A stretch of 64,000 nucleotides of DNA from IMG/VR virus record IMGVR_UViG_3300028666_000022, positions 62,001 through 126,000 of that record. One strand, written 5' to 3'. Shown here one piece after another: positions 1 to 64,000 of the stretch. Under the pieces are notes generated by a model. It had not been told where the DNA came from. It was given only the letters and a program-made list of their open reading frames with translations, and made no database searches. The position numbers were made by a program, and so were the translations under genes. Every line of letters begins with the position of its first letter. Positions within the stretch are counted from its first letter, which is position 1.

Positions 1-18
1 GAAACATATAGATTTAAT

Positions 19-2794
19 ATGTTTGATACAATTGCTGTTTTAGTTAGATATTTTAAAGAAAATAAACCAAAGGGCAAAAGAACATGGAAAATTGTAGCAT
101 TTTGGGATACATATAATACTAGAGAATCTAAAATTGAAGAACCTGAGTTATCAGAATCAATTAGAAACGAAGCTTTAAATGAATTGTTTAAACTTTGTCA
201 AGTAAAGACATGGGCAGAATGGAAATCTAAATAAAGATATTATATGATTAATGATTATATTAGTTTAAATTATTGTTATAAAATTGATGGTGAAATTTAT
301 AGAAAATTAGATTTTGAACTAGAATTTTCGTTAAATGTTTATTTAACAAATTCGTTAATTAATCAATTGCGCATTGAATTTGATAATGATTTAACTTCTG
401 CTTTAATTAATGTAATGGAATAATTATGAAAACATTAATCAATTTTTTTAAAAATATTTTTTGTGACATTGTTATTTTCATTCCTGCTCCAAAACAAATT
501 TATTTTAAAATAAATACATTAAAAGATGTTCAACGGTATTTAAATAGTATTATATTCATCAACTCTGGTGGTTGTGGTATTGCTGCATTAGCAATGTTTA
601 AGTGGCTTAAGAAAAACAATTTGATTGAAGAAAATACAACTAATTTTGTATTTCTATATAAATCTGACGATGGAACAGACTATTTAAACAATTCCTCTGT
701 TTTAAAACAAAAATCAGGAATACCAGTAGCTCCAGCACATGTTATTTTATTTCATAAAGGTAATTATATTGATTCTGAAGGCATTGTTGAAGTTAACGAA
801 TATCATTGGTTGCAAAATGTTAATGAAGAAAACTTTGTTGTAAGAGCTAATAATAATTTATTCACATGGTGCGGTTTCTTTGATAGAAACAATATTAAAG
901 ATATTGAGAAAATGTTAGAAATTGATATGGACGATATTTTGATATTAAACTAAGAATGTAACAAAATAAAATTATTTTCGTATAATATTTAAACGATAAA
1001 AATAATCAATATGAAAATAGTATTAAATAAATGTATGAATATCAACGAAATGGTTAATACTGTTAGTTCTTTTTCTAATATTGATACTGCTTTAGATATT
1101 ATTAATAAATTTAAACTGAATGAAAAAGTTGTTTTAATTTGGCATAATAATAAACTTATATTAAAATAAATCATGGAAAAATTAACTGAATCTCAAGAAA
1201 ATAATCTTAAATGGTTAGAAGATTTTAGTGGAGCTGAAAAAGAAGTTACTTTTTCAGATGTTTCTAATATTAGTGATGCAATGAATAATATGTTTTTAAA
1301 CGCTTATCTATATTTTTCAAGCGAATTAGATTCTGAAGATAGAATTAATGAACTAATCGAAATATATAAATCAGGTTATAAATTAATTTTAAATGATTAA
1401 ATTATGAAAGCTATATTGAAAATCGGTGATACTATAAAAATATCAAATAAAAACAAAAATCATTCAGATAATGATGTTTGTGCCTATGCAAATATGTGTG
1501 GTGTTGTAACCAATATTTGGGAAGATAATTCCTTTGCTTTATGTTGTGGAAATTCAACATTAATTGTACCAATGCGAAATGCGTTTAAGAAAAAAATAAA
1601 GGGTATTTGGATATATTTAAATGAAGAATTATTATTTCATAAAAGCAAATAAATTATATGCAAGAATATATTACCACACATAAAAAAGAAAATAAAAACA
1701 AATATATTTATTTTACACAAAAAGTAGAATTAGGTATTGAGAATGAAATTGGTTATGAATTAATGTGGAGTGGTAAAGTTAGTAAAGAAGAATGGAATTG
1801 GTCACAAGAAATTGCTAATGAACAACCAAATAGAGTAATAATAAATGAAAATAATGTTATTTGTATAAAAAATTAAACATGACTGATTTACAAAATAAGA
1901 TATTAGAATTAATGAAATCTCAAGATGAATATGAAAAATGGGGATTTTGTTGTATGGGATATAGAGAAATTTCAAATATATTAAAACTAGAAGCTATATC
2001 AGTATCTAATTCAATGCGAACAATGTACAAAAAGGGTATATTAACTAATTATTATTGTAAAGATCAATATGATGATACCCATTATGAATTAAGAAACCCT
2101 AATTTTAAAAAATGATTTATGAAAACAAAAGAAGAAATTTATAAACAAATTGATAAGGCTATGGAAGCCATTAATGAAGGTGGAAAATTTAATGGAATGT
2201 CTTATGAAGATGGCGTAAAATATGCATTAGAATGGGTATGTGGTGATTCGGATGAAGAACCAATGCCAGAAGAAAATTAATGATAAAATAATTTTATTTT
2301 CGTATATTATTAAAAACATTATTATGAAAAATACCGAAAAAGCAATTGAATGGTGGAATAGTTTAGGTAATTTATATAAAAGAAAATTAACCACAGAACA
2401 TTTTGTTGGGAGAAGAGTTAATACATTATGTGATTCTGAAATTGAAGTAATTTATAATGACTTTAATAATTTTGATTTACCTGAAGATTGTACATCATTC
2501 AATGATATAATGTATGATTACAATAAAACAATTAAAATGAAAAAATATAATATTAATAATTATATAATAATTTACCCAAATGAAAGTGGTTGGAGGAAAA
2601 TTATTGAATTAACCCAATCACATTATGAATTAACTCAAGAAAAAGCAAATGATTGGGTTAATATTAGAAAAGAAAATGGTGGTTTTAAAGAACAATTATG
2701 GGTGTTAATTTCAATTTATTATGAAATGTTTTTCAATGGAGAAAAATATTTTAATACTGCAATAATTGATTTATGTGGTGAAGTTATTGAATAA
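19..2794 (+). CDS. Cluster of small hypothetical phage proteins (19..234, 426..953, 1173..1400, 1404..1652, 1658..1876, 1861..2115, 2240..2794)
   Basis: Tightly packed, co-oriented short ORFs with AT-rich leaders; no recognisable motifs. Confidence 0.6.
958..982 (+). promoter_or_regulatory. ECF-sigma-type promoter GTAAC-N16-CGTA (one of 9 copies)
   Basis: GTAAC at 958-962, exactly 16 nt, then CGTA at 979-982. Same spacing at 7019, 7413, 8350 (ATAAC) and 34721 on +, and at 23218, 23963, 27676 and 58048 on -. Confidence 0.75.
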
Positions 2795-2823
2795 TAATAT
2801 ACAAAAATAAATAATATGAGCTT

Positions 2824-3058
2824 AGAGTATGAAAATAATTAAATTTTCTTTATTGATCTTATGTCAATCGGCTGTACTCCTACAACCTCTACCTTATCTT
2901 ACCTAAGTATTTTAAGGTTACATTTATTAGCTATTATTTTTGATTCAATACTTTCGTATTGTCTTGCTAATTTGTTATTAACTTTTATGATTTTACATTA
3001 CCAAAGTATTAATTTAGGTAATAACCACAATATATCAAAGAACGTAAAGATAAATACT
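2824..3058 (-). ncRNA. Stand-alone TnpB omegaRNA-like cassette A (promoter, boxA-like element, structured leader, scaffold; guide read from 2823 downward)
   Basis: Minus strand encodes a TnpB C-terminal-like remnant (VEVVGVQPIDIRSIKKI*). Hairpins ACCTTA/TAAGGT, GGTTGT/ACAGCC and ATTGA/TCAAT plus pseudoknot GGAGTA/TACTCT parallel the tnpB 3' end at 4082-4187. Segment 2978-3058 is identical (81 bp) to 35945-36025. Confidence 0.7.
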
Positions 3059-3185
3059 GGAAATTATGAAAAAAGTAAATAAAAAGAAGCAGAATTTATT
3101 GCCAATATTAGAGCTGCAATACAAAATGAATTAGGCGAGGATGAGTTTAACATATTAATAAAACATAATTTAAAATATTAATACT

Positions 3186-3892
3186 ATGACACAACAAGAA
3201 CTAGATGTTTTAAAAACTTACTTATCTTATGATGAAATCAAAGAGATATGTATTGAAGAATGCAGAAGATTAGTAAGAGAAGGTGTGAATAGTATCAAAC
3301 CAGATAAAAGAATTGACAATTATGAAAGAATTATTTCAAATGCTGTTCACTACTATCTTGAAACTGAAATAGATCAAATACTTGATGTTAATACAAAAGA
3401 ATTAATCAAATCAAATGTATTAAATATTTTAACAAAACCAGAATTTACAAAATATTCTATTTTTAGAACTAAAAATTCTTGGGATAATGAGGATTCTATT
3501 GGAACTAAATATCTTAAAGAAGCAGTTACAGAAAATAAAAATTATATAAAAGAAAAAGTTAAATCCGTAATTGAAGAAATTGATTTTAATAATCTTAAAG
3601 AAGATATTAAAGAATATATTCTTGAAGTTATTGATGAAAAATTTAGTAAATCACTAAAATAAACAACATTATGATTGGTATTGAATTTACATTTAATGAT
3701 GGAACAAAGGACAATTATGATCCCATTAATTTTCCTGATGATTTCGAAGAAACTAATAAAGAATATATTTTACATATGGTGTATGATTATGTAATTGAGA
3801 AATCAATAGTAAAAAGTATTCGACATTATGAATTATGCCCTATTTGTGGTCATGAATTGTATGAAGACGGTTGTCACAATTATCATGAATAA
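3186..3892 (+). CDS. Two hypothetical proteins (3186..3662; 3671..3892 with CxxC)
   Basis: ORF track. Confidence 0.6.
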
Positions 3893-4081
3893 AAAATTTT
3901 TCTAATTTATGTGGTTTATTTAAATAGTTTTAATATATTTACAAAATTTATTTTAACCTAAATAATAGAAAGGAAATTTGTGATGGAAGAAAATATTTGG
4001 AGTGAACTAAGATACGAAGAAACTGCTGAAAATATTGTTAATATTTTTGCTTGACTAACAGGTGAACTCGATGAAATTGGA
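3885..4081 (+). repeat. Diverged ~200-bp direct duplication flanking the IS607-like element (partner 6165-6359)
   Basis: The same intergenic region (atgaataaaa...tttaatatatttacaaaa...aatagaaaggaaa) and gene 5' end occur on both sides. Confidence 0.8.
3983..4081 (+). pseudogene. Truncated 5' copy of ORF 6261..6479, ending at the TnpB element right end
   Basis: MEENIWSELRYEETAENIVNIFA*LTGELDEIG vs MDENIWSELRYEETGENIINIFGWLTGELDETG; TGA at 4052-4054. Confidence 0.9.
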
Positions 4082-4190
4082 ACAGTACAAAATAATATAA
4101 TAATATTACTTCTTTATGATCGAAACCATTGGCGATACTGCAATCACCTCTATCCCATTATCAAACTCGATGTTTGGAATTGCTTTTCTT
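4082..4190 (-). ncRNA. omegaRNA scaffold overlapping the tnpB 3' end; predicted guide TCCAATTTCATCGAGTTCAC
   Basis: Hairpins ATTCCA/TGGGAT, GGTGAT/ATCGCC and ATGGT-TTCG-ATCAT; loop GCAGTA can pair with terminal TACTGT. Confidence 0.7.
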
Positions 4191-5440
4191 AATATATTTA
4201 AACTCCCGTTTAAATCTGCATTTATCAATTTCTTTGATTTTGATCTATATAAACCCCTATAAATTCTTCTACCACTAAATTTATGTTTATTAATATCATT
4301 GTCTTCAATACCAATATTATTATTTTCACATTTTTTATCTTTCTTTTTATACACTGGTATCTCATCTTCATCTATAAAACTAGCCTTACTCGTATAACTT
4401 TCTTCCTGTATTAAGACATTTATACCAAGTAATTTAGCCTTATATTCTAACATCCATATAAACCTACTGTGTGGTATGCCTACAAATTTTTGATTACTCT
4501 CCTTGCCCATATTTATCTCTTGCTTCCACTCCTTATTATTACCAATTATTAAGGTATTAATATTGTTGTCAACTAAATGATTAATAATATATCGACTTGC
4601 TTTATGCAAATAATCATCAACTTTGTTATTCCTTTTATTTGTTAAATTCTTAATTCTATTGCTTGTCCCATATTGTTGTTTTTCTCCTTTCTTATTTATA
4701 TAATGATTTAAATCTGATTTGTAATGAGCTAAATTTTTATTATAATATTGATTAATACTTTTTAATGGTTTACCATTAATAATTATTGATTTAATTACAT
4801 TACTACCTATTGTTGCTAAATTATTTAAACCCAAATCAATACTAGCATACCTATTATTATTTGGCTTTAACTCAACTTCTTTTACTTCATATAATACTTC
4901 AATTACATAATGATTACCTTTTGGTATTACTCTACATTGCTTAATATTTTTAGAATTTATTTTAGTTTTAACCCTAATATTAGTTCTCGATAATTTAACT
5001 ATATTATTTTTTAATTCTTTTTTCGATATAGCATCTAATGTATAAATCAACATAAATCTACCATTTATCTTATCTTTATAATTGGGTAATTCAGGCTTAC
5101 CTTTATATTTAGATTTATTTTTATTATAATCCTTAATAGAAGCAAAGAAAGATTTCCAATTTTTATCTAATTGCATTAGGGTTTGATTTGATATTTTTCT
5201 AGGTAATTGTATATAATCAATATCATTAGAATCAATCATTAATCTATTAATATCATAATAATTTAAATAATTAGCATGATCAACTAAACCTAATTTTTTC
5301 TCATTACTTGTTTTAATAAATTCTTGTCTGATTATATAATTAGCTTTATTGTAAAGGTTTTTACTAAGAAAACATAGTTTATCAATTTCAATAAAATATT
5401 GATTAGATTTTTTAATTATATGTTTTTCTGTTAAAATCAC
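4106..5440 (-). CDS. tnpB: RNA-guided endonuclease TnpB (IS607-associated; rearranged RuvC-II type)
   Basis: SIDLGLNNL (RuvC-I); IIGNN with downstream QEESYTSK; INADLNGSLNI (RuvC-III). Confidence 0.92.
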   Translation of the reverse strand: MILTEKHIIKKSNQYFIEIDKLCFLSKNLYNKANYIIRQEFIKTSNEKKLGLVDHANYLNYYDINRLMIDSNDIDYIQLPRKISNQTLMQLDKNWKSFFASIKDYNKNKSKYKGKPELPNYKDKINGRFMLIYTLDAISKKELKNNIVKLSRTNIRVKTKINSKNIKQCRVIPKGNHYVIEVLYEVKEVELKPNNNRYASIDLGLNNLATIGSNVIKSIIINGKPLKSINQYYNKNLAHYKSDLNHYINKKGEKQQYGTSNRIKNLTNKRNNKVDDYLHKASRYIINHLVDNNINTLIIGNNKEWKQEINMGKESNQKFVGIPHSRFIWMLEYKAKLLGINVLIQEESYTSKASFIDEDEIPVYKKKDKKCENNNIGIEDNDINKHKFSGRRIYRGLYRSKSKKLINADLNGSLNILRKAIPNIEFDNGIEVIAVSPMVSIIKK

Positions 5441-5479
5441 TTTAAATTATTAATGTTATTAAATTATATTTTACTTATT

Positions 5480-6058
5480 TTAGTTTTCAATGAATTGTTT
5501 TATTTCTTCCTTATTCTTCTTTCTCCTTAAGCCATATATCCTTTCTGAAAATGAATAAAATATACTAATTAAATCATTTAGTAAATCTTCTTTATCTTCA
5601 TTTACTTGATTTATTACTAATATTTGTTTTCCTTTTAACTTAAGTAATAATTCAATATAATTAAAACCAAATCTTGTTAATCTATCTTTATTTTCAACAA
5701 TAATCATATTCCAATCATCTCTAACCAATATTTTATTTAATTTAGGACGATTATCATTCATACCTGAAGCAATTTCTTTAATTTCATCAATAATGATATA
5801 CGCATTTTTTGTTGCAAAATCACGTATTCTATTTAATTGATTATCCAATTCTAATTTCTTGTCATTATTAGAAACTCTAGCATATAAAATTACATTGGTT
5901 TGATTATTAATTTCAGGAAATAAGGGTATTTTAACATGGTTGGTTTCATCTAAGAAAGCACCTTTAATTTTACCAGCAACAAATCTATTCCAAGCTGTTT
6001 TATAAGTAACTGAATTTTCTCTTGCATATTCGGATAATTTTTTATATATTTGTTTCAT
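5480..6058 (-). CDS. tnpA: IS607 transposase (HTH + serine recombinase)
   Basis: N-terminal HTH, ILYARVS, EIASG, VENKDRLTRFGF, FSERIYGLR. Confidence 0.92.
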   Translation of the reverse strand: MKQIYKKLSEYARENSVTYKTAWNRFVAGKIKGAFLDETNHVKIPLFPEINNQTNVILYARVSNNDKKLELDNQLNRIRDFATKNAYIIIDEIKEIASGMNDNRPKLNKILVRDDWNMIIVENKDRLTRFGFNYIELLLKLKGKQILVINQVNEDKEDLLNDLISIFYSFSERIYGLRRKKNKEEIKQFIEN

Positions 6059-6260
6059 GAATAAAATGTTTTATATTTGTATATATAAATACTATTAATG
6101 TAGAAAAAGTTTATATAAATTTCAATAATTTTACATATTAATTATAATTAGTTTAAAATATGTAATGAATAAAATTTATAATTAATGTGTTTTAATTTAA
6201 AAATTTTTAATATATTTACAAAAATTATTTTAATTTAAACAATAGAAAGGAAAGTGAGTC

Positions 6261-6479
6261 ATGGATGAGAATATTTGGTCAGAATTACGTTATGAAGAAA
6301 CTGGTGAAAATATTATTAATATTTTTGGTTGGTTAACAGGCGAACTAGATGAAACAGGAATTGCTATTATTGAAATCAATGTTTTAACTGGTTTTGTAAC
6401 TTATCTTGATGAAAGAGCTAAAGACGATTTATACGCTCAGGAAGCAGTTCAAGAAGTTTTTGATATTTACGGTTTATAA
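6261..6479 (+). CDS. Hypothetical protein (intact copy of the gene truncated at 3983-4081)
   Basis: ORF track; paralog alignment. Confidence 0.8.
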   Translation: MDENIWSELRYEETGENIINIFGWLTGELDETGIAIIEINVLTGFVTYLDERAKDDLYAQEAVQEVFDIYGL

Positions 6480-6676
6480 TAATATCTATTTATGAAAAAT
6501 TTAATTAATTTTATTTTCTTTAGATGGAGTAAGTGGGAAGTGTATATACCTAACATTACTGAAACAGTTGGATTATTTCCCGAAAAAAAAGTTGTTGTTG
6601 ATATTTACGTAAAAACAAATATCTATACAGGATTAAAAAAATATAAAAGAGTTGTTAAATATCGAATTAGGCCAGA

Positions 6677-7030
6677 ATGAAATCCCTTACTCAAGAAATT
6701 CTTAATGAATTTGTTCTTGATTTAAAGAAGAATCGATTCAAAGATATTATCAAAGATCTTAAAATAGATTTGTCTTCTAATGAAGACAATACAGAATACA
6801 TTTATCTAGGTTTAATCATTCTTAGGAAAAAAGAAAGACATAAGGGATATGGTTCATTAATCATGAAAGAAATTATATCTTTAGCAAACGAATATAATCT
6901 TCCAATTAAGTTATACTCAACAGCAGCTTATGGTTCAAAGATTGATAAACTAAATGAATTTTATAATAAACATGGTTTTGTTTTAGATAATTTAATGTTG
7001 TGTTATTTTCCAAAAATTGTAACAAAATAA
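6677..7030 (+). CDS. GNAT-family acetyltransferase
   Basis: RHKGYGS motif A; FYNKHGF motif. Confidence 0.75.
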   Translation: MKSLTQEILNEFVLDLKKNRFKDIIKDLKIDLSSNEDNTEYIYLGLIILRKKERHKGYGSLIMKEIISLANEYNLPIKLYSTAAYGSKIDKLNEFYNKHGFVLDNLMLCYFPKIVTK

Positions 7031-7993
7031 ATTAATTTTCGTATAATTTTTAATTTAAAATTAATAAATGAATAATATAAAATATATTGAACCCAATAAA
7101 AGCTTAATGGGGCGAATATTTAGATTTTTTGGTATTGAATTAAACACTAAATTCAATGATGGATATTTTCATACATTTGGTTATTCTGGAAAACAAAAAA
7201 ATAATAAAAGAGATATTATCATAATAGAAAAATTAGATGGAAATGTCATTAGTATACCTAACAATAAAAAATATTATACGTTTCAGAATAATTTTATTTA
7301 TAGTGGACACATTAAAAATATTGAAAAGACTATAGATAATAAACATAACACATTATTTTTAAATGAAAAAATAAGTGTTAATTGGGACGCATAAATTATT
7401 TTTAAAGAATTAGTAACAAATTAGATTAATTTTCGTAATATAAACTATAATCAACAAAACAATAAAATTTATGAAAAAAGAACAACAATGTAAAATATGT
7501 AATAATAAAAAACTAATTGAAGTATTGGTTATGGGAACGGATGTTGATTGGGTGGAATGCCCATATTGTTCGAATAAATCAGAATATATTAAATTTCAAA
7601 ACTCAGTTAATTAATAATCTTATGAAAGAATTAGAAATATCAATTAAGATCCTAAAGGAAGATAAAACAGAATTAGAATGTAAACTTTATTATTTCTTTA
7701 GAAATGGAAGAGTTCCAGATGATAATGAATATTATGAAATGATGGAATTATTAGAAAATTGGTCAATAATAAAATCAAATATTAAGTGTGTCGAAGATAT
7801 TCAAAAAACAATTATTAATAATATTTAGAATATGATAATTTACACTGAAGCAACAATCAACTACATGGCTAACTTGGGTTTAAACAACGAAATTCAAGTT
7901 ATTTTAGCTAATAGTGTGGTAAAAGAAACTGAAAAATTAAAGGTTAAATATGTTGTAATGAATGAAATTCCCGAAACAATTTAGTTTGAAATC

Positions 7994-8353
7994 ATGTCAA
8001 ATACGGTTTATTATATTAACACCAATATTGTTGCTAAATATCGAGAATTTAATAGAGAATCTAATCCATTTCCTATTTGGTTGGGTTTACCACTTAAAGA
8101 TGTTAAATCTTTAGAAAATGATATTAAAATAAACGGCATTGTAAACCCTTTAGAAATAATGGTTTATAAAGGTAAAACATTACTAGTTGAAGGAAATCAT
8201 AGATTATCAATTGCATTAAAACTAAAATTTAAAAAAGTCCCAATTAAATTTACTACTCCAACAAGTGATTATGATTTAAATTATTTTCAAGAAAGAAAAG
8301 AAAAATACGTTAAATTAGATAATGATTTAATAAAAATATTGGAGGTTTTATAA
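7994..8353 (+). CDS. ParB/Srx-like domain protein
   Basis: LENDIKINGIVNPL...LVEGNHRL...VPI. Confidence 0.8.
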   Translation: MSNTVYYINTNIVAKYREFNRESNPFPIWLGLPLKDVKSLENDIKINGIVNPLEIMVYKGKTLLVEGNHRLSIALKLKFKKVPIKFTTPTSDYDLNYFQERKEKYVKLDNDLIKILEVL

Positions 8354-8407
8354 CAAAAATAATTATTTTTCGTACTATATTAAATTTAAACAAATAAAAA
8401 TATTTCC

Positions 8408-9592
8408 ATGAAAATGCAAGAAGCACTTAATATTATTGAAACCAAAGAAAGTGGTTTCATGGTACATTTTGAAAAACGTGAGGGTGGAATGTTATCTTCA
8501 GATTATTTTCCTGACAAACATGCAGGAGAAGAATTAATATCAACATTAAATGAAGCATGGGAACTAGCAGAAAGATTTGCAAAAGCAACTAATGATACAT
8601 ATGTTAATATCTATGTTATAGATCATGATTTTTATCCTGTTGAAGCATATGAAATGAGTATACTTAAAAGATTATTAAAATGATATTAGATAAAAACAAT
8701 ACTAAATGTCCTAAATGTGGTGGTAGCTTTATCGGTGACATTGGTTACGATAACTACACTTGTTATAATTGTGAAAATTGTTGGAGACAAAAATCAAAAA
8801 CAGGATTAGAATCTAATTTAAACTCAGAATAAAATACTAATTATGAAAAAATTACAGAAAATTGTAGCAATACCAATCGAAAAGCAACCTGAAGTTGGTG
8901 ATATTTATAAGTGTGATGCTGGTGAGGGGTATTTTCTCATAACAGAAAAGAAACTAAATTGGACAAAAAATAAAGGGAGCGTATATCAATTATTGTTACT
9001 TTCTGATGATGAAATAAAAGAAAATACAAATACCTTTAAAGAGGGTATTAATGGTGATTGGTATTATAATAGTTTATATCAATTTATTGCTAATACTGGA
9101 GACATAACACCATATGATTTCAAAGTAATTGCATCTTATCCACAATTAAAAACATTTGATGGTTATGAAGAGGTTTCTTCAATGCCAATATATTCTAATT
9201 TACCTACATTTCAATTAGATTTTATTAGTGAATGGTGTAAAAATCCTGTTGATGAAGTTGAGGTAGAATTTGAAACAATTGACGATACTTATGATATTAC
9301 AACAAGTTTAAAACTAACGCCATATAAAGAAGTAATTTGTAATATTCCACAACATTTACATAATATTAATTGTGATTGTGAGGAATGTGAAACAGAAGAA
9401 AATAAGAGAATTTTAGAACAAGCTAAGAAAAAAGCTGAAATTAATAATTCAATATATTCTGCAGCAGAAGAATTCTTTCCTATATATGAAAGTACTTCAG
9501 AAGAAAATAGAGAATTTATGATGCAACAAAGAAGAGCATTTGAAAAAGGTGCTTGCTGGATGAAAGAATATGTAATAAGTAAAATATTATGA
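8408..9592 (+). CDS. Hypothetical proteins (8408..8683, 8843..9592)
   Basis: ORF track; downstream of the promoter copy at 8350. Confidence 0.6.
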
Positions 9593-9813
9593 TAACCGAC
9601 AAAGATTTAAAATTAATGTATCATTCAGATACTGGTAAAAACAACACAAACAGATATATTATTAGTTGTTGTGATGGAAGTGAAGATAGTGTTTGTGATG
9701 CTACAATTACAAATGAAGATACGCGGATAACCGATACTGAAATTACTACATATTCCGATGAGTATGTTTTATTTTTAGAAAACAAATTACTTGAATACTT
9801 AAATAAAGATTAA
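9589..9813 (+). CDS. Small hypothetical protein, paralog 1
   Basis: MITDKDL..DTG...YVLFLENKLLE. Confidence 0.7.
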   Translation: MITDKDLKLMYHSDTGKNNTNRYIISCCDGSEDSVCDATITNEDTRITDTEITTYSDEYVLFLENKLLEYLNKD

Positions 9814-9814
9814 T

Positions 9815-9964
9815 ATGTTAACTGAAAGAGACTTACATAGAGAATTTAAACGAGATACCGGAATTGGTGATGTTATTGCAGTATTTTATGATAATACAGA
9901 TAAAATATATAATAGTAATTATGTTAAGTATCTTGAAAATAGATTACTTGAGTTATTAAAATAA
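9815..9964 (+). CDS. Small hypothetical protein, paralog 2 (49 aa, not in the ORF track)
   Basis: MLTEKDLHREFKRDTG...YVKYLENRLLELLK*; shares both termini with 9589..9813. Confidence 0.7.
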   Translation: MLTERDLHREFKRDTGIGDVIAVFYDNTDKIYNSNYVKYLENRLLELLK

Positions 9965-10351
9965 TAATTTTTCAAATCAAGAACATAATTGTGATTATTA
10001 CACATATTCTGAAGATGGGAATCGAAGATGGTGTACTGATTGTGGAAAAGAAGATATTGGTTTTTAATGTTAAATTAAAAAATTTATAATAATGGGATTA
10101 CACTGGTTTTACTTAAAATATACATATAGATTCAATAATAAAATATTTTTTGTTAGTAAAAGATTAAGAATATTTACTGCTGGTGGTAATCCTACTTTTA
10201 GGTGGATACCTAACATTTGTTATGGTTATTATAAACATTGGGGGTTAACTAACTGTTACGAAAATCTTTAACAATCTTACACCAGATTTAACAATAATTA
10301 ACATAAATTTAACATAAAAAGTGAGTTTTTTATAAAAATAAAACTATATAT

Positions 10352-10570
10352 ATGAAAAAGAAGTTTAATAAAATTATGGAAGATTTAAAAAATAAAAATC
10401 TAATTGTTGTTCGAGTTAATAAAATAGAATTTGAATTAGATAATGGAGATATTTATCCTATCCCATTCGAATTAGATGTTGATGAAAATATTACTCTCGA
10501 AGAATTTCAAAAAATATTAAATGATTCAAAAGATGATATTATAAAAATACTTGATAAATATAATGAGTAA
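10352..10570 (+). CDS. Small protein upstream of tnpA, inside the element
   Basis: ORF overlapping the tnpA start. Confidence 0.6.
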   Translation: MKKKFNKIMEDLKNKNLIVVRVNKIEFELDNGDIYPIPFELDVDENITLEEFQKILNDSKDDIIKILDKYNE

Positions 10571-11189
10571 ACTATTATCATTACAAAAAGTATCAGAAAT
10601 ATTGGGTGTAACTAAGAAAACATTAAGAATATGGGATAATGATGGTAAATTAGTTAGTATTAAAACTATTGGTGGTCATAGAAGATATAAAGAAGATGAT
10701 GTTAATAAATACATCGGTGAATATGTTGAAGTTAATATTAATAATGTTTTAACATATAGTAGAGTAAGTAGTCATGAACAAAAAACCAAAGGAGATTTAG
10801 ATAGACAATCACAAAGAATAAGTGAATATTGTGCTAAGAAAAAATACAAAGTAGAATATATTATTAAAGATGTTGGTTCAGGACTATCAGATACAAGAAG
10901 TGGATTTGTTAAAATGGTTGATTTGGTAATTAAGAGAAAAATTAATAAAGTAATCATTGAAAATAAAGATAGATTAACCAGATTTCAATTTAATTTAATT
11001 AAAGTATTTTTTAATAGTTATGATGTGGAAATTGAATGTATTGAAAATACGAATATATCAAATGAAGAAGAATTTGTAAATGATATAATGATGTTAATGG
11101 CAAGTTTTTCTGGTAAATTATATGGTAAGAGAAGTGTGAAACGTAAAAAAGAATTAAAAGAACAAAAATTAAAAGATAAAAATTTTTAA
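10551..11189 (+). CDS. tnpA: IS607 transposase (MerR-like HTH + serine recombinase)
   Basis: LGVTKKTLRIWD...GGHRRY, YSRVSS, DVGSGL, ENKDRLTRF, SFSGKLYG. Confidence 0.93.
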   Translation: MINIMSKLLSLQKVSEILGVTKKTLRIWDNDGKLVSIKTIGGHRRYKEDDVNKYIGEYVEVNINNVLTYSRVSSHEQKTKGDLDRQSQRISEYCAKKKYKVEYIIKDVGSGLSDTRSGFVKMVDLVIKRKINKVIIENKDRLTRFQFNLIKVFFNSYDVEIECIENTNISNEEEFVNDIMMLMASFSGKLYGKRSVKRKKELKEQKLKDKNF

Positions 11190-11205
11190 AACGATACTAA
11201 TTATT

Positions 11206-12003
11206 ATGAAATTAATTCAGAAATATTTAAAAACCGATGATGAGATTGAATTATTAAGAGAGAGTAATTTATTAGTATCAAAAACACTTGCAGAAATTGC
11301 TAAAAATATAAAAGTTGGCGTTTCTACACTTTATCTTGATAAAATTGCTGAAGAGTTTATTATGGATAATAATGCAATACCTGCTTTTAAAGGATATAAT
11401 GGATTTCCAAATACATTATGTACATCAGTAAATGATGAAATAATTCATGGAATTCCATCTGATTATATTTTGAATGAAGGTGATATAATATCGGTTGATT
11501 GTGGTGTGATATTAAATGGATGGTATGGAGATAGTGCTTATACGTTTCCTGTTGGTAAAATTTCAAAGGAAATACTGCAATTATTGGTATATACTAAAGA
11601 ATCTCTTAAAGAAGGAATAAAAAAAGCAATCATAGGAAATAGAATTGGTGATATTTCTTATGCAGTTCAAACTAAAGTAGAAAGTGGTGGATATAGTGTT
11701 GTAAGAGAAATGGTTGGTCACGGTATTGGAAGAAATCTTCATGAAGAACCTAATATTCCAAATTATGGTAAGCAAGGAACGGGAATAAAACTTGAAAAGG
11801 GACTTGTAATATGTATTGAACCAATGATAAATCTTGGAAAAAGAGAAATGTTGTTAATGAAGGATGGATGGACAATAAAAACTGCTGATGGAAAACCTTC
11901 AGCACATTTCGAAAAAGCAATTGTGATTCACAAAGAAAAAGCAGATATATTAACAAATTTTGATTTTATTGAAAAAATTTTAGATAATAATGAAAATAAT
12001 TAG
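11206..12003 (+). CDS. map: Type I methionine aminopeptidase
   Basis: CTSVNDEIIHGIP, SVDCG, GDSAYT, GHGIG..HEEP, CIEPM, SAHFE. Confidence 0.95.
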   Translation: MKLIQKYLKTDDEIELLRESNLLVSKTLAEIAKNIKVGVSTLYLDKIAEEFIMDNNAIPAFKGYNGFPNTLCTSVNDEIIHGIPSDYILNEGDIISVDCGVILNGWYGDSAYTFPVGKISKEILQLLVYTKESLKEGIKKAIIGNRIGDISYAVQTKVESGGYSVVREMVGHGIGRNLHEEPNIPNYGKQGTGIKLEKGLVICIEPMINLGKREMLLMKDGWTIKTADGKPSAHFEKAIVIHKEKADILTNFDFIEKILDNNENN

Positions 12004-13126
12004 GTCAACTAAATGTAGTTTGAAGTTTTCTACTAAAAAGAAAATAAATGATTTGTCAACTATATTAGCAGAATATGCTAAAGTGGTTAATATTTTCATA
12101 AATTATTTTTGGTTAAATCCTGACAATACAAATAAAAATAAATTATTAAAAGAAATAGTTGATTTACCTTCAGAAACATGGTTGAGTGCAAGATTAAGAA
12201 AAGTGGCAGCAAGAGAAGCGATTGATATGATAAATGCATCTAAATTAAGATGGAAAAATAAAGCAGTAATTCCTGTTCATAAAGGAAATAGGATGTATGT
12301 TAGTTGTACCATTGCTGACTTAGTTCCTACTAAAAACACTAATTATAAAACTGAAGAAAGTCTTAGATTCGATGCTTGGTTGCATATACAATCAATTGGA
12401 AATAAAATGATAATGGATTTACCAATTAAATATCATAAACATTTTAATAAGTATAATAATATAGGTAAAAGATTAAACTCATACATAATAACAAAGAATT
12501 ACGTTCAGTTTAGTTTTGAAATTAATACACAACCTAAGAAAGAAGGTAAGAAATGTATTGGTATAGATACTGGTATTAACGCACTTGCTAGTTTGAATAA
12601 TGGTAATCAATATGGAAAAGATATTAAGGAATGTATTGAAAGAGTAAAAAGATGTCAACAAAAATCAAAAGGATGGTATGTTGCTAAAAGAGCATTAAAA
12701 CAGCGTATTGATGAAGTAGTAAAAGAATTAATGATAAAAGAGAATCCTGATTTAATAGTTGTGGAACGACTAAAGAATATGGGAGTTAAATCAAAAGCCA
12801 AACGTTTATTGGCTAAAAATATTAGACGTTCTATTGGAACATGGAACTGGAAGTATTGGTTAAAAAGGTTAGAAGGATATTGCGAAATTAACCGTGTTAG
12901 TTTTCGTTCGGTATTACCTTATTATACCAGTACAACTTGTCCTGTATGTGGTCATTCTGATAGGGGAAACCGAAATGGAAAGATATTCTTATGTCTTAAA
13001 TGTGAACACAAAGACAATGCTGATATAAATGCAGGAAAGAATATTTTAAATCGGTTTCTTATGGGACTCTACGGTGTCCATTACAAAGAATGTGAAGATG
13101 TACAATTTTGTGCAACTTTAGTTTAA
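11990..13126 (+). CDS. tnpB: RNA-guided endonuclease TnpB
   Basis: GIDTG, VVERL, TSTTCPVC...CLKC zinc ribbon, NADINAGKNI. Confidence 0.9.
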   Translation: MKIIRSTKCSLKFSTKKKINDLSTILAEYAKVVNIFINYFWLNPDNTNKNKLLKEIVDLPSETWLSARLRKVAAREAIDMINASKLRWKNKAVIPVHKGNRMYVSCTIADLVPTKNTNYKTEESLRFDAWLHIQSIGNKMIMDLPIKYHKHFNKYNNIGKRLNSYIITKNYVQFSFEINTQPKKEGKKCIGIDTGINALASLNNGNQYGKDIKECIERVKRCQQKSKGWYVAKRALKQRIDEVVKELMIKENPDLIVVERLKNMGVKSKAKRLLAKNIRRSIGTWNWKYWLKRLEGYCEINRVSFRSVLPYYTSTTCPVCGHSDRGNRNGKIFLCLKCEHKDNADINAGKNILNRFLMGLYGVHYKECEDVQFCATLV

Positions 13127-13522
13127 CGGTCATTCACTTTAAGATAATAAAATGAAAAAGAATAGAATTATACCTTATGTTCCTCCAAAAGATAGATGTG
13201 TAATATCTGAAGGAAATAATAAAAAATTATCATATAAATATATTATGAACGAAAAACACATAATGATTGAAGATACTGGATGCTGGGTATACAAACTACC
13301 TAATTTCATTAGTAAATATTTTGTTAAAACATACACTATTCAAGGTGCTGTTTATGTTAAGAAACATGGAATTGATGAGAAACCCGTATTTTATTCAGAT
13401 ACAATAAAAGGACTAGAAATACTTAAAATTATATCAACTTCTGAAAAAAGAGCAGATAAACTATCGTTTGAATATTACAATAAAAAATATCCACAATATG
13501 GTGAATTTATTAAATTCATAAA

Positions 13523-14275
13523 ATGAATTATATGAACTACAAAATAATCTGTGATGAGCAAAAACTAATTGATTTTATCAATTGGTTACCAGAACTTCAA
13601 AATGGTGAATGTTATTATGTTTGTTTATTTTGTAGATCCAAATATGTTAAGGGTTTACCATTTACGCATATTAAGTCAGATAAACAACAATTAAAAAGAT
13701 TCACTTCAACTAAAGAATTTCTTTTTGAAAAAATTAAACAACTTGAAATTGAAGTGGGTTGTTATTATCAGAAACACACACCAATACCTCAAGAAGCACT
13801 TGCTGTTTACATTAATCCAAATCCTCGTAGTTATGAAAAAGCTGCTAAAGAAGGTCTTAAAAAGCTTGCTGAACTAATAACAAAACCATATAACGGTTAT
13901 AATCCGCATCAGGAATTAATGTCTGAAATTCAAAAAGCTTGTAGTAGAAAAATATTTTTTGATATTGACTTTGATAATGTTGAAATAGAAACAATAAGAA
14001 GAGAAGTATTGGGTTTAATTAATCCAGAATGTTTAAACTTCTTACAAACACGTGGTGGTTTTCATCTACTTATTGAGTTAGAGAAAATCGATAAATTATT
14101 TCAAAAAACTTGGTACAAAAATATTACCAGTCTTGCAGGTGCAGATATTAAAGGAGATATGGTTTTGCCTATACCGGGCACATATCAAGGTGGGTTCGTG
14201 CCTCATTTTTATGAAAAAGAAGAAAATAATATAGTAATTGATTTTGATGTTAATAACTTTTTTAATATAATATGA
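13523..14275 (+). CDS. Putative AEP (primase-polymerase) superfamily protein
   Basis: FFDIDFD (motif I-like) and QTRGGFHLL (motif II-like). Confidence 0.5.
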
Positions 14276-15777
14276 TGACATCCGAAGAAATAAAAAAAAT
14301 AATGATTGATGGTGGTTATGAATTACATAGTCATTCTGGTGATGATAAATTATTTACTTTTATAAAACATTTTAATAATAGAGGACAACATGAGCCAGAT
14401 GTTTTAAAATCAACGCATTTTATTTATTGTGAAGTTAATACTTCTAATGAATTTAGATTTACTGCAATTACAAATAGAATGTCATATTTTTTAGATTCTG
14501 GTTGGATGGGTTCTGTTGATAATGATCAACATTTCGTAACTAACGAATGTAATTTTGCTTATTATGCACGACTGATTCAAATTAATAATCCGTTTTAAAA
14601 TATATCATTAAATAAACATACTTTATATATTTTATTATTCACAGCAATTTAAAACTTAAAAAACATGGTAGCAGAGGACAGACTAACAACAGAATTTAAC
14701 TTACCTACACACGAGAATGAAATTTTTAAAGCAGAAGAGGTGCTTGAAAAGATTAGAACCAAATTTTATAAGGTTCAGTTATTAAAGAGTATTGATAATG
14801 AAACACACGAAAAACTGTATGAAGAAGCAATGAGAGTATTATATTATGTTGGCAGTTTATCAATGCCAGCATTTAATATTAGAGAAGAATTAGAAACAAA
14901 ATATACATTATTATACATAAAATCACCACAATTAGGAAAGAAGTTATTTTTAGATGATTATGAAAAGATACATTATAATTATAATATCTTAAAAGCAAGA
15001 TGCTATAGATTGCTCGATGATATTGATAAAGAATTCTTTAAAAGACACAAGAAAAGGCCAAGGAATTGGTAATAAAATATATTATTAGCATCTGTATTAT
15101 CGGATGCTTAAATTTTCTAATAATTTAAAATCATTTAATTATGAGTTATGATATTTACGGAAATAATTTAGCTCGTGGTCATTGCGAGGTTCATCCTTGG
15201 GTTGGTGAAGAATACCCTTGTTCATTATGTTATGAAGAAAACGATAAACATAATAAACAAAATAAGATATATAATCAACAAGAAAAAGATTATTACGATG
15301 CAATGGAACGAGAACATTATGATGAAATAATTAAGAAAAATTATTTTAAATATAGAATATTATGTTTCATTGTATTAATTTTACAGAATTCATTAAATCG
15401 ATTGAAAATCAAATTAGAAATGATTTATCAAAAAGAAAAACGAAAATATTAACATCATGATCCTCAAAAATAATAAAATTTTCGAGTCAATCTCTTCTGA
15501 ATTGGCTCTATTTTTAGTAAATAAAACACGTTATAAGATTTACTACGTTTTTCATTTAAATGATAATCAGCCAATGATTCTACTAACAAAAGAAAACATT
15601 GATAAATATACTGAATTACATGATGATGCTATAAATAGAAGAGTTGCTGACAATGGAATATTTCAATGTTTAGGAGAACTACCAACTTTAGTAATTAAAA
15701 CATTTTCGAATAATAAATATCCGATGCAAATCGAAAGTTTTTATGATGATTATCAGTGGCTTAATTGGTCTGAATAA
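14272..15777 (+). CDS. Hypothetical proteins (14272..14598, 14665..15072, 15141..15452, 15457..15777)
   Basis: ORF track. Confidence 0.6.
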
Positions 15778-16055
15778 TGAATATTAATTTAATTCCAATT
15801 ATATTAAAAGATCTAAGAAAACTATATCTTCTTGATAAGAAAATATTTAATAAGAATGATTACTATTCTTTAGATATTTGGAGAGATGTTTTAGATGAAC
15901 ATTTAAACGACATATTTTATGTTAAATATAATACTCAAATTGTTGGTACAATAATATCTTATGTTCTTGATGTTTATTATATAGATTCAATTGGTATTTT
16001 ATCTGAGTTTAGAAACAAAGGCATTTGTGAACTACCAAATAAATCGGCTTCTTAA
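15777..16055 (+). pseudogene. 3'-truncated RimI-like GNAT acetyltransferase, interrupted at 16027 by the tnpB right end
   Basis: Paralogous to 17454..17897 up to FRNKGIC, then reads into element sequence (ELPNKSAS*). Confidence 0.88.
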
Positions 16056-16150
16056 CTAATGTTAAGAATTTTAAACGTTTCATAGATTGTGCCTATTGTT
16101 ATAGGTCTTATTTTATCTCCACGTCTGTTATCGTTAGTCCCTAACGATTG
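16027..16150 (-). ncRNA. IS200/IS605-type omegaRNA and right end; predicted guide AAATGCCTTTGTTTCTAAAC
   Basis: Ends GGTAGTTCAC; hairpins ATCGTTAG/CTAACGAT, CCTAT/ATAGG and TTCTTAAC/GTTAAGAA; GTGGA/TTCAC pseudoknot. Confidence 0.75.
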
Positions 16151-17354
16151 TAATATTATCTTTGGTATTAATAGTTTGATTTTCATTAATTAAATCATTA
16201 TTAATACCACTCTCTTTTACTTTTCTTCCTTCTTTTAAAATATTTAAGGCTGCATTTAGATCCCTGTCATGTTTCATCCCACATTTAGGACAAATCCACT
16301 CTCTTACCTTAAGAGTCAAGTTCTGGTTAATATACCCACATTCATTACATGCCTTACTTGAAGGATAAAAACGGTTTATTTTAGTGATAGTTTTATCACT
16401 CCAATTAGCTTTATATTCAAGCATGTTAATGAATTTGCCCCATGAGGCATCTGATATTGACTTATTTAATCCTGACTTAGCTGACTGACCATTAGGTAGG
16501 TATTTACCATTATCATCCTGTTTTGGTTTACAAGATTTTAACATACCTTTAATATTCAAGTCTTCTAAATAAATTTGATCATATTTTTTTATTAAATCTG
16601 TACTGATCTTATGTAAATTATCTACACGAGAATTGGTTATCTTCTTATGTATTCTCGCTACCTTTAATCTTTGTTTTTCATATCTATTACTTCCTTTAGT
16701 TTTTCTACTTAAATGTTGCTGTCCCCTTTTTAGCTTTTTCGCATATGTCTTTGTATATTTATTGTTTTTATATTTATAACCATCTGATGTAATAATTAGA
16801 TCCTTAATTCCCAAATCAATACCAACCTCTTTACCAGTTTTAGGTAACTTAACATGAGATGTTTCAACCAAAATAGAAACAAAATATTCATTAGTTGGTG
16901 TTTTAGAAACAGTGCATTGATGTATTTCACCTTTAAATTTTCTGTCAATTATAATTGGTATTCCTTCTTTAAATTTAGGTATATGTAATTTATTTTTTAT
17001 TAACTTTGTAAATTGTGGCACACAAAAACTATTTCTATCATGCTTACTCTTAAATCTTGGAAACCTTGTTCTTCCCTTAAAGAAACCATTATAAGCTCCA
17101 TCTAAACATTTAAGAGATTGTTGCATGGATTGAGAATTAGTTTCATTTAACCAAGTAAAATCATTATTTTGTTTTAGTGTGGTGAGAGATTTACAATTAT
17201 CAACATAACTTAAACCTTGTTTATTTGTTTTGTATTCTTCAATCCTTTCGTTTAAATAATAGTTATAAACAAACCTAATACACCCAAAATGTTTATTTAA
17301 TAAGATCATTTGGTTATTATCAGGTTTTAGTTTATATTTGTAAGCTTTTAACAT
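16134..17354 (-). CDS. tnpB: RNA-guided endonuclease TnpB (IS200/IS605 OrfB type), no adjacent transposase
   Basis: MLKAYKYKL..HFGCIRFVYN, GIDLG, YLEDL, PSSKACNEC...WICPKC, HDRDLNAA. Confidence 0.95.
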   Translation of the reverse strand: MLKAYKYKLKPDNNQMILLNKHFGCIRFVYNYYLNERIEEYKTNKQGLSYVDNCKSLTTLKQNNDFTWLNETNSQSMQQSLKCLDGAYNGFFKGRTRFPRFKSKHDRNSFCVPQFTKLIKNKLHIPKFKEGIPIIIDRKFKGEIHQCTVSKTPTNEYFVSILVETSHVKLPKTGKEVGIDLGIKDLIITSDGYKYKNNKYTKTYAKKLKRGQQHLSRKTKGSNRYEKQRLKVARIHKKITNSRVDNLHKISTDLIKKYDQIYLEDLNIKGMLKSCKPKQDDNGKYLPNGQSAKSGLNKSISDASWGKFINMLEYKANWSDKTITKINRFYPSSKACNECGYINQNLTLKVREWICPKCGMKHDRDLNAALNILKEGRKVKESGINNDLINENQTINTKDNITIVRD

Positions 17355-17453
17355 TTATTCTATTCTGTTACTTTAGAATAAATACTAAAATATTTTAAAA
17401 AAGTCAAGAATGTTTAATTTATTTTAATTATATTTGTAGTAAATGATTATATT

Positions 17454-17897
17454 ATGAACATTAATTTACTTCCAATTACTTCTAAAAATCTCTTTAATGT
17501 AACACTCATTGAAGATCATTTATTTGATGTGAATGAACGTTATGATTTAGAAACATTTAAATCAATATTAATTGATTATCCAAACAATATATTTTTCATT
17601 AAATTAGATAATATAGTTGGTATATTAATATCGTATGTTCTTGATGAGTATTACTATCTTGATTCAATTGGAATATTACCCGAATTTAGAAATAAGGGAA
17701 TGTGCAAACAATTATTTAACGATTATCTTATTCCAGAAGCTAAGAGATTATCTTGTGATGAAATTAGATTACACGTAAATAAAGATAATACTGCAGCAAT
17801 TGGATTATATATGAAATTAGGGTTTGAAACTATTGAAGTAATTGAGAATTATTATGGAGATAATAGAAATGGATATTATATGAAAAAGAAAATATAA
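17454..17897 (+). CDS. RimI-like GNAT N-acetyltransferase (intact copy)
   Basis: PEFRNKG; LHVNKDNTAAIGLYMKLGF..IENYY; preceded by TATATTTG at 17429-17436. Confidence 0.88.
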   Translation: MNINLLPITSKNLFNVTLIEDHLFDVNERYDLETFKSILIDYPNNIFFIKLDNIVGILISYVLDEYYYLDSIGILPEFRNKGMCKQLFNDYLIPEAKRLSCDEIRLHVNKDNTAAIGLYMKLGFETIEVIENYYGDNRNGYYMKKKI

Positions 17898-17915
17898 CCT
17901 TGTGGGGTTATATTT
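17890..17915. terminator. Hairpin between convergent gene blocks
   Basis: aaatataacc / ggttatattt inverted repeat. Confidence 0.65.
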
Positions 17916-17944
17916 ATTAATTATATATCTGCAGGGTTATATTT

Positions 17945-18487
17945 TTATATAATTCTAAATGTTTTGGTTTCCATCTCAGGCCACCAATATTTACCATTAT
18001 TAAAACCTTCGTCTTCGGGAAATTTTTTTAAATAGAAGTTTCTATCTTTTTCAATTAACCTTGCTCTCATAGCTCTGTGAAAATCTTCGTTTCCAAGCCA
18101 AAAAGGTTGTTCAATTAAATTACCATTATCATCTAATCCATCTTCCCAAATCATTAAAATATTGTGATTAGTAAATGCTGGATAAGAATATGCACAAGTA
18201 ATATATTCTAATTTTGTGTTAATTTTATGAAAATCTAAACAATATTTAAGAAAAATATTATAATAATGTTTCAATAAATCATCATAATCCTTCCACATTT
18301 TTACTGCGGGGTGATTTTTATACTTTTGATTAATATAATCCTTTGAATTTTGCCATTCGATTGGAAGATTTTCTGTTCTCAAATTACATAACATTTGCTT
18401 TGCTTCAACAACTTGCTTCCAACATCTTCTTTTATCCAAAGAGACTGCACATTCAGTAAAAAACGGAGAACTAAGAAACGTTTGCAT
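17945..18487 (-). CDS. Pyrimidine-dimer DNA glycosylase-like protein
   Basis: MQTFL...LDKRRCWKQVVEAKQ...NHPAVKMW. Confidence 0.8.
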   Translation of the reverse strand: MQTFLSSPFFTECAVSLDKRRCWKQVVEAKQMLCNLRTENLPIEWQNSKDYINQKYKNHPAVKMWKDYDDLLKHYYNIFLKYCLDFHKINTKLEYITCAYSYPAFTNHNILMIWEDGLDDNGNLIEQPFWLGNEDFHRAMRARLIEKDRNFYLKKFPEDEGFNNGKYWWPEMETKTFRII

Positions 18488-19015
18488 GTTATTTATTTTA
18501 AATTTTGTTTAATTCTGTGCCAAGTTCTATTACTAACTCCAATATATATCGATTGTTCATTTACACTATCAAATAGTAATTCAGCTAATTCAATCTTAAA
18601 TGCATCATCTTTCATTAGACTTAACAACAATTTACTATCGTGCGAAACCTTAATTAGGTTTTTATAATCTAGCTTAGTTAGTTTAGATTTGTTAAGTAAA
18701 TCAAAACCATGTGATTGTTGTAAATCATTGGGTAATACAAATAATGAATTAAGATCCTTATTTACATAAATGTATTTCATGATATTTTATTTTTAAATAA
18801 ATCACAAATATTTCCTTCACCAACCATTTCGCATGATTTTTTATCACAAGTTCCACAATAATCTGGTTCTAATGGATCTTCATATATTAATTCATATGAA
18901 TAAAAATGTATACAATCACAACAATCTGGCTTAATTTCTATTTCTCGAAAATTATTCATAATAAAATATTTAGATCACAAATATAATTAAAATTTAATGA
19001 ATTTACAACAATAAT

Positions 19016-20026
19016 TTAAATTATTTCTTCATACTTAATTTTGGGCATACTACCAGAAAGAATTGCATTGCCACATGTAATTAAACCCAAGTCCTCATCA
19101 TAACTTGGAACAAAAACAATTACATCAAACCCAACTGCTTTTAATTCTGCCTCTGGTTTCTGATATGGGGTGAAGCATTCATAACCACCAGTTGTTTTAA
19201 TATTATTCTCATCACAAGTCTGGGTTTGGTGCATTGGTGTAATCTTCACCATAAACTTATTAGGATTAAATAGTTTAGCCAATCTTTTTGCATTTACTTT
19301 ATATTCATCAGCAAGTGCAAAATTTAGTGCAAATTTTCTTCCTTTAGGATCTGGAAGCATTACTCCAATTTCAGAAATTTCTTCTAATGTTAAAGAATTA
19401 TTACTAAACATTAATTTTCTTTGTTTATTATCGGTAGAATTAATTGAGAACTGTAGACCAGCATCTCCACGATATGTTTCATTTTTGATATCACACCATT
19501 CATTTAAAAATTCCATCAATTTCTTATTTGCTTTAGGTAGCATAGTTGAAATAACTGGATGAATCATTGAATTTCCAATATAAGGCTTAACTATCTTATG
19601 TAATAATTTAGCGTGTTCTAATATTTTAAAATTAAACGTAGGTTCTCCCATCCTTGCATAGTGAAGATTTAATCTCTTAGTGCTTGTTATTTCAGGATGA
19701 AGTTTCAATCCTTCAATCAATTGATTACTTAAATCATTTAATGTTGCATTAACACCTAATCCAACTTTAGGAACATTACAGAATTTACAATTCATTGAAC
19801 AACCATATTGAGTAGAAATAGTAATTACCCATTTTTCACTTAATGACATTATTTCTCCATTAGGAACTCCATTTAATTCTCTTGTTATCCCAAGAAAATC
19901 TGCTTTAATATTAGAATTTTTACCATAATCACCAATAGAAAGAAATTCAATTTTGCCTTTCTCTCCTTCCATTACACAAATATTTCCAGTAGGAACTTTT
20001 ATGTTTCTAAGTATTGTTGATATCAT
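19016..20026 (-). CDS. Radical SAM enzyme, RlmN/Cfr-like
   Basis: ISTQYGCSMNCKFC (CxxxCxxC), MGEP, C-terminal TCG. Confidence 0.8.
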   Translation of the reverse strand: MISTILRNIKVPTGNICVMEGEKGKIEFLSIGDYGKNSNIKADFLGITRELNGVPNGEIMSLSEKWVITISTQYGCSMNCKFCNVPKVGLGVNATLNDLSNQLIEGLKLHPEITSTKRLNLHYARMGEPTFNFKILEHAKLLHKIVKPYIGNSMIHPVISTMLPKANKKLMEFLNEWCDIKNETYRGDAGLQFSINSTDNKQRKLMFSNNSLTLEEISEIGVMLPDPKGRKFALNFALADEYKVNAKRLAKLFNPNKFMVKITPMHQTQTCDENNIKTTGGYECFTPYQKPEAELKAVGFDVIVFVPSYDEDLGLITCGNAILSGSMPKIKYEEII

Positions 20027-20035
20027 TATTTATTT

Positions 20036-23000
20036 TTAATTAATAATTTCATCATTTGGAATAAATATAAATTTCGGTACAAAAATATTCAATTCCATTA
20101 TTCTCACATAAACGGCATTACACATTTCCATTAGTATAAAACCATTATTTTTAGTTAATTCATAACCAGTTCCAACTTGTGTATATTCAACCATTAGTTT
20201 TTTACCTGTTTTATTATCAATAACATAATCTAAAATACCTTTTTTATTGTATTCTAAAATTAATTCACTATCACAATAATTTAAATTTATTTTCATGATT
20301 TACTGTTTTAATTTTTATTATTTAATTCATTTAATTTGTTTTGTGCTTCTTCTAATTTATTTGTCCATTCTTTAATTTCCTTATTTTCTTTATTTTTAAT
20401 AAAATCATTTTTCTTTTTTACTAATTGAGGTGTTAATAATTCATCGCCAACTCCAACTAAATAATATTCATTAAAATAATCAAGAGGTTTTGAATTAATT
20501 CTCTTTTTTGTTATTTCGTTTAGTTCTTCATCTGTTATATCAATTAATAAACCATACTCAGGATCGATATAATTACTATAACCATTCCAACTATCACCAT
20601 CGTTTAATTCATAAGTCCAAATGCTCATTTTACCTTCAAAAATAGAAAAACTCAACGAAAATTTCATACTATTTTTAGCTTTATCTGACACTGTTTGTGG
20701 TAAAAGTGTTCTGTCATTAAAAAACGATATTCTTTTAGCATTTTTAATTTCAGACTTATTAAAAATAAGTTTATTTAAATTTGTTTTTTGAGCTTTAATG
20801 TTTTCTAATTCATATTTTTCTTGATATAATTTTTGATTCAATTCTTTAAGCTCGTTTTCTTTTTCAATAACCTTATCATTAATTTTCTTATATTCGTCAG
20901 AAATTTTTTCAATTGGACAACTAGTAAATATTTCATTAACAACAATATTATTACCACTTGGTTCAATACTTTCATTTCCATCATGATCTTGATAAATCAT
21001 AAGAGTTTCAACAAGATAACCATCTTCACCTAGTTCTTTTTTTAATAAAACTTCCTGTCCGTTTTTTAAAAATACTGTTTTCATATTATTTTTCTTTTAG
21101 TTTAACAATTATAAGAAACTTTAAAAAATTTATCATTTTTCAATTCAAATAATAAATATCCAAAATAAGAATCACCTTCAAGACTAGTGGTAGTTTGCCA
21201 AACATAACAATCATTAATATTTTTCACTTCATTAAAATTTCTTTTAATGTATAAAAGTTTTTCATTATCTCCAACAATTCTACAACATTGATTTGGATAA
21301 CCATTTTGTTTTTCATTAGTTAATTCAATTTCAACAATATCTTCGGGCATCCAATTATCTTGAGTATTATTAAGCCAGTAATATAAACCATTTACATTTA
21401 TTTGCCCTTTAAGTTTTTTTCTATATTCAGAATTTAATTTTTTTTGTTTAATTGCTAATTTTTTAATTTCTTTAGCATACTCATTCCACATTTTATCTTC
21501 TTTTTCATTTAAAAGGAAAAGATTATTTATTTCTTCCATATCTATTAATATTTAATGTTTCAAAAAATTCTTTTCTTGTTTCTTCACCAGAAACTTCACC
21601 ATCCCACATAAAACAATCTCCCCATCCTTCTTGATATATAAATTTCATACATTTTTCAAATATCTCAATAGTAATTGGATGTCCTGCTTTAATTTCTGCA
21701 ATAGTTTCTCTCAAATAAATTAAATTCCCTTTATATTCATTTTGAATCCTTTGACATCGAGGAATATTTTCTTTCATTTAATTTTTCTTTAAAATTATTA
21801 TTTGTTAGTTTATCTTTATGAATCTCTAACCATTCATCATAACTTATTTTACTTAATCTTTCTGCTTCTGGTAATAATTTAATACGTTCTTTTGTGCTTT
21901 TAATCCAAACATCGATATTTAGTTGAAATTTTAAAAATTCTTTTTCAAAAGTAGGTTTAGTTGCCATATTACATAAGATTTATGTGAAATTCGGTTATTT
22001 TTCACATAAATAGTATAGTAAATGTTATGGTTTATTTAATACATATTAAAACAATCACAGTTATTATTAAAATCAAATAAGCAAGTAAAGTTAATATGAT
22101 TTTGCTTTTAGTACACATAATTTTTATTTAACCTTAAACAAATATTCATTAATTAATTTTTTAAATTTTTCAGTACATTCACCACATAAATCTAATGACA
22201 TATTTGGAAATGCATTATGATCATTTTCCGAAACATAACCACCCAATAATTTTATGTTAATTTTAATTTCACTACTATCAAAATAATGATATTTGGGTGA
22301 CTCAAAATCATTTTGTGGTTTTCCACAAAAATCACATGAAATTTTAATTGTTTTCATTTTCTTTCAATAAAATTATGAACAAGACTAAATATTAATGTAG
22401 CATTTTGAAGATTAGGTTCTTTCTTTGCAGAATTAAACTCTTCTTTAGTTACTTGTCCAAATTCAATACTATTTCCATAAAAATAATAGGTATTAGTATC
22501 TTTGTGATATATCCAATAGCCACCACCAATAGTATTGCTTTTAATCCTATCTTTCACTAAATCTTCATGAAATTCAACTTCACCTAATATTAGAATATTG
22601 TCATTAATTACAAACTTTTGTGCCATTACAATAATTTTAGTTAAACAATAGTAAATATATTTCAATTAATTATCAAACCAAAAAACAATACGTACATCAT
22701 CTAGTTCGCCTAATTGATTCAATTCTTCAAGATGTTTAAAAAACGACTCACCTAAGTGTTCTCTATATGTGATCATTTTTCCTTCACCTTCATTTGCTAA
22801 TGCCGCACCATTAAAACAATTTGGTGATTCTTCTCTTGTTATCCTTCTGTCCCAAAGAATTTGATTATAATCAAATTCAATTAATTCACGTAATGTTAAA
22901 TATGAAGCAGAGTGAGCATCTGAATCCCATCTCTCATATTCTTCTTTTATTTCTTCGCAAACATCTTCTGGAATTCCTTTTGACTCAGAAATTGGTTCAC

Positions 23001-23187
23001 AACAACTATAGTTTCTAACACCAGCTAGAAATCCAAACATACTATATGATCTCCAATCAAAAGGATTGTCACCCTTTTCTTTATTATAATACTTACGATT
23101 AAATTCATCTAATGAAAAATGTTCTTTAACTATTTCCCATTTATTATTTCTTCTTACTTCAGCAAAAGAATGAATATCACATCCCAT
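20036..23187 (-). CDS. Cluster of hypothetical phage proteins (incl. 20308..21084 and 22666..23187)
   Basis: Co-oriented ORFs below the promoter copy at 23218-23242. Confidence 0.6.
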
Positions 23188-23230
23188 ATTATTAATATTA
23201 TTAAGTTAAATATATTATACGTAATTAATT

Positions 23231-23926
23231 TTATTTTGTTACAACTAGTTTACATTTTATTAAAAATCTTAAAAAATTTAAATAAGCAAATAATCTTCTA
23301 AATCCTTTTAAATTTGATTTTATTTTGTAAGTGAAATACAATTCATAAATTAATTGAAAATAATTAGGTAATCTTGTTTGAATTAAATCCCATGCCATTG
23401 CATCAGCACCTTCTTCACTATTATCATTATTAAGTTTTATTGAGAAATGATGTCCTATTTCATGGAAAAATGTTCCATAATAATATTTAATATTATAAAA
23501 TCTATCTTCAATTGAACATAATAATATTTTGGGATAGTGAAGTTCTTCTTTTATTATATTACTTTCATAATTTGCTAATTTACAAATTTCTTCATATGTT
23601 TTATGGTATTTCTTTTCAAGATCATTTATTTGTTTCAATGTTTTATTTAATGAATTTAAATATTCGACATCTGTAACATAAATATATTTTCCCAATGCTT
23701 TATTATCTTCATTAGAAATATTAATATTTAATTCATCGTATGTTTTAATAAAAACAGAAATATTTTCTTTTTTACAAATATTTATTGCAGTTTTTTCTAA
23801 TACCTCGATTAATGAAGGATATTTTTTAAAATCAAATAACAATATAAATATATTAAATTGTATTATATATAAAAATATTAGAGAAATTAGTAACAAAACA
23901 AATAATGTAATCATTGTTAGTATCAT
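23231..23926 (-). CDS. Membrane-anchored HExxH metallopeptidase-like protein
   Basis: N-terminal hydrophobic helix; FFHEIGH...SEEGAD. Confidence 0.6.
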   Translation of the reverse strand: MILTMITLFVLLLISLIFLYIIQFNIFILLFDFKKYPSLIEVLEKTAINICKKENISVFIKTYDELNINISNEDNKALGKYIYVTDVEYLNSLNKTLKQINDLEKKYHKTYEEICKLANYESNIIKEELHYPKILLCSIEDRFYNIKYYYGTFFHEIGHHFSIKLNNDNSEEGADAMAWDLIQTRLPNYFQLIYELYFTYKIKSNLKGFRRLFAYLNFLRFLIKCKLVVTK

Positions 23927-23983
23927 AATTTTAATGTTAAATTGTTTATACTATCTGTAATATACGTAAATAGATTTATTTTG

Positions 23984-24505
23984 TTACAATTTTTTAATTA
24001 ACTTTTCTTTTAATTTCCATATTCGTAAACATCCTAATGTAGCAACTTTTAATTTTTCTTCAGTAGTTAATTTCCTACACTCTTTAATTCTACTTGCTTC
24101 TTTATCTATTCTAGCAAAACATCTACCATTTTCATATTTACTACATGTTATTATTCCAGCATCTTCTGGAATAAATTCAATACTTTTCTCTAATAGTTCA
24201 ATAGGTATTGCATAGTATAACTTGCTTATTCTATTTTGTTTATCTTTGTGGTTGTGTCGTTTTTTAAAATCTGCCTTAAGATCAGAAATACTTCTTTTAA
24301 TTTCTACTTCAATAGCGAAACCAGATTTCATAATTATAAAAAGATCGGTTTCATGCATTCCTACTAGTCCCCATGAAATATTTGGTACTATTATATGAGT
24401 TCTTATTCCAAACAGTTTAGAAATAGCTACCTCCATTTCAATTAATGAAATGGTTTTAGATTTAATGATATTTGATTTTCTTTTTATTCCCATTTCACTC
24501 ATCAA
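23984..24505 (-). CDS. PD-(D/E)XK nuclease-like protein
   Basis: ETDLF...EVEIKRSISDLKADFKK. Confidence 0.65.
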   Translation of the reverse strand: MMSEMGIKRKSNIIKSKTISLIEMEVAISKLFGIRTHIIVPNISWGLVGMHETDLFIIMKSGFAIEVEIKRSISDLKADFKKRHNHKDKQNRISKLYYAIPIELLEKSIEFIPEDAGIITCSKYENGRCFARIDKEASRIKECRKLTTEEKLKVATLGCLRIWKLKEKLIKKL

Positions 24506-25988
24506 TTTTTGAAGTTAATACAGTTGCTGAAATACTTGGTCTTGTTAAACTAACATATTTTAATTGATTACGTTCTTTAACTAACCAATTATCATTCATA
24601 TCAGTTTCTAATACCATTACATGTGAATATGTGCTTCCCTGTGCTTTATGTGCTGTTATACAATAACCATAATCTAAATCCTTAACAATAACATCACTAT
24701 TATCGCGATGCGTTCCGTTTCGATGTTTATTTATTGTTATCATAATTAAATTATTACGCCTAAATTCATAATATTGAGGCCATAATTTCTTATTTGATTT
24801 TCCAAGATCTCTATAATAGTCATGCTTTTCCGCATATTTATGTAAATTATCATGATCATTTGAATCTACAACAAATACATCTTCATAATTAAATAATCCT
24901 TGACCTAAACTTTCTTTTAATTTAACTCTAAATCCTTTAATATTATATTTATTTTCTTCAAGATTTGATTTATATATTACATTATAGTCTGCAGAATTTT
25001 CAATAATATTACGTCTATTATTATTTGTAGTAATTGACCTATATCCCATAATAATATCATCCTTTTCAATAACATCCACATTATCACCAATTAATGCGGT
25101 TCTAATTATTTTATTACTTTGCATGACAGTAATATTTTTCCATGCAATTACTTTAATAAAATCACTATCGGTTTTAAATTCATTTGATTTAAATTTTTCA
25201 ATTATTTTATTTCTAAATTCTTCTTTGTTTATAGTAAAAATAACTCCTTCCCCCAAATTATTAACATTTGTTTTTCTTTCGAATCCGCCATCAATAACAT
25301 TTAAATTATTTCTAAGTGCATCATAAATAAATGCTAATGGATTTGTATCATTTTGCCTCTCTACTTTAGTTAATTGATGAAATTCATTTGTTTCTTGATT
25401 AAACACAACACTCTCCTTTTCTCCAACAGGAGGTATTTGAGCAGGATCACCCATGAAAAGTACTTTGGTTCGATTATTTTTTATTTTACTTAGTGTTAGC
25501 TTAATTAAATCATATAATGATTGATTTATCATACTTGCTTCATCAATAACACATATATTATAATCAGAAATTCTAGGTATTGCTATTGGATTAAATTGAG
25601 GTCGATTCGGATCAAACTGATCTAAATCAAGATCTGGTCTTAAACCAAGAAGAGCATGAAGTGTTTCGGCTTGTTTACCAGTTGTATTTTTAATGACTTT
25701 TTTTGCTTTATGAGTTGGAGCACTAACAACAATTCCACCATGATATTCATCTAATATTTTTTTAATACACGTACTTTTACCAGTTCCAGCATATCCTGAA
25801 AGGGTAAAAAACGTTTTATCACTTTTTAGCCATGTACGAATTTTATTAATTCCATCATATTGTTCATCATTAAATGTAATTAATTTACCATTAGGTAATA
25901 ATAGTTGATTATCAGGTAATTTATTATCCATTTCAAATAAAGATATTGTTTTAATTCTAGTGATATTTAATTTACTTTTTATTGCCAT
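24495..25988 (-). CDS. Dda/RecD-like SF1B DNA helicase
   Basis: GYAGTGKS, APTHKA, IDEASM, GDPAQIPPV, YCITAHKAQGSTY, YVSLTR. Confidence 0.92.
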   Translation of the reverse strand: MAIKSKLNITRIKTISLFEMDNKLPDNQLLLPNGKLITFNDEQYDGINKIRTWLKSDKTFFTLSGYAGTGKSTCIKKILDEYHGGIVVSAPTHKAKKVIKNTTGKQAETLHALLGLRPDLDLDQFDPNRPQFNPIAIPRISDYNICVIDEASMINQSLYDLIKLTLSKIKNNRTKVLFMGDPAQIPPVGEKESVVFNQETNEFHQLTKVERQNDTNPLAFIYDALRNNLNVIDGGFERKTNVNNLGEGVIFTINKEEFRNKIIEKFKSNEFKTDSDFIKVIAWKNITVMQSNKIIRTALIGDNVDVIEKDDIIMGYRSITTNNNRRNIIENSADYNVIYKSNLEENKYNIKGFRVKLKESLGQGLFNYEDVFVVDSNDHDNLHKYAEKHDYYRDLGKSNKKLWPQYYEFRRNNLIMITINKHRNGTHRDNSDVIVKDLDYGYCITAHKAQGSTYSHVMVLETDMNDNWLVKERNQLKYVSLTRPSISATVLTSKIDE

Positions 25989-26314
25989 ATTTTAATTACC
26001 TTTTCTTTTTTTCTTGGGTTCTTTAATCTCTTTTAGTTCTTCTTTTTTTAATCTAAAAGATTTCCCTTCTTTACGTAATTTTTTCTTCAGGTCTTCTTTT
26101 AGTTCTAAACCAATTTCTTCTGCAGCAAATAATGCATTAACATAATGATTTAGATCTTTTTTATCATAAAAAGAACCATTTAGAAATGCAATTCCTCTGT
26201 AAATGTTTTCATGGGACTTGAAATATTCATTATTCCGTTTTAATTCTACTTCGACACGTAAAGTTTCGGTGTTATTATCTATAGAATATTCAAGAATGTA
26301 AATTGCTTTTAAAA

Positions 26315-26845
26315 TCATAAGTTATAATTTTCTTTTAAATCAATTAAACAATCTTCGAAAGATTTTAATATCTTTCCTCCAGATAGTTCAATCGATTCCT
26401 GTATCATTAAATTTACACAATTTCCTTCAAATGATTCAATTATTGGAAATTCAGATTGTTTTAAATCAGAACCTTCTGTAATATCAAAATAAAATTGTAT
26501 GATTTCATTCATTGTCATATTACAATACTCGCTATAACCATACATTAGCTTTTCTTTAGCAAAGCCCAAACCAATTTCAAAAGCAGTGCCATCATCTATG
26601 CAAACACCTCTAAATGGAACTAAATTAGCTATGATTATATCACAATTATTAATTTGTTTTATATTACCAAGAAAAATATGACAACTATGTTTCTTTGAAA
26701 GCAATTCACCATCAAAATTAACATCGTTGTCAAAAGGTGAAAGTCCTTCAAAACCATATTTATTACATAATGTTTTAAGCATTTCAAAATGTTTCAATGC
26801 ATTTGCACGAAACACATCGGGTCCAGCTAAATAGATTTTTTTCAT
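26315..26845 (-). CDS. Nucleoside 2-deoxyribosyltransferase family protein
   Basis: IYLAGPDVF, DDGTAFEIG, NLMI. Confidence 0.88.
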   Translation of the reverse strand: MKKIYLAGPDVFRANALKHFEMLKTLCNKYGFEGLSPFDNDVNFDGELLSKKHSCHIFLGNIKQINNCDIIIANLVPFRGVCIDDGTAFEIGLGFAKEKLMYGYSEYCNMTMNEIIQFYFDITEGSDLKQSEFPIIESFEGNCVNLMIQESIELSGGKILKSFEDCLIDLKENYNL

Positions 26846-28195
26846 ACTGCTAAATTATCATTAGATTCATCACTAGCTTTAATTACCCAAATAAAAAATA
26901 TACAAATTCCAGTTATCCACCATTGGTAATGATTTGTAAATCCACCAATAAATGTTACAATAACTACAACTAATAGTAGTGTAACTAATTTGTTTTTTAA
27001 AAACCATTTCATAATAATATGTTTTATATTAATACTATTCTTTATTTAACCAATGAACTACTGGCTCATGTCCTTCTTCAACACCAAATTCTTTTAAATA
27101 ATTATTATATGTTTGATCCCATTCATCGATGCTATACCACCATCCTTCAGGTAAAAACATTTTAGCTGCAGCATCTGCTTCTTCATGTGTTTGGAATACA
27201 AAGGTTTCTTCGCACATCAATACTGTAATTAAAAGTGGTTTAAAACCTGCTTGGATTATTTCTTTTAGAAGATCACTTTTTGGTGTGCCATAAGTATATT
27301 CTTCTTGTTCATTAATTGGAAAATTATTTTCCATAATACAACTCATCATTAAGTAGTTGAAAATTTCTCTCTGCTGTTTTTAATTTAAACATAAGATTAT
27401 TTATTTCATCTTCAAGCCTAGAATATTCATTTATTATAATTTTCTTAAATTCAGGATCTGTCGATTTAATCACCTTTGTTTCAAAATCACCATCTTCTTT
27501 CATCCATTTTGGTATTTCAAAATGAATTGCATCACCGATGTTTGATGAATAAGTAGCAGCAGAATTAGCCTGTTTATATGAATTATAACCACTATCTTTA
27601 ATTAGATATCTTATGGAATATTTCTGATATTTTTCTTGATTTGTCATAAAACTAATTTATTTAAAATAATAATAATACGAACAATAATTCATTTTGTTAC
27701 AAAATTGAATTTATATTTTCATGTCCATCGGTCTAAATTTAACTCTTCCAAACCAGCACAACATCTCATAGCATTTACTATCTCAAGCCATTCTGATTGT
27801 AAACCTTTACTAACCAATATTTCTTTTACAATTTTAAGATCATTTAATGATTTCTTAAAATTTATCTGATTTTCAACATTAAGCCAATCCACTCCTTTAG
27901 AAAAACAATAAATAGGTGTTTTTTCTGTCAGAGGTTCTCCACAAATTTCATCTTCATATAGAAGTTTTGCTGCATTTAATACTTTTTCTGAAGTCATAAT
28001 TAATTATTTTAAATATTATATAAACAATTTTTTTCTAACAAATTACAAATGTAAGCAAAAATAACCAAATTTACAAGTATTTATAAAAAAATATCTAAAT
28101 ACTTGCAAATTTCAAAAATTATTCAGATCTTTGCAAAAACATATCATATAAACGTATGATATTTCTCATAAAAATAACCTAATAAAAAAAATCTT

Positions 28196-28837
28196 ATGAA
28201 ATTAAAAAAATTAATAATTTATAAAATAATTATGCTTTGTATTACTTTTATTATATCTACTGATGTAATCAATAATGGTATAATAGCAAGTCCATTAACT
28301 AAAACGACAGGTAATAATAGCTTAAAACATACATATAATAATGTTATTACTCCTAGAATTATTTTAATGTATGAAAACATTTGGGGAACAATATATAATC
28401 CAGTAGCAAGTCAATGTGATGGTGATCCATCAAAAACTGGTGATGGTTCACGTATTAATATAAAAAAAGCAAGTAGACATCGTTGGATTGCAATAAGTCA
28501 AGATTTATTAAATGATACATATAGAAAAAATATAATTAATGATTCAACAGATAAACGTTTTGTTGGTAAGTTAAAGTATGGTGATACCATTTGGATTAGT
28601 AGTCCATATAAAAAAATTAATGGTTGGTGGGTTATTCATGATACGAAAAATTCTAGGTTTTCTAATAGTATTGATTTCCTTCAAACAGAAGGAGATTATA
28701 ATTTAATTAATGATTTTTATATAAAAAAAAATAAACGTAATCTATGGCCGGGTAAATGGAATAATATAAGAATTTATAAAATTAAAAACTTTGATTATGT
28801 TTCTTTTCAAAAAATATCTAATCGTATTTTATTATAA
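28196..28837 (+). CDS. Secreted 3D-domain (double-psi beta-barrel) cell-wall protein
   Basis: Signal-like N-terminus; YNPVASQCDGDP..TGDG, IAISQD, IHDT, IDF. Confidence 0.65.
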   Translation: MKLKKLIIYKIIMLCITFIISTDVINNGIIASPLTKTTGNNSLKHTYNNVITPRIILMYENIWGTIYNPVASQCDGDPSKTGDGSRINIKKASRHRWIAISQDLLNDTYRKNIINDSTDKRFVGKLKYGDTIWISSPYKKINGWWVIHDTKNSRFSNSIDFLQTEGDYNLINDFYIKKNKRNLWPGKWNNIRIYKIKNFDYVSFQKISNRILL

Positions 28838-29600
28838 AATAGATTATTATATTAATATTTAAAAATTTTCATATTTATTTTTATTTTAACATAATAAAAT
28901 GAAAAACTTTTCATAATATTACAAAATGAATTAACATGATTTCTTTAAAACTAAGAAAAATGGATGCTGAATGGATTTTCTTGTGCGGAATGGTGGGATT
29001 TATTGTACTCATCTTTGTTTGTTTAAATTTACAAATGAATGGGACTTTTTATAGATTAAATGAAAAGATAAAGAAATGGAAAAAGAAAAATTAACTAAAA
29101 ATAATATTCATGAATAATTTCAAAAATTTCTTTCACATTATTCCAATAATTTTTTATTATTTATTGGAATCTGCTTTCTTAGCATTAATCGTTAATATTA
29201 TTTGGAGACTAATGTTTCAAAGTAGATGTAATATTATATTATCCTATGGTGATTTTGTTGCAATCATATGGGTGATAAAAATGTTATTATTTGATGTATT
29301 TAAAATTAGCAACACTTTTGGAAATAATCAAGAAATAAATAAAGAAAACAATAATTAATCATGAGTAGATATAAAAAAGAAACGTCAAGACTGACACTTA
29401 AATACATTAATGCAGATACTGAAGAACTTCTTTTTGAGGTGAGAGACAAAAATCATCTTGATATAGGATCATTTTTAAGCGATGGGGTAGTATCACAATT
29501 GTTACAAAATGAACTTAAGGGTAAAATTTTACCTGAAAATGTTATGGTTTTGGTTGTTGGTGAATTTAAATTAGTAGAATAAAAAATTTAAATATATTTT

Positions 29601-29632
29601 AGTAAAGTATGAATTAATATTCATACTTTACT
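29601..29632 (+). terminator. Intrinsic terminator
   Basis: agtaaagtatgaat/attcatactttact followed by a T-run. Confidence 0.7.
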
Positions 29633-29870
29633 TTTTTATAACTAATTAAAATCTACTAAAATACGTTAGTTGTTTTTTGTTTAACTAACAAACATAATGT
29701 TTTATCACAATCAAACATTTAATTTACATAATTCCCACCCAGTTTTTATTATAATATGTTGATTTACAAATGATTATAAAATAAATTAGTAATCAAATTT
29801 TGCCATTGTCTTAATTTTCAGGTATTTATAGTTAAATAAGAAACATTATAAATAATAAAAAATTAAAACA

Positions 29871-31154
29871 ATGGCACAATTTATTAAAGTCGAATGGCAA
29901 GCAAGTCCATCACCAATTTCTGGGTATAACATATATCGTGGTAATTCTGATGGCAATGTATCTAATACACCCCTTAACAATTTTCCAATTTTAACGTCAT
30001 TTTATGAGGACTACACAATATTTCCCGGTCAAACATATTGTTATGTAGTTACTGCTGTGTTAAATGGAGTGGAAAGTACTAGTTCATTACAAATATTTAC
30101 TGAACCAATTGCATTTATTAACTCACCATCACCTTTAGCATTAAATGCTTTTGGAGGATTTGGGTTATTAGCTGCTTCTACAATCACTAATGTTCCGGGA
30201 ACAGAATCAAGTGTTACAGGTGATGTTGGTGTATATCCGGGTTCATCTATTACTGGATTTGAAAATGTAAGAGTTTCGGGTTCATTTCACTTAGCTGATT
30301 ATGTTGCTGGTTATGCACAAAATTCATTAACAAACGCATTTAATGTTGGTATGGGTATTACTGGTGCAACAACAATACCAGCAGAATTAGGTGGACTTAG
30401 ATTAACTCCGGGTGTTTATTCAAATGTCACTTCAGTTCAAATTACTGGTACGTTAGTATTAGATGGTCAAGGAAATCCTAATGCAGCTTGGGTTTTTCAA
30501 ATAGGTTCAACATTAACAACTGCAGCAGGAAATAGTCATGTAGTTCTAGTTGGTGGTGCTCAAGCCACAAACGTAACTTGGTTAGTTGGTTCTTCTGCAA
30601 CATTAGACGTTGATACATTTTTTGCTGGTAATATTATTGCATATGCATCAATAACTGTTAATACCAACGCTTGTGTTAATGGTAGATTAGGTGCAAGAAC
30701 AGGTGCAATTACATTGGATGATAATGCTGTTATTGTTTATGGTGCATGTCATGAGGCTTTACCAGCATCACCTCCAAATACACCTCCATCACCACCTTCT
30801 GCACCAACAGGTATTATTATTGTTGATAGAAATGCTGATGGTGTTAATAACAATGGACCAGTACTACCAATTGTATTTACATCTGAAATTACTGATATTA
30901 CATCTACTAGTGCTAATGGTGGTGGAAACGTAACATTTGATGGTTACACACCAATTGTTTCACGTGGTGTAGCATTTGCTACTTCACCAAGTCCAACTGT
31001 ATTAAGTACAAACAATGGTATTGGTGCAGGTATTTTCGGTAGTTCTATTACTGAATTATTGTCAGATACAAGATATTATGTGAGAGCATATGCGATAAAC
31101 TCTGTTGGAATTTCTTATGGAGATAATGTAAGTTTCGTAACATTGCCAGCATAA
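29871..31154 (+). CDS. DUF3494 ice-binding-like protein with N- and C-terminal FN3-like domains
   Basis: FGLLAASTITN, GDVG, LTPGVY, LDGQGNPNAAWVFQIGSTLTT, GGAQATNVTW; GYNIYR and YYVRAYAIN FN3-like motifs. Confidence 0.9.
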   Translation: MAQFIKVEWQASPSPISGYNIYRGNSDGNVSNTPLNNFPILTSFYEDYTIFPGQTYCYVVTAVLNGVESTSSLQIFTEPIAFINSPSPLALNAFGGFGLLAASTITNVPGTESSVTGDVGVYPGSSITGFENVRVSGSFHLADYVAGYAQNSLTNAFNVGMGITGATTIPAELGGLRLTPGVYSNVTSVQITGTLVLDGQGNPNAAWVFQIGSTLTTAAGNSHVVLVGGAQATNVTWLVGSSATLDVDTFFAGNIIAYASITVNTNACVNGRLGARTGAITLDDNAVIVYGACHEALPASPPNTPPSPPSAPTGIIIVDRNADGVNNNGPVLPIVFTSEITDITSTSANGGGNVTFDGYTPIVSRGVAFATSPSPTVLSTNNGIGAGIFGSSITELLSDTRYYVRAYAINSVGISYGDNVSFVTLPA

Positions 31155-31163
31155 TAAAATTTG

Positions 31164-31203
31164 AACCATCAAAACTAAATAATTAATAATAGTTTTGATG
31201 GTT
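31164..31203 (+). terminator. Inverted repeat, possible terminator
   Basis: aaccatcaaaacta / tagttttgatggtt. Confidence 0.6.
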
Positions 31204-31242
31204 TATATATAAAAATAAAATTAAATAAAAATAAATAAAATT

Positions 31243-32322
31243 ATGAGTTCAATATTTAGAAAATTAAAAATAGCAAATAATGCAACTGTCACAGCTACAT
31301 TATTTAATAAACTAATGGATGCATTTGACAATGGTGTAGATGGTGTTTTTTTCACAACTCCTATTCGTTATTCTACTAATTATGGTATAACATCTCATTC
31401 AAGTGGTGGTCAAACACTAGCAACAATATTAACATCAGAAATAAATAATGTAAGTCTTGTTAGAGCAAATGGTGATAGTGTAAAATTAGTATCAGCAAGA
31501 CCGGGTTATTCTATTACAGTAAAAAATAATGGTCAACATAATCTATTGGTTTATCCATATGAATTAGATTTTATTGATGATGGATTAGTAAATGTGCCAA
31601 TAACAATGTTACCTGAAGAAACGAGAGTATTTAGATCAATTAGTGATTCGCGTTGGGAAAGTATGTCTGATAAAATTCAAAATAGTATATCTACACCATC
31701 GGCATATAATTTACATTTTGCTTCAACATTTGCGGTTCTTACTAACGGTACAATTACAATTAGTAATCCAAAATTAATAATACCTGATGGGGATTCAGGT
31801 GAAACTACGTTAACACCATTAACAGGTATAAAATTTATAAATGGTTCTAACAAAGGATTAAGTACAAGTGCAGTAACTAGTGCAAATAATTTATATAATG
31901 AATTAGTTACTTTAAGTGGTCATACTTTCGGTGCAGTAAATTTAGAAACTGTAAATGTTGGTTATGGTACAGGGAGATTTGTACCCGGTGTTTATATTGG
32001 CTCAACAGGTATAGTAACATCTGCTTCACAAACAATTACATTGGTTGGTGATGGAGATTATGTATTCATAAGTCAAGGTGCAATGACATTTGGTGCAACA
32101 AACACAATTTTATTAACACATGGTGCTCAAGCAAATAGAGTATTTTGGGTATCTGTTGGTGCAATCACCACTGGTGCAGTAAATGTTGTTAAAGGAAACT
32201 TTATAACCACTGCAGCAATTAATATTGGTGCAACAAATGATATAGAAGGAAGACTTTTATCAACAATGACAGCAGCAATCACATTTGATGGTACAGCGAC
32301 TAACCTTTATTTATCAAAATAA
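31243..32322 (+). CDS. Second DUF3494 ice-binding-like protein with a tail-fibre-like N-terminus
   Basis: FAVLT, VPGVY, YVFIS, GAQANRVFW, KGNFI, EGRLLS. Confidence 0.8.
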   Translation: MSSIFRKLKIANNATVTATLFNKLMDAFDNGVDGVFFTTPIRYSTNYGITSHSSGGQTLATILTSEINNVSLVRANGDSVKLVSARPGYSITVKNNGQHNLLVYPYELDFIDDGLVNVPITMLPEETRVFRSISDSRWESMSDKIQNSISTPSAYNLHFASTFAVLTNGTITISNPKLIIPDGDSGETTLTPLTGIKFINGSNKGLSTSAVTSANNLYNELVTLSGHTFGAVNLETVNVGYGTGRFVPGVYIGSTGIVTSASQTITLVGDGDYVFISQGAMTFGATNTILLTHGAQANRVFWVSVGAITTGAVNVVKGNFITTAAINIGATNDIEGRLLSTMTAAITFDGTATNLYLSK

Positions 32323-32685
32323 CAATTTATTAATGTTTTTTATCATGTAATAATATGAAAAATAGTAAACCCTTAAAAATAAAAGACCAGAACGATATTA
32401 TACTCTGGTCTTTTATTACAAAACGTAAAAAATTAGAAATACTAAATGATTCAATAGAATTAATTCGAAAAATTGGTAAAAATAAACCTAAAGATTTGAA
32501 TTTAATAAAAAAAATAATAAATCTTCATAATGAATATAGATTTCCATTGGTTCAACTTATGGACACTACACAAAAAAGTATTGATATTGCATATCAATTT
32601 TTAGTTTTTTTAACTAAATGAAAATTAATCAATAGATATTTATAAGTAATTATTAATATCATATCTACTATAATAAACTACTAAA

Positions 32686-34125
32686 ATGAATGATATTATA
32701 ATTGATTATAAGAAACAACTTAACATTAGTCTATCTAGTAATATTACAACAAAAACATTATCGTGTGTTTGTACATGGACTACTATTGGCTCAACAGTAC
32801 TGACTATTTTTCGTACAACATTATCTAATGATATTCCAAAGGTAATTATACCAACTCCAATCATAAATAACGATAGACAATTAAATTATTTAAAAGTCAC
32901 TAATTATGATAGTGTTAGTGCAATGGTTTTAATTAACGTAGGTAATGTTGATACCATAGGTTATAATATGAATATTATTAGTGTTTTATTATCACCCAAT
33001 GAGATATTATCTTATAATATCAAAGATGGCTTTTATATTATAGATTATAGGGGTAAAATAAAAAATATTCAAAATACCATTGAGATAACTTCTATACCAA
33101 TAAATACTGGAACTACAACCAATTCTATATTAGATTATTATACTAAGCCACAAACAAATTCATTGTTACTTCAAAAATCTAATACAGGTCATACACATTC
33201 TCAATATTTAACAGGATTAACAATTAATTACTCACTAATTAATCTATCTGGTATTACACATGTATTAAGTGGATATACACGTGGTTGGGTTACTGGATTA
33301 GATGCGTTTGGTCGTTCACAACAAAATTTTCGAGGTCAAAATTCGATATTAACTCTTGGTGGTTGGCAAGCTGATGGTAGTTCAACAATTTCAAGTGAAG
33401 GTGCTGTTTTTTATGGAGTAAACGCTAAAGGTATTCTAAGTGATGCTGAAGGTGGTTATGCTAGAATTAAACCAAACCGTTTTGGATTGGGTAATATTAT
33501 TACGGGTATCGATGGTTCAAACTTATTTTATTATTTTAGAGTGGATGATATTGAATTATATTTAAAAGATAATAATAATATTAAAACCTTTGCTGTAGAT
33601 AGAGCCAGTGGTGTAGTATCAGCTAATATGTTTCGAGGTGATATTGATTGGAATTACGTTACAACAAAACCTGATTTTTTGAGTAGTTATGGTTCATTAT
33701 ATGAACATAATTCAACTGGAACTACAATTACTGTATCAAATACTGAAACCAAAGGATGGATAACAGCATCAAGTTCTAGCAATCATTTAACTACCTTAAC
33801 AAAAAATATTACTTCTGATAGAATATCTATTTTAAGCGGTGGTTCTGGTACATATCAGATAAATGTTAATATAAATAACAGTTATTCAAATAATACTCCA
33901 CTTTATTGGATGGGTATATATAAAAATAATAATTTAATAACACAATTACAAACTTATTTGAGTGCAACAAACACAAATGATAGGTATAATTCGAGTATTA
34001 ATTCAATTATTTCTAGTGTTTCAGTAGGTGATTTTTTTGACATAAGATTTAATAGTAATAATCCCACGCCAAGTAATATTATCATATATAATATATCATT
34101 TAATATGAATCGGATAGGTACTTAA
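32686..34125 (+). CDS. Putative structural or fibre protein
   Basis: Thr/Ser/Asn/Gly-rich and beta-rich; YYTKxQ and HTH fibre-like repeats; lies next to the DUF3494 genes. Confidence 0.45.
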   Translation: MNDIIIDYKKQLNISLSSNITTKTLSCVCTWTTIGSTVLTIFRTTLSNDIPKVIIPTPIINNDRQLNYLKVTNYDSVSAMVLINVGNVDTIGYNMNIISVLLSPNEILSYNIKDGFYIIDYRGKIKNIQNTIEITSIPINTGTTTNSILDYYTKPQTNSLLLQKSNTGHTHSQYLTGLTINYSLINLSGITHVLSGYTRGWVTGLDAFGRSQQNFRGQNSILTLGGWQADGSSTISSEGAVFYGVNAKGILSDAEGGYARIKPNRFGLGNIITGIDGSNLFYYFRVDDIELYLKDNNNIKTFAVDRASGVVSANMFRGDIDWNYVTTKPDFLSSYGSLYEHNSTGTTITVSNTETKGWITASSSSNHLTTLTKNITSDRISILSGGSGTYQINVNINNSYSNNTPLYWMGIYKNNNLITQLQTYLSATNTNDRYNSSINSIISSVSVGDFFDIRFNSNNPTPSNIIIYNISFNMNRIGT

Positions 34126-34167
34126 AAAATAATTTATGATATTTTTAGATAAAAAAATTTTCAATAT

Positions 34168-34707
34168 ATGATATTAGCAATAAGAAATATGAAAGGAACT
34201 GCATGTATTATGTATGTGAAAAATGTTTTTAAAAAATTACATTTACACTATATCTCGATTGAACTTGGTAAAATTGAAACTATTGAAGATTTAGACGATA
34301 AAACATTATATAAGTTAAATGCCCTTCTAAAAGAAGGTGAACTTGAAATAATAGATAATAAAGAAATAACTATAGTAAAACAAATAAAATTAATCATATT
34401 TAATTTGATACAAAATAATAGATCATTAAACAATACTATATCTGTTTTAATTAGTAAAAAACTAAATAAAAAATATAGATATTTATCCAAAATATTTACA
34501 ATACAATGCGGTATTAATATTAACGAATATATTAAACAAGTAAAAGTAGAGAAAATAAAAGAATATCTTAAAGAAGATAAGTTAAAGATTTCTGAAATTT
34601 CTACTAAAATGCATTTTAGTAGTTCATCACAATTATCACATATTTTTAAAAAAACAACAAATATAACCCCCACACAATTTAAGAAATTATATTTCAATAA
34701 AAAATAA
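34168..34707 (+). CDS. AraC-family transcriptional regulator
   Basis: YRYLSKIF...KISEISTKMHFSSSSQLSHIFKKTTNITPTQF. Confidence 0.88.
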   Translation: MILAIRNMKGTACIMYVKNVFKKLHLHYISIELGKIETIEDLDDKTLYKLNALLKEGELEIIDNKEITIVKQIKLIIFNLIQNNRSLNNTISVLISKKLNKKYRYLSKIFTIQCGININEYIKQVKVEKIKEYLKEDKLKISEISTKMHFSSSSQLSHIFKKTTNITPTQFKKLYFNKK

Positions 34708-34771
34708 ATTTCATTATTTTGTAACAAATTCAAATCTTTTGCGTAATATATCATAACTTAAAAATATTGTC

Positions 34772-35770
34772 ATGAAAAAGATTTTAATTATATTATCAGT
34801 TCTTTTGTTTACATTTACTGGATTTTCACAATCAAGTATATTTCTAAACAAAATTTCTGATACTGAATTATCCCAAGCATATACAACAACCTTTTATGAA
34901 GGTCATCAAAGAAAATATAATAAAACCATTGAAGATTTTATTCAAGAATTTATTCAAGAATATGGTAAAGATGAATTAAATCTAGTTCTTTCTAAAATAG
35001 AAGATAATACACTTGACGATTATCTTAAATCTATTGATGATAAAGAATTAAATTTTGAAATAATTGCACTTAATTACGTTCTATTGAATAAACTTTCATT
35101 TGTTTCAAATGGTAAAATTTTTGTACTTACTTATGAACCAATAAAAAGTAGAAAATCATTTGATAGGGACTTAGATATTATTAGTGAAAAAAATTTATAT
35201 CTTTATCGTAGAGATGATGATGGTTGGAAAAAAGCATCTGATTTAATTAGAGTTGATTTCTTTTCTGATGTTTCGAGTAGAGAAGTAGATTATCATACTA
35301 CACATTTCAATGATGGTGAAGAAGTATTTTCTCCATATAGGTTGGGTTTCGGTATTGTTAAAAAGACTTCAAATAATTGGGTTTACATTACTTTTAAAAC
35401 AATATCTTGGCATTCTAATGTTGGTTATCAGAATTATAATTCAATATTAGTTTTAGTTCCCAAAGATAATAAAGAATATAATATATCTTTATTTGAACCA
35501 GAAAATAAGATTGGTAAAATAATTAAAAGATATCCTCTAAAGGTTTATAATTATAGTAATCAAATTTGGAATGAATATTTAAAAGACATAAATCTACCAG
35601 TATTATATGGTTTAAGTAAAATAGAATATGTTGAAATAGATAATGGTTTAACAATAAATTATTTCGATGGTAATAAAAATAAACCAATTACTGCGGGAAC
35701 ATTAAAATTCGAAAAGATTGATAATCAGATTATTTGTAGTGGTACAATTAAAATGAATAAAATTAAATAA
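34772..35770 (+). CDS. Secreted hypothetical protein
   Basis: Signal peptide MKKILIILSVLLFTFTGFSQ; promoter copy at 34721. Confidence 0.7.
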   Translation: MKKILIILSVLLFTFTGFSQSSIFLNKISDTELSQAYTTTFYEGHQRKYNKTIEDFIQEFIQEYGKDELNLVLSKIEDNTLDDYLKSIDDKELNFEIIALNYVLLNKLSFVSNGKIFVLTYEPIKSRKSFDRDLDIISEKNLYLYRRDDDGWKKASDLIRVDFFSDVSSREVDYHTTHFNDGEEVFSPYRLGFGIVKKTSNNWVYITFKTISWHSNVGYQNYNSILVLVPKDNKEYNISLFEPENKIGKIIKRYPLKVYNYSNQIWNEYLKDINLPVLYGLSKIEYVEIDNGLTINYFDGNKNKPITAGTLKFEKIDNQIICSGTIKMNKIK

Positions 35771-35783
35771 ATCTCACACATGG

Positions 35784-36025
35784 ACAGTACGTAATAACAT
35801 ATAATTTATATTAACTCTTTATGGTCGAAACCATTGGCGATACTGCAATCACCTCTATTCCATTATCAAACCGATGTTTGGAATTGCTTTTATTAGCTAT
35901 TATTTTTAATTCAACATCTAAAAGATATTGTCTTGCTAAATTGTTTAACTTTTATGATTTTACATTACCAAAGTATTAATTTAGGTAATAACCACAATAT
36001 ATCAAAGAACGTAAAGATAAATACT
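35784..36025 (-). ncRNA. Stand-alone TnpB omegaRNA cassette B; predicted guide CCATGTGTGAGATTTATTTA
   Basis: 35816-35891 matches 4111-4187 (2 substitutions + 1 loop indel); same ACAGTAC end; leader shared with cassette A. Confidence 0.8.
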
Positions 36026-36074
36026 ATAAATTTTGAAAATTTTAAATAAATTTATATAAAAATTATAATAAGTT

Positions 36075-36800
36075 ATGAACAGCATTTTATTAAATAACAT
36101 AGTTTTTAAAACGCAATCATTTAGAAAAAATTTTGATTTAATTCTTAAAAATGAAAATATTATAACTGAATGCGAAGGTACTATATCAGAATTGAGAATA
36201 TCTGAACGTAAATTACCTTTAGTTATTGGTGAATATGGTTTCTCTGTTTGGAATATATCATTAGCTAAATTATTAAATATAGATTTAATTAAATTAATTA
36301 AATCACATGAATTAGAAAATAGTTATGATGAATTAATTAAACTTATCGAAAATAATAAATTTAGCATATTTAATTATGACAAAATAGTTATAATACATAC
36401 TTTATTAATTCATCCTGATTATCGAAAATCAGAAATAACTGAAGAATTTATTGAATGTATATATAGAGAGTATCATTCAAATAATACTGCAATAATTGCA
36501 TTAGTTAAACCCATACAAGATAATATCATCGATTCTGATTTTTATTTTAATCATAAAACAATTTCAATAAAAAATAAAATTGGAAACACTAATGAATGTA
36601 ATTTAATTCCAACTATTGAATATTATTCTTTAAAAGATCTAATGAAAAATAAAGACAAAGAATTAAATGAATATAAATTATTTGCTGTTGCGAATAGATG
36701 TGGATTACAGAGAATAGAAGATTCATATTTATTTTTATTTTCTCCCGAAAAGACTGTTAAACGAATTAAAGAGAAAAATAATATAAAAGTTAAGTTTTGA
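36075..36800 (+). CDS. Hypothetical protein (possibly degenerate GNAT fold)
   Basis: LLIHPDYRK motif only. Confidence 0.5.
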   Translation: MNSILLNNIVFKTQSFRKNFDLILKNENIITECEGTISELRISERKLPLVIGEYGFSVWNISLAKLLNIDLIKLIKSHELENSYDELIKLIENNKFSIFNYDKIVIIHTLLIHPDYRKSEITEEFIECIYREYHSNNTAIIALVKPIQDNIIDSDFYFNHKTISIKNKIGNTNECNLIPTIEYYSLKDLMKNKDKELNEYKLFAVANRCGLQRIEDSYLFLFSPEKTVKRIKEKNNIKVKF

Positions 36801-37693
36801 AAAAACAAATAAATATATCAATATTATATTTTCCAATTATTTTAAAAAGAATTGTTGTAATATTACTATTGTTTTTATTATCACCATTGAATTCTAAAAC
36901 TATTGATATTAAACCCATTCATAATAGAATTAGTTTAGAAAACGAAAATCTGGAATTAAGAAAACATTTGAAATTAATGGAAGATAAATTAACTAATTTA
37001 GAAAAAGATATCAATGTAATAATTGAGTATGATAAACATGTTTATGCTAAATTATTAGATATTAGTGATGATACAATTAGTTTTTCAAAATATTATAACG
37101 ATACTATTAATTTAAATAAAGATAGATTTGATTCAATCATTATTAATCTTAATTATAAAAGTAAATATGTTTCTCAATTAATTGCTTTTCAATTAAAAAA
37201 ATTTATTAAAGAATCTAAATTAATTCAGAAAAATAAAAAAATTTTAACATATTACCCAACAATAGCCCCAATTAAAACAAAAGATTTTATTTGTATAACA
37301 ACAGGCTTTGGTTGGACTATTCATCCAATATATAAGATGCCAATATTTCATGAAGGAGTAGATATTTCAGCAAAAATAAATACACAAGTATTTGCTTCTG
37401 CTAATGGTATTATAGATGATGTCTTATATAGTAAATATGGTTATGGAAATCATATTGTAATTAGACATTTATATGGTTTTGAAACACTTTATGCACATCT
37501 TAATTCGATCTATATTAAAAAGGGACAATATGTTAAAAGAGGGCAGTTGATTGGAACTGTTGGTGATACTGGTATGTCAACAGGTCCACATTTACATTAT
37601 GAGATACATAAAAACGATAAATCTGTTGATCCTCTTGGTTATTTTTATACTTATATTACTGAAGAATTAATTAACAAAAAGAAAAATAAATAA
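36797..37693 (+). CDS. M23 family peptidase
   Basis: HEGVD, YAHL, STGPHLHYEI; N-terminal TM and coiled coil. Confidence 0.92.
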   Translation: MKKQINISILYFPIILKRIVVILLLFLLSPLNSKTIDIKPIHNRISLENENLELRKHLKLMEDKLTNLEKDINVIIEYDKHVYAKLLDISDDTISFSKYYNDTINLNKDRFDSIIINLNYKSKYVSQLIAFQLKKFIKESKLIQKNKKILTYYPTIAPIKTKDFICITTGFGWTIHPIYKMPIFHEGVDISAKINTQVFASANGIIDDVLYSKYGYGNHIVIRHLYGFETLYAHLNSIYIKKGQYVKRGQLIGTVGDTGMSTGPHLHYEIHKNDKSVDPLGYFYTYITEELINKKKNK

Positions 37694-38460
37694 TAAAACT
37701 TAAATTTATGAAAAAAAATAATTTTACTGGTTACTTTGATGATAATAATGAACCGATTTTTGTTGGTGATAAATTAAAAAGTGAATGGAATTACGAAATT
37801 ATTGTTGTAAAAGATAGTGATAATAGTTATTACGGAAAATTAATTTGTAATGATAATCACAGTTGTAAAAACATTCCATATGCTCTTAATAATGGAAGTG
37901 GATATTGTAAAATTAACCTAATTGACAATTAATAAATTTAACATAATATGATAACTTATCTAAAAACAATTCACGAAGAAACCTATAGTGATAATAGTAG
38001 AACTCTTGGAGTTTTATTAAATTATAATGATGATGAATCATTTAAAGAAAGTTTTGTTTATATTTATCGTGATAAGACATACATTTTCTTTGAAACAATA
38101 ATTAACATGATCGATTATCTAATGTATGGAGAAGTTAAAATGAAACGAGCATATATGGAAGAATCTGAATTTGATTTATTGTTGGATGCAGAGAATATTG
38201 ATGGTAAATTTAGTAAAAAATTAAAATGGTGAAATAAGATGGCTACACATGTAAGAATTAAAACTGATTCGGATTATCTGGTGCACATAGATACACACAA
38301 AAATAACTATACTTTATGTGGACTTGAAATTGCGGGAGATAAAAGATTCGAAATTATGCCTTCGGAGTTAGTTCCTAATAAGAGAGTTAATTGTCCAATT
38401 TGTATTGAAATAATAGAGTTTTGTAAAGCAATTAATAGATATGAATATATTTAAAAATTA

Positions 38461-38496
38461 ATAATGGTGACTAAAATTAATTTTAATCACCATTAT
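38461..38496. terminator. Bidirectional terminator at a strand switch
   Basis: ataatggtga / tcaccattat. Confidence 0.7.
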
Positions 38497-38970
38497 TCTA
38501 CTTCTATTTTACTAGAATATATCATTCTTTATATTTTTTCAGCAAAGAATCTAACATTAAATAATCACCTTCTGTTTTACAGATAGGGTTATTGAAACCA
38601 AAAATATAAACTCTGTAATCATCATTTAATTCTTCTAAATCATTTGTAATTAATTCAATATCATTATACATTTTAACATAATAACAATATTTTTCACCAT
38701 CATCTTCATCATCAAATCTTTCAAAACCATTCTTTAATAAGAAATCTTCTGTAAGCAAATTATTATTTGAAGATAGATTATCTAATATTTTTGCCATTGA
38801 TTTTTCTTTATTGTTACAAGATATAATATCACCCAATAGTGGAAAACCTAATTCTAATCTTTGTTTATTAATTTCTCTCATATTCTTAATTATTTAAATT
38901 CTAAAAACAACCACATCAACTCGTAGGATTGTTAATGTGGTTTAAATGATATATGTGGATCATTTTCGTA

Positions 38971-39759
38971 TCATAATTGCCTTAATTCATTCATTAATTG
39001 AATAACTAAATTTGTTTGTGTTGCTGATTGAAGAGCAACAAATTCTAATGCTTCTTCTGGTTTATCACCAATTGTGTTCCAATAAAATTTAGATAATTCA
39101 GGTAGATCCATTAAATCAACCGTTTTCTTTAAATTAAGAAAATCAGCTACTAACATAAGCGAACAACAATCATTACCATTAAATTTCCAAACATTACAAG
39201 TATCAACCATAATTGACTCCCAAGGTTTGGAGTTTAAACAATTTTTAATGATAAGTGGAAGTTGTTTATTTACTCCAAATTCTTTCTTTTCTTTATTTAT
39301 TAGAAACCTTTTAACTAACATTGGTATATCATAATTAGTTATATTATGTCCACATAGTGTTGGAAAATATTGTGGTGTAGATTTTACCCCTTCACTACTA
39401 AGTTGATGTAATACATCGAAAAATGTGGCTATTACTATTTCTTCTTTTTCGTTAACTATTTTCTTAAAGAATCTTTTTATTGTTCCATTTTCACTATATA
39501 ATGTAGCGTATGTTATTGCTACAATTTTACAAAATTCTGGATGATAAACTGCTTTACTCTGATAAACATCATTTAATGTTTTTGTTTGAGTAAATTCATT
39601 TTGATATTTACTATTAACAATATCATACCATCGTTCATATAAGGCCGAATTTTTCTCTTTTAGTTCATCAAGAGTAGGATATTCCAATACGCCTTTAATA
39701 TTAAAAAATAGCATATTATAAATGCTTGCTTTGTTCAGTACTTCATCAAATAGTTGCAT
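38971..39759 (-). CDS. PolB-like 3'-5' exonuclease-fold protein (possibly inactive)
   Basis: PEFCKIVAI, LCGHNITNYDIP, KPWE, DTCNVWKF; Exo I motif degenerate (FFNIKG). Confidence 0.65.
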   Translation of the reverse strand: MQLFDEVLNKASIYNMLFFNIKGVLEYPTLDELKEKNSALYERWYDIVNSKYQNEFTQTKTLNDVYQSKAVYHPEFCKIVAITYATLYSENGTIKRFFKKIVNEKEEIVIATFFDVLHQLSSEGVKSTPQYFPTLCGHNITNYDIPMLVKRFLINKEKKEFGVNKQLPLIIKNCLNSKPWESIMVDTCNVWKFNGNDCCSLMLVADFLNLKKTVDLMDLPELSKFYWNTIGDKPEEALEFVALQSATQTNLVIQLMNELRQL

Positions 39760-39853
39760 AGTTTTTATTATTTAAATTGTTATTATTTACATTAATTTTC
39801 ATTACAAATATAAGACTATTTATAATAAATAACAATATTTTATAAAAATTTTT

Positions 39854-40237
39854 ATGGAAAATAATAAAGTTCATTTTCATGATATTCGTAGAGTCTTCTA
39901 TGATATTTTACGAGACAACAATTCTGATAAGTATTCCATGACTAAATTTGCAACATTAGCAATTCTAATAGTATTATTATCTACTGTCGGAATAAGTTTA
40001 ACAATCATGTGGCAAAAGAAAGAAATTGATCATGTATTAATTGGTGAATTAATTGGTTTAATCTTAACTCTTCTTGGGTTTAAAAATAATTTTGGTTTTT
40101 CAAGTACCAAAGGTAATCAAACTGCAGATTTAACTGGAAATCCTAATTTAACTCAAAACGATAAACCAATTGTTGATGATCCTGCAAACGCAAAACAATT
40201 ATTAACCGAAGAAATTAAAAACATTGAGAATAAGTAA
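39854..40237 (+). CDS. Two-TM membrane protein, holin candidate
   Basis: Two hydrophobic helices and a charged C-terminus. Confidence 0.4.
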   Translation: MENNKVHFHDIRRVFYDILRDNNSDKYSMTKFATLAILIVLLSTVGISLTIMWQKKEIDHVLIGELIGLILTLLGFKNNFGFSSTKGNQTADLTGNPNLTQNDKPIVDDPANAKQLLTEEIKNIENK

Positions 40238-41570
40238 TTCTTTATTGAAGATTAAACATAAAATGAAAGAATTTAGATAAAACATTTCTATTATTTTTAA
40301 TTTCATTATGAATATTCCTCACATCACTAATTGAATAACTTTTTAGTTGATATGAGGAATATTTATTTTTAGAATGTTTTAAAATAAAAGTAATTAATTT
40401 ATCTTTCTCAATCTCAATGATTTTCTTTTTTTCCTCAATTTCAGCTAATAAATCATCAGCAATTTGATTAAATTCATTAGCTGTTTTATTTTTATTTCTT
40501 TCTAAATCTTCATTAAGATATTCTGAAAAAGATAAATAATCCTTATCATCGTCATCAAAATCGATTGATAATATTTTTTTATCGAGAGGCATATAAATAA
40601 TTATTCTGTGGATTTATCATCAATTACAACTTCATCTACTTTCTCAATAATTTTACTTTTTGTTTTTTTATCTTTTTTTACTTTGTTGTCTTTAATTTCA
40701 TTAACAAATTCATCATTAAGTTTTTTAAATGAATTTTCTTTTAATTCATCTAATTCCTTATAAAACTCTTTTGTTTGATCTTCAAAACTTTTTTTCCATT
40801 CTTCCATTTTATCTGCAAACTCTTTTTCTTTTGTAGCAATCTTTTTATTGGTATCGATAATATTATTCACAAAAAGAAATAAATCATCAGAAATAATATC
40901 ATTATTTTTTGGAAAAACCTTAATTAACTTACCTTCATCAGTTTCAAGAATTATTTCACATCCAATTTCAGTGTTTTCACTAAAAACCCAATTTTTTGGT
41001 ATACCAATTTCAAGCTCATATATACCTTGCATTGTATTTCGCTTTAAGGTTGCAAAATAACCTTCTAATGGTTCTAATGCTGATTCAATTTCTCCCATTT
41101 ATTTTAAAATATAAGTAAAAAATATTGCTAATGAAATCCATAATACTATTTTTTCTAAATTATTTAGAAAAAACCTAGTATTTTCATTCAATTTAAATCT
41201 CCCATACATTTTTATAATTAAATCACCTAAGATATAAACTATAAAAATAATGGAAGAAATAAACAAAAATTTATATAATTCTATTACTGTATTCATGATT
41301 TATTCTCCATGACTTTGACCTTGATGTACTTGTCCTGCTGGTTGTTGAACATTTACTTGTGGTTGGGAAACTGGTTCTTGAAAATATTGTTCAGCTAATA
41401 CTAAATTTGCGTTTATTATTGAAATATTTTTCAATCTAACTACCATATCATTTATTTTATCTTTATAATTTGTATTGGGGTCTTGAGCTAAACGAACTAA
41501 TTCAAGTTCTTCATAATACTTATCATTTTTCAATTTGTTTAATAGATCTAATTTTAAATTTGCCATAATT

Positions 41571-42025
41571 TTAATTTATTTTTAATAATGTTATTTTTGT
41601 TATACTAAAGAATATTTTTCTATTGTTTTATTTGAAAATGCATTACAAAATTCTGCTTCATAATCTTCAGAAATTGGAGTAATATTAAATTTTTCAACTA
41701 AAAACGAATGTTTATTCTCATTATTAGAAAAATCATCATATTCATTCTTACATTTATGAATAATATCAACAAGTTCTTCTTCTGTAATATCAATTTCTCT
41801 AACAATTCTATAAATTGTTGGAAATATCATTGTTTCAAAATCTCCAGTTATAGTGGGTATATGATTTTTCTTATTCTTAAGAAATTTTAACACATATTCC
41901 AATGCATTAGCTACCTTTTCTTTTCGTTCATCAATTATTCCTTCTAGTAATCCAATCTTTTCCCATCTTTCAAGTGGAGATTTTTTCATTTAATTTGTTT
42001 TTAATAATGTTATTTTTATTATACT
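41571..42025. repeat. 36-bp direct repeats (41571-41606 and 41990-42025) flanking ORF 41600..41989
   Basis: 34/36 identical. Confidence 0.8.
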
Positions 42026-42552
42026 TCTGTTATATACAATTTTGTTCTATTATAAAAATCTTTTCTTGAAACCAAACCATTTTGACCACCATTAATAATT
42101 TTAGTTATAGCAACAATATTATCCGCATCAGCTAGTGCATTTAAATTATGTTGATTCCAAAACCAACAAGCAGATTCTACTGCATAATCTGGCTTTTCTA
42201 ATGTTTCTGGATTAGAAAGTAAAATATCATTTCCAAATAATGCTTGTGAACATTTTTCATAATTTGCTCGACCAGTTATTTGAATAAGACCACGACCCTT
42301 AAATTTTATTCCATCACCAGAATTTATATTACCCAAATCTTTACGTTCTTCATATGCACTTCCAGACGCAATTTCAGCTAGATAGTTAAATGAAGCACTC
42401 TCATGAGCAACTTGTGCAATAAAATGTCTTATTCGTAATAACGAATTTATTCCAAGATTAGGCATGTGTTTATTTAATGGATCAACTAAATCTTTTAGTC
42501 TATTATTATCAGCATAGGGACAAATATTTTTTAAAATTTCTACTGTTAACAT
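42019..42552 (-). CDS. GH19 family endolysin
   Basis: HFIAQVAHES, DGIKFKGRGLIQITGRANY, SACWFW, TKIINGG. Confidence 0.93.
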   Translation of the reverse strand: MLTVEILKNICPYADNNRLKDLVDPLNKHMPNLGINSLLRIRHFIAQVAHESASFNYLAEIASGSAYEERKDLGNINSGDGIKFKGRGLIQITGRANYEKCSQALFGNDILLSNPETLEKPDYAVESACWFWNQHNLNALADADNIVAITKIINGGQNGLVSRKDFYNRTKLYITEV

Positions 42553-42581
42553 TTAAACACTATTAAATCAAATTATTTTTG

Positions 42582-42654
42582 AGCAGGGAGTTGGATTCGA
42601 ACCAACATCTCAACACTGGAGGTGTAAAGCATTAACCAATTATGCTATCTCTGC
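42582..42654 (-). tRNA. Atypical tRNA-Gly(TCC) or pseudo-tRNA
   Basis: GCAGAGA acceptor; GCAT/ATGC D arm; GTTGG-TTCGAAT-CCAAC T arm; loop CCTCCAG; U discriminator. A-C and U-U mismatches and C33. Confidence 0.7.
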
Positions 42655-43733
42655 TTGTATAAAAATTAATAAAACAAATGTAATAATAAATATTTTATGT
42701 TGCAAGAGTTTTTAAACAATTTCCAAAATATTTTTTTCTTGATTAATTGATAAATCAAAAACACTATATACTTCAACTAAAATATTAATTATACTTTTAT
42801 TTTTTTGTTTCTCAATATCAAAAATATTTCTCCAAAATTTTTCATGAAGAAGAAATAATGTATTATCATTTTCACCTTCTTTTTTATAAAATTGATTATA
42901 ATAATATTCATAAAAATAATCTCTTAATCCAACATTATTACTGAAATCAATTCCCTCTAATTTAAATTCATCACAAACCTTGTTGTAGCACCAATTATAA
43001 TGATTTCTTATATCAGTATCTTCACTTAATGTTTGTTTATCCAAATAAAAATCTACTATATAGTTAAGTAAATTAATTGTGAAATCCTTATAGATTTCCA
43101 CTCTGTCTTTAATGATAATAAATTTCTGATTTGTAGACATCTCACTGCACCAATTAATAAAATTATTTTTTCTTTATCAAAATAAGTTATAATTTATTAT
43201 AAATACTTTAATGAAAAAAGGCACTGAATTAATTTCAATGCCTTTGTAAAGATAGAAAAATAATTTTAAATATCCTCGGAATATTATAAATAATAATAGT
43301 AAATATTTTTATTTATAATACATTTTAATAAAATTATCATATTCATTTCTTGTGATATTAAGTTCTTTAGTTATTTTATTAATTCTTTTATTGTTTAAAA
43401 TAATTGCAATTAATATTATTAAAACAATTGAAACTATTATCATTAAATATGTTATTATAACAATATGTATAATTGGTTTTGAAATATTTAAAATAGTACC
43501 AATAAAACCAATAAAAAATAATAACATTAAAATATCATTAATTGCATTACTTAATATTAATCTTCTTTTTTCATTTTCTTTAGAAAAATATTTATAAATA
43601 AATATTATAAACTTGTTTGGTAAATGTTTGTAGTAAATACTATTAAAATAATCTCTAGTTATGTTTTCCATGTTGTTAATTTATTATAAATACTAGCAAA
43701 CTAGCCATTTACAATAAATTAACAACATTTTAA

Positions 43734-46172
43734 TTAAAATCCTCTATTTTTCTTTACATTATTAGTGTTAGTGAAAGTATCTGGTTGATAACCCAAAAGA
43801 TGTTTCATTTTATTAAATTCCTCATTAACCACAGGTTTAGTTTTATTATCTGATTCATTTAAGTTTTGAACTTGATTTTTCATTACAAAAACATCCTTGC
43901 CATTAGTATAGAACTTATTTTCATTCATGGCTTTATTTGCACCTTCATTTACTTTTACTTTACTAGTGTAAGTATTTCCAAGGCCTGAAAAATCTAAAGC
44001 AAATAAATTACTATTAACAGCCTTAATTTCTTTAGCTTCATTTAAATTGAAATCAATAAAACATTTCTTATTTAAATCATTGAAATATTTACCAGTAATA
44101 GTAGATTCTTTAATACCTTCTCTTTCATTCCAACCACTCTTTTCTTTATCAAATTGATTCTTTTCAAGACCTTTCTCAGTAGGTTGGCTATCCTTGTTAT
44201 ATAATGGCATTCCAGATCTTGCCTTTAATTTATCTGATCTTTTTTTATACAGCTCTTTACCCATATCCTGCTCCATTCGTTTTTCGAATTTCTCACTAGG
44301 TTTATTATCATAAACATAATCTCCTAATCCCAAACGATAATTATTTACTTCATCTTGTTCACTGGTAGTCATATTACGCTTTGGAATTTTATCACCATCA
44401 TAATTATCATTATCGCCAACGTTCTTTAATGCAGTACCCTTAGTTTTCTTAAGAACATTTTTTTCAATGTCTGCATTTAATTTCTGTGGATCTTCAATTT
44501 CTGTTTGCTGATCTTTATATTCTAAAGAATTTTCAATATCAACAAGATCTTCTATTGAACTATCTTTTAAATCCTTTTTAAAATTCTTTTCGTTTTCAGA
44601 ACCAACCCTATCTCTAAGGATCAATGCTGATGGTTTTCTATCTTCGCTCATTCTTTTTAGTTTATCATGATAAATTTGGAAAGCTTGTAATTCATTATTA
44701 ATTTCTTCTATTAATTTTTCACTTTCATTCATTGAACCAGTTGATCTTGCACCCATATCCATATTAGAGCTTTGATCACCAGTAGGAGTGGCTTTATTTG
44801 ACATTGAAGTACCATTAGATTGTATCATAGTCTGTGAATCTTCATCTACTTTTTCAGGTAGATCTTTATGTTTAGTTCCAGCAAAATCTTCAACATCCTT
44901 TTCTTTCATTGTATCAGCAGCTTTTTTTACTTTATCACCAACTTTGTTTGGTTCTAATTTACCTTTTTGAACAGCATCAACCATTCCCATAAACTTTTGT
45001 TGTTTCTGTGAAACTGCCTTTTCTTCTATATTCTTCTTTTCCATGAGTCCTAAATTTGGATTATCTAATTTTTGTGTTTTAATGTCTTTTTTTATAATAT
45101 TTAAATTATTAGCATTCATGTGATCTAAACTACCATATTCTTCACTGTTTTTTTCAATGAATCCAATGGTCTTATCTTCATCTTCAGTATCTTCTTTAAT
45201 TTTACCTGAAATACCATCATTTTTTAAATTCTTATTCTCTGGATGTGGAAAATATGAATGCTTTTGTGTCATATCATTATGAAGAATGTCTAAGTCCTCA
45301 TCTTCCATATTTGCAGCATCTTGTCCTATATATAAAGTAGTATTCTTTTCTATATTATCTATTTTTTTAGCACGATTTTGACCTTGAGGCAATTCGCTAA
45401 CACCTAAACCATTATTGGTTCCAGTATGTGTTTTATTATATTCATCATTTTTCTCATCATAAAAAGATAAATCTGCTTCGTTTAATTCATTAATATATTT
45501 CTCAAATCCAGCAGGATTAATTAGATAATTTTCTTTTGATTCAGCAATTACTGTTCCACCTTTCCATTGTGGTTTTCTTGCTGCAGGCTTACCGTTCTTA
45601 CTCCAAATAGCAGGACCAGAATATGCACCAGATGAAGCAGCACCTGTTGTTTCTTCTATCTTCTTTTCATATCCCATTGGTGCTGAAAACGCACCTGAAC
45701 CTCCTGCTGCACCAGTGGTTTCTTCGACAGGATTTTCTTCTGTTTTTGCTTTATCTTTATTCATTTTCTCATTACCGATTTTCTTCATTTGGGCTATACC
45801 ACTAGCATCACGGCGAGTCTTTTCTTTAGGAACTGCTTGTTTATATTTTTGTAGATATTTTGGGCTATTCAGGATCATCTCGTTAAAAATTATGTTTAGA
45901 ACAGTCTCATTGTAATGATAACCATATTTTTCAGGACCATTTTCAACCATTTTATCGTATTCTGCAGATAATTTTGGATCTGAAAATACTAATGCTTCCA
46001 TCTTAGGCAAAGAAAATATTTTACGTTTTAATTTATATTCATCTTCTGCTAACATATCATCAAATTCATTTAATTTCACATCACTTTGTTTCATAGTATC
46101 ATTAAATGTTTTTTCAAACTTTTTTGATTGTAAACTTACTGGTTTATTTATCGTTGGTTTAATATTTGCCAT
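43734..46172 (-). CDS. Large charged protein, probable virion-internal protein, with a DUF3008-like motif
   Basis: EKAVSQKQQKFMG...VEDFAGTKHKDLPEKV; tandem ETTGAA..SGA.S.P; many LNE/INE/VNE motifs; AGTATTTATA upstream. Confidence 0.5.
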   Translation of the reverse strand: MANIKPTINKPVSLQSKKFEKTFNDTMKQSDVKLNEFDDMLAEDEYKLKRKIFSLPKMEALVFSDPKLSAEYDKMVENGPEKYGYHYNETVLNIIFNEMILNSPKYLQKYKQAVPKEKTRRDASGIAQMKKIGNEKMNKDKAKTEENPVEETTGAAGGSGAFSAPMGYEKKIEETTGAASSGAYSGPAIWSKNGKPAARKPQWKGGTVIAESKENYLINPAGFEKYINELNEADLSFYDEKNDEYNKTHTGTNNGLGVSELPQGQNRAKKIDNIEKNTTLYIGQDAANMEDEDLDILHNDMTQKHSYFPHPENKNLKNDGISGKIKEDTEDEDKTIGFIEKNSEEYGSLDHMNANNLNIIKKDIKTQKLDNPNLGLMEKKNIEEKAVSQKQQKFMGMVDAVQKGKLEPNKVGDKVKKAADTMKEKDVEDFAGTKHKDLPEKVDEDSQTMIQSNGTSMSNKATPTGDQSSNMDMGARSTGSMNESEKLIEEINNELQAFQIYHDKLKRMSEDRKPSALILRDRVGSENEKNFKKDLKDSSIEDLVDIENSLEYKDQQTEIEDPQKLNADIEKNVLKKTKGTALKNVGDNDNYDGDKIPKRNMTTSEQDEVNNYRLGLGDYVYDNKPSEKFEKRMEQDMGKELYKKRSDKLKARSGMPLYNKDSQPTEKGLEKNQFDKEKSGWNEREGIKESTITGKYFNDLNKKCFIDFNLNEAKEIKAVNSNLFALDFSGLGNTYTSKVKVNEGANKAMNENKFYTNGKDVFVMKNQVQNLNESDNKTKPVVNEEFNKMKHLLGYQPDTFTNTNNVKKNRGF

Positions 46173-46206
46173 TTTAATATAATTTATTATAAATACTTTA
46201 ATAAAT

Positions 46207-47124
46207 TCAATTATTTATATTACCACTTTTAATATGTCTATTAGTATATGAACAAAGTGGTTGAAGATTAGTATAATGATTTAATTTAATTATATCTTCT
46301 TCTGTTTTTGCTGTTGATAATGGTATGATATGATCAAGATCCCATGCAGTATTTATTTCTGTTGGATAACCATTCCAATTACCATAATTTGACCAATTCA
46401 TCCAAGGTTGAAATAATTTCTCAATATGATTTTTAAATTCTTCAAAACTACAATCTAAAATTGTTTCAGTTTTTGATGTTTTTGCATAACCCATTCTTTT
46501 TATTGATGTTGATATTAAAGATCTAATGGTAATTGTTAATTTATATTGTATGTCTTCTGATTTTCTTTTCTTTTTATATTCTTTATTATATAATTTTTTC
46601 TTTTCTTTATTTTTTAAATTATATTTTTTTGTGGTATTAATATATTTATTTCTATTCTCTTTAGTTTTTTTACTAATTTTCTCTTTATTATTAAAATAAT
46701 ATTCAGATCGTTGGTTTTTTATTTTTTCTTTGTTTTCTTCATGATATTCTTTCTGATATTCATCAATTTTCTCTTTATTTTTTTCGACATATTTTTTATT
46801 TTTTAAAATAATTTTTTCTTTATTGGTTTCATAATACTCTTTATTTTTTTCAACAATTTCGTCATGATGATCATTATAGCGTTTATTACTACGTTTTTTT
46901 ATTGTTTCTTTGTTTCCAACATAATACTTAGCTAATTTCTTTTTTAATTTTTCTTTGTTTTTTTGAGCATACTCTTTTTTATATTCTGATATTTTTTCTT
47001 TATTCTTCTCACAATATTCTTTATTATATTCTTTTCCTAGTTGTTTCAATTTTTCCTTATTCTTTTCACGATATTTTTTATTATATTCTTTATCGTATTG
47101 TGCTTTTTCTTCTTTTGATTTCAT
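46207..47124 (-). CDS. HNH-type homing endonuclease with Lys-rich repeats
   Basis: Repeated Y.EKNKEKI; WDLDHIIPL...NHYTNLQPL..N..K. Confidence 0.8.
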   Translation of the reverse strand: MKSKEEKAQYDKEYNKKYREKNKEKLKQLGKEYNKEYCEKNKEKISEYKKEYAQKNKEKLKKKLAKYYVGNKETIKKRSNKRYNDHHDEIVEKNKEYYETNKEKIILKNKKYVEKNKEKIDEYQKEYHEENKEKIKNQRSEYYFNNKEKISKKTKENRNKYINTTKKYNLKNKEKKKLYNKEYKKKRKSEDIQYKLTITIRSLISTSIKRMGYAKTSKTETILDCSFEEFKNHIEKLFQPWMNWSNYGNWNGYPTEINTAWDLDHIIPLSTAKTEEDIIKLNHYTNLQPLCSYTNRHIKSGNINN

Positions 47125-47453
47125 TTCATAATATTTTCAATAAAATTATTTTATTTGATCACTCCAAAAACCCTTCCTTGACCAAAGTGTTTTAAATACT
47201 GCTTCCATACTATTTTTAATTGTTGAAATAAGTTCATCTCTTGAAGCACTATTTCCTTTATGTAATATTTTACCAATTTCCTTATCTAAAGAATCGTTAA
47301 CAAACTTCTTAATCTCACTATTAACAATTCCTTTAACATCAACTTCTGTCATAATTTATTTCTATATAAATACTAATATCATTATTTTTTAAACAAAAAT
47401 GAACAGACAACTATTACATTATCTGTTCAAAAAACATAAATATATTAACTTTT

Positions 47454-48239
47454 TTATTTATGTAAAAACCACATAGCACCAGCACCTGCTGCACCAGCAA
47501 TACCAATAGTAACTATAAATTTACCATTGCCCGAAATCCAACCAGTAAATTTACCCCAAGCACTAGGATCAACAACTTCTTTTTTTAATTCAGGAATTGC
47601 GTAGCTATTAATATCATAGGTCTTAAAATATTCATTAGAATTACTAACACTAAAAGAGATTGGATAACCAAGTTTTTTAACACCCCAATGAAATTCAATA
47701 AATTGTTTATTAGGTAAAATAAATTTATTGAAATGCAACGTAGGTAATGTATTCATACTAAAAGGTTTGGCGTTACCAATTTCAATATTATATTGAATAT
47801 TCTTAGTTGAATCACTAAAGGTAATACTACTATCTCTGGTGTCAACACTAACCTTTCCTTTTCTTAATGAATCAATAATAACATTAGTTTGAATTAAGGC
47901 TGCAGCAATAGTATAATTACTTTTTTCAATTCCTTTAACTCTATCCATCAATTCTTTTTGGGTTGCATCGAGTTTATTATTGAAATCAGTAACATTTTTA
48001 ATAGTGCCTTGAAGTGTGAGTCTTTCCGCAACTAATTCATTATTTTTGTTCACATAAAAATGTGTGCTATCAACCAAAGCATTTTTTAATTTAACTTCAG
48101 ATTGATATTTATCTTTGAGTGTTGCAATTTTTTTATTTTGAAAATAAACAATTGCAAAAAGAATTAATATTAAAACTACCACGATGGTAATTAATAAATT
48201 ATTCTTTTGTTTTAGAAAACTCCAAATTGTTGTTAACAT
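47454..48239 (-). CDS. Membrane coiled-coil protein, spanin-like candidate
   Basis: N-terminal TM, coiled coil, C-terminal TM. Confidence 0.45.
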   Translation of the reverse strand: MLTTIWSFLKQKNNLLITIVVVLILILFAIVYFQNKKIATLKDKYQSEVKLKNALVDSTHFYVNKNNELVAERLTLQGTIKNVTDFNNKLDATQKELMDRVKGIEKSNYTIAAALIQTNVIIDSLRKGKVSVDTRDSSITFSDSTKNIQYNIEIGNAKPFSMNTLPTLHFNKFILPNKQFIEFHWGVKKLGYPISFSVSNSNEYFKTYDINSYAIPELKKEVVDPSAWGKFTGWISGNGKFIVTIGIAGAAGAGAMWFLHK

Positions 48240-48903
48240 TTAATTTGTTTTATTTAAATTACATTTATTTTTATATTCTTTTGCTGCTTCAATTAATTTA
48301 GCATTAGGTTCTTTAGGATTTAAAAGAGCATCAAAAAAGACATCCTTATCTTTCTGAGATTTTAAAATTTCCGTGTATTTCATATCATTATTTTTGTAAA
48401 ACATTATCCCGCCAATATTTATAAAAAGAATCATAATATGATTCAACCTTCTTGACAATCATATCGTTGTCTGGATTATCAGCACTGAAATCTGGTAAAT
48501 AATTAAATTCAACTCCACTTGTTTTTTCATCTGGAGTTACTTTATAAACAAATTGAATAACACCATCAATAGTACCACCCCAAAAAATAAGATCATCAGT
48601 AACTTTTAAGTCAATAAAATCAATATCGACATTCATATCATCAAAGAAATTACGAAACTTTTCTTCTTCTCTATCTTGATCTAAATTAGTTTTTTTGTTT
48701 ACGTTTGGAGTTTCATCATTATCTTCTATATCTTCATTTAACTTACGTGTTATTTTAAGCATATCACGCATGGTTAAATCTTTTTTTGTTTGTTCATTAG
48801 ATTCATCCATTACATAATCATTCTTACGCATTCTATGAATGAGCGTTCTCATTTGGTTTGGCGTTGATTTATTGTTCATTTTATATTTTATAATAAATAC
48901 TTT

Positions 48904-49521
48904 TTATTTATTATGTAACATTTTACTAAAATTATCAATATCAAACAAAGGATTAATATCTGAACTATCCTCAATATAGTTGCTTTTGAAAACAATACCT
49001 TTAAATTTAAGTGTATCTTTATGAAAATAATGAAATTGCATTATTTCTTTTGAAACGTTAAATTCTTCACATAATTTTTTACATAACCATGCAGCACTCT
49101 CAAATTGTTTAATAGGTATTTTTTCCCAATAATCATAACCTAACCATTTTTTTTCAACTACGTTTTTTTTATCGCAAGCTTCATTTAACCAATTAATATA
49201 TTTATCATCAGGATCTTTATATAAAGATCCCATATTTTCTAATATTATTGATATTATTTTTTTATCTGCTTCTTTAATGCCAATATAATCACTATGATAT
49301 TTAGGATCATAATGTTCGTATATTTTGCCTGTTCTTGAAATGGTATAGGTGTTCCATTTTTTTGTTTTACCATAGTCTTTATGTTGTAATCTCAAAATGT
49401 GATTACTTTCTTTTCTTAAACTAGTACCTAAAACAATCTGTGTCTTAGCAATTACTGTTTTATGTCTATTCTCTTCTGAAACAGAATATGTTATACTATC
49501 AATTTTTTTCATATTATTCAT
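48904..49521 (-). CDS. N-acetylmuramoyl-L-alanine amidase-like protein (metal ligands look degenerate)
   Basis: QIVL, YTISRTGKIY, ISIILENMG, DINP. Confidence 0.55.
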   Translation of the reverse strand: MNNMKKIDSITYSVSEENRHKTVIAKTQIVLGTSLRKESNHILRLQHKDYGKTKKWNTYTISRTGKIYEHYDPKYHSDYIGIKEADKKIISIILENMGSLYKDPDDKYINWLNEACDKKNVVEKKWLGYDYWEKIPIKQFESAAWLCKKLCEEFNVSKEIMQFHYFHKDTLKFKGIVFKSNYIEDSSDINPLFDIDNFSKMLHNK

Positions 49522-49963
49522 TTATAAATTCAACCTCAACACCACCTTCATTAAATATTATTTCTGCTATCTTCCAACTATTTCCCCATCTTTCGTGATT
49601 AAAGTCTGGTTTATTTTCACAAACAACTTTACTAATTCCTGCATTAACTATCAAACCAGCACAATTACAACAAGGAAAATATGTTACATACATAACACAA
49701 TCTTTAGTTCTCTGTCCATTTTTAGCAGCATTTATTATCGCATTAGCTTCTGAATGCACAGTAAATGAATATTTTAGCGGTCTTTCTTGTCGTTCGGGTA
49801 TTGTTTCATTTACTTTTGATGGAAATCCGTTAAATCCCATAGATATTGGATTTTTATCAATTGGGTTTACAATTAATGAGCCAACCCTAGTAGATAAATC
49901 TTTCGACCAAGAACTTACATTTTTAGATAATTCTACGAATCTTAAATCCCATTTGTCAATCAT
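49514..49963 (-). CDS. dCMP deaminase
   Basis: SKDLSTRVG, GFNG, HSEANA, PCCNC. Confidence 0.92.
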   Translation of the reverse strand: MIDKWDLRFVELSKNVSSWSKDLSTRVGSLIVNPIDKNPISMGFNGFPSKVNETIPERQERPLKYSFTVHSEANAIINAAKNGQRTKDCVMYVTYFPCCNCAGLIVNAGISKVVCENKPDFNHERWGNSWKIAEIIFNEGGVEVEFINE

Positions 49964-50135
49964 AATATCTTAATTTAGTTTCCAATAACGATTCTTTTTT
50001 ATTTTCTTTGATTTCTCAATAAGATCTTCAATCTCATCAACATCTTCTGTAATATCTAAATCACCAAGTTTATCAACAATTGTTAATGCTTCTTTTAATA
50101 ATTTTCCCTTTTCTATTGATTCAAAATCTTTCATA

Positions 50136-51290
50136 TTATTTTAAATTTTCTAATATTCTTAAACTATTATCAAGATTTTTAATTGTTTCTAAAGCTTCTT
50201 GGAATGTCATTGCAATTAATCTTCTTTTTCCTTGTGTAGTAAATACCATAAGCCTATCCATTTCATGTAAAAACTCATCAACCACTTTACTAGGTAATCC
50301 GCTTTTTTCGGTTACTAATTCTTTCAATTCCAAACCACTTATTACTTTATCACCCGGAGATGCTTTACCATCATTATAAATAAATGTTAATAATGCAACA
50401 TATCTATCTCTTTTTTGATAAATTTTTTCATACTTATTCCTATGTAGTTGATATAGAGTGTGTTCGAAGTTTTCTCTAAAAAATACACCCAAAAGAATAA
50501 TAAGTTCACAGACTATAGCAATAATAATGAATAAAATTATGTTACTATTATCTTCATCTTTATTATTTGCTTTAGCAGTATCAAATTTATTTTTTAATTC
50601 TTCAACTCTTTGTTTTAGCTGATCATCTATTTTAGTAACCTCATTTTGATTACCCTCAATAGATTTAATATTTTTATCGATATTAGATTGATAATCATTT
50701 CTAATAACTCTATATTCAATAGGTGTTTGTAATAATTTATCTCTTAGATTATTATTTATTGTTCTTAAAGTATTATTATCTTTCTCATAAACTTCTTTCT
50801 TTTTTTCAAAAAGAATTGAAAGACTATCTTTTTTTGTTGTCATTTCAGTTTCAGCCTGATTATTTTTAAATAAACCAATGGATGCTAAATCTTTTGAACC
50901 CATTAAAGATAAATAAAAACTTAATAAAACAATTCCAATCGAAACTATGAACCAACCAAATACTGCAGGATTAATTTTTTTATTATTAGCAACATAATCA
51001 GAAGAAAAATTTTTAATTAAATATCTTTTAATTATCTCAAATCCAATTAAAAATACATTAGTAAATAAGAATGCTAAAACAGTTCCCCACATTCCATTAA
51101 CCAGATTTATTGAGATTGCTTTCAATAATGATGGATAAACTAGAAAATAGGCGAAAAATATTGAACCAACATTTCCAACAAACGAAAATCTATATAACCA
51201 ACTATCAAGTCCTTTATTATTACCTTCAAAATCTTTTACACTGATTTTTTTTCTTAGTTTATCGTATTCCTTCAAGTCCATTTTATTCAA
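50136..51290 (-). CDS. Multi-pass membrane protein with coiled coil
   Basis: Three N-terminal TM helices, coiled coil, one further TM. Confidence 0.6.
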   Translation of the reverse strand: MNKMDLKEYDKLRKKISVKDFEGNNKGLDSWLYRFSFVGNVGSIFFAYFLVYPSLLKAISINLVNGMWGTVLAFLFTNVFLIGFEIIKRYLIKNFSSDYVANNKKINPAVFGWFIVSIGIVLLSFYLSLMGSKDLASIGLFKNNQAETEMTTKKDSLSILFEKKKEVYEKDNNTLRTINNNLRDKLLQTPIEYRVIRNDYQSNIDKNIKSIEGNQNEVTKIDDQLKQRVEELKNKFDTAKANNKDEDNSNIILFIIIAIVCELIILLGVFFRENFEHTLYQLHRNKYEKIYQKRDRYVALLTFIYNDGKASPGDKVISGLELKELVTEKSGLPSKVVDEFLHEMDRLMVFTTQGKRRLIAMTFQEALETIKNLDNSLRILENLK

Positions 51291-51707
51291 TTTTTGTTAT
51301 TAATAAATAGTAAAATATAGTATTTGATATAAAATTTTATTGTTTTGGTTTCAATGTAATTATCTCATTTTTTAAAGAATTAATTTTATTTTCATATTTT
51401 TTAAATTTAATATATTCTTTCTTATATTTTTCAATTCGCTTCCTATTTTCTAAAGTATTTTCTGCTAATGACCAAGCATAATTAGTTGTTAATTTTTCAC
51501 CAGTTTCTTTATTAATGAATTCATAACTACCATTAGGTAATTGAATAACATTTGTCATTATTGTTCCAAATCTTATTGATTTATCACCAAGTTGATTTGG
51601 AGTCCAAACCATATTAAACATATAAATATATTCTATGTTAGAATTTGGTTTACCATTATCTTTATCAATTAAAAAATCAAAATATCCCATGTTTTTAAAT
51701 TTAATTT

Positions 51708-54700
51708 TTATTCTAAAGTTAATGTTGATAAATCGTTTTCATCTAATTGAACATTTATTGTATAATCAGGATTGATATTTACTCTATGTTCAACAACTAA
51801 TATTTTTTTAACATAATTTTTTATTATGTGAATTAAATCACGGAATTCTTCTACACTGTCTTCATCCAGTTTCCCCATTACTTCATCCAATAAAAACATC
51901 ATGGGTTTTGCTTTTACGTTTATTTGATTCAGTGCAAATTTTAAAACAATACTTGAAAATGTTCTTTCTTTTCCACAAGCACTAATACAATCAATTATTG
52001 CATCGGGTCTTTTATAATGCATTAACTTAGGTCTTAAATCATCTGGATCTAACCAAACTTTAAATTTACTATCAGATAATATTGTTTCAAGTGTTGAATT
52101 TATTTTAGGTATAATATAATTACTTAACATTTGAGTAGGAATACCATCTCTATGAACACAAGTTTTATATAAATTTATTACAGAATCTCTATATTCTTGT
52201 TCTTTAAATGTAGTGATTAATTCATTACTAGTTTTTATTTTATTTTGTTTTTCAGAAATTAATGATTTTTTTGTGAACATATCTTCTTTATATCCTTGCT
52301 CTTCTGTTTCTAATGTAGTTAATTTTAACTTAGCTGCAGCTATACCAGTTTCAATTTTTTTATTTTCTTCGATTTGAAGTAAACTATTGTTATAATTATC
52401 TATTTTTTGTTGTAAAATACTAATTTTCAGTTCTTCATTCTGAATCAGAATTGGTGTTTGATTTAATTCGGTTTGAAATTCTTTACGTTTTTCAACATCA
52501 TTTTTATCATTAGTTAATTCACCAATTTGTTTTAAAATTACTTCCATTTTAAGACCAGCAGTCTTAATATTATCTTCAATTTTTTTTATTTCTTTATTTT
52601 GTATATTAATCTTGTCTTGATGATCTTTTTTATCTCTAGTTTCTTTAATTTTAATCTGATCTGCAATTTCAAACATTAATTTTTCTTTCTCTTTTATTAA
52701 ATCATCAACATGACTTTGATGTTCAGGTAGAAGTGGTTGTTTACAAGTAGGACAAGTTTTACTTTCTTTTAGTTCAATAATTTCTGTTCTATATTTACCA
52801 CCATCTTTTTTTAAATTAAAAATTTCGCCATTAATGATTTCAATTCTATGTTCTTCATCTCTAATGATTTGTTCTGCATTTTTAATTAAAATCTTTTGAT
52901 TATATTCATTGGTTTTATGTTCATCTTTTTTTCCAATTAAATCAAGTAATTTTGTTTCATCATAACTTTCTTTAAGTAATTTAATGTTATCGTTTAAAAC
53001 TGTCTCACGTGCCTTAAATTCATCTATGTTTTTATTATGAGTGCTTATGTTCCCATTAGTATTAACTATGTTCAAATTACTTATTTCAGTATCTATTTTA
53101 AATAATTTCTTTGTTAGATCTTCAACATATTTTTTCCCAATTGTTACTTTATTTTGTACTTCAGGAATTGTTACAGTATCAAATACTTTAATATCATTTT
53201 CGAGAGTAGTTATGTTTTGTGTTAACTCATCAATCTGTTGAGTGGTTTTAACAACATCAACAGTAATTCTATTCTTTTCATTAACCTTTTTTTGATATAC
53301 TTTTAATGTTTCTAATTTTTTATCAAAAATATCTAAACCACTATCTCTCAATAATTCGTCAAGAAAGTTGGACATTTGATTGGTTGAAAGTATCTTATTG
53401 AGACTGTCTGATGTTGTCATAACTATCCTCATGAAATTATCATAATCGCCAATAATTCTTTCAATTTTCTTTTGTGTTTTTACTTTTCTGTCTTCATCTA
53501 ATTTTTCTAATGAAGTATTTTCATTCATTTCTTCATCAGGATTAGAAAGTAGATAATAATTTACAGTGGTTGGTGCTCCATTAATAGTACCATCTTTTGC
53601 TTTATTTATTTCTGTTCTTCTCTTAATACCATAATATTCTCCATTAGCATCTAAAACTAAATAAGAGTCACATGAGGTTGCACCATTTCTATTATTCACA
53701 TAACGTAAATCACCATATTTAATTCTGCTTTCAGTTTCTGGAGTTTTATTAAAAAGAGAATATAATATATTTTTATATATTGTTGTTTTACCATTTTCGT
53801 TTTTTCCAACTATCTGATATATACCATCCTGATCTCTCCAATTAATATCAAATTTACCATAAGACATGAAATTGTTACAGCCAAATTTAATAATATTCCA
53901 TTCTATATTTGAAACATCGTCAATAATAATTTTTGAATTAATTTCATCAATATCTAATTTAATTATGTCTTCAATTAATTGTTTCTCTGTACCGATTTTT
54001 TCTAAATATTCTCTAAATATTTTATGTTGAACTGCAGAATTAGTAATGTTTTCTAATGTAATTTTATCTTTTACTTCAATCTTTTCATTTTCAATGAATT
54101 CATTTTTATTTGAAATTGTAATATTTTCATATTTTTTATTGAAATATTGTGTTAATTTATTCTCATTTTCTTTATTACGTGTTTGTGGTAAAGTACCCCA
54201 AATAAAACGTATTTTCATATACTTGGTTGGATTAGATATTTCATAATCCAAATCATCAAAATCAGTATAGGGTGTTATTTTAATATTTTTAAAAGAATAT
54301 TCATTATAAACTGGAATTTCTTTTACTGTTTTATCGACAACATCCCATAACAAATAACCATGAAATGCATCATCTCCTTCAGAAAAATCTTGTGAAATAA
54401 GAGATCCTGAATAAGCTTTTGTTTTATTTTTATCTAAATATTGTTGCAAATGGATGTCACCCGCTAACAAATAATCAGATTTGAAGTCACTTATTTTATA
54501 ATAAGATTTACTGTTCATTTCAAAACCAGTCGTAGATTTACAACCACCAATAGGATCATGAAACAAATCAATATATATTTTATTACTCGTTTGTTTATCT
54601 ATTTCAATTTGCTTACCAGTTTTAGATTTCCAAGGATTATTATTTTTTTCTCCATGATGCCAAACTGCCCATGTTATATTTTCATCGTCATAAAATCCTG

Positions 54701-55043
54701 TTTTATCATAATAAATTATATTAGGATTATTAATCAATGTAACAATTGCTTTTATTGAATCAATCCTCTTTGAATTGTTTGCTAAATAATCATGATTACC
54801 TCTAGTAATTCTAACCGGAGCAATTAATGCTAATGTATTTAATAATTCTGAAGCCAATATTAATTGTTCTCCTTGTAGATTAACATATTCATGAACCAAA
54901 TCACCAACAATCACAATTCGATCTGGTTTTTGTTCGTTAAGAGATTTAATTAAATTTATGAATACAGATTCATACTCTTCATTACGTGTTGGTGATTTAC
55001 GTAAATGTATGTCTGAAAGATGTGCGATTTTAGTTATAGTCAT
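51708..55043 (-). CDS. Fused Mre11/SbcD nuclease and Rad50/SbcC ATPase
   Basis: DIH, GD, GNHD, GDIH phosphoesterase motifs; Walker A GKNENGKT; CPTC hook; Walker B FLLDE; H-loop VEH. Confidence 0.92.
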   Translation of the reverse strand: MTITKIAHLSDIHLRKSPTRNEEYESVFINLIKSLNEQKPDRIVIVGDLVHEYVNLQGEQLILASELLNTLALIAPVRITRGNHDYLANNSKRIDSIKAIVTLINNPNIIYYDKTGFYDDENITWAVWHHGEKNNNPWKSKTGKQIEIDKQTSNKIYIDLFHDPIGGCKSTTGFEMNSKSYYKISDFKSDYLLAGDIHLQQYLDKNKTKAYSGSLISQDFSEGDDAFHGYLLWDVVDKTVKEIPVYNEYSFKNIKITPYTDFDDLDYEISNPTKYMKIRFIWGTLPQTRNKENENKLTQYFNKKYENITISNKNEFIENEKIEVKDKITLENITNSAVQHKIFREYLEKIGTEKQLIEDIIKLDIDEINSKIIIDDVSNIEWNIIKFGCNNFMSYGKFDINWRDQDGIYQIVGKNENGKTTIYKNILYSLFNKTPETESRIKYGDLRYVNNRNGATSCDSYLVLDANGEYYGIKRRTEINKAKDGTINGAPTTVNYYLLSNPDEEMNENTSLEKLDEDRKVKTQKKIERIIGDYDNFMRIVMTTSDSLNKILSTNQMSNFLDELLRDSGLDIFDKKLETLKVYQKKVNEKNRITVDVVKTTQQIDELTQNITTLENDIKVFDTVTIPEVQNKVTIGKKYVEDLTKKLFKIDTEISNLNIVNTNGNISTHNKNIDEFKARETVLNDNIKLLKESYDETKLLDLIGKKDEHKTNEYNQKILIKNAEQIIRDEEHRIEIINGEIFNLKKDGGKYRTEIIELKESKTCPTCKQPLLPEHQSHVDDLIKEKEKLMFEIADQIKIKETRDKKDHQDKINIQNKEIKKIEDNIKTAGLKMEVILKQIGELTNDKNDVEKRKEFQTELNQTPILIQNEELKISILQQKIDNYNNSLLQIEENKKIETGIAAAKLKLTTLETEEQGYKEDMFTKKSLISEKQNKIKTSNELITTFKEQEYRDSVINLYKTCVHRDGIPTQMLSNYIIPKINSTLETILSDSKFKVWLDPDDLRPKLMHYKRPDAIIDCISACGKERTFSSIVLKFALNQINVKAKPMMFLLDEVMGKLDEDSVEEFRDLIHIIKNYVKKILVVEHRVNINPDYTINVQLDENDLSTLTLE

Positions 55044-55253
55044 TAAATATGTTTTTACTTTACAAATATATTTTATTTGATTATCTTTTGCAAGAGTTTA
55101 TAAAAATAAATATTAAATATATGGTGTCAAATTATCACAATGATATTAAATTAAAATTTATAATCTGTCATATCGTCACTCACTTTCTTTTGGCATAAAT
55201 TCTGATAATATTTTTTATTAAAAATAATATTATTAACTTAAAAATTTAAAACT

Positions 55254-55670
55254 ATGGTAGTATTTAGTTCAAAAAATCGTTATTCTTCAATCTCCGATTT
55301 ATTCTCAACTGTTTTTGATGAAATTATTGAATCATCAAACAAAATTAACAAACGACCTTCTTATGATATTATTGAAAATGATAATGAATATATCATCGAA
55401 GTATCATTAGCAGGAATGAAGAAAGAAAATATTAATATTGAGGTTGATAAAGATAATTTAATTATTAAAGCAAAGCGTGAAGAAAATAAAGAATTAAATT
55501 ATAATCGAAAAGAAACTTATTTTGGAGATTTTGAAAAAACATTTAAATTACCCGATTCAATAGATAATAAAAATATTATATCTTCTTTTATTGATGGTAT
55601 ACTAAAAATTACTATTCCAAAGATTATTAATCCTAATACTAAAAAGAAAATAGAAATAAATCAGTATTAA
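55254..55670 (+). CDS. Hsp20 small heat-shock protein
   Basis: LAGMKKENI, FEKTFKLP, DGILKITIPK. Confidence 0.92.
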   Translation: MVVFSSKNRYSSISDLFSTVFDEIIESSNKINKRPSYDIIENDNEYIIEVSLAGMKKENINIEVDKDNLIIKAKREENKELNYNRKETYFGDFEKTFKLPDSIDNKNIISSFIDGILKITIPKIINPNTKKKIEINQY

Positions 55671-55690
55671 GTTATTGTGCTTAATTAACG

Positions 55691-55719
55691 GGAGATAATA
55701 TATTAATTATGTTATCTCC
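55691..55719. terminator. Bidirectional terminator
   Basis: ggagataa / ttatctcc between convergent genes. Confidence 0.7.
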
Positions 55720-55721
55720 TT

Positions 55722-56270
55722 TTATCTAAATACCTCTTCACTAATATTCTTTTTTAGTTTGGTTTTAATATAATTAATTTTATTACTCACAGTACTACTA
55801 GTAATTTGCAATTTATCCCCAATTTCACTATAATTATATCCTTGAACATATTTTAAATCCAATAAAGTAAAATCATATGGGGATAATTGTGTTGAAATAT
55901 AATTAATTGCGTTAATATTATCAAAAGCATTTGAAGTTAATGTTGAACAATTATATAATAAATTTGTAAAATCCGAAGAATAAATTATTGTTTTATTTCT
56001 CCACTTATCAACCATATAATTTTTTGTTATAGTAAGAACCCATGATTTAAATTTCGATTTATTGTTATCAAAATCTTTTATATTTAGAAAAACCTTAATT
56101 AATATCTCAGATACATCATCCTCAATATCATTATATGTAGAATATTTATATACAATATAATTTTTTACTATTTTTTTATATTTATTATAAATAATTTTTT
56201 GTGCTGCCTGATTTCCAATCAAAATTTTTTGAATCAGAATCATATCCTCTTCTTTCTCTGCTACTATCAT
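55722..56270 (-). CDS. ECF-type sigma-70 family RNA polymerase sigma factor
   Basis: Region 2: EDDVSEILIKVF..FKSWVLTITKN..VD; region 4: GYNYSEIG..TVSNKI. Confidence 0.88.
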   Translation of the reverse strand: MIVAEKEEDMILIQKILIGNQAAQKIIYNKYKKIVKNYIVYKYSTYNDIEDDVSEILIKVFLNIKDFDNNKSKFKSWVLTITKNYMVDKWRNKTIIYSSDFTNLLYNCSTLTSNAFDNINAINYISTQLSPYDFTLLDLKYVQGYNYSEIGDKLQITSSTVSNKINYIKTKLKKNISEEVFR

Positions 56271-57267
56271 AAGGTTTTTGTAATTTCTTCATAAAATAAT
56301 CATCAGTAATTAAAGACCTTGCTGTATATAATGCTTTAATTACTTCTTCTTCACCAAAATTTCTCCTTAATTCATCAACATCATCTTTTGTTGGTAATTT
56401 AACTATCTTAACACTATCTTCACAACCAACATATATCGTTTCTAACATATAAAATAAATCAATTGCATTCGCATATGCATCTGGATCAAGTAAAACAATT
56501 ACTTGTGGTTTTAATTCTTTTAATCTTAAAAATAAAGTTGTTGATAATGTCTTGCCTAATAATGGTATTGCATTTGGAACTGAAAACATATCAGTAACAC
56601 CTTCAACTAAACATACTGGAGAATCCCAATTAATATATCCTTCATTAAATATTATTAAATCTTTATTTGATTTTGGATTATCATATTTATTTTTCAATTT
56701 CCTATCATAAGCCCTCGCTACAAAATAATTAATATCACCATTTCTATCATAAGAGGGAAATATTATCCTCTTAGCATATTTTCCTGTTGTACAAAAACCG
56801 ATCCTATATTTTAATATCTTTTCTCTGTTTATTTTTCTGTCATTTATTAAATAATTATATGCCTCAAAATGTTCTGAATTATTTACATCCATTTGTGAAA
56901 ATAATATCATTTCTTGTGGAAGACTGACTTGTACATATTCTTTTTCTTCATCATAATCGTTAGAAGAATAGTTCCCATAAACACTTAAATATGATTTATA
57001 TAAATCATAATCTATTTTCGTTCCATATAATCGAATTAATTTACCTAAAGAACCAGAAAAATTAGGTTCTGAGCAACGCCAACATCTAAAAACTAACCTA
57101 TTCCTATGTGTTGATATTTCTAAATTAAATTTATTATCGGCATATAATAATCCATCTCGTTCTTGACAACGAGGACAACATGTTTGTAGCTGAGAAGAAA
57201 CACCTAATCCTCTTGTATCTGGAAAGATATTTCCAATAATCTGATGAAATTCAATACCATCTATCAT
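56185..57267 (-). CDS. DnaG-like DNA primase (Zn-binding + TOPRIM); start probably the ATG at 57267
   Basis: CPRC...CWRC; RIIFP..YFVAR; LVEGVTD; LLDPDA; TATATTTG at 57273-57280 just upstream. Confidence 0.85.
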   Translation of the reverse strand: MIDGIEFHQIIGNIFPDTRGLGVSSQLQTCCPRCQERDGLLYADNKFNLEISTHRNRLVFRCWRCSEPNFSGSLGKLIRLYGTKIDYDLYKSYLSVYGNYSSNDYDEEKEYVQVSLPQEMILFSQMDVNNSEHFEAYNYLINDRKINREKILKYRIGFCTTGKYAKRIIFPSYDRNGDINYFVARAYDRKLKNKYDNPKSNKDLIIFNEGYINWDSPVCLVEGVTDMFSVPNAIPLLGKTLSTTLFLRLKELKPQVIVLLDPDAYANAIDLFYMLETIYVGCEDSVKIVKLPTKDDVDELRRNFGEEEVIKALYTARSLITDDYFMKKLQKPYDSSRERRGYDSDSKNFDWKSGSTKNYL

Positions 57268-57284
57268 AGTAGCAAATATAAACA

Positions 57285-57322
57285 AAAAATTGCTATAAAA
57301 CAAGAGAGTTATAGCAATTTTT
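57285..57322 (-). terminator. Intrinsic terminator closing the DGR transcript
   Basis: aaaaattgctataa / ttatagcaattttt (14-bp stem). Confidence 0.7.
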
Positions 57323-57335
57323 AAAAATAAGATAA

Positions 57336-57356
57336 TTAATTACCGATTTTCTTCAT
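57336..57356 (-). pseudogene. Putative stub of a DGR reverse transcriptase (MKKIGN*)
   Basis: Sits where the RT normally starts after TR and spacer; resembles MKRIGNL-type N-termini recalled for Bacteroidota DGR RTs. Confidence 0.5.
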
Positions 57357-57466
57357 TCTTTTTGTTTTTTAAAAAATCATCTTCGTTTTCACTACCAATG
57401 CTCTTCCTTTTATCATAGTCATTTTTTGCCATGCTGGCAAGGTCTACACTATTATTTACAATAAAA

Positions 57467-57538
57467 CATAACTGCGAACTAGTATTCGTATTCAGCGTAT
57501 TATAGTAATAATTCGTATTGTAAAAACTGAAACAAGAA
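57467..57538 (-). repeat. DGR template repeat (TR)
   Basis: 72 bp; differs from the VR at 13 sites, all A in TR; rich in AAT codons in the VR frame. Confidence 0.93.
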
Positions 57539-57579
57539 AATACTAATGTGAGGCAATAGTGTACAATCTATAATCTATT

Positions 57580-58017
57580 TTACATTAAATATTCTTCATA
57601 TAATTTTGTAAATGTCTTTCCACAATATTCTGCCTTTTCCTGACTTTCAAGGCAAAACCGCGAACCAGTATTCGCACCCAGCGCATCATAGTAATAACCC
57701 GCATTGAAAAAACCGAAACAAGAATCAGCATTAAAATAAGGATACCATTTCTTTTGATTATTATTAGTGTAATCAGGTTTCCAATCTTGATTTATTACAT
57801 AGATTATATGTTCCAATTTTAATTGAGCAACAATATGTTTTTTATTAATGTTAAGATAATCATTTGGAACTGGTAATACTCTACAAGCATCATCATATGA
57901 CTTAATGTCTCTCCAGTTATAAAAATTAACTAGCTTAAATACAATATTAGTTCTAGTTGATTTTTCATTATCAACTACATAACCCTCTGGAGCACAAATT
58001 CTAATTTCTTTTTCCAT
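57580..58017 (-). CDS. DGR target protein (small, C-terminal CLec-like variable region)
   Basis: Contains the VR ending in GSRFC; ECF-type promoter copy at 58048-58072 upstream. Confidence 0.85.
   Translation of the reverse strand: MEKEIRICAPEGYVVDNEKSTRTNIVFKLVNFYNWRDIKSYDDACRVLPVPNDYLNINKKHIVAQLKLEHIIYVINQDWKPDYTNNNQKKWYPYFNADSCFGFFNAGYYYDALGANTGSRFCLESQEKAEYCGKTFTKLYEEYLM
57653..57724 (-). repeat. DGR variable repeat (VR)
   Basis: Encodes SCFGFFNAGYYYDALGANTGSRFC; TR in the same frame reads SCFSFYNTNYYYNTLNTNTSSQLC. Confidence 0.93.
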
Positions 58018-59181
58018 CTTATTTTAAATTTAATTATTTACTTAATATACGTAAACATATCTTATTTGTTACAAATTATTTTAATATAATCCCAACGATT
58101 TAAACCAATTATTAATCCAATCAATTCTGTATCCCCATTTACCCGAAATAATATATTTAATTGGCATTCCAATAAGTAAGATTAACATAAAAATCAATGC
58201 AAATGGTAATGTAAATCTAATTATTAATGGTGTTTCAATCTTTTCTTTTTTATAAAATTCTAAATCAGAACCACGTAAACGATCGACAATATCATCGGCA
58301 TTACATTTCTTTAATTCAGGTATTCTATTTTGTAATTCAAATGCAACTGAATTATAATCTATTCTTCTTTGTTTAAAATAAAATGACATAATATTATTTA
58401 TTTAATAATTCTATTGAACAATCATTATACCCTAATTTATATGCATAATCTAATGAAATTTTAAATGTTTCAATAAATTCATTTGAAAAATCTTCACCAA
58501 TACTCAAACGATATTTACCTATATCAAAAACATATTTCCCATCAGCTATAGTAAGTTTAATTGGTGTTTCAACAATTATTACACCTTGTAAAATTTCATT
58601 TTCTTTCATAATATTAAATTTAAATAATTATCATTAAAACTTCTTTTCTCCTTCTAAGAAAGGAAAAAACATAATCAACCTATTCATAAATGCAGGTGGA
58701 ACTATTACAAAATTTCTTCCTAGTTTTAGGTGTTGCTGTTGTAATTCGTTGAAAATCCTAACAACAGTTTGTTTTAATGCACTATCATCAACTACATTAG
58801 AATCCATAACATCTGAACTATTTGAACCATTTTTTAACCTTTGATTTTCAGCAAAAATTTTAGCATAATTTTCTTTTGCTTCACCTAATTCAGTCCTCAA
58901 TAATTCCATTTCTGAAGATAATGCTTCTACCTGTTCTTGTAACCAAGAATTATCATTTAATTGAGTACTTGAAGCCACTTCAGATTTTTCCTGTTCCTTA
59001 ACCTTTTCATTTGGATTCAATGGTATGTCCTCCAATAATTTTGCTACTGTTTCTTTAGCTTTTAAATCACGTTCTTCTTCAGGAGTAGTTTTTTTCACTA
59101 CCTTCTTTACTTCTACTTTTTTAACTACTGGAACAACGGCTTTTTTAGCACCTTTGGCTAAACTCATTAATTTGTTTTCTT

Positions 59182-60468
59182 TCATAATATAATTATTTTT
59201 AATTCTTTTAATTTATTTTCTAAATACTCTTCAATATTTTTTACTTTATATGATATTCTAATTAATCTTATATTTTTCTTTTTACAATAATCATTTTTTA
59301 TTTTATCATTAGCTTGTCTTAATTTTAACCCTTTTTCTCCACCAAAAAAATTTATAGCCATAAAATGTTGTCTACCATCAAATTCAATTAATACGTTATA
59401 ATTATTAAGATAAAAATCAAATGATAATTTTTGTTTATTTTTACAATCGTCAAATTTTTTTTGTTGTTCAAAATTAAAATTATTTTTAGCTAAAAAATTT
59501 TTTATTGTTAACTCACCCCTAGAACTACTACAAATTGAACATCCATTACCACTTAAATGACTGTGTGGTGTTTGTAAAAATTCTCCATGAATAGGACAAA
59601 TAATTTTTAATTTTTTATTTGATGATATATATTCTGTTTTAGAATAATCATATTTATTATTATGTATAATATTTGCTTTTTCAATAAAAAAATTAATGTT
59701 TGTTTTTGATCCAGAACATAATGAACATCCATTAGTTCTTAAATGAGAATTTGGTATTTGTTCAAATATTCCATGAATCGGACATTTAATTTTTACTTTA
59801 ATATTTGCACTAATATAATTAGTTTCCGAATAATCATATTTATTATTATGAACAATATTTGCTTTGTTTATGAAAATTTCAGTGGTTTTTTTAATTTTAT
59901 CACTACATTTTGAACATCCATATCCAGTTAAATGACCAGATGGTAATTGTTCAAATATTCCATGAATTGGGCATTTAATTTTTACTTTGATGTTTGCACC
60001 AATATAATTTATCTCTGAATAATCAAATTTATTGTTATGAATAATATTTGCTTTTTTAATAAATTCACTAGTATTAGATTTTTCTGTACCACCACATTTT
60101 GGACATCCATCTCCTATTAAATGATCATTTGGTCTTTGAATAAACTCTCCGTGTGTTGGGCAAATAATTTTTACTTTAGTTTTATTTTGTTTATATTCAA
60201 CTAATGAATAATCATACTTATTTTTATGAATAATTTTTGCTTTTTCAATAAATTCATTAGAATTAGATTTTATATTACCCGCACATTTTGGACATCCTCT
60301 ACCATCTAAATGATCGTTTGGTGTTTGTTCAAAAACATCATGTTTTAAACAAATAATTTTAACTTTAGTAGAACTATTAACATAATTAACAAAAGTATAT
60401 TCATATTTATTTTTATGAATATACTTTGCTTTTTTTATAAACTCTTTTGTTGTTAATTTTTTACCCAT
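59182..60468 (-). CDS. Homing-endonuclease-like protein with five Zn-ribbon repeats and a C-terminal PD-(D/E)XK/Vsr-like domain
   Basis: 5x FI.KA..IH.NKYDYS...IC..HG.F.Q.P..HL.G.GC..C; FDFYL..IEFDGRQH..DKIK. Confidence 0.85.
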   Translation of the reverse strand: MGKKLTTKEFIKKAKYIHKNKYEYTFVNYVNSSTKVKIICLKHDVFEQTPNDHLDGRGCPKCAGNIKSNSNEFIEKAKIIHKNKYDYSLVEYKQNKTKVKIICPTHGEFIQRPNDHLIGDGCPKCGGTEKSNTSEFIKKANIIHNNKFDYSEINYIGANIKVKIKCPIHGIFEQLPSGHLTGYGCSKCSDKIKKTTEIFINKANIVHNNKYDYSETNYISANIKVKIKCPIHGIFEQIPNSHLRTNGCSLCSGSKTNINFFIEKANIIHNNKYDYSKTEYISSNKKLKIICPIHGEFLQTPHSHLSGNGCSICSSSRGELTIKNFLAKNNFNFEQQKKFDDCKNKQKLSFDFYLNNYNVLIEFDGRQHFMAINFFGGEKGLKLRQANDKIKNDYCKKKNIRLIRISYKVKNIEEYLENKLKELKIIIL

Positions 60469-62166
60469 TTATTCAATAACTAAATTTGAATTCAAATGAG
60501 CAACAAGACCGTTATCAAAATTCCAAATAAATGCATCTGCCGCTTTTATTTGACCAATAAATCCTTTAGTATGATGCCAATTATCAGTACCGCTTAAAGA
60601 ACTCAAATATCTAACAGTTACACCCAAATCTTCATTAAGTAATTTTGATTTAGTGTCAATAATATCATATTTAATATTTCTTTTACGATGTATGTGTCCT
60701 AAATGCCACTCGTGATAGGTAGTTTCACTCCAAAATGGTTTTGATTCAATATCACTTGCCATTAATAAAGGTAATGAACTTTCCTTTTCTTCGCTACCAT
60801 GTGTAAATCCAAGTAAAACTTTACCAAATCTATAATATTTTCTTGGCGAAGCACCATTATTTATATTAACCATTGGATCATTATTAAACCATGCTTCTAA
60901 AAAAGATCCAATGTAGTAGCTTCTTGAAAAATCATGATTACCACTCACAACAAGGACTTCAACGTTTACTCCTGTTTGTTTTAATAAATTAATTCCATCA
61001 ACAAGTAATTTTGTACCAATTTGAAAAGTCTTTTGCCATCTTTCGTCTTCACTTTGGGGGGTTCCGTGACTTGTGCAATTTTCAATATTATCTGAGTTAA
61101 AAAAATCATTACCAACAGGAAATAATATTCTATTATATTGAAAACCACTTGCTCTTTTTAATAAAGTTTTTATTGCATCTAAAAACCTTTTGCTTGCAAT
61201 TTTAAGATCATAATTTTCTCCTGTTTCGCCAGCCCAGCAAAGCTTTCCGAGGTGCAAATCCGCAACCGTTATTTCTAGTAAATTATTTTCTTCGTGATTA
61301 AAATTTGCTGGTTCAATATCTAAAATTGTTGGTTTATAATTTTTAACCATATCAACAAATATTTCTGCAGCATTTTTGCATTTAAAAAGTTCTTCAATTC
61401 TTTCTAATCTTGCTTTAACCTGAAAATTTTGTCTTGTATTAGCTTCACCATTTCTTGAAGTAGAAGTAGTGTCCCATTTATTAATAACATAATCTTTTAC
61501 TTTCCAGACATCTAAATCAACATTTCCTGCAGCTAGTAATTGATCAACAGTTCTTATATGATCTTTTGGATAACTAGAACCACCAACCCATTCATATTCG
61601 GCATTACCACCATTTTGTTTAAATGTTGATTTTTCACCCTGAACATTTGGTAAAACATTTGTTTCTTTATTTGGTATTAAAATTTCCTTTTTATTTGATT
61701 CTACACCTCTATTTTTTTCGTAATTCTTATATGCTTCATTAAACAATGAAAAAGATTCACTATCTAAAGTACCATTTTCATGTTTTTCTAAAATAATTGT
61801 TTTATTATTTGAAACATAAGTACTTGCATAACCAGATTTAACAGATGCTTCACTTAACGAAATATTATTGTTTATAGCATAATTAATAATTTCAATAATT
61901 TTATTAATCTTAATATTAATATCCTTTTCTTTAAATTTAAAGAGATTGGTATTGTTACTTACATATTCATTATATAATGAACTGAATTTAGTAAATATTT
62001 CATCATCAACAATACCGTTTTCATATTCCTTAAATAAATCATCTTTTACATTACTAGCATATTTACTAGCATATCCAAATTTAATTGAACCTTCACTAAG
62101 ACTAATATTAGTCTTGATCGCATAATTGATGATTTCAATTGCTTTATCTATTCTTTCACTTGTCAT
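60469..62166 (-). CDS. Calcineurin-like metallophosphoesterase with a duplicated N-terminal helical module
   Basis: DLH, GND, SGNHD, THG, GHIH; IEIINYAI..NISLSE repeated twice. Confidence 0.85.
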   Translation of the reverse strand: MTSERIDKAIEIINYAIKTNISLSEGSIKFGYASKYASNVKDDLFKEYENGIVDDEIFTKFSSLYNEYVSNNTNLFKFKEKDINIKINKIIEIINYAINNNISLSEASVKSGYASTYVSNNKTIILEKHENGTLDSESFSLFNEAYKNYEKNRGVESNKKEILIPNKETNVLPNVQGEKSTFKQNGGNAEYEWVGGSSYPKDHIRTVDQLLAAGNVDLDVWKVKDYVINKWDTTSTSRNGEANTRQNFQVKARLERIEELFKCKNAAEIFVDMVKNYKPTILDIEPANFNHEENNLLEITVADLHLGKLCWAGETGENYDLKIASKRFLDAIKTLLKRASGFQYNRILFPVGNDFFNSDNIENCTSHGTPQSEDERWQKTFQIGTKLLVDGINLLKQTGVNVEVLVVSGNHDFSRSYYIGSFLEAWFNNDPMVNINNGASPRKYYRFGKVLLGFTHGSEEKESSLPLLMASDIESKPFWSETTYHEWHLGHIHRKRNIKYDIIDTKSKLLNEDLGVTVRYLSSLSGTDNWHHTKGFIGQIKAADAFIWNFDNGLVAHLNSNLVIE

Positions 62167-62262
62167 AAATATTGTTTTTAATTAATGTTATTAAATATTT
62201 TCAACAAACTTATTATAAATTATAATTAGTTGCAAGGGTTTTAAAAAATATATTGAATTTTT

Positions 62263-62571
62263 CTAAATAAAAACATTACCATTTTCTTTCAAAAACTTAA
62301 TACTTTCTTCAATTTTTTTACATTCTTCTTTAAAACTAGCCTCATTTTCAAGGCTTAAGTTAAACCATTCACCTTCTTTTCTAAGATGAGTATATCTCCG
62401 ATGTAATGTTCTTTCTACTTTATCTGCAAAATCACATTCATATACCTCAATAAATTTTAATTCTGATGAATTTCCGGTCTGAAGTTGTTTCAGCCTTTTT
62501 TTAGGATTAGTAGAAACACCAATTTTATAGTAACCATCTTCTTGGGATTGAATCAAATAAACGAATTTCAT
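62263..62571 (-). CDS. GIY-YIG (T5orf172-like) protein
   Basis: VYLI..YKIGVS..KRLKQLQTGN..ERTLH..GEWF. Confidence 0.88.
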   Translation of the reverse strand: MKFVYLIQSQEDGYYKIGVSTNPKKRLKQLQTGNSSELKFIEVYECDFADKVERTLHRRYTHLRKEGEWFNLSLENEASFKEECKKIEESIKFLKENGNVFI

Positions 62572-63186
62572 TTCTTTTTAATCCAAATTTTACCATAAAA
62601 TAATTGAAATGTTAGGGTAAAACATAGAAATAAGATTAATGGATCAATATATAGATTATATATTGGTTTATAAAATATAGCACCGAGACAAAGACATACT
62701 ATCATCATAGTTTTGCTGAAATGCCATAAATTAGTTAACCAACAAAAAATAGTAGATGATCCTAAGAATTTTTCACCTTGTTTATAATCACCATTTTTCC
62801 ACATATTTTGCCAAGAAAATGGATTAATACATTTAATTATTTTGGGGTTTTTAATTTTACTAAAAACAGAAACATTCCATCTGGAATTAATAATATCCAT
62901 AATAGAATTAAAAAATCCCGCTAAAACAAATAGTATTGCTGTTATCATTTCTTTTTAAATTTATTGATTAAGAATTTTGTTGGTATAATTATCCAAGCAT
63001 ATATAAGACTTACTAAACCAAACATTATTAAATAAGCAAGAAAGGGTGTTGATAACCAGAAGAATAAATCATTATCTGTTACTGCACATATTAAAAATAG
63101 TATAATACAAGCAAATAACGAAATAATTATTTTAAGTCCACCATCTTTTTCAAAAAGAAAATTAATTATATTTTTCATTTTATTTA

Positions 63187-63804
63187 TTATTTTAGAATTC
63201 CTAATATTTTTAAATATGCGTAACCTGTTGTGTAACTGTCACTTAAATCGTAGTTAATATCTTTAGGTTCTTTAGTATCTTTTTTATAAAACCATTCAAT
63301 TTGTGGTTCGAGTTTAGCAACTTTTTCCCAAATGTATCTTTTTTTGTCTTTTCTATATTTTTCAGGAAAACTAAGTGTTTCTATTTTCTCACCCTTTTTG
63401 TTATATGATGTTTTAACCAATTCAGTTAGAAAAAGTTTTCTTCCTTCATATATTCCAAGTTTATATGGAAATAAACCAAACACTTCATGAAGCACATATC
63501 TTGCCATTCCATTAAAACCAAGTAATAATGCAGTAGTATTAATGTTTACTGGAGTATTTTGTAATGGTGCTTCAACAACAATGTGAATTATTTCACCATT
63601 TAATTCATTTTCAATTCTATTTTTAAAATCAATACAATAGTTTTTAAATACATCGCATTTGTGAAGATCTCTGCAGTCCGTGGATATATTATCATCATTT
63701 TTTAAAGCCAGATGTTTAAGTTCAATAAGTTTACCTTTGTCATTCCATAAAGCACAACCTACATTAGTAGTAGAAATATCTAGTGACCAAATATATTTTT
63801 CCAT
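63187..63804 (-). CDS. RuvC-like Holliday junction resolvase
   Basis: SLDISTTNVG, VVEAP, YDLSDSY. Confidence 0.7.
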   Translation of the reverse strand: MEKYIWSLDISTTNVGCALWNDKGKLIELKHLALKNDDNISTDCRDLHKCDVFKNYCIDFKNRIENELNGEIIHIVVEAPLQNTPVNINTTALLLGFNGMARYVLHEVFGLFPYKLGIYEGRKLFLTELVKTSYNKKGEKIETLSFPEKYRKDKKRYIWEKVAKLEPQIEWFYKKDTKEPKDINYDLSDSYTTGYAYLKILGILK

Positions 63805-64000
63805 AAATCAAATTTTAACATAAATCTTCAACATAATTTTTAATTTCTTCCATTGTTGCACCAGCTTCAATCATTTCTAAAATATCTGATTTAACTATAT
63901 CATAATATTCTTCACTTTTAGCTGAATCAATTTCAGAACAAATAGTTTCAATATTATAATTAGTGTAACTCATTCTACTATTGGTGGCGTGACAAAGTAC

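What the first reader, a model, noticed from the sequence alone, without database searches (positions are those of the whole stretch)
10243..13129. IS607 element with a methionine aminopeptidase between tnpA and tnpB
SEEN: a complete map gene lies 16 nt after tnpA and overlaps the tnpB start. The element has GG junctions, TTAACA left-end repeats and a left flank ending TGGGGG. KNOWN: IS607 tnpA and tnpB are normally adjacent, and IS607 recombines at a GG core. INFERENCE: a cargo-carrying IS607 that mobilises a host protein-maturation enzyme. Predicted guide TCATTCACTTTAAGATAATA with a G-rich TAM.
Basis: partly seen in the sequence, partly recalled or inferred. Interest (0 to 1): 0.6.

Follow-up and report, generated by a model that had tools for sequence, protein, structure and literature searches.

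The report
Phage IS607 transposon carrying methionine aminopeptidase
A 2.9-kb IS607-type jumping gene in a 340-kb soil phage carries a complete, apparently working methionine aminopeptidase gene between its transposase and its RNA-guided nuclease, and its relatives in other phages hold other genes at the same spot, so this transposon lineage acts as a small gene carrier.

Summary

More than 40 relatives in viral contigs fix both boundaries. Similarity starts at GGGTTAA and stops at TTTAACGG, and the DNA outside is unrelated between loci.

Pairs of elements share two arms, LE-orf72-tnpA and tnpB-RE, around an unrelated centre. That centre is 17-61 bp in four canonical relatives. In the others it holds small ORFs, YopX, an SF2 helicase of 720-878 aa, or a nested second IS607. 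Helicase-loaded copies sit at four unrelated sites, so loaded elements move as units.

map appears in this slot only here. It keeps all metal ligands, is under purifying selection (dN/dS 0.2-0.3) and matches the phage in composition (GC3 0.12). It groups with two MetAP genes on AT-rich contigs; one of these carries 12 tRNA genes. All three derive from the Bacteroidota housekeeping map.

"Two independent insertions" is rejected: the genome has one LE motif and one RE motif. An assembly artefact is rejected: contigs from other runs bridge every junction. Mobility of this particular copy is not shown. No second site, empty site or circle junction was found.

The parts
10237..10241 (+). Left flank next to the element (TTGG plus the first G). 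It is the candidate TAM-like, purine/G-rich target flank.
   Evidence: Across 17 left junctions, positions -3, -2 and -1 before GGG read T-R-R. Published IS607 TAMs are AGGAG or GAGGG (PMC11061315). The TAM itself was not tested.
10242..10351 (+). Left end (LE). It begins GGGTTAAC, with the GG crossover core at 10242-10243 or 10243-10244, and holds TTAAC(A) repeats at 10245, 10268, 10288, 10298 and 10309.
   Evidence: Similarity with relatives starts exactly here and the upstream flanks are unrelated. Repeat enrichment has P about 4e-6. This is the only LE motif in the genome.
10352..10570 (+). orf72, a conserved accessory gene of this IS607 lineage with unknown function. It overlaps the tnpA start by 8 nt.
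   Evidence: It is present upstream of tnpA in at least 17 relatives at 50-75% identity. The AF2 model has pLDDT 86.5 and a helix, three strands, helix layout. There is no Pfam, PHROG or PDB fold match.
10563..11189 (+). tnpA, an IS607-type serine recombinase transposase of 208 aa from the ATG (212 aa from the TTG at 10551).
   Evidence: NF033518 at 181.7 bits (cut-off 110). HTH_17/MerR at residues 8-55 and Resolvase at 67-205. A YSRVSS serine motif is present.
11181..11986 (+). Cargo cassette: the segment with no counterpart in related elements. It is essentially the map ORF plus a few upstream nucleotides.
   Evidence: Whole-element blastn gives arms at 1-939 and 1745-2888, with the centre unmatched. 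The 84% nucleotide match to the map genes of L009 and L010 covers 11194-11987 only.
11206..12003 (+). map, a type I methionine aminopeptidase of 265 aa.
   Evidence: TIGR00500 at 315 bits. PDB 1o0x matches at E 2.6e-63. The metal-ligand motifs (ISVDCG, YGDSA, VGHGIG, IEPM, AHFE) and IHGIP are intact. dN/dS is 0.21-0.29 and GC3 is 0.117.
11990..13126 (+). tnpB, an RNA-guided-nuclease family protein of 378 aa.
   Evidence: PF07282 at 52.4 bits and NF040570 at 95.5 bits. RuvC-like motifs are GIDTG (D193), IVVERL (E259) and NADINA (D345), with two CxxC pairs.
12870..13129 (+). Candidate omega-RNA scaffold. It overlaps the tnpB 3' end and runs to the right end.
   Evidence: RNAalifold on 32 relatives gives 48 pairs, 15 of them with compensatory double changes. 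There is no Rfam match, including RAGATH-18. This is inferred and overlaps coding sequence.
13122..13129 (+). Right end terminus, TTTAACGG, ending in the GG core.
   Evidence: AACGG is invariant in all 32 aligned relatives (two further loci read AACGA) and downstream flanks are unrelated. This is the only RE motif on this strand in the genome.
13130..13149 (+). Predicted guide-matching flank, TCATTCACTTTAAGATAATA. It lies in the 22-nt leader of the next gene, whose ATG is at 13152.
   Evidence: The prediction rests on position only. By analogy with IS605 and IS607 TnpB, the guide is transcribed from the DNA just past the RE (PMC13565253). The first base is T in nearly all right junctions examined, so it may belong to the element or to the target preference.

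Best explanation
Window 10242-13129 is a single, structurally intact element of a phage-restricted IS607 lineage. Its order is LE, orf72, tnpA, cargo slot, tnpB with its omega-RNA, RE. In this copy the slot holds a type I methionine aminopeptidase gene.

How it probably works (inferred from IS607 biology): TnpA, a serine recombinase, binds the TTAAC(A) repeats. It excises and integrates everything between the two GG cores through a circular double-stranded intermediate. The expected circle junction is TTAAC-GG-GTTAA.

TnpB, guided by an RNA that ends in the right-flank sequence, would then cut the vacated or naive site. Recombination with an occupied genome copy would restore or spread the element. 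Any gene in the slot, here map, would be copied along with it.

The MetAP gene descends from the Bacteroidota housekeeping map. It probably reached the element from another large phage's genome, not straight from the host chromosome. It most likely works as a phage-supplied N-terminal methionine excision enzyme, reducing dependence on host MetAP.

Shown: the gene identities, the boundaries, the two-arm modular structure, the variable slot, the mobility of loaded relatives, and the integrity and constraint of map.

Inferred: current mobility of this copy, the guide and TAM, the homing step, and the benefit of MetAP.
For: - Gene calls.
- Boundaries: similarity starts at GGGTTAA at 17 left junctions. 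It ends at AACGG at 32 right junctions. Flanks are unrelated. tblastx of 1.2-1.5 kb flanks of 14 elements finds almost nothing shared.
- One element, not two: there is one LE motif and one RE motif in 339,898 bp.
- Modular structure: whole-element blastn shows two homologous arms around an unrelated centre. L013 and L045 are 94% and 88.5% identical in their arms but have slots of 0.45 and 2.8 kb.
- Slot sizes: 17-61 bp in L035, L040, L042 and L072, where tnpA overlaps or abuts tnpB. The slot is 265 bp to 2.9 kb in 16 other distinct loci.
- Slot contents: an SF2 helicase in L017, L018, L019 and L045, each at a different site. YopX in L012 and L020. A nested tnpA plus tnpB in L012.
- Slot edges: similarity on the tnpB side begins within a few nt of the ATG in all loci. 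The tnpA-side breakpoints scatter over the last ~20 codons.
- Internal control: the same phage has a canonical IS607 with a 39-nt tnpA-tnpB gap at 4106-6058.
- MetAP integrity: the metal ligands are intact. dN/dS is 0.21-0.29 and GC3 is 0.117, against 0.31-0.42 in bacterial homologues.
- MetAP origin: it forms a clade with P0002 and P0003 at SH-aLRT 100. L009 holds 12 tRNA genes with map directly after tRNA-Thr. Bacterial relatives at 73-77% identity lie in secY-map-infA.
- Assembly: every junction is bridged by contigs from other runs.
- Host MetAP matters to phages: it is needed by some phages to complete the lytic cycle (PMC6761271).
Against: - Only one insertion site of the map-loaded element is known. 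A junction-pattern scan of metagenome contigs returned only the source contig. A MetAP scan of viral contigs found no other copy. Exact-protein look-ups show only this context.
- No empty site was found. No excision or circle joint appears in contigs. These are contigs at 3-7x depth, so this is weak negative evidence.
- No close relative of the phage exists for a synteny test.
- TnpB scores just under the NCBIfam cut-off and is remote from any solved TnpB.
- The RNA covariation lies within coding sequence.
- The MetAP branch is 4-5 times longer than its two nearest relatives. That could reflect relaxed constraint.
Confidence: 0.8

Rival explanations
1. The element is a fixed, no longer mobile remnant. 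tnpA, map and tnpB persist as ordinary phage genes, and map is simply a phage accessory gene that happens to lie between them.
For: The genome holds a single copy. Every sample shows the same context. No empty site or circle junction was seen.
Against: All three element ORFs are intact with their catalytic motifs. Both termini match the family consensus, including the GG. The LE repeats are intact. Loaded relatives sit at unrelated sites. Two relatives with a mutated terminus (AACGA: L021, L051) show what decay looks like, and this copy lacks it.
Confidence: 0.3
2. map is a resident phage gene bracketed by two independent insertions: a tnpA-only element upstream and a tnpB-only element downstream.
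For: tnpB-only derivatives of this family exist, for example L028 with an LE-like sequence directly before tnpB. Other phage-like contigs carry map without any IS.
Against: No RE lies between tnpA and map and no LE lies between map and tnpB. Each motif occurs once in the genome, at the outer ends. The cassette fills exactly the gap between the arms, the position where relatives carry other cargo or nothing. tnpA and tnpB of this type co-occur in one unit in more than 20 loci.
Confidence: 0.03
3. The tnpA-map-tnpB order is an assembly chimera of a metagenome contig.
For: The source is a metagenome assembly. One ENA contig starts at 10244 and another ends at 12011.
Against: Contigs from four other runs and three ENA samples bridge the LE, tnpA-map, map-tnpB and RE junctions with no mismatches.
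Confidence: 0.01
4. The MetAP homologue is an inactive or repurposed passenger, for example a decoy or binding protein, rather than a working aminopeptidase.
For: Its branch is long, 0.31 against 0.06-0.09 for its nearest relatives. dN/dS is two to three times that of bacterial pairs. The phage encodes no peptide deformylase.
Against: All five metal ligands and the conserved His are retained. The full-length alignment to solved MetAPs has E 2.6e-63. dN/dS remains well below 1.
Confidence: 0.15

Closest known systems
Canonical IS607 / IS1535 family insertion sequences (Helicobacter pylori, Mycobacterium tuberculosis)
   Same: They share a serine-recombinase TnpA with an N-terminal MerR-like HTH, and a TnpB downstream. 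They have no terminal inverted repeats and no target duplication. Their ends terminate in GG, they carry sub-terminal repeats, and they insert next to G-rich sequence (PMC13565253).
   Different: The family is described as encoding two proteins. This lineage has a conserved third gene (orf72) and a variable slot between tnpA and tnpB, filled here by map. The lineage is almost confined to viral contigs: 4 hits in about 185,000 species genomes, all on MAG contigs.
IS607 TnpB with RAGATH-18-derived reRNA (ISFba1 type; PMC11061315)
   Same: The TnpB is of similar size (378 vs 387 aa) with a RuvC D-E-D triad and a zinc finger. The TAM is G-rich (AGGAG or GAGGG) and the guide comes from the right flank.
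   Different: There the reRNA lies wholly downstream of the ORF. Here tnpB stops 3 nt before the element end, so any scaffold must overlap coding sequence. No RAGATH-18 match was found. Only the C-terminal 80-150 residues align to solved TnpB or Cas12f structures.
IS elements with passenger genes (transporter IS, tIS) and unit transposons
   Same: A transposase-defined element carries genes unrelated to transposition within its ends.
   Different: I found no report of an IS607-family member with a recurrent cargo position between tnpA and tnpB (searches, which cover only the held library). The cargo here is phage-type genes rather than resistance genes.
IStrons (IS605/IS607 elements fused to a group I intron; 10.1101/2023.11.20.567912)
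   Same: They are another case of IS607/IS605 elements that gained an extra functional module while keeping tnpA, tnpB and the omega-RNA.
   Different: The extra module there is a self-splicing intron at the left end that serves the element. Here it is protein-coding cargo between tnpA and tnpB.
Phage-encoded peptide deformylase (cyanophage PDF; PMC3660681)
   Same: It is a host-derived N-terminal protein-processing enzyme carried by a phage as an auxiliary gene.
   Different: The enzyme is PDF rather than MetAP, and it is not inside a transposon. This phage has no PDF.

Membership tests
IS607 family insertion sequence | Transposase is a serine recombinase with an N-terminal MerR-like HTH and a C-terminal catalytic domain | tested here: met
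   NF033518 at 181.7 bits against a cut-off of 110. HTH_17/MerR at residues 8-55 and PF00239 at residues 67-205.
IS607 family insertion sequence | Accessory tnpB (RuvC-type RNA-guided nuclease family) downstream of tnpA on the same strand | tested here: met
   PF07282 at 52.4 bits against 26.3. NF040570 at 95.5 bits, just below its cut-off of 100. D193, E259 and D345 motifs and two CxxC pairs are present.
IS607 family insertion sequence | Ends terminate in GG, with no terminal inverted repeats and no target-site duplication | tested here: met
   The LE starts GGG and the RE ends AACGG in all 32 aligned relatives. Flanks are unrelated and no duplication is seen.
IS607 family insertion sequence | Sub-terminal repeated motifs at the ends (TnpA binding sites) | tested here: met
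   Five TTAAC(A) copies lie in the 110-nt LE at 10-20 nt spacing (P about 4e-6). Two lie in the last 260 nt. Binding itself was not tested.
IS607 family insertion sequence | Compact two-gene content (tnpA and tnpB only, adjacent) | tested here: not met
   The element has four genes, with orf72 and map as extras. tnpA and tnpB are 800 nt apart. Canonical relatives and the phage's second IS607 do meet this feature.
IS607 family insertion sequence | Transposition through a circular double-stranded intermediate | not testable with these tools
   Only Logan contigs were available and they show no circle or empty-site joint. Raw deep reads or PCR are needed.
Type I methionine aminopeptidase (M24A) | Pita-bread fold family match over the full length, above the curated cut-off | tested here: met
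   TIGR00500 at 315.2 bits against 171.35. PF00557 at 150 bits. PDB 1o0x at E 2.6e-63 over residues 8-251.
Type I methionine aminopeptidase (M24A) | Two Asp, one His and two Glu metal ligands, plus the conserved substrate His | tested here: met
   The motifs ISVDCG, YGDSA, VGHGIG, IEPM, AHFE and IHGIP align with those of the T. maritima enzyme. Residue roles come from established MetAP knowledge.
Type I methionine aminopeptidase (M24A) | Catalytic activity on N-terminal Met | not testable with these tools
   This needs an enzyme assay or complementation.
RAGATH-18 / IS607 reRNA | Match to the Rfam covariance model downstream of tnpB | tested here: not met
   No such hit at E <= 1 in 9800-13500. 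Only 3 nt lie between the tnpB stop and the element end.

The most novel reading that the evidence does not exclude
A phage-restricted IS607 lineage has turned the tnpA-tnpB junction into a general cargo slot. Through TnpA transposition and TnpB/omega-RNA-guided homing between co-infecting genomes, it would act as an RNA-guided gene-drive carrier. It would spread accessory genes such as MetAP, an SF2 helicase and YopX among large phages. The conserved orf72 would be a new element-encoded regulator.
Probability: 0.35. Interest if true: 0.8.

Novelty: new variant of a known kind. Interest (0 to 1): 0.62.

Why it matters
IS607 elements are treated as minimal two-gene units. Here a whole lineage living in phage genomes keeps a third conserved gene and swaps cargo at one fixed internal position.

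If TnpB-guided homing works in these phages, any gene in the slot gets a transmission advantage that does not depend on its benefit to the phage. That would be a simple route for moving host-derived genes between unrelated phages.

The MetAP passenger is of interest in itself. Host MetAP is required by some phages (PMC6761271), so a phage-borne copy could make the phage independent of it.

The family also offers many natural variants (TnpB of 364-381 aa) with exactly defined ends for testing guide and TAM rules.

Tried and rejected
- MetAP-pattern scan of viral contigs for other map-bearing copies: none.
- Degenerate pattern across the map-3'/tnpB-5' junction in metagenome contigs: only the source contig.
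- Empty-site pattern in viral contigs: none.
- Synteny test for an empty site: the neighbouring 250-aa gene has only two distant relatives, with no other shared genes, so no test was possible.
- blastn of the region against GenBank phages: only two short, weak hits.
- Contigs from public runs: they support all junctions but show no excision or circle joint. The three listed joints have sides of 20-40 nt and do not match the element boundaries, so I treat them as spurious. Only contigs were on offer, not raw reads.
- Rfam: no RNA family match, only a sub-threshold S15 leader hit that I take as chance.
- Sigma-70 promoter and terminator scan: no more sites than in shuffled sequence, so uninformative.
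- orf72: no Pfam, NCBIfam or PHROG match and no PDB fold match at E <= 0.001.
- Most slot ORFs of relatives: no family match.
- The count of structure pairs control for the RNA fold: not run, because it needs a 286-character typed structure string.
- Careful tree search: it did not finish in the time allowed, so the quick IQ-TREE result is what I report.
Full report
**Context.** The window is bases 62001-126000 of a 339,898-bp IMG/VR virus record with direct terminal repeats. It was assembled from a rhizosphere metagenome and has about 25% G+C throughout. It is a jumbo phage genome. Its MetAP is closest to Bacteroidales and Bacteroidia proteins, which points to a Bacteroidota host. That host assignment is an inference.

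**The observation.** ORF listing and family scans confirm four co-directional genes.
- orf72 lies at 10352-10570 and has no family match.
- tnpA lies at 10563-11189. It scores 181.7 bits on the IS607 transposase model NF033518 (cut-off 110). An HTH_17/MerR domain sits in front of a resolvase catalytic domain.
- map lies at 11206-12003 and scores 315 bits on TIGR00500 type I MetAP.
- tnpB lies at 11990-13126. It matches PF07282 above cut-off and NF040570 at 95.5 bits, just under its cut-off of 100.
- The left flank ends CATTGG and is followed by GGGTTAAC. The left end holds five TTAAC(A) repeats against about 0.2 expected (P about 4e-6). The right end reads TTTAACGG, 3 nt after the tnpB stop.

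**Boundaries from relatives.** TnpB and TnpA queries found 41 and 24 loci in viral contigs, at 47-89% protein identity.
- At 17 left junctions, similarity begins at GGGT(T/A)(A/T)... and what lies upstream is unrelated.
- At 32 right junctions it ends at AACGG. The next base is T in nearly all loci, and everything after that is unrelated.
- tblastx of 1.2-1.5 kb flanks from 14 elements finds almost nothing shared.
- This is therefore a real mobile element family.
- The inferred circle junction, TTAAC-GG-GTTAA, is an inverted repeat around a GG core. This matches the published rule that IS607 elements end in GG and integrate at GG (PMC13565253).
- Which two of the three G's form the crossover core cannot be told from sequence.

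**One element, not two.** The LE motif and the RE motif each occur once in the whole genome on the relevant strand, at the outer ends. No RE follows tnpA and no LE precedes tnpB.

Whole-element blastn shows a consistent pattern. There is a left arm (LE-orf72-tnpA, about 940 bp) and a right arm (tnpB-RE, about 1140 bp), each 73-94% identical between elements. Between them lies an unrelated centre. In the window the unmatched centre is 11181-11986, which is essentially the map ORF.

The same phage carries a second, canonical IS607 from a different lineage at 4106-6058 on the minus strand. Its tnpA and tnpB are 39 nt apart.

**A cargo slot across the lineage.** Among distinct loci that hold both genes, the distance from the tnpA stop to the tnpB ATG falls into several classes.
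- It is 17-61 bp in L035, L040, L042 and L072. In L035 and L040, tnpA overlaps tnpB.
- It is 265-490 bp with small ORFs in L013, L023, L027, L029, L037 and L041.
- It is 600-845 bp in L020, L022, L026, L030 and L064.
- It is 2.7-2.9 kb in L012, L017, L018, L019 and L045.

All principal slot ORFs run in the element's direction. The contents identified are as follows.
- An SF2 helicase (ResIII plus Helicase_C, 720-878 aa) with a 147-164-aa ORF in L017, L018, L019 and L045.
- YopX in L012 and L020.
- A complete second tnpA plus tnpB nested in L012.
- A weak homing-endonuclease-like match in L022.
- ORFs of unknown function in the other loci.

Two further points bear on how the slot behaves.
- The four helicase-loaded elements lie at four unrelated sites. 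Loaded elements therefore move as units.
- L023 and L048 keep only the first codons of the helicase after tnpA. This shows that cargo is also lost.

The slot edges look like this. On the tnpB side, similarity begins within a few nt of the ATG in every locus. On the tnpA side, breakpoints scatter over the last ~20 codons. That pattern fits selection for insertions that spare both genes. It does not require a site-specific loading mechanism. How cargo is loaded is unknown.

**The MetAP passenger.** No relative carries map in the slot. Pattern searches found no second map-loaded copy.
- The protein aligns over its full length to solved type I MetAPs (1o0x, E 2.6e-63). It keeps the five metal-ligand motifs and the conserved His.
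- The nearest proteins are P0002 (81%) and P0003 (79%), on AT-rich contigs L010 and L009. The nucleotide identity there is 84% and is confined to 11194-11987.
- L009 holds 12 tRNA genes in 4.8 kb, with map directly after tRNA-Thr. L010 has the same tRNA-Thr pair upstream of map. This looks like a large-phage translation module with no IS parts.
- The next relatives (73-77%) are bacterial. Two that I examined lie in the ribosomal-protein operon between secY and infA.
- In a quick maximum-likelihood tree of 120 proteins, the three AT-rich copies form one side of a branch with SH-aLRT 100. The window copy has a long branch, 0.31. The tree is midpoint-rooted and the careful search did not finish.
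- dN/dS against L009 and L010 is 0.29 and 0.21, compared with 0.07-0.13 in the comparisons that involve the bacterial copies. GC3 is 0.117, against 0.31-0.42 in the bacterial genes.
- So map is a constrained, long-resident, phage-adapted gene. It probably came into the element from a phage genome.
- The phage has no peptide deformylase.
- Host MetAP is needed by some Streptococcus phages at a late step of infection (PMC6761271). That gives a plausible benefit for a phage-borne copy.

**TnpB and guide RNA.**
- The protein keeps the GIDTG, IVVERL and NADINA motifs and two CxxC pairs. The two Asp motifs and the CxxC pairs are also kept in nearly all relatives.
- Only its C-terminal part aligns to solved TnpB or Cas12f structures.
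- The last 260 nt of 32 elements give an RNAalifold consensus of 48 pairs, 15 with compensatory double changes. This fits an omega-RNA scaffold that overlaps the tnpB 3' end, but the region is coding and I did not run the shuffling control.
- No Rfam family matches. This differs from RAGATH-18-type IS607 TnpBs, whose RNA lies downstream of the ORF (PMC11061315).
- Left flanks read T-R-R before GGG. This is compatible with the published G-rich TAMs AGGAG and GAGGG. The TAM remains a prediction.

**Is this copy mobile?** All genes and both termini are intact. Two relatives (L021, L051) have AACGA at the terminus, which shows what decay looks like.

Direct evidence of mobility is still missing. 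Contigs from four other runs bridge each junction with no mismatches, and ENA and JGI contigs show only this context. There is no empty site, circle junction or second site. Those data are low-depth contigs, so the absence carries little weight.

**Distribution and literature.** The TnpB family gave only four hits in about 185,000 species genomes, all on MAG contigs. One of these has the same length (33,155 bp) and match coordinates as a viral contig in IMG/VR. The lineage therefore appears to live in phages.

Reviews describe IS607 as a two-protein element (PMC13565253). Full-text searches for IS607 with "passenger" or "cargo" found no report of a cargo position between tnpA and tnpB. Those searches cover only the held library.

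**Verdict.** Mobility of this copy is inferred. map was probably captured from a phage genome. The passenger is one instance of a lineage-wide cargo slot, and that slot is the more interesting finding.

Noticed in passing
window 3885-6360 (minus-strand element, tnpB2 4106-5440, tnpA2 5480-6058): A second, canonical IS607 of another lineage (TnpA 36% identical to tnpA1). It is bracketed by direct repeats of about 200 nt at 82% identity (3885-4082 and 6165-6360). That is unexpected for a serine-recombinase element, which makes no target duplication.
   Followed up: partly
window 35784-35895: An orphan copy (89% over 113 nt) of the last ~90 nt of tnpB2 plus the adjacent right end of the second IS607. 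It may be a solo right end or guide-RNA remnant.
   Followed up: partly
window 16134-17354 (-) and genome C1:14871-15920 (+): Two further full-length TnpB genes of about 406 aa with an HTH_OrfB_IS605 domain and no adjacent tnpA. The phage has four tnpB genes in all.
   Followed up: no
window 10352-10570; L012-L072 upstream of tnpA: orf72 is conserved in at least 17 related elements (core EFELxxGD..P..F) and overlaps the tnpA start. Its confident AF2 model (helix, three strands, helix) has no PDB match. It could be an element regulator, by analogy with Arc in IS605 elements (10.64898/2026.09.24.754181).
   Followed up: partly
L012:2341-4118: A different IS607 (tnpA 36% identical, tnpB with an HTH_OrfB domain) is nested inside the cargo slot of an element of this lineage, next to YopX and small ORFs.
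   Followed up: partly
L028:4960-5000: An LE-like sequence (GGGGCTTATTAACAGTTAAC) lies directly before the tnpB ATG with no tnpA. This looks like a tnpA-less derivative of the family.
   Followed up: no
L021 and L051 right ends: The terminus reads AACGA instead of the otherwise invariant AACGG. These are probably decayed copies.
   Followed up: no
L007 (ENA contig) = window 10244-14518; L008 ends at window 12011: One independent assembly contig starts 2 nt inside the left end and another stops 22 nt into tnpB. Contig breaks at element landmarks may hint at population heterogeneity, but this cannot be tested without reads.
   Followed up: no
L009:135-3705: This AT-rich contig has 12 tRNA genes in 3.6 kb, followed by map and a small membrane-protein ORF. 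It suggests that MetAP belongs to a translation-related module in another large phage.
   Followed up: partly
L083-L086 (genome contigs): The only genome hits of this TnpB family are on contigs binned into MAGs: Saccharofermentanales, an 'uncultured archaeon', and Candidatus Vampirococcus lugosii. At least one has the same length and match coordinates as an IMG/VR viral contig, so these are probably phage contigs mis-binned into MAGs.
   Followed up: no

What the first reader, a model, noticed from the sequence alone, without database searches (positions are those of the whole stretch)
15777..17897. Same dead copy / TnpB / live copy layout with an unrelated TnpB family, locus 2
SEEN: the GNAT gene is cut at 16027 by an IS605-type right end, and an intact diverged GNAT with its own TATATTTG promoter follows tnpB. 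The predicted guide (reverse complement of 16007-16026) covers the acetyl-CoA-binding FRNKG codons. It mismatches the resident copy (17684-17703) at guide positions 2, 5, 8, 11 and 20, all third codon positions. INFERENCE: two independent cases within about 14 kb suggest a recurring strategy: target a conserved motif in rival alleles while keeping a resistant copy.
Basis: partly seen in the sequence, partly recalled or inferred. Interest (0 to 1): 0.8.

Follow-up and report, generated by a model that had tools for sequence, protein, structure and literature searches.

The report
TnpB element between broken and intact GNAT
A small RNA-guided nuclease element (TnpB) in a giant phage has split one acetyltransferase gene, and its guide RNA is built from the broken piece. 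A second, diverged copy of the gene next door is intact and cannot be cut, so the layout fits a selfish "homing" cassette, but no rival gene for it to cut has been found yet.

Summary
A GNAT gene is cut after codon 83 at 16026/16027 by the right end of a TnpA-less IS605-family tnpB element (16027 to about 17402-17453, minus strand). A complete GNAT, 50% identical, follows at 17454-17897.

- **Activity:** TnpB keeps its D-E-D catalytic residues, shows dN/dS 0.12 against its closest relative, and has a covarying omega-RNA scaffold.
- **TAM:** seven relatives give TTTAT.
- **Intact copy:** it carries TTTGC at the TAM position and mismatches at guide positions 2, 5, 8, 11 and 20.

The "strategy" reading is only partly supported. 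Third-position mismatches are what old divergence predicts (enrichment p = 0.058). No matching allele or empty site turned up in any collection or in four samples.

Two results from relatives bear on it:
- The sister element L002 carries a 17-nt guide that matches related phages' neighbouring gene next to TTTAT. Its own allele has lost the TAM.
- The same broken/element/intact layout recurs in L023 with the element in the other orientation, so the guide there is not from the broken copy. It also recurs at the window's IS607 locus.

Recombination, not guide design, therefore probably builds the layout.

The parts
15777..16026 (+). Dead GNAT: codons 1-83 (plus 1 nt) of an A-type GNAT acetyltransferase. 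Its ATG overlaps the stop of the upstream ORF (15457..15777). The frame runs on into the element to a stop at 16053-16055.
   Evidence: The frame is open over 84 codons, although 32% random divergence would leave it open in only about 1% of simulations.
16007..16026 (-). Guide-encoding flank of the omega-RNA: AAATGCCTTTGTTTCTAAAC (first 16 nt = 16011-16026). It is antisense to codons 77-83 (EFRNKGI, motif A).
   Evidence: Right-end boundary. The roughly 16-nt guide taken from the right-end flank is established for ISDra2 TnpB (PMC8612924). No other TAM-flanked match exists in the window.
16027..16148 (-). Right end / omega-RNA scaffold, ending ...TTGGTAGTTCAC. Its 5' hairpin is at 16130-16148 and it overlaps the tnpB stop.
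   Evidence: 85% identical to L002. There are compensatory changes in both hairpins against L002. In the family alignment, 11 of 16 predicted pairs show double-sided changes.
16134..17354 (-). tnpB, 406 aa, RuvC D-E-D and CxxC...CxxC intact. A roughly 67-nt insertion (about 16153-16219) relative to L002 replaces the last ~30 residues. ORF 16052..16186 (-) is the vestigial old tail.
   Evidence: Pfam. Full-length alignment to ISDra2 TnpB 8EXA/8BF8, E 4e-73. 75% aa identity to L002 with dN/dS 0.12. Insertion seen.
17355..17402 (-). Inner left end / tnpB upstream region shared with L002.
   Evidence: blastn 81% over 99 nt including the tnpB start; alignment.
17403..17453 (.). Either outer left end or native upstream region of the live GNAT (undecided). 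It contains TATATTTG (17429-17436, + strand) and abuts the live ATG, so the minus strand reads TTCAT next to this stretch.
   Evidence: Not significantly similar to the L002 outer left end (score 17 vs null median 16). No significant hairpin (z -0.7, against -5.3 and -3.0 for L013 and L008). Promoter status not verified.
17454..17897 (+). Live GNAT, 147 aa, complete acetyltransferase domain.
   Evidence: Pfam PF00583 E 1.9e-14; PHROG acetyltransferase families.
17684..17708 (-). Near-cognate site in the live copy: ACATTCCCTTATTTCTAAAT (rc of 17684-17703), preceded at the TAM position by TTTGC (rc of 17704-17708).
   Evidence: Family TAM TTTAT.

Best explanation
Locus 2 is a TnpA-less (IS1341-type) IS200/IS605-family tnpB/omega-RNA element that is probably still an active RNA-guided nuclease. 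Its right-end junction looks like an ordinary insertion into an A-type GNAT gene next to a TAM-like pentanucleotide. Its hard-wired guide is therefore the antisense of codons 77-83 of that gene. The expected activity is the known TnpB one. In a cell that also holds a relative with an uninterrupted A-type GNAT (TTTAY followed by the guide match), the nuclease cuts that gene, and recombinational repair from this genome copies the element in (homing). Here the cassette also carries a complete, 50%-diverged GNAT that cannot be cut (TTTGC at the TAM position; mismatches at guide positions 2, 5, 8, 11, 20). The carrier, and any converted genome, therefore keeps acetyltransferase function. The layout 5' fragment / element / complete copy was most likely built by recombination between long-diverged functional genes. 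One route is a crossover inside the element between genomes that carry it at two neighbouring sites. Another is carry-over of right-end flank DNA when the element moved, as seen in L002. It was not built by in-situ duplication, nor by selection of synonymous escape changes. Shown: anatomy, guide, conservation of protein and RNA, family TAM, untargetability of the live copy at sequence level, and the L002 and L023 parallels. Inferred: nuclease activity, existence of A-type targets, homing, and the route of origin.
For: - Right end and guide defined by 13 elements.
- Omega-RNA covariation.
- TnpB aligns end to end with ISDra2 TnpB with D-E-D kept and shows dN/dS 0.12 against L002.
- TAM TTTAT at the left-end flanks of L002, L007, L008, L009, L013, L020 and L023, and before every L002 target.
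- The right-end junction falls at a position where the live homologue has one of only 3 TTT[AG][CT] sites in 440 positions. With Cys-Lys kept, the A allele would read TTTAC followed by the guide.
- The dead copy has an open frame (p about 0.01 under neutral drift), and pN < pS. The two copies are therefore old functional genes and the truncation is recent.
- L002: a 17-nt guide does not match its own insertion site but matches 5 relatives' neighbouring gene perfectly next to TTTAT. None of 29 other guides gave such hits. Its own allele has TTTGT plus 2 further changes, and 3 of 5-8 lineage-specific substitutions fall in the 22-nt TAM+target (p 0.007-0.009).
- The layout recurs at locus 1 and in L023.
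- In all three cases the 3' remainder of the broken gene is absent (for this locus), as recombination models predict.
Against: - No A-type allele, empty site or related phage was found in IMG/VR, 5.8 billion proteins, 1.84 billion representatives by exhaustive HMMER or JGI metagenomes.
- Contigs from four rhizosphere samples all carry the same junctions, with no variant joint.
- The outer left end and its hairpin are not recognisable, and no Y1 TnpA lies in the window. The element may therefore be stranded.
- The TnpB C-terminal tail is replaced after a 67-nt insertion.
- The predicted target TAM would be TTTAC (if Cys is conserved), not the consensus TTTAT, and its acceptance is unknown.
- The two GNATs are each other's only detectable relatives, which also fits old tandem paralogues within one lineage.
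Confidence: 0.5

Rival explanations
1. Neutral by-product. The phage had two old tandem GNAT paralogues. The element inserted into the first because a backup copy made that insertion tolerable. The 3' remainder and outer left end were later deleted. The guide is just the ordinary flank and has no extant target, so nothing is being 'targeted'.
For: The two GNATs are each other's only relatives among 1.84 billion representatives. No rival allele or empty site was found anywhere. The outer left end is not recognisable, as a left-end-adjacent deletion would predict. The third-position mismatch pattern is expected from divergence.
Against: It needs clean loss of exactly the 3' remainder in three independent loci: this one, locus 1 and L023. 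In L023 both junctions look canonical, with TTTAT at the left end. TnpB is under strong purifying selection, which implies a function that needs targets. L002 shows real rival-allele targeting in this clade.
Confidence: 0.25
2. The cassette is maintained as an allele-killing device, and the live copy has been selected for synonymous changes under the guide so that it resists while rivals are cut at an unchangeable motif.
For: There is an excess of synonymous differences under the guide (4 of 6 identical-aa codons against 9 of 37 elsewhere, p = 0.058). The guide sits on motif A. In L002, lineage-specific changes cluster in TAM+target.
Against: The excess is marginal and post hoc. The unusual G/C-ending codons (GAG, AAC, GGC in a 25% GC genome) are in the dead copy, not the live one. 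In L023 the guide is not taken from the dead copy at all. The 50% aa divergence long predates the truncation.
Confidence: 0.15
3. Decaying relic. TnpB or its RNA no longer works and the locus is a fossil of a past insertion.
For: The C-terminal tail is replaced after a 67-nt insertion. There is no TnpA in the window and no left-end hairpin.
Against: The 406-aa ORF is intact in an AT-rich genome. The catalytic triad and zinc ribbon are kept, dN/dS is 0.12, and the scaffold is 85% conserved with compensatory changes. The sequence is identical in four samples.
Confidence: 0.07
4. TldR-like regulator. The RNP binds the near-cognate site in the live GNAT, or the dead fragment, and tunes expression without cutting.
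For: Phage TnpB derivatives that repress a host gene while the phage supplies its own homologue are known (TldR/fliC; PMC10705468, listed).
Against: The RuvC residues are intact, whereas TldRs have lost them (from the literature). The live site has no TAM and has seed mismatches.
Confidence: 0.03

Closest known systems
IS200/IS605-family TnpB/omega-RNA transposon homing (ISDra2; Karvelis 2021, PMC8612924; Meers 2023, bioRxiv 10.1101/2023.03.14.532601)
   Same: Same protein family (E 4e-73 to ISDra2 TnpB, D-E-D kept). The omega-RNA is built from the tnpB 3' end plus the right end. The guide is the right-end flank. The TAM equals the pentanucleotide at the left-end flank. The expected role is cutting element-free sites so that recombination copies the element.
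   Different: There is no TnpA in 64 kb, and the outer left end is not recognisable. The left-end flank is not the rest of the interrupted gene but a complete, diverged second copy. The likely target is a co-infecting relative's allele, not the sister chromatid after excision. TAM is TTTAT, not TTGAT.
Intronless homing by free-standing homing endonucleases of T-even phages (SegF and others; reviewed in PMC13565253)
   Same: A nuclease gene between phage genes would cut a neighbouring gene in relatives. The donor's own allele is protected by sequence differences, and flanking DNA would be co-converted. L002 fits this closely: its target lies about 100 nt inside the adjacent gene, and the same intergenic spot holds a multi-HTH, HNH-like ORF in other relatives.
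   Different: Recognition is by RNA guide plus TAM, not by protein. The guide has to be encoded as right-end flank DNA, so a piece of the target (250 nt here, 17 nt in L002) sits in the donor genome. No co-infection data exist.
TldR / fliC-P loci of prophages (TnpB-derived RNA-guided repressors; PMC10705468)
   Same: A TnpB-family protein whose guide addresses one copy of a gene while the phage carries its own homologue next to it. The guide is uncoupled from the element's own insertion site, as in L002.
   Different: TldR is nuclease-dead and represses a host gene. Here RuvC is intact and the presumed target is a rival phage allele.
Mobile endonuclease genes that bring a replacement piece of the gene they interrupt (for example the mitochondrial atp6 case in Allomyces; recalled from memory, not checked here)
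   Same: A displaced dead fragment of the resident gene lies beside an endonuclease gene and a functional replacement copy.
   Different: In those cases a 3' segment is replaced and the nuclease is protein-guided. Here a whole gene follows the element and a 5' fragment is left behind.

Membership tests
IS200/IS605 family, TnpB-only (IS1341-type) element | TnpB with a split RuvC (D, E, D) and a zinc-ribbon TNB domain | tested here: met
   Pfam PF12323, PF01385 and PF07282. Residues 3-385 align with ISDra2 TnpB 5-379, with the DLG, E and DRD motifs kept.
IS200/IS605 family, TnpB-only (IS1341-type) element | Structured omega-RNA scaffold that overlaps the tnpB 3' end and ends at a defined right end | tested here: met
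   The conserved terminus GGTAGTTCAC is present in 13 loci, with divergence directly after it. 11 of 16 predicted pairs show compensatory changes. Expression was not tested.
IS200/IS605 family, TnpB-only (IS1341-type) element | Left end with a subterminal hairpin, abutting the TAM | tested here: inconclusive
   Only 17355-17402 matches L002. The outer part is not significantly similar and the fold gives z -0.7. The flank reads TTCAT, one mismatch from TTTAT.
IS200/IS605 family, TnpB-only (IS1341-type) element | Insertion 3' of a specific pentanucleotide, with the right-end flank being the sequence that followed it | tested here: inconclusive
   No empty site is available. Indirect support: the homologous position in the live copy has TTTGC, one of 3 TTT[AG][CT] sites in 440 positions.
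Autonomous IS605 (with Y1 TnpA) | HUH/Y1 transposase gene in the element or nearby | tested here: not met
   tblastn with the TnpA of L007 finds nothing in the 64-kb window. The remaining 276 kb of the contig was not examined.
Intronless-homing endonuclease cassette | Cleavage site present in the neighbouring gene of nuclease-free relatives | not testable with these tools
   No relatives of this phage exist in any collection. The feature is met at sequence level for sister element L002.
Intronless-homing endonuclease cassette | The donor's own allele is resistant through sequence differences | tested here: met
   At sequence level only: TTTGC at the TAM position and mismatches at positions 2, 5, 8, 11, 20. 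In L002: TTTGT plus 2 mismatches.
Intronless-homing endonuclease cassette | Preferential inheritance and co-conversion in mixed infection | not testable with these tools
   This needs an isolated phage and host.
TldR-type RNA-guided repressor | Loss of RuvC catalytic residues | tested here: not met
   All three catalytic residues are present.

The most novel reading that the evidence does not exclude
In large virulent phages, TnpB elements have become TnpA-independent, RNA-guided 'intronless homing' cassettes. The guide is a carried-over piece of a rival allele (17 nt in L002, 250 nt here). A spare, untargetable copy of the target gene travels with the nuclease, so the cassette drives itself and its linked allele through mixed infections at no cost to the carrier. 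Carry-over of right-end flank DNA would be a natural route by which a TnpB guide becomes uncoupled from the element's own insertion site.
Probability: 0.3. Interest if true: 0.85.

Novelty: new variant of a known kind. Interest (0 to 1): 0.62.

Why it matters
TnpB is the ancestor of Cas12, and its known role is to restore a transposon at its own donor site. How a guide ever came to address something other than the element's own insertion site is an open question. L002 gives a natural example of that uncoupling: a carried-over 17-nt guide aimed at related phages' alleles. The window gives a larger version, linked to a spare gene copy.

If these loci work as inferred, RNA-guided nucleases take part in phage-against-phage competition and in building mosaic genomes, in the way protein homing endonucleases do in T4-like phages. 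A 2026 review (PMC13565253) raises this only as a theoretical possibility. The loci are small and directly testable by plasmid interference.

Tried and rejected
- **Right-end 14-mer scan.** A 14-mer from the right end was scanned against IMG/VR. It gave about 119 chance hits, and only L002 shares the right end.
- **First boundary estimate.** The two-sequence alignment placed the right-end boundary 2 nt off. The 13-locus alignment corrected it.
- **Guide match within each locus.** I tested whether guides of 24 family members have unusually good near-matches nearby. This is uninformative in AT-rich DNA, and even this window's guide/live match is not unusual as a bare 18-mer.
- **False leads from flank repeats.** The L013 hit lies at the end of a GIY-YIG gene and has no duplication. 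The L040 repeats are tRNA genes, and the L041 flanks are full-length paralogues with other genes between them.
- **Passenger-gene idea.** If the live GNAT were cargo with the true left end beyond it, an A-type 3' remainder should lie beyond 17897. None does, because the convergent denV-like gene starts 47 nt later.
- **In-situ duplication followed by drift.** Rejected by the open frame of the dead copy (p about 0.01) and by pN < pS.
- **Promoter claim.** No enrichment of TAnnTTTG or of sigma-70-like sites was found.
- **Relatives of the L023 phage.** Searches with its methyltransferase and its DNA polymerase found none.
- **Homologues of the upstream ORF.** None were found.
- **Rfam.** The only hit in the window is a tRNA.
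Full report
**Source and setting.** The window is positions 62001-126000 of a 339,898-bp viral contig (IMGVR_UViG_3300028666_000022 = Ga0265336_10000007) from a rhizosphere metagenome, 25% GC. In 16 kb it holds three tnpB genes:
- an IS607-type pair, tnpB 4106..5440 and serine recombinase 5480..6058, both on the minus strand;
- a block of recombinase, M24 peptidase and tnpB at 10551..13126;
- the tnpB of this finding.

**Anatomy of locus 2.**
- ORF 15777..16055 is the N-terminal 85 residues of a GNAT acetyltransferase followed by 7 unrelated residues. Its ATG overlaps the stop of the upstream ORF.
- It is 50% identical to the first 85 residues of the complete 147-aa GNAT at 17454..17897. At DNA level this is 68% over 15774-16027 vs 17451-17704.
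- Nothing in the window resembles the missing C-terminal half.
- Between the two lies tnpB (16134..17354, minus strand), which has all three Pfam domains of IS605 OrfB.

**Right end, guide and RNA.** The nearest relative is L002 (IMGVR_UViG_3300044823_000099), with 75% aa identity. It shares the region downstream of tnpB, and both hairpins show compensatory changes.

Thirteen elements of the clade (40-75% aa identity) all end ...GGTAGTTCAC and are unrelated from the next base on. The consensus fold has double-sided changes in 11 of its 16 pairs. In the window the element therefore begins at 16027, and the flank that would be transcribed as the guide is rc(16007-16026), AAATGCCTTTGTTTCTAAAC. 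For ISDra2, a roughly 150-nt RNA ending in about 16 nt of flank is the established guide (PMC8612924).

**Is the nuclease likely to work?**
- TnpB aligns from residue 3 to 385 with ISDra2 TnpB (8EXA/8BF8, E 4e-73), and the three RuvC acidic residues and the zinc ribbon are conserved.
- Against L002, dN/dS is 0.12 with dS 1.4.
- Caveat: a roughly 67-nt insertion (about 16153-16219) replaces the last ~30 residues, and the old tail survives as ORF 16052..16186.

**TAM.** TTTAT directly precedes the left ends of L002, L008 and L013, and of the TnpA-containing L007, L009 and L020. It also precedes the left end of L023 and every target of the L002 guide. I take TTTAT as the family TAM. This is an inference from seven insertion sites, not an assay.

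**The live copy as a target.** At the homologous site the live GNAT has TTTGC at the TAM position and mismatches at guide positions 2, 5, 8, 11 and 20. All are third codon positions; four are synonymous and one is Ile/Met. It should not be cut.

That pattern is, however, what two old, constrained genes would show:
- First and second codon positions are 74% identical and third positions 57%; pS is 0.47 and pN 0.28.
- The excess of synonymous differences under the guide is marginal: 4 of 6 identical-aa codons against 9 of 37 elsewhere, p = 0.058.
- The unusual G/C-ending codons are in the dead copy.

**What the dead copy is.**
- Its frame is open over 84 codons. With 32% random substitutions this happens in about 1% of simulations. 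So the two genes diverged while both were functional, and the truncation is recent. An in-situ duplication that then drifted is excluded.
- The junction lies where the live homologue has one of only three TTT[AG][CT] sites among 440 positions.
- If the A allele kept Cys-Lys, its minus strand read TTTAC followed by the guide. The right-end junction therefore looks like an ordinary insertion.

**The left side.** Only 17355-17402 is recognisably shared with L002. The outer 51 nt are not and form no significant hairpin, unlike L013 and L008. The minus strand reads TTCAT (the live ATG) next to this stretch, one mismatch from the TAM. No Y1 transposase is in the window, although several relatives have one.

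**Search for rival alleles.** None was found.

| Search | Result |
|---|---|
| Dead fragment vs 5.8 billion proteins | only itself and the live copy |
| Dead fragment vs 1.84 billion representatives, exhaustive HMMER | only itself and the live copy |
| JGI metagenome scan | only the source contig and two weak, unrelated hits |
| Neighbours' homologues (denV-like gene; upstream ORF) | 50% identity at most; none |
| Logan contigs of four rhizosphere runs | cover both junctions without a single difference; no alternative joint |

The lineage is essentially unsampled, so this is absence of evidence.

**Sister element L002.** It sits between two structural genes, and L191 is an empty site with those genes 4 nt apart. 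The junctions reconstruct as an insertion 3' of TTTAT into ...ACACGTAAACT|ATAAAGTGGCG..., but the inserted unit is the element plus 17 extra nt after the right end (AATAAGACAAGAATTAC).

- **What the guide matches.** That 17-mer does not match the insertion site. It matches perfectly, on the other strand about 100 nt inside the upstream 270-aa gene, the alleles of L183, L185, L186, L187, L191 and L193, each time preceded by TTTAT. None of 29 other guides gave such hits in the same 200-locus set.
- **L002's own allele.** It reads TTTGT and has two further changes. Three of its 5-8 lineage-specific substitutions in the last 220-400 nt fall in this 22-nt stretch (p 0.007-0.009).
- **The same intergenic spot in other relatives.** It holds a 329-aa multi-HTH ORF with an HNH-like C-terminus (the motif judged by eye).

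This is the geometry of intronless homing. It also shows that right-end flank DNA can be carried along, so that the guide stays aimed at an old target.

**Recurrence of the layout.** A scan of 41 family loci for homology between the two flanks found the window and L023.

- **L023** (45% TnpB identity). A 60-aa N-terminal fragment of a DNA-methyltransferase-like gene ends in TTTAT at the left end. An Arc-like gene, tnpB and the right end follow. Then, 22 nt further on, comes a complete 194-aa copy, 52% identical over 42 aa. Here the element points the other way, so the guide comes from upstream of the live copy, not from the dead copy.
- **Window locus 1.** It shows the same layout around the IS607-type element: 3885-4082 vs 6165-6360, 82% identical. 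The repeat includes the upstream non-coding region. The dead copy has an in-frame TGA. The right-end boundary at 4078/4079 is fixed by a solo right-end copy at 35784-35895.

**How the layout arises (inference).** In all three cases one junction looks canonical and the 3' remainder of the broken gene is missing. Three routes fit:
- (R) a crossover inside the element between two genomes that carry it at neighbouring sites, one inside the gene and one just upstream of the other genome's copy. This yields 5' fragment / element / complete gene whatever the orientation.
- (E*) excision at a pseudo right end, which carries flank DNA along as in L002. Here the 250-nt flank ends in ATTCAT, which resembles the right-end terminus.
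- (C) integration of a circle that carries a gene fragment.

A tandem-paralogue-plus-deletion model (T) needs three clean, similar deletions. It cannot be excluded, because the two GNATs are each other's only relatives. I cannot choose among R, E* and C.

**Comparison with known systems and verdict.**
- **What it is.** By protein, RNA and right end, it is a member of the IS200/IS605 TnpB family. It is not an autonomous IS605, since no TnpA is present and the left end is doubtful.
- **What it works like.** It most resembles TnpB homing combined with phage intronless homing. A linked spare gene copy adds a TldR/fliC-like logic.
- **Literature.** Three full-text searches found no description of this layout. 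One review treats TnpB homing between co-infecting phages as a theoretical possibility.
- **Verdict.** The mechanism of homing against A-type alleles with an untargetable resident copy is plausible, at about 0.5. The claim that this is a selected strategy is unproven, and the L023 case weakens it in part.

Noticed in passing
window 3885-6479 (locus 1): The IS607-type element (tnpB 4106..5440, serine recombinase 5480..6058, minus strand) is flanked by about 200-nt direct repeats that are 82% identical (3885-4082 vs 6165-6360). They include the upstream non-coding region and about 32 codons of a 72-aa ORF. The left copy has an in-frame TGA where the live gene (6261..6479) has TGG. The guide would be rc(4059-4078), and it differs from the live copy at positions 1, 2, 10 and 16.
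   Followed up: partly
window 35784-36050 and 2923-3083: A solo copy of the IS607 right end / tnpB 3' end (35784-35895, 89% to 4082-4191) is fused to a copy (35889-36050, 88%) of a non-coding-looking stretch at 2923-3083. It may be a miniature derivative or a second omega-RNA locus. It fixed the right-end boundary of locus 1.
   Followed up: partly
window 10551-13126: A third tnpB (11990..13126, + strand) follows a MerR-HTH serine recombinase (10551..11189) and an M24 methionine-aminopeptidase-like gene (11206..12003) with overlapping reading frames. This looks like an IS607-like unit with a peptidase passenger. No flanking duplication was seen.
   Followed up: no
L002/L182 (IMGVR_UViG_3300044823_000099), L182 1418-2860: The sister element carries a 17-nt right-end flank that does not match its own insertion site. 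It matches related phages' 270-aa structural gene next to TTTAT, and the element's own allele has TTTGT. This is a natural case of a TnpB guide uncoupled from its insertion site.
   Followed up: yes
L183-L186, L189, L190 (between the 270-aa and 310-aa genes), e.g. L184 4653-5642: The same intergenic spot that holds tnpB in L002 holds 0.7-1-kb inserts in other relatives. In L184 the insert is a 329-aa ORF with several HTH repeats and an HNH-like C-terminal motif. The spot appears to be a hot spot for selfish nuclease genes. L199 also shows a duplicated ATGGCAA start remnant there.
   Followed up: partly
L023 3547-5815 (IMGVR_UViG_3300025678_000046): The layout here is a dead 60-aa methyltransferase fragment ending in TTTAT, then an Arc-like RHH gene, tnpB and the right end, then a complete 194-aa methyltransferase. 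It is the same layout as in the window with the element in the opposite orientation. The break again lies just after a cofactor-binding GxG motif.
   Followed up: partly
window 16052-16219: Relative to L002, the window's tnpB has a roughly 67-nt insertion that shifts the frame and gives a new C-terminal tail. The ancestral tail survives as ORF 16052..16186 (-), which overlaps the omega-RNA scaffold.
   Followed up: partly
L007, L009, L012, L017, L020, L010/L011: These relatives carry a divergent Y1 (HUH) tnpA next to tnpB and have TTTAT at the outer boundary. They are complete IS605 elements in phage contigs and could mobilise TnpA-less copies in trans.
   Followed up: partly
window 6677-7030: A third, short GNAT-like ORF (117 aa; Pfam Acetyltransf_7 just under the cut-off) lies close to locus 1. 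It shows no detectable similarity to the two GNATs of locus 2.
   Followed up: no
window 59524-60447 and 46562-47082: These are tandemly repeated coding segments, with about 186-nt units at 70-75% identity, inside minus-strand ORFs.
   Followed up: no
window 25380-25395: This is the best other match to the 16-nt guide in the window (2 mismatches). It is preceded by TGATG, not a TAM, so it is not a likely self-target.
   Followed up: yes

What the first reader, a model, noticed from the sequence alone, without database searches (positions are those of the whole stretch)
35764..36025. Cassette B: near-identical omegaRNA with a new guide and RNA-level conservation
SEEN: against 4111-4187 there are three differences. 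Two convert G-U pairs to Watson-Crick pairs (ATCAT>ACCAT, TGGGAT>TGGAAT). The third is a 1-nt loop deletion that breaks the TnpB frame. Only 13 nt (atctcacacatgg) separate the scaffold end from the stop of the convergent gene, and I found no match to this guide in the window. INFERENCE: a functional trans guide for TnpB 4106..5440 aimed at a target outside this window.
Basis: partly seen in the sequence, partly recalled or inferred. Interest (0 to 1): 0.8.

Follow-up and report, generated by a model that had tools for sequence, protein, structure and literature searches.

The report
Gene-less guide-RNA cassette in jumbo phage
Cassette B is a protein-less leftover of an IS607-type jumping gene in a 340-kb soil phage; it keeps a complete, correctly folding copy of the guide-RNA scaffold used by the phage's TnpB nuclease, a kind of element already proposed for bacteria, and its activity is untested.

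Summary
B 35815-35890 differs from 4111-4187 by two substitutions and one 1-nt deletion. Both substitutions turn G·U pairs into Watson-Crick pairs, and the deletion breaks the TnpB frame.

The shared unit is larger than reported: a ~108-nt, four-hairpin omegaRNA domain ending in GUACUGU (B 35891->35784, A 4191->4082). It is conserved with strong covariation at the 3' ends of 25 related tnpB genes. A covariance model built without B or C finds only A, B and a third locus C (2824-2926) in the window.

The rest of the reported interval (35892-36050) is not TnpB-derived. It is a non-coding 5' module 89% identical to locus C. It carries a motif that lies upstream of the first gene, near the left end, in this IS family.

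B is therefore best read as a gene-less, mosaic IS607-family derivative (PATE/MITE-like) whose omegaRNA could only work with TnpB 4106..5440 in trans.

The "guide" is simply the DNA flanking the right end. I found no other target in the window, in IMG/VR or in 185,579 genomes. Under the established model it matches the cassette-free allele of its own site, not a programmed external target. Expression, TnpB binding and mobility remain untested, and B's left junction is non-canonical.

The parts
35764..35783 (-). Putative guide: the DNA flanking the right end (CCATGTGTGAGATTTATTTA). It overlaps the stop codon and last codon of gene 34772..35770 and contains the hexamer ATGTGT (35781->35776).
   Evidence: A, B and C have unrelated flanks after the conserved ...ACT(G/C)T end.
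35784..35891 (-). omegaRNA scaffold domain of cassette B: H1 35857-35884, H2 35836-35853, H3 35821-35834, H4 35795-35813, tail ...GUACUGU 35784-35794.
   Evidence: CM R1 62.9 bits, E 4.5e-13. Same four-hairpin fold as A, C, L005, L006, L025 and L027. Two substitutions and a 1-nt deletion vs A in H1-H3.
35892..36050 (-). Non-coding 5' module shared with locus C. It holds the left-end-type motif AGTATTTATCTTTAC (36011-36025), promoter-like hexamers TTGATA/TAAATT (35978-36005), a long hairpin (35952-35997) and hairpin H0 (35912-35930).
   Evidence: 88.8% identical to 2927-3083, central ~80 nt identical. No TnpB-coding remnant. Motif; promoter scan; folds.
4082..4191 (-). Cognate omegaRNA domain at the right end of the intact IS607-family element (locus A). 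Its guide starts at 4081 (TCCAATTTCATCG...).
   Evidence: 63.7 bits.
4106..5440 (-). tnpB (444 aa), the only nuclease of this family in the window; RuvC D202/E347/D409 conserved.
   Evidence: Pfam OrfB_IS605 + Cas12f1-like_TNB; NCBIfam guided_TnpB 159.8 bits, cut-off 100; invariant columns in A5.
5480..6058 (-). tnpA, IS607-family serine transposase (192 aa).
   Evidence: NCBIfam transpos_IS607 150.8 bits, cut-off 110; Pfam Resolvase.
6059..6138 (-). Left end of locus A, with the motif AGTATTTATATATAC (6079-6093) and the junction hexamer ATATGT (6138->6133).
2824..3083 (-). Locus C, a second gene-less cassette: a diverged omegaRNA domain (2824-2926, ends CAUACUCU) plus the same 5' module (2927-3083). 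Its flank/guide starts at 2823.
   Evidence: CM R1 44.6 bits, E 2.3e-8. Four hairpins, which I count as carrying at least 7 two-sided compensatory changes vs A (read). No protein-level similarity to TnpB.

Best explanation
Cassette B is a gene-less, non-autonomous derivative of the IS607-family element whose intact copy (tnpA 5480..6058, tnpB 4106..5440) lies 30 kb away in the same jumbo-phage genome. It joins two parts. One is a non-coding 5' module (36050->35892) carrying the family's left-end-type motif and a promoter-like site. The other is a complete right end, i.e. the four-hairpin omegaRNA scaffold (35891->35784). Transcription on the minus strand would give scaffold plus flank (CCAUGUGUGAGAUUUA...). 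If TnpB from locus A loads this RNA in trans, the complex would cut DNA in which that flank is preceded by the family's TAM instead of the ...ACUGU transposon end. That DNA is the cassette-free allele of this intergenic site in sibling or co-infecting phage genomes, and cutting it would favour retention or copying of the cassette (homing). Shown: sequence, fold, family membership of the scaffold, absence of coding capacity, mosaic origin, intact catalytic residues in TnpB. Inferred: transcription, loading by TnpB, the TAM, cleavage, and the left-end nature of the 5' module.
For: The scaffold is as good as the cognate one (62.9 vs 63.7 bits) with a model built without B or C, and the model has only three hits in 64 kb. 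H1 and H2 covary across 25 relatives: 93% of cells are paired against 76% in shuffles, 51 double-change cells against 12, and slid controls reach at most 54%. All seven members that were folded show the same four hairpins. B's differences from A keep every stem while destroying the reading frame. H4 is 69% identical yet still a hairpin with the same GUACUGU end. The motif A[GC]TATTTAT lies 36-96 nt upstream of the first gene in L004, L005, L025 and L093 and also in locus A; it lies in the same orientation in B and C. B's 5' end aligns to A's left end at 39/50, the best non-self hit in the window. The B/C module has an ~80-nt identical core, and its H0 hairpin differs by structure-preserving changes. 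TnpA and TnpB of locus A look intact. The literature already proposes that PATE-like elements encode omegaRNAs used in trans by TnpB from other IS copies (10.1101/2023.03.14.532601).
Against: There is no expression data: no RNA run was listed. No cassette-free allele was found, since every contig with the identical neighbouring genes carries B. B's left junction lacks the dinucleotide expected from its right end. In five elements (A, L005, L006, L052, L076) the hexamer at the left junction, AT(A/G)T(G/C)T, ends in the same GT or CT as the right end ACT(G/C)T. B has ...ATATAA there, so TnpA-mediated excision, and a TAM at the empty site, are doubtful. The similarity of the 5' module to A's left end is marginal (18 of 500 shuffles score as high). 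The B-A near-identity could simply be recent copying. The promoter call is a weak consensus match, with fewer sites found than in shuffles.
Confidence: 0.5

Rival explanations
1. Inert relic. B is a decaying fragment left by deletion or recombination of former IS copies. It is neither transcribed nor used, and looks intact only because it is young or because AT-rich hairpins persist.
For: Only 3 differences from A in H1-H3, so little time for decay need have passed. The left junction is non-canonical. No empty site or mobility signal was seen. A clearly degenerate solo copy exists elsewhere (L093:2823-2906). There is no convincing promoter.
Against: H4 has diverged to 69% yet keeps a hairpin and the exact terminal motif. 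Locus C has lost all protein-level similarity but keeps all four hairpins through compensatory changes. The breakpoint between C-like and A-like sequence in B falls within a few nt of the 5' edge of the scaffold. The B/C module has a perfectly conserved 80-nt core flanked by diverged sequence.
Confidence: 0.3
2. One reading: a domesticated stand-alone guide RNA that programmes TnpB against a separate target (host, competing phage or plasmid) elsewhere.
For: An intact scaffold without its own nuclease. Two such cassettes (B and C) share one 5' module but have different scaffolds and flanks, which resembles a dedicated expression module. TnpB is catalytically intact.
Against: No match to the guide beyond itself: the window with up to 3 mismatches; IMG/VR, where seven 16-mer hits do not extend past 18 nt; GTDB genomes, with no 20-mer. 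The 'guide' overlaps the stop codon and last codon of the neighbouring gene, as expected for a plain insertion flank. The established model needs no external target.
Confidence: 0.07
3. The cassette matters as DNA or plus-strand RNA rather than as a guide. It could be a structured intergenic element (attenuator or mRNA-stabilising hairpins after genes 34772..35770 and 2240..2794) or a recombination substrate between B and C.
For: Both B and C sit directly after the stop codon of a plus-strand gene. Hybrid contigs join B's right side to C's left flank (X3 record 12).
Against: No terminator-like site was found. Conservation follows the minus-strand omegaRNA model, including G.U pairs that would be A/C mismatches on the other strand. 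The hybrid contigs can be assembly chimeras across an 80-nt identical repeat.
Confidence: 0.05

Closest known systems
PATE-like, protein-less IS200/IS605 elements that encode omegaRNAs (Meers et al., preprint 10.1101/2023.03.14.532601)
   Same: No ORF, a retained transposon end with an omegaRNA scaffold, a flank that serves as guide, and dependence on TnpB (and TnpA) supplied in trans by an autonomous copy in the same genome.
   Different: This one belongs to an IS607-type (serine transposase) element rather than a Y1/IS605 one and sits in a jumbo phage. Its left junction is non-canonical. It is a mosaic: a 5' module shared with locus C joined to a scaffold of locus-A type.
IS607-family TnpB omegaRNA, e.g. 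CboIStron (10.1101/2023.11.20.567912)
   Same: The guide RNA is encoded at the right end, overlaps the tnpB 3' end, and the guide is the flank. The transposon end resembles the target motif but differs at a discriminating position (there TCGG vs TGGG; here ACT(G/C)T vs AT(A/G)T(G/C)T, inferred).
   Different: Different scaffold (four hairpins, no Rfam match) and an AT-rich motif instead of a G-rich one. In B the scaffold is detached from any tnpB.
RAGATH-18-derived reRNAs of IS607 TnpBs (PMC11061315; only its abstract was seen)
   Same: A structured RNA associated with IS607-family TnpB genes.
   Different: No match to RAGATH-18 or any other Rfam family, even at E up to 10.
Guide RNAs of domesticated TnpB relatives (TldR; 10.1101/2023.11.30.569447)
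   Same: A guide RNA gene separated from transposon mobility.
   Different: The TnpB here keeps its catalytic triad and sits in an intact transposon. No target for the B guide was found. I did not read this paper in full.

Membership tests
omegaRNA of this TnpB subfamily (right-end guide RNA) | Matches the family's sequence/structure profile over its full length | tested here: met
   CM R1, built from 25 tnpB 3' ends without B or C: B scores 62.9 bits, E 4.5e-13, model positions 1-85 of 85.
omegaRNA of this TnpB subfamily (right-end guide RNA) | Conserved secondary structure supported by covariation | tested here: met
   H1 and H2: 93.2% of cells paired, 9 of 13 pairs with two-sided changes, 0 of 500 shuffles reach the score, slid controls at most 54%. 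H3 and H4 were seen in all 7 folded members but not scored on an alignment.
omegaRNA of this TnpB subfamily (right-end guide RNA) | Overlaps or follows the 3' end of a tnpB gene | tested here: not met
   No TnpB-coding sequence lies upstream of 35891. Only the last ~22 codons are recognisable and they are frameshifted.
omegaRNA of this TnpB subfamily (right-end guide RNA) | Ends at the transposon right end, followed by a variable flank (guide) | tested here: met
   A and B both end ...GTACTGT and C ends ...CATACTCT. The flanks are unrelated.
omegaRNA of this TnpB subfamily (right-end guide RNA) | Transcribed, bound by TnpB, directs DNA cleavage next to a TAM | not testable with these tools
   No RNA run was listed. 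This needs wet-lab work.
Non-autonomous (PATE/MITE-like) IS607-family element | Both transposon ends present, no ORF | tested here: inconclusive
   The right end is complete. The left-end-type motif is present and there is 39/50 identity to A's left end (18 of 500 shuffles score as high). No coding remnant was found. The expected junction ATRT-GT is absent: B has ATATAA.
Non-autonomous (PATE/MITE-like) IS607-family element | Autonomous partner supplying TnpA and TnpB in the same genome | tested here: met
   Locus A: transpos_IS607 150.8 bits and guided_TnpB 159.8 bits, both above cut-off.
Non-autonomous (PATE/MITE-like) IS607-family element | Several copies in different contexts, and presence/absence polymorphism | tested here: inconclusive
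   There are two cassettes with the module (B and C) in different contexts. No empty-site allele was seen in other samples. The rest of the 340-kb contig was checked only by exact words.
Domesticated stand-alone guide (CRISPR-like or TldR-like) | Guide matches a target other than its own insertion site | tested here: not met
Curated RNA families (Rfam 15, incl. RAGATH-18 and IS605-type motifs) | Reaches the family threshold | tested here: not met
   Only a tRNA passes in the window. Nothing meaningful appears at E up to 10 around A, B or C.

The most novel reading that the evidence does not exclude
The phage maintains a small set of stand-alone omegaRNA genes: one shared expression module fused exactly at the 5' edge of interchangeable scaffolds (B of locus-A type, C of another type). 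This would let one or a few TnpB nucleases act at several genomic sites, e.g. to exclude or convert co-infecting relatives. It would be a natural intermediate between a fixed-guide transposon nuclease and a multi-guide CRISPR-like system.
Probability: 0.12. Interest if true: 0.8.

Novelty: new member of a known kind. Interest (0 to 1): 0.4.

Why it matters
Gene-less transposon remnants that still encode a working guide RNA show that guide and nuclease can be uncoupled in nature, the step that had to precede CRISPR-type arrays. A phage carrying one intact IS607 TnpA/TnpB element plus two detached scaffolds with different flanks is a compact system for three tests: whether TnpB accepts guides in trans, how scaffold variants are discriminated, and whether such cassettes drive homing or marker exclusion between co-infecting phages. 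The work also defines an uncurated four-hairpin omegaRNA domain. It further predicts a crossover dinucleotide and TAM rule (left junction ATRT-GT/CT paired with right end ACT-GT/CT) for a TnpB subfamily with tblastn relatives in Lak megaphages, Bacillus phage G, and Staphylococcus and Nodularia phages.

Tried and rejected
- **Rfam.** A gathering-threshold scan of the window and E<=10 scans around A, B and C gave no omegaRNA/RAGATH family, only noise such as CRISPR-DR and DUF2693 at E>1.
- **GenBank phages.** No DNA match to the region or to the cassette.
- **Guide target.** Seven other 16-mer hits in IMG/VR, none extending beyond 18 nt. No 20-mer in GTDB genomes. No near match in the window.
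- **Host or donor of the scaffold.** The single 20-mer hit, in a Treponema MAG, lies inside an ORF and has no CM hit, so it is chance.
- **TnpB-coding remnant in the 5' module.** hmmsearch of all three frames finds only the last 22 residues in B and nothing in C.
- **Empty-site or excision evidence.** Laying contigs of four other rhizosphere runs showed no joints. Contigs encoding the identical neighbour proteins either carry the cassette or break at it. No relative of the neighbour gene exists in IMG/VR.
- **RNA evidence.** No RNA run was listed.
- **Conserved structure upstream of the scaffold inside tnpB.** RNAalifold finds none in 26 sequences, so I treat ~108 nt as the conserved scaffold.
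- **Generality.** 52 related loci yielded one degenerate solo copy, in L093. The first 50 kb of a Nodularia phage had only the tnpB-attached copy.
- **Solved structures.** No informative sequence relative of this TnpB.

Full report
**Context**

The window is bases 62001-126000 of IMGVR_UViG_3300028666_000022, a 339,898-bp viral contig from a rhizosphere metagenome. Its G+C content is 25%.

Locus A is an intact IS607-family element on the minus strand.
- tnpA is at 5480..6058. It matches NCBIfam transpos_IS607 at 150.8 bits, cut-off 110.
- tnpB is at 4106..5440. It matches guided_TnpB at 159.8 bits, cut-off 100.
- The RuvC residues D202, E347 and D409 are invariant in an alignment with six phage relatives.
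- tblastn finds relatives at 42-48% identity in Prevotella Lak megaphage, Bacillus phage G, and Staphylococcus and Nodularia phages.

**Observation check**

Between A 4111-4187 and B 35815-35890 there are two substitutions and one single-base deletion.

Folding shows that the substitutions lie in stems. A U·G pair in H1 becomes U-A, and a G·U pair in H3 becomes G-C. The deletion removes one base from the inner loop of H1 and shifts the remnant TnpB frame. The 13-nt spacing to the stop codon of the convergent gene 34772..35770 is right, and so is the absence of a second guide match in the window.

Two corrections are needed.
- Homology to A continues to the transposon end (A 4191->4082, B 35891->35784). 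The last ~30 nt is only 69% identical with indels, although both copies still form a hairpin and end in GUACUGU.
- The upper part of the interval (35892-36050) has no counterpart at locus A. It is 88.8% identical, with an ~80-nt identical core, to 2927-3083. I call that third locus C.

**The shared RNA**

I fetched 6 viral and 80 metagenomic loci encoding TnpB relatives at 38-56% identity. I then aligned the tnpB 3' ends of A and 24 subfamily members.

From the conserved AAAAGC the RNA forms H1 (a two-part stem), the motif AGAGG, then H2, H3 and H4, and ends in (A/U)ACU(G/C)U.

H1 and H2 covary strongly:
- 93.2% of cells are paired, against 76% in shuffles.
- 51 cells carry changes on both sides, against 12 in shuffles.
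- Controls with the 3' partner slid by 1-3 columns reach at most 54% paired.

The seven members folded one by one span roughly 25-55% G+C, and all give the same four hairpins. RNAalifold found no conserved structure further upstream inside tnpB, so I take this ~108-nt domain as the conserved scaffold.

A covariance model built without B or C hits only three places in the 64-kb window: A at 63.7 bits, B at 62.9 bits and C at 44.6 bits. The next hit scores 15.8 bits. In 52 related loci every hit lies at a tnpB 3' end, apart from one degenerate solo copy in L093. No Rfam family matches.

**Anatomy of cassette B**

B is a mosaic of two parts.

The 3' part (35891->35784) is a locus-A-type scaffold.

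The 5' part (36050->35892) is non-coding. hmmsearch of all three frames against a TnpB profile finds only the last 22 residues, which lie inside the scaffold. This module is shared with locus C.

Locus C's own scaffold (2926->2824) is only 62% identical to B's. It keeps all four hairpins; reading the folds, I count at least seven two-sided compensatory changes against A. It has no protein-level similarity to TnpB.

The breakpoint between C-like and A-like sequence in B falls within a few bases of the 5' edge of H1.

The 5' module contains AGTATTTATCTTTAC (36025->36011). The related word A[GC]TATTTAT lies 36-96 nt upstream of the first gene, on the gene's strand, in L004, L005, L025 and L093. 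It also lies in the left end of locus A, at 6093->6079. The word occurs only 31 times in 408 kb of related loci counted on both strands.

B's outermost 50 nt aligns to A's left end at 39/50. This is the best non-self hit in the window, but it is only marginally better than shuffles, 18 of 500 of which score as high. A weak promoter-like pair, TTGATA-16-TAAATT, lies in the identical core.

I therefore read B and C as left-end-plus-right-end miniature derivatives of IS607-family elements.

**Ends, crossover and TAM (inference)**

In five elements whose left boundary can be placed, the hexamer at the left junction ends in the same dinucleotide as the right end.

| Element | Left junction | Right end |
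|---|---|---|
| A | ATAT-GT | ACT-GT |
| L052, L076 | ATGT-GT | ACT-GT |
| L005, L006 | ATGT-CT | ACT-CT |

This is what a serine transposase that needs identical core dinucleotides would produce. It parallels the published TGGG (TAM) versus TCGG (transposon end) arrangement of the Clostridium botulinum IS607 element.

It predicts a TAM of about AT(A/G)TGT for TnpB of locus A. It also explains locus A as a canonical insertion.

B does not conform. At the expected left junction it has ...ATATAA, with no G or C for 36 nt. Either the junction has decayed or B did not arise by a simple TnpA insertion. C has ...GCTT-CT, which is compatible with its ACT-CT right end.

One unexplained detail: B's flank reads CC-ATGTGT-GAG..., so a perfect copy of the junction/TAM hexamer starts 2 nt into the putative guide.

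**Target and population evidence**

The 16-mer guide has seven other exact hits among 2.9 million viral contigs. None extends beyond 18 nt, which is no more than my rough estimate of chance matches. The 20-mer has no hit in 185,579 prokaryotic genomes.

Other samples contain the same phage. Every contig that encodes the identical neighbour proteins either carries the cassette unchanged or breaks at it. No joint skipping the cassette was seen, so no empty site is known.

One ENA contig (L106) and one Logan contig (X3 record 12) join B's right side to C's left flank, with the switch inside the identical core. This could be B/C recombination or an assembly chimera. No RNA run was listed.

**Interpretation**

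The best-supported reading (confidence about 0.5) is a gene-less IS607-family derivative. Its intact omegaRNA can act only with TnpB 4106..5440 in trans. Its guide is the insertion flank, so its natural target is the cassette-free allele of the same site in related genomes. That is the retention/homing logic shown for IS605 and IS607 elements.

The main rival (about 0.3) is an inert relic.

**Comparison and novelty**

The closest known things are PATE-like, protein-less IS200/IS605 elements. [quoted passage not shown]

B is the same kind of object, but in an IS607-type family and in a jumbo phage. It has a mosaic build and a non-canonical left junction. I rate it a new member of a known kind, of moderate interest. 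The more novel possibility is a shared expression module serving interchangeable detached scaffolds, i.e. a multi-guide use of TnpB. It remains open at low probability.

Noticed in passing
window 2824-3083 (-): Locus C is a second gene-less cassette. It has the same 5' module as B but a diverged omegaRNA domain (44.6 bits) ending CAUACUCU, and it lies right after the stop of gene 2240..2794. An exact-word scan of IMG/VR found no tnpB with a C-type right end.
   Followed up: partly
window 35776-35781 (-), inside the putative guide: The hexamer ATGTGT is identical to the left-junction/TAM-like hexamer of relatives L052 and L076, and L076's flank even reads CCATGTGT. It starts 2 nt after B's right end. 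By my rough estimate the chance is about 0.3% per locus. Its meaning is unknown: a preferred TnpA target region, or coincidence.
   Followed up: partly
A 6133-6138 / 4082-4088; L005, L006, L052, L076: The last two bases of the left-junction hexamer (ATRT-GT or ATGT-CT) always equal the last two bases of the right end (ACT-GT or ACT-CT). This predicts the crossover dinucleotide of the serine transposase and a TAM-versus-self discrimination like TGGG/TCGG in CboIS607.
   Followed up: partly
window 3915-4082 vs 6192-6360: The IS607 element is flanked by a diverged (79-89%) direct duplication: the promoter plus first ~100 nt of a small gene. The right-end side holds a truncated copy (3983-4081, with TGA where the full copy has TGG). 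The left-end side holds the intact gene 6262..6480. The locus-A guide is antisense to the truncated copy and differs from the intact copy at about 4 of 20 positions.
   Followed up: partly
L106:1615-2160 and run X3 record 12 (window 35489-36050): Contigs from two assemblers join B's right-end side and scaffold to locus C's left flank (gene 3186..). The switch lies inside the 80-nt identical core. This is either recombination or duplication between B and C (33 kb apart, same orientation) or an assembly chimera.
   Followed up: partly
window 10551-13126 (+): A second IS607-like unit of a different TnpB family: a serine transposase (10551..11189), an M24 methionine-aminopeptidase-like gene (11206..12003), then tnpB2 (11990..13126, overlapping it by 14 nt). 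A possible cargo gene inside an IS607-type element. Model R1 has no significant hit at or after the 3' end of tnpB2.
   Followed up: no
L093:2823-2906: A degenerate solo omegaRNA domain (36 bits, duplicated TAGAGGG, truncated after H3) is directly followed by the left-end motif TAGTATTTAT of a tnpB-only element. This suggests insertion of one element into the right end of an older one.
   Followed up: partly
window 945-1004, 7006-7059, 7400-7437, 23196-23250, 23945-23995, 27660-27702, 58043-58080: A recurrent ~35-nt intergenic motif, TTGTAACAAAATAAAttaATTTTCGTATAAT, on both strands. It is probably a phage promoter class (TTGTAA, 19 nt, TATAAT). It is absent from cassettes B and C.
   Followed up: no
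window 59530-60459 and 46669-47082: Tandem arrays: five copies of a 186-189-nt unit (65-76% identical) and a 45-nt periodic repeat. They are probably repeat-containing genes.
   Followed up: no
window 42581-42654 (-): tRNA-Gly (TCC), the only Rfam/ARAGORN hit in the window. In relatives L025 and L080 the sequence just upstream of the TnpB element looks tRNA-like by eye; I ran no tRNA scan on them.
   Followed up: no

What the first reader, a model, noticed from the sequence alone, without database searches (positions are those of the whole stretch)
57285..58072. Minimal DGR lacking reverse transcriptase and Avd: target, TR, spacer, RT stub, terminator
SEEN: the 72-bp TR (57467-57538) and VR (57653-57724) differ at 13 positions, all TR adenines on the coding strand. 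The TR is enclosed by a 9-bp inverted repeat (57445-57453 / 57555-57563). It is followed by a TTGCCA-GCA-TGGCAA hairpin (57426-57440), then MKKIGN* and a 14-bp terminator. No RT or Avd ORF is recognisable in the 64 kb. KNOWN: DGRs need an RT for adenine-specific mutagenic retrohoming. INFERENCE: either a non-autonomous DGR of about 0.8 kb using an RT in trans (phage, host or co-infecting element), or one recently frozen by RT deletion. The absence of non-A mismatches argues for recent activity.
Basis: partly seen in the sequence, partly recalled or inferred. Interest (0 to 1): 0.85.

Follow-up and report, generated by a model that had tools for sequence, protein, structure and literature searches.

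The report
Truncated DGR cassette without reverse transcriptase
A 340-kb phage carries the front part of a diversity-generating retroelement (target gene, template repeat and its structured RNA) that stops six codons into the reverse transcriptase gene, so it is most likely a frozen remnant and not a working mutagenesis machine.

Summary
TR (57467-57538) and VR (57653-57724) differ at 13 sites, all TR adenines on the minus (coding) strand (P about 7e-9).

About 65 related phage loci show the standard cassette: one to three small target genes, TR, a spacer of about 100 nt, a 320-aa DGR reverse transcriptase starting MKRIGNLY, and a conserved ORF of about 100 aa. Here the target, TR, a stem enclosing the TR and the spacer RNA (a weak full-length match to Rfam RT-17) are intact. 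Homology stops after MKKIGN.

The window is part of a 339,898-bp phage contig. I found no RT, no second target and no accessory ORF in the 58% of it I could fetch. Five independent assemblies are identical here, and contigs from four more runs agree, so the RT loss is not an artefact and the VR consensus does not vary.

The cassette lies in a 1,304-nt island between two conserved backbone genes. None of 79 related phages has any DGR part there, and one variant-strain contig appears to lack the island. The island edge falls within 8 nt of the point where the RT is cut.

Best reading: a truncated, probably frozen DGR remnant (about 0.75). An RT acting in trans is not excluded (about 0.13), because 42% of the genome was not seen and no raw reads were available.

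The parts
57331..58634 (-). Lineage-specific island: two small ORFs, a promoter, the target gene with VR, TR, spacer RNA and six RT codons
   Evidence: A variant-strain contig in run X5 joins 57330 to 58635 with 10 other letters between; its shorter matching side is only 30 nt. In 72 of 79 related phages the p183 homologue lies next to primase. In the 28 loci whose coordinates I printed the gap was about 70-90 nt in most, and 1.1-1.3 kb in L551, L552 and L585. None of the 79 has an RT, target or accessory ORF within 7 kb. Island GC is 25%, the same as the backbone.
58044..58073 (-). Promoter-like site of the phage's own type (TGTAACAAA-N13-CGTATATT), 27 nt upstream of the target ATG
   Evidence: Seven such sites in the window and 16 in 120 kb of the contig. 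That it works as a promoter is inferred.
57580..58017 (-). DGR target gene, 145 aa, from a large family of small phage proteins of unknown function
   Evidence: Translation. phrog_11581 at E 1e-20, no Pfam match. 1725 representatives at E<=0.001. Family alignment is conserved except for the stretch between FGF and GSRLC. Model pLDDT 85.6 with the VR loop near 50; no PDB fold match.
57653..57724 (-). Variable repeat (VR), codons for about residues 99-122 of the target
57555..57563 (-). 5' arm of the stem that encloses the TR (TACACTATT)
   Evidence: Exact 9-nt complement of 57445-57453. A stem of at least 8 nt in the same position, with different sequences, occurs in 24 of 53 distinct relatives.
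57467..57538 (-). Template repeat (TR), rich in AAT and ACG codons in the VR frame
   Evidence: A search of IMG/VR with every TR adenine masked found only this TR and this VR.
57445..57453 (-). 3' arm of the TR-enclosing stem (AATAGTGTA)
57358..57444 (-). Spacer RNA between TR and RT start; diverged copy of the Rfam motif RT-17 (RF03020)
   Evidence: Full-length match (model 1-95 of 95) at 29.5 bits, gathering score 40.4, E 8e-4. The same position in relative L032 scores 44 bits, above gathering. In a 47-sequence alignment, 9 of 10 consensus pairs show compensatory changes, and the window sequence forms all 10.
57426..57440 (-). P1 hairpin of the spacer (TTGCCA GCA TGGCAA)
   Evidence: Covarying versions in relatives: TTACC/GGTAA, TTGCT/AGCAA, TTGTC/GACAA, TTGGC/GCCAA.
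57373..57405 (-). P2 region of the spacer with the conserved TGGTA...GAA core
57336..57356 (-). RT stub: ATG plus five codons (MKKIGN) and a stop, preceded by the family's ribosome-binding block
   Evidence: Family RTs start MKRIGNLY or MKRINNLY. DNA homology runs through ATGAAGAAAATCGGTAATT and ends at about 57338.
57283..57322 (-). Hairpin with a 14-bp stem and a T run, terminator-like; belongs to the backbone, not to the island
   Evidence: Fold -13.4 kcal/mol. The variant-strain contig keeps 57301-57330 directly after the p183 gene.
56185..57270 (-). Flanking backbone gene: DNA primase
   Evidence: phrog_47 at E 4e-29; DNAG_N.
58634..59185 (-). Flanking backbone gene p183, function unknown; sits next to primase in related phages
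58081..58609 (-). Two small ORFs of the island (102 aa and 71 aa), function unknown
   Evidence: ORF list. No Pfam match. A p71 homologue occurs in only 2 of 79 relatives.

Best explanation
This is the front part of a compact, Avd-less diversity-generating retroelement, cut off 6 codons into its reverse transcriptase gene.

In intact relatives, a transcript carrying the TR and the RT-17-type spacer RNA is reverse-transcribed by the adjacent RT. The RT misreads template adenines, and the cDNA replaces the VR at the 3' end of one to three small target genes. That the RT-17-type spacer does the job of the BPP-1 spacer is inferred by analogy with phage BPP-1, where the spacer RNA primes cDNA synthesis.

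What is shown here:
- The target gene, VR, TR, TR-enclosing stem, spacer RNA, ribosome-binding block and first six RT codons are all present.
- The RT body and the roughly 100-aa ORF that follows it in relatives are absent.
- The piece lies in a 1.3-kb island inserted between two conserved backbone genes of a 340-kb phage. The island edge is within 8 nt of the RT break.

What is inferred:
- The VR acquired its 13 A-site changes while an RT was still available, either in a donor phage or in an ancestor.
- The element either arrived truncated by recombination or lost the RT and accessory gene at the junction.
- The VR is now frozen, and the target gene is expressed as an ordinary phage gene from a promoter of the phage's own type.
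For: - TR/VR pattern.
- Standard cassette in about 65 of 79 relatives, with the same spacing: TR end to RT start is 93-110 nt in most, 110 nt here.
- Spacer homology up to codon 6, then none.
- RT-17 match and covariation.
- The family RT profile finds nothing in the window or in 197,264 nt (58%) of the source contig. There is no second target and no accessory ORF, and no RVT_1 among the precomputed Pfam hits of the called genes in the walked loci.
- Five independent assemblies are 100% identical over 1.0-2.9 kb. Contigs from four more runs carry the same VR with no differences.
- None of 79 syntenic related phages has any DGR part. Backbone order is exonuclease, p183, primase, sigma factor.
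- One variant-strain contig lacks the island.
- Decay is recurrent in this family. L018 and L020 keep two targets and a 3'-truncated TR without an RT. L012, L014, L015, L003 and L009 keep target homologues with no TR.
Against: - 42% of the contig (142.6 kb, including 168.7-241.4 kb) was not seen, so a second RT in the same genome is not excluded.
- The VR evidence is at consensus level only. The runs are held as assembled contigs at depth about 2-6, which drop minority variants.
- All cis RNA elements are intact and TR and VR have no non-A mismatch. That would also fit an element still being used.
A compatible RT from a co-infecting phage or a prophage is therefore conceivable.
- The island boundary rests on one contig with a 30-nt flank.
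Confidence: 0.75

Rival explanations
1. Non-autonomous DGR. The TR-spacer RNA is still made, and an RT of the same family supplied in trans uses it, so the VR is still diversified now and then. The RT could come from the unseen part of this genome, from a co-infecting phage or from a prophage of the host.
For: - All cis elements are intact: the TR-enclosing stem, and every one of the 10 consensus pairs of the spacer.
- No non-A mismatch between TR and VR.
- The RT family is abundant and highly conserved, and also occurs in Bacteroidota genomes.
- Wu et al. note that TR and RT can lie on different strands and so need not be co-transcribed (PMC5758913).
- 42% of the contig was not seen.
Against: - No RT, second target or accessory ORF in the 58% seen.
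- No hit on a 339,898-nt contig among the best 120 relatives of the nearest RT.
- The VR is identical in all assemblies and runs examined.
- The roughly 100-aa ORF that accompanies the RT in 59-61 of 64 relatives is also missing.
- No promoter was identified for the TR apart from read-through from the target gene.
Confidence: 0.13
2. A full cassette (target, TR, RT, accessory ORF) was inserted here, and a later deletion inside this genome removed the RT and accessory ORF. This is a variant of the best explanation, and the outcome (a frozen VR) is the same.
For: - The stub keeps the start codon and ribosome-binding block, as after an internal deletion.
- The target gene has a promoter of this phage's own type, which suggests residence in this phage lineage.
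- Island GC equals backbone GC.
Against: The downstream end of such a deletion would have to coincide, within about 8 nt, with the edge of the original insertion. No relative with a full cassette at this site was found among 79.
Confidence: 0.3
3. Assembly artefact: the RT is present in the real genome but was collapsed or lost at about 57335.
For: None found.
Against: Contigs from JGI 3300028666, JGI 3300028654, ENA ERZ27245401, ENA ERZ27245387 and Logan SRR8464959 all run from the target through the stub into primase, with 100% identity. Contigs in runs X2 and X3 span the same junction.
Confidence: 0.01
4. Not a DGR: the TR is a decayed partial duplicate of the gene's 3' end, and the A bias reflects AT mutation pressure in a 25% GC genome.
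For: The genome is very AT-rich.
Against: - All 13 differences are at A of one strand in one copy (P 7e-9).
- The TR is followed by the family's spacer RNA and RT start at the standard distance.
- The same layout with an intact RT occurs in about 65 relatives.
Confidence: 0.01

Closest known systems
Bordetella phage BPP-1 DGR (mtd-avd-TR-spacer-brt)
   Same: - A TR/VR pair differing only at TR adenines.
- The VR at the 3' end of the target gene.
[quoted passage not shown] In BPP-1 nearly the whole spacer is needed, and cDNA synthesis is primed from spacer A56 (PMC6182149).
   Different: - No Avd in this family.
- The target is a 145-aa protein with no detectable C-type lectin fold.
- The spacer is of the RT-17 type, not RT-10.
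- The TR is closed by a long-range stem.
- The RT itself is missing here.
Architecture A DGRs (TR-RT core, no accessory gene) and the avd-less Lineage 3 of Wu et al. 2018 (PMC5758913)
   Same: Compact cassette with target, TR and RT on one strand and no avd. Wu et al. report 29% of DGRs without accessory genes.
   Different: I did not place this RT family in their tree. Relatives carry a conserved ORF of about 100 aa after the RT, which is neither avd, HRDC, MSL nor CH1 (CH1 is 160-169 aa). The present copy has neither RT nor that ORF.
Rfam RT-17 RNA motif (RF03020; Weinberg et al. 2017, PMC5737381)
   Same: Full-length alignment to the model, with the P1 hairpin and the UGGUAG...CGAA core. 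It sits directly upstream of where the RT gene starts. Weinberg et al. showed that RT-10 lies in the BPP-1 TR-RT gap and speculated that other RT motifs serve other DGRs.
   Different: - The score here is below the gathering threshold (29.5 against 40.4 bits).
- Of 12 relatives with an intact RT that were scanned, only L032 passed.
- The motif here is followed by a 6-codon stub, not by an RT gene.
RT-less relics in the same target family (L018 = IMGVR_UViG_3300021167_000414; L020 = IMGVR_UViG_3300025009_000266)
   Same: Target genes with VRs and a TR-like repeat with A-only mismatches, but no RT.
   Different: In those relics the TR is cut at its 3' end (62 and 51 nt) and the spacer is gone. 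Here the TR, the stem, the spacer and the RT start are all complete.

Membership tests
Diversity-generating retroelement (DGR) | TR/VR repeat pair whose mismatches fall at adenines of the TR | tested here: met
   13 of 13 mismatches at TR adenines; P 7e-9.
Diversity-generating retroelement (DGR) | VR inside the coding sequence of a target gene, usually near its 3' end | tested here: met
   The VR covers about residues 99-122 of a 145-aa ORF.
Diversity-generating retroelement (DGR) | A DGR-clade reverse transcriptase encoded next to the TR | tested here: not met
   Only six codons remain. There is no RT in the window or in 58% of the contig.
Diversity-generating retroelement (DGR) | cis-acting RNA next to the TR (spacer) of the kind needed for cDNA priming | tested here: met
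   The spacer aligns block by block with 46 relatives and forms all 10 covariation-supported pairs. That it primes cDNA synthesis is inferred from BPP-1.
Diversity-generating retroelement (DGR) | Accessory gene (Avd or another) | tested here: not met
   No Avd in this family. The conserved ORF of about 100 aa after the RT in 59-61 of 64 relatives is absent here.
Diversity-generating retroelement (DGR) | Ongoing diversification: VR polymorphic at TR-adenine positions within populations | tested here: inconclusive
   The consensus VR is identical in 5 assemblies and in contigs of 4 further runs. Only assembled contigs at low depth were available, no raw reads.
Diversity-generating retroelement (DGR) | Target with a C-type lectin or Ig-like fold displaying the VR | tested here: inconclusive
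   The model is confident overall (pLDDT 85.6) but has no PDB match (best E 8.8). The VR loop is modelled at pLDDT about 50. BFVD matches are uncharacterised phage proteins.
Rfam RT-17 (RF03020) | Score at or above the family's gathering threshold | tested here: not met
   29.5 bits against 40.4. Relative L032 scores 44 bits.
Rfam RT-17 (RF03020) | Consensus helices present, and a position directly upstream of an RT gene | tested here: met
   Full-length alignment with P1 and P2 paired. It ends 1 nt before the ATG of the RT stub.

The most novel reading that the evidence does not exclude
A naturally RT-less, non-autonomous DGR: a 0.7-kb unit (target, TR, enclosing stem, RT-17-type RNA) that keeps every cis element and is diversified only when a compatible RT of this very common and highly conserved family is supplied in trans. 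The RT could come from the unseen part of the genome, from a co-infecting phage or from a prophage.
Probability: 0.12. Interest if true: 0.8.

Novelty: new member of a known kind. Interest (0 to 1): 0.35.

Why it matters
As a remnant, it is an ordinary stage in the decay of a known kind of element. It shows that small DGR target genes outlive their mutagenesis machinery in large phages.

Three by-products are of more use than the remnant itself:
- The Rfam motif RT-17, described only as 'near RT genes', is placed as the TR-to-RT spacer of a very large family of phage DGRs without Avd.
- That family has a covarying stem that loops out the whole TR.
- That family has a conserved, unnamed ORF of about 100 aa after the RT, fused to the RT in one case.

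The truncated copy keeps all cis RNA elements. It is therefore a ready-made natural donor for testing whether RTs of this family can act in trans.

Tried and rejected
- **Megablast against GenBank phages:** the locus gave no match.
- **Finding the RT in the source contig by pattern scans of IMG/VR:**
  - Codon-restricted AT-rich patterns were dropped after a leave-one-out test gave at most 57% sensitivity.
- **Protein search with the nearest RT (L032):** 8000 clusters were scored and only the best 120 listed. None lies on a 339,898-nt contig. This is a weak negative.
- **Fetching the contig piecewise:** a phage-specific promoter motif worked.
- **Walking with all 12 context look-ups:** brought coverage to 58%.
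- **Supplements of Roux et al. 2021:** searched for 3300028666 and Ga0265336 and found nothing, but the stored files are cut, so this is uninformative.
- **The DNA search with scope 'loci':** used in the hope of getting contig names; it lists none.
- **Fold search of the target against PDB:** no match, so I did not claim a C-type lectin fold.
- **The roughly 100-aa ORF after the RT:** considered as Avd or CH1 and rejected. It has no Pfam match, its size differs from CH1, and it follows the RT, whereas avd in BPP-1 lies upstream of the TR.
Full report
**1. The observation**

The 72-nt repeat is real. TR 57467-57538 and VR 57653-57724 are 82% identical. All 13 differences lie at T of the + strand in the TR, which is A on the minus strand that encodes the target. 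The TR has 22 such A in 72 nt, so the chance that 13 random sites all fall on them is 7e-9. In the VR frame the TR reads as AAT-, ACG- and AGT-rich codons. The VR lies near the 3' end of a 145-aa ORF, 57580-58017 on the minus strand.
- the 9-nt inverted repeat around the TR;
- the TTGCCA-GCA-TGGCAA hairpin;
- the mini-ORF MKKIGN* (57336-57356);
- a 14-bp hairpin with a T run (57283-57322).

**2. Where the window comes from**

The target protein is found, 100% identical, on IMGVR_UViG_3300028666_000022, which is the same as JGI contig Ga0265336_10000007 (339,898 bp). The window is contig 62001-126000 in the same orientation. GC is about 25%. The window encodes primase, a Dda-like helicase, a fused SbcD/SbcC-like protein, homing endonucleases and a TnpB-like protein. 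Further along the contig there are a baseplate gp25-like protein and a tail sheath.

**3. The family**

The target belongs to a large family of small phage proteins: 1725 representatives at E<=0.001. There is no Pfam match, and phrog_11581 has no known function. The scaffold is conserved (NQxKWYPxF ... FGF ... GSRLCF ... EKAEY ... LY). The stretch between FGF and GSRLC is hypervariable and rich in Y, S, T, D, N, A, C and G.

A scan of IMG/VR with a family alignment returned 79 related loci. In about 65 of them a conserved RT of about 320 aa lies on the same strand, just downstream of one to three tandem targets. It matches Pfam RVT_1 and carries the motifs PIGNYLSQYFANFYL and YYFRYADD. My TR/VR finder recovered 70-89-nt TRs with 10-21 A-only mismatches to each VR. 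The distance from TR end to RT start is 93-110 nt in most loci. Here it is 110 nt to the ATG of MKKIGN*.

The RTs begin MKRIGNLY or MKRINNLY. Aligned with the relatives, our spacer has every conserved block: ACCTTGCC..GGCAAAAAAT, GCATTGGTA, GAAGATGA, the AAACAAAAAG ribosome-binding block and ATGAAGAAAATCGGTAATT. It then diverges completely.

A further conserved ORF of about 100 aa, with no Pfam match, overlaps the RT stop in 59-61 of 64 relatives and is fused to the RT in L052. None of these cassettes has an Avd.

**4. The RNA**

Rfam places the spacer in RT-17 (RF03020).
- The window region 57358-57444 (-) aligns over the whole model at 29.5 bits. This is below the gathering score of 40.4, with E 8e-4.
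- The same position in L032, the relative with the most similar spacer, scores 44 bits.
- Weinberg et al. described RT-1 to RT-19 only as motifs near RT genes. They showed that RT-10 lies in the BPP-1 TR-RT gap and speculated that others serve other DGRs (PMC5737381).
- On a 47-sequence alignment RNAalifold predicts 10 pairs. Nine have compensatory double changes, and the window sequence forms all 10.

In 24 of 53 distinct relatives, a perfect complement of at least 8 nt joins the segment 5' of the TR to the segment just 5' of the P1 hairpin. The sequences differ between relatives (TATGCTGC, TACGCTGC, TGTGGTGT, TGCGCCGC, TATAATAT and others), so the TR is looped out by a covarying stem.

In BPP-1 nearly the whole spacer is needed, and cDNA synthesis is primed from spacer A56 (PMC6182149). 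By analogy I infer that the RT-17-type spacer does this job here. That inference was not tested.

**5. Is the RT anywhere else?**

- In the window: a profile of the 65 family RTs, run with filters off on all six frames, finds nothing (best E about 2).
Codon-restricted patterns were too insensitive.
- I therefore fetched the contig piece by piece, using a promoter-like motif specific to this phage (TGTAACAAA-N13-CGTAWWWT) and by walking with context look-ups.
- Together this gives contig 25219-36539, 41825-53742, 55796-168693, 241404-293696 and 320466-329299. That is 197,264 nt, or 58%.
- In that 58% there is no family RT (best E 1.3), no second target-family gene, no accessory ORF, and no RVT_1 among the precomputed Pfam hits of the called genes in the walked loci.
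- A protein search with the L032 RT scored 8000 clusters. The best 120 are 68-74% identical to the query, and none lies on a 339,898-nt contig.
- 42% of the contig remains unseen.

**6. Is the VR changing?**

Contigs from five assemblies are 100% identical to the window over 1.0-2.9 kb, including the VR, the TR and the junction with primase. They are JGI 3300028666, JGI 3300028654, ENA ERZ27245401, ENA ERZ27245387 and Logan SRR8464959. This excludes an assembly artefact.

Fourteen rhizosphere runs hold the region, all stored as contigs. In four of them (X2-X5), contigs covering the VR show no differences. This is consensus-level evidence at depth about 2-6. It cannot exclude minority variants.

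**7. The island**

- In run X5, a contig of a variant strain with many substitutions in the flanks joins 57330 to 58635, with 10 other letters between. It skips 1,304 nt, and its shorter matching side is only 30 nt.
- A metagenome scan with the primase returned 79 related large phages, with primase 56-68% identical. None has an RT, a target or the accessory ORF within 7 kb.
- In 72 of the 79, the p183 homologue lies next to primase. The backbone order is exonuclease, p183, primase, sigma factor. In the 28 loci whose coordinates I printed, the gap between p183 and primase is about 70-90 nt in most. Three have other inserts of 1.1-1.3 kb, which suggests a hot spot.
- The DGR piece therefore lies in a lineage-specific insertion, 57331-58634. 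The insertion also holds two small ORFs and a promoter of the phage's own type, 27 nt upstream of the target ATG.
- RT homology stops at about 57338, within 8 nt of the island edge. Either the element arrived already truncated, or a later deletion ended at the old junction.
- Island GC equals backbone GC.

**8. Decay elsewhere in the family**

L018 and L020 keep two targets and a 3'-truncated TR with A-only mismatches, but have no spacer and no RT. L012, L014, L015, L003 and L009 keep target homologues without any TR; L003 and L009 are from similarly AT-rich phages. The target gene therefore often outlives the retroelement. The present copy is an early stage of that decay.

**9. The target protein**

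The AlphaFold model is confident (pLDDT 85.6, pTM 0.72), except for the VR loop at about 50. It has no PDB match (best E 8.8). It matches only uncharacterised phage proteins in BFVD and the ESM Atlas. I therefore do not call it a C-type lectin fold.

**10. Verdict**

The best-supported reading is a truncated, RT-less DGR remnant whose VR is frozen (0.75). A non-autonomous element served by an RT in trans is possible but unsupported (about 0.13). Wu et al. note that TR and RT need not be co-transcribed (PMC5758913), and this RT family is very common. The decisive tests are a scan of the remaining 142.6 kb and deep raw-read mapping on the VR.

Noticed in passing
window 957, 7018, 34720 (+); 23243, 23988, 27701, 58073 (-): Phage-specific promoter-like motif TGTAACAAA-N13-CGTAWWWT: 7 sites in the window and 16 in 120 kb of the contig. 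Several other 300-360 kb IMG/VR phages share it (for example 3300037067_018912, 3300005613_000002, 3300014494_000005).
   Followed up: partly
window 43205, 43692, 46195 (-); contig 326448; L315:2256: A second conserved motif, AGTATTTATAATAAAT, lies a few bases upstream of ATG codons and looks like a late promoter. A third motif, ATCTTTG..ATAAACCAATAAA..ATG, clusters at contig 28-49 kb and precedes the target homologues in L003.
   Followed up: partly
L016:11926-12216, L021:11924-12226, L029:8806-9108, L052:10963-12219 and others: A conserved ORF of about 100 aa (MNxFSQFNIK...GFPFTT...NERYLFT, no Pfam match) overlaps the RT stop in 59-61 of 64 intact cassettes and is fused to the RT in L052. 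It is a candidate accessory protein of this Avd-less DGR family.
   Followed up: partly
L032:8556-8931 and L032:12324-12908: The AT-rich relative with an intact DGR carries a tmRNA gene (63.6 bits) about 1 kb upstream of the first target gene and a serine recombinase directly after the RT.
   Followed up: no
window 51708-55043 (-): One 1111-aa ORF combines a calcineurin-like phosphoesterase domain with AAA_23/SMC_N and a Rad50 zinc hook. This looks like a fused SbcD/Mre11 and SbcC/Rad50 protein.
   Followed up: no
window 4106-6058 (-) and 10563-11189 (+): A TnpB-like gene (OrfB_IS605 plus the Cas12f TNB domain) sits next to a small serine recombinase. A paralogous recombinase lies 5 kb away.
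   Followed up: no
window 29871-31154 (+) and 31243-32322 (+): A protein with a fibronectin type III domain and an ice-binding-like domain (E 7e-52), followed by a paralogue with 35% identity over 119 residues.
   Followed up: no
window 59530-59999 (-), inside ORF 59182-60468: Three tandem copies of about 186 nt (76-82% identical) inside a 428-aa HNH/DUF723 homing-endonuclease-like gene. In variant contigs of runs X3 and X5 this stretch shows several joints.
   Followed up: no
L551:1171-2268, L552:1937-3035, L585:3526-4847: In three related phages the p183-primase gap holds other inserts of 1.1-1.3 kb with no DGR parts, which suggests a hot spot for insertions.
   Followed up: no
window 57659-57676 (-) and the matching part of the TR: A short hairpin (GCGAA TACTGG TTCGC) lies inside the 3' part of both VR and TR, followed in the VR by GTTTTG. 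I did not test whether it matters for cDNA initiation or homing.
   Followed up: no
contig about 269.8-271.3 kb and 288.4-291 kb (L540, L541): Thy1 with a LAGLIDADG insert, and a UvrD-like helicase with an intein plus LAGLIDADG. The genome is rich in selfish insertions.
   Followed up: no
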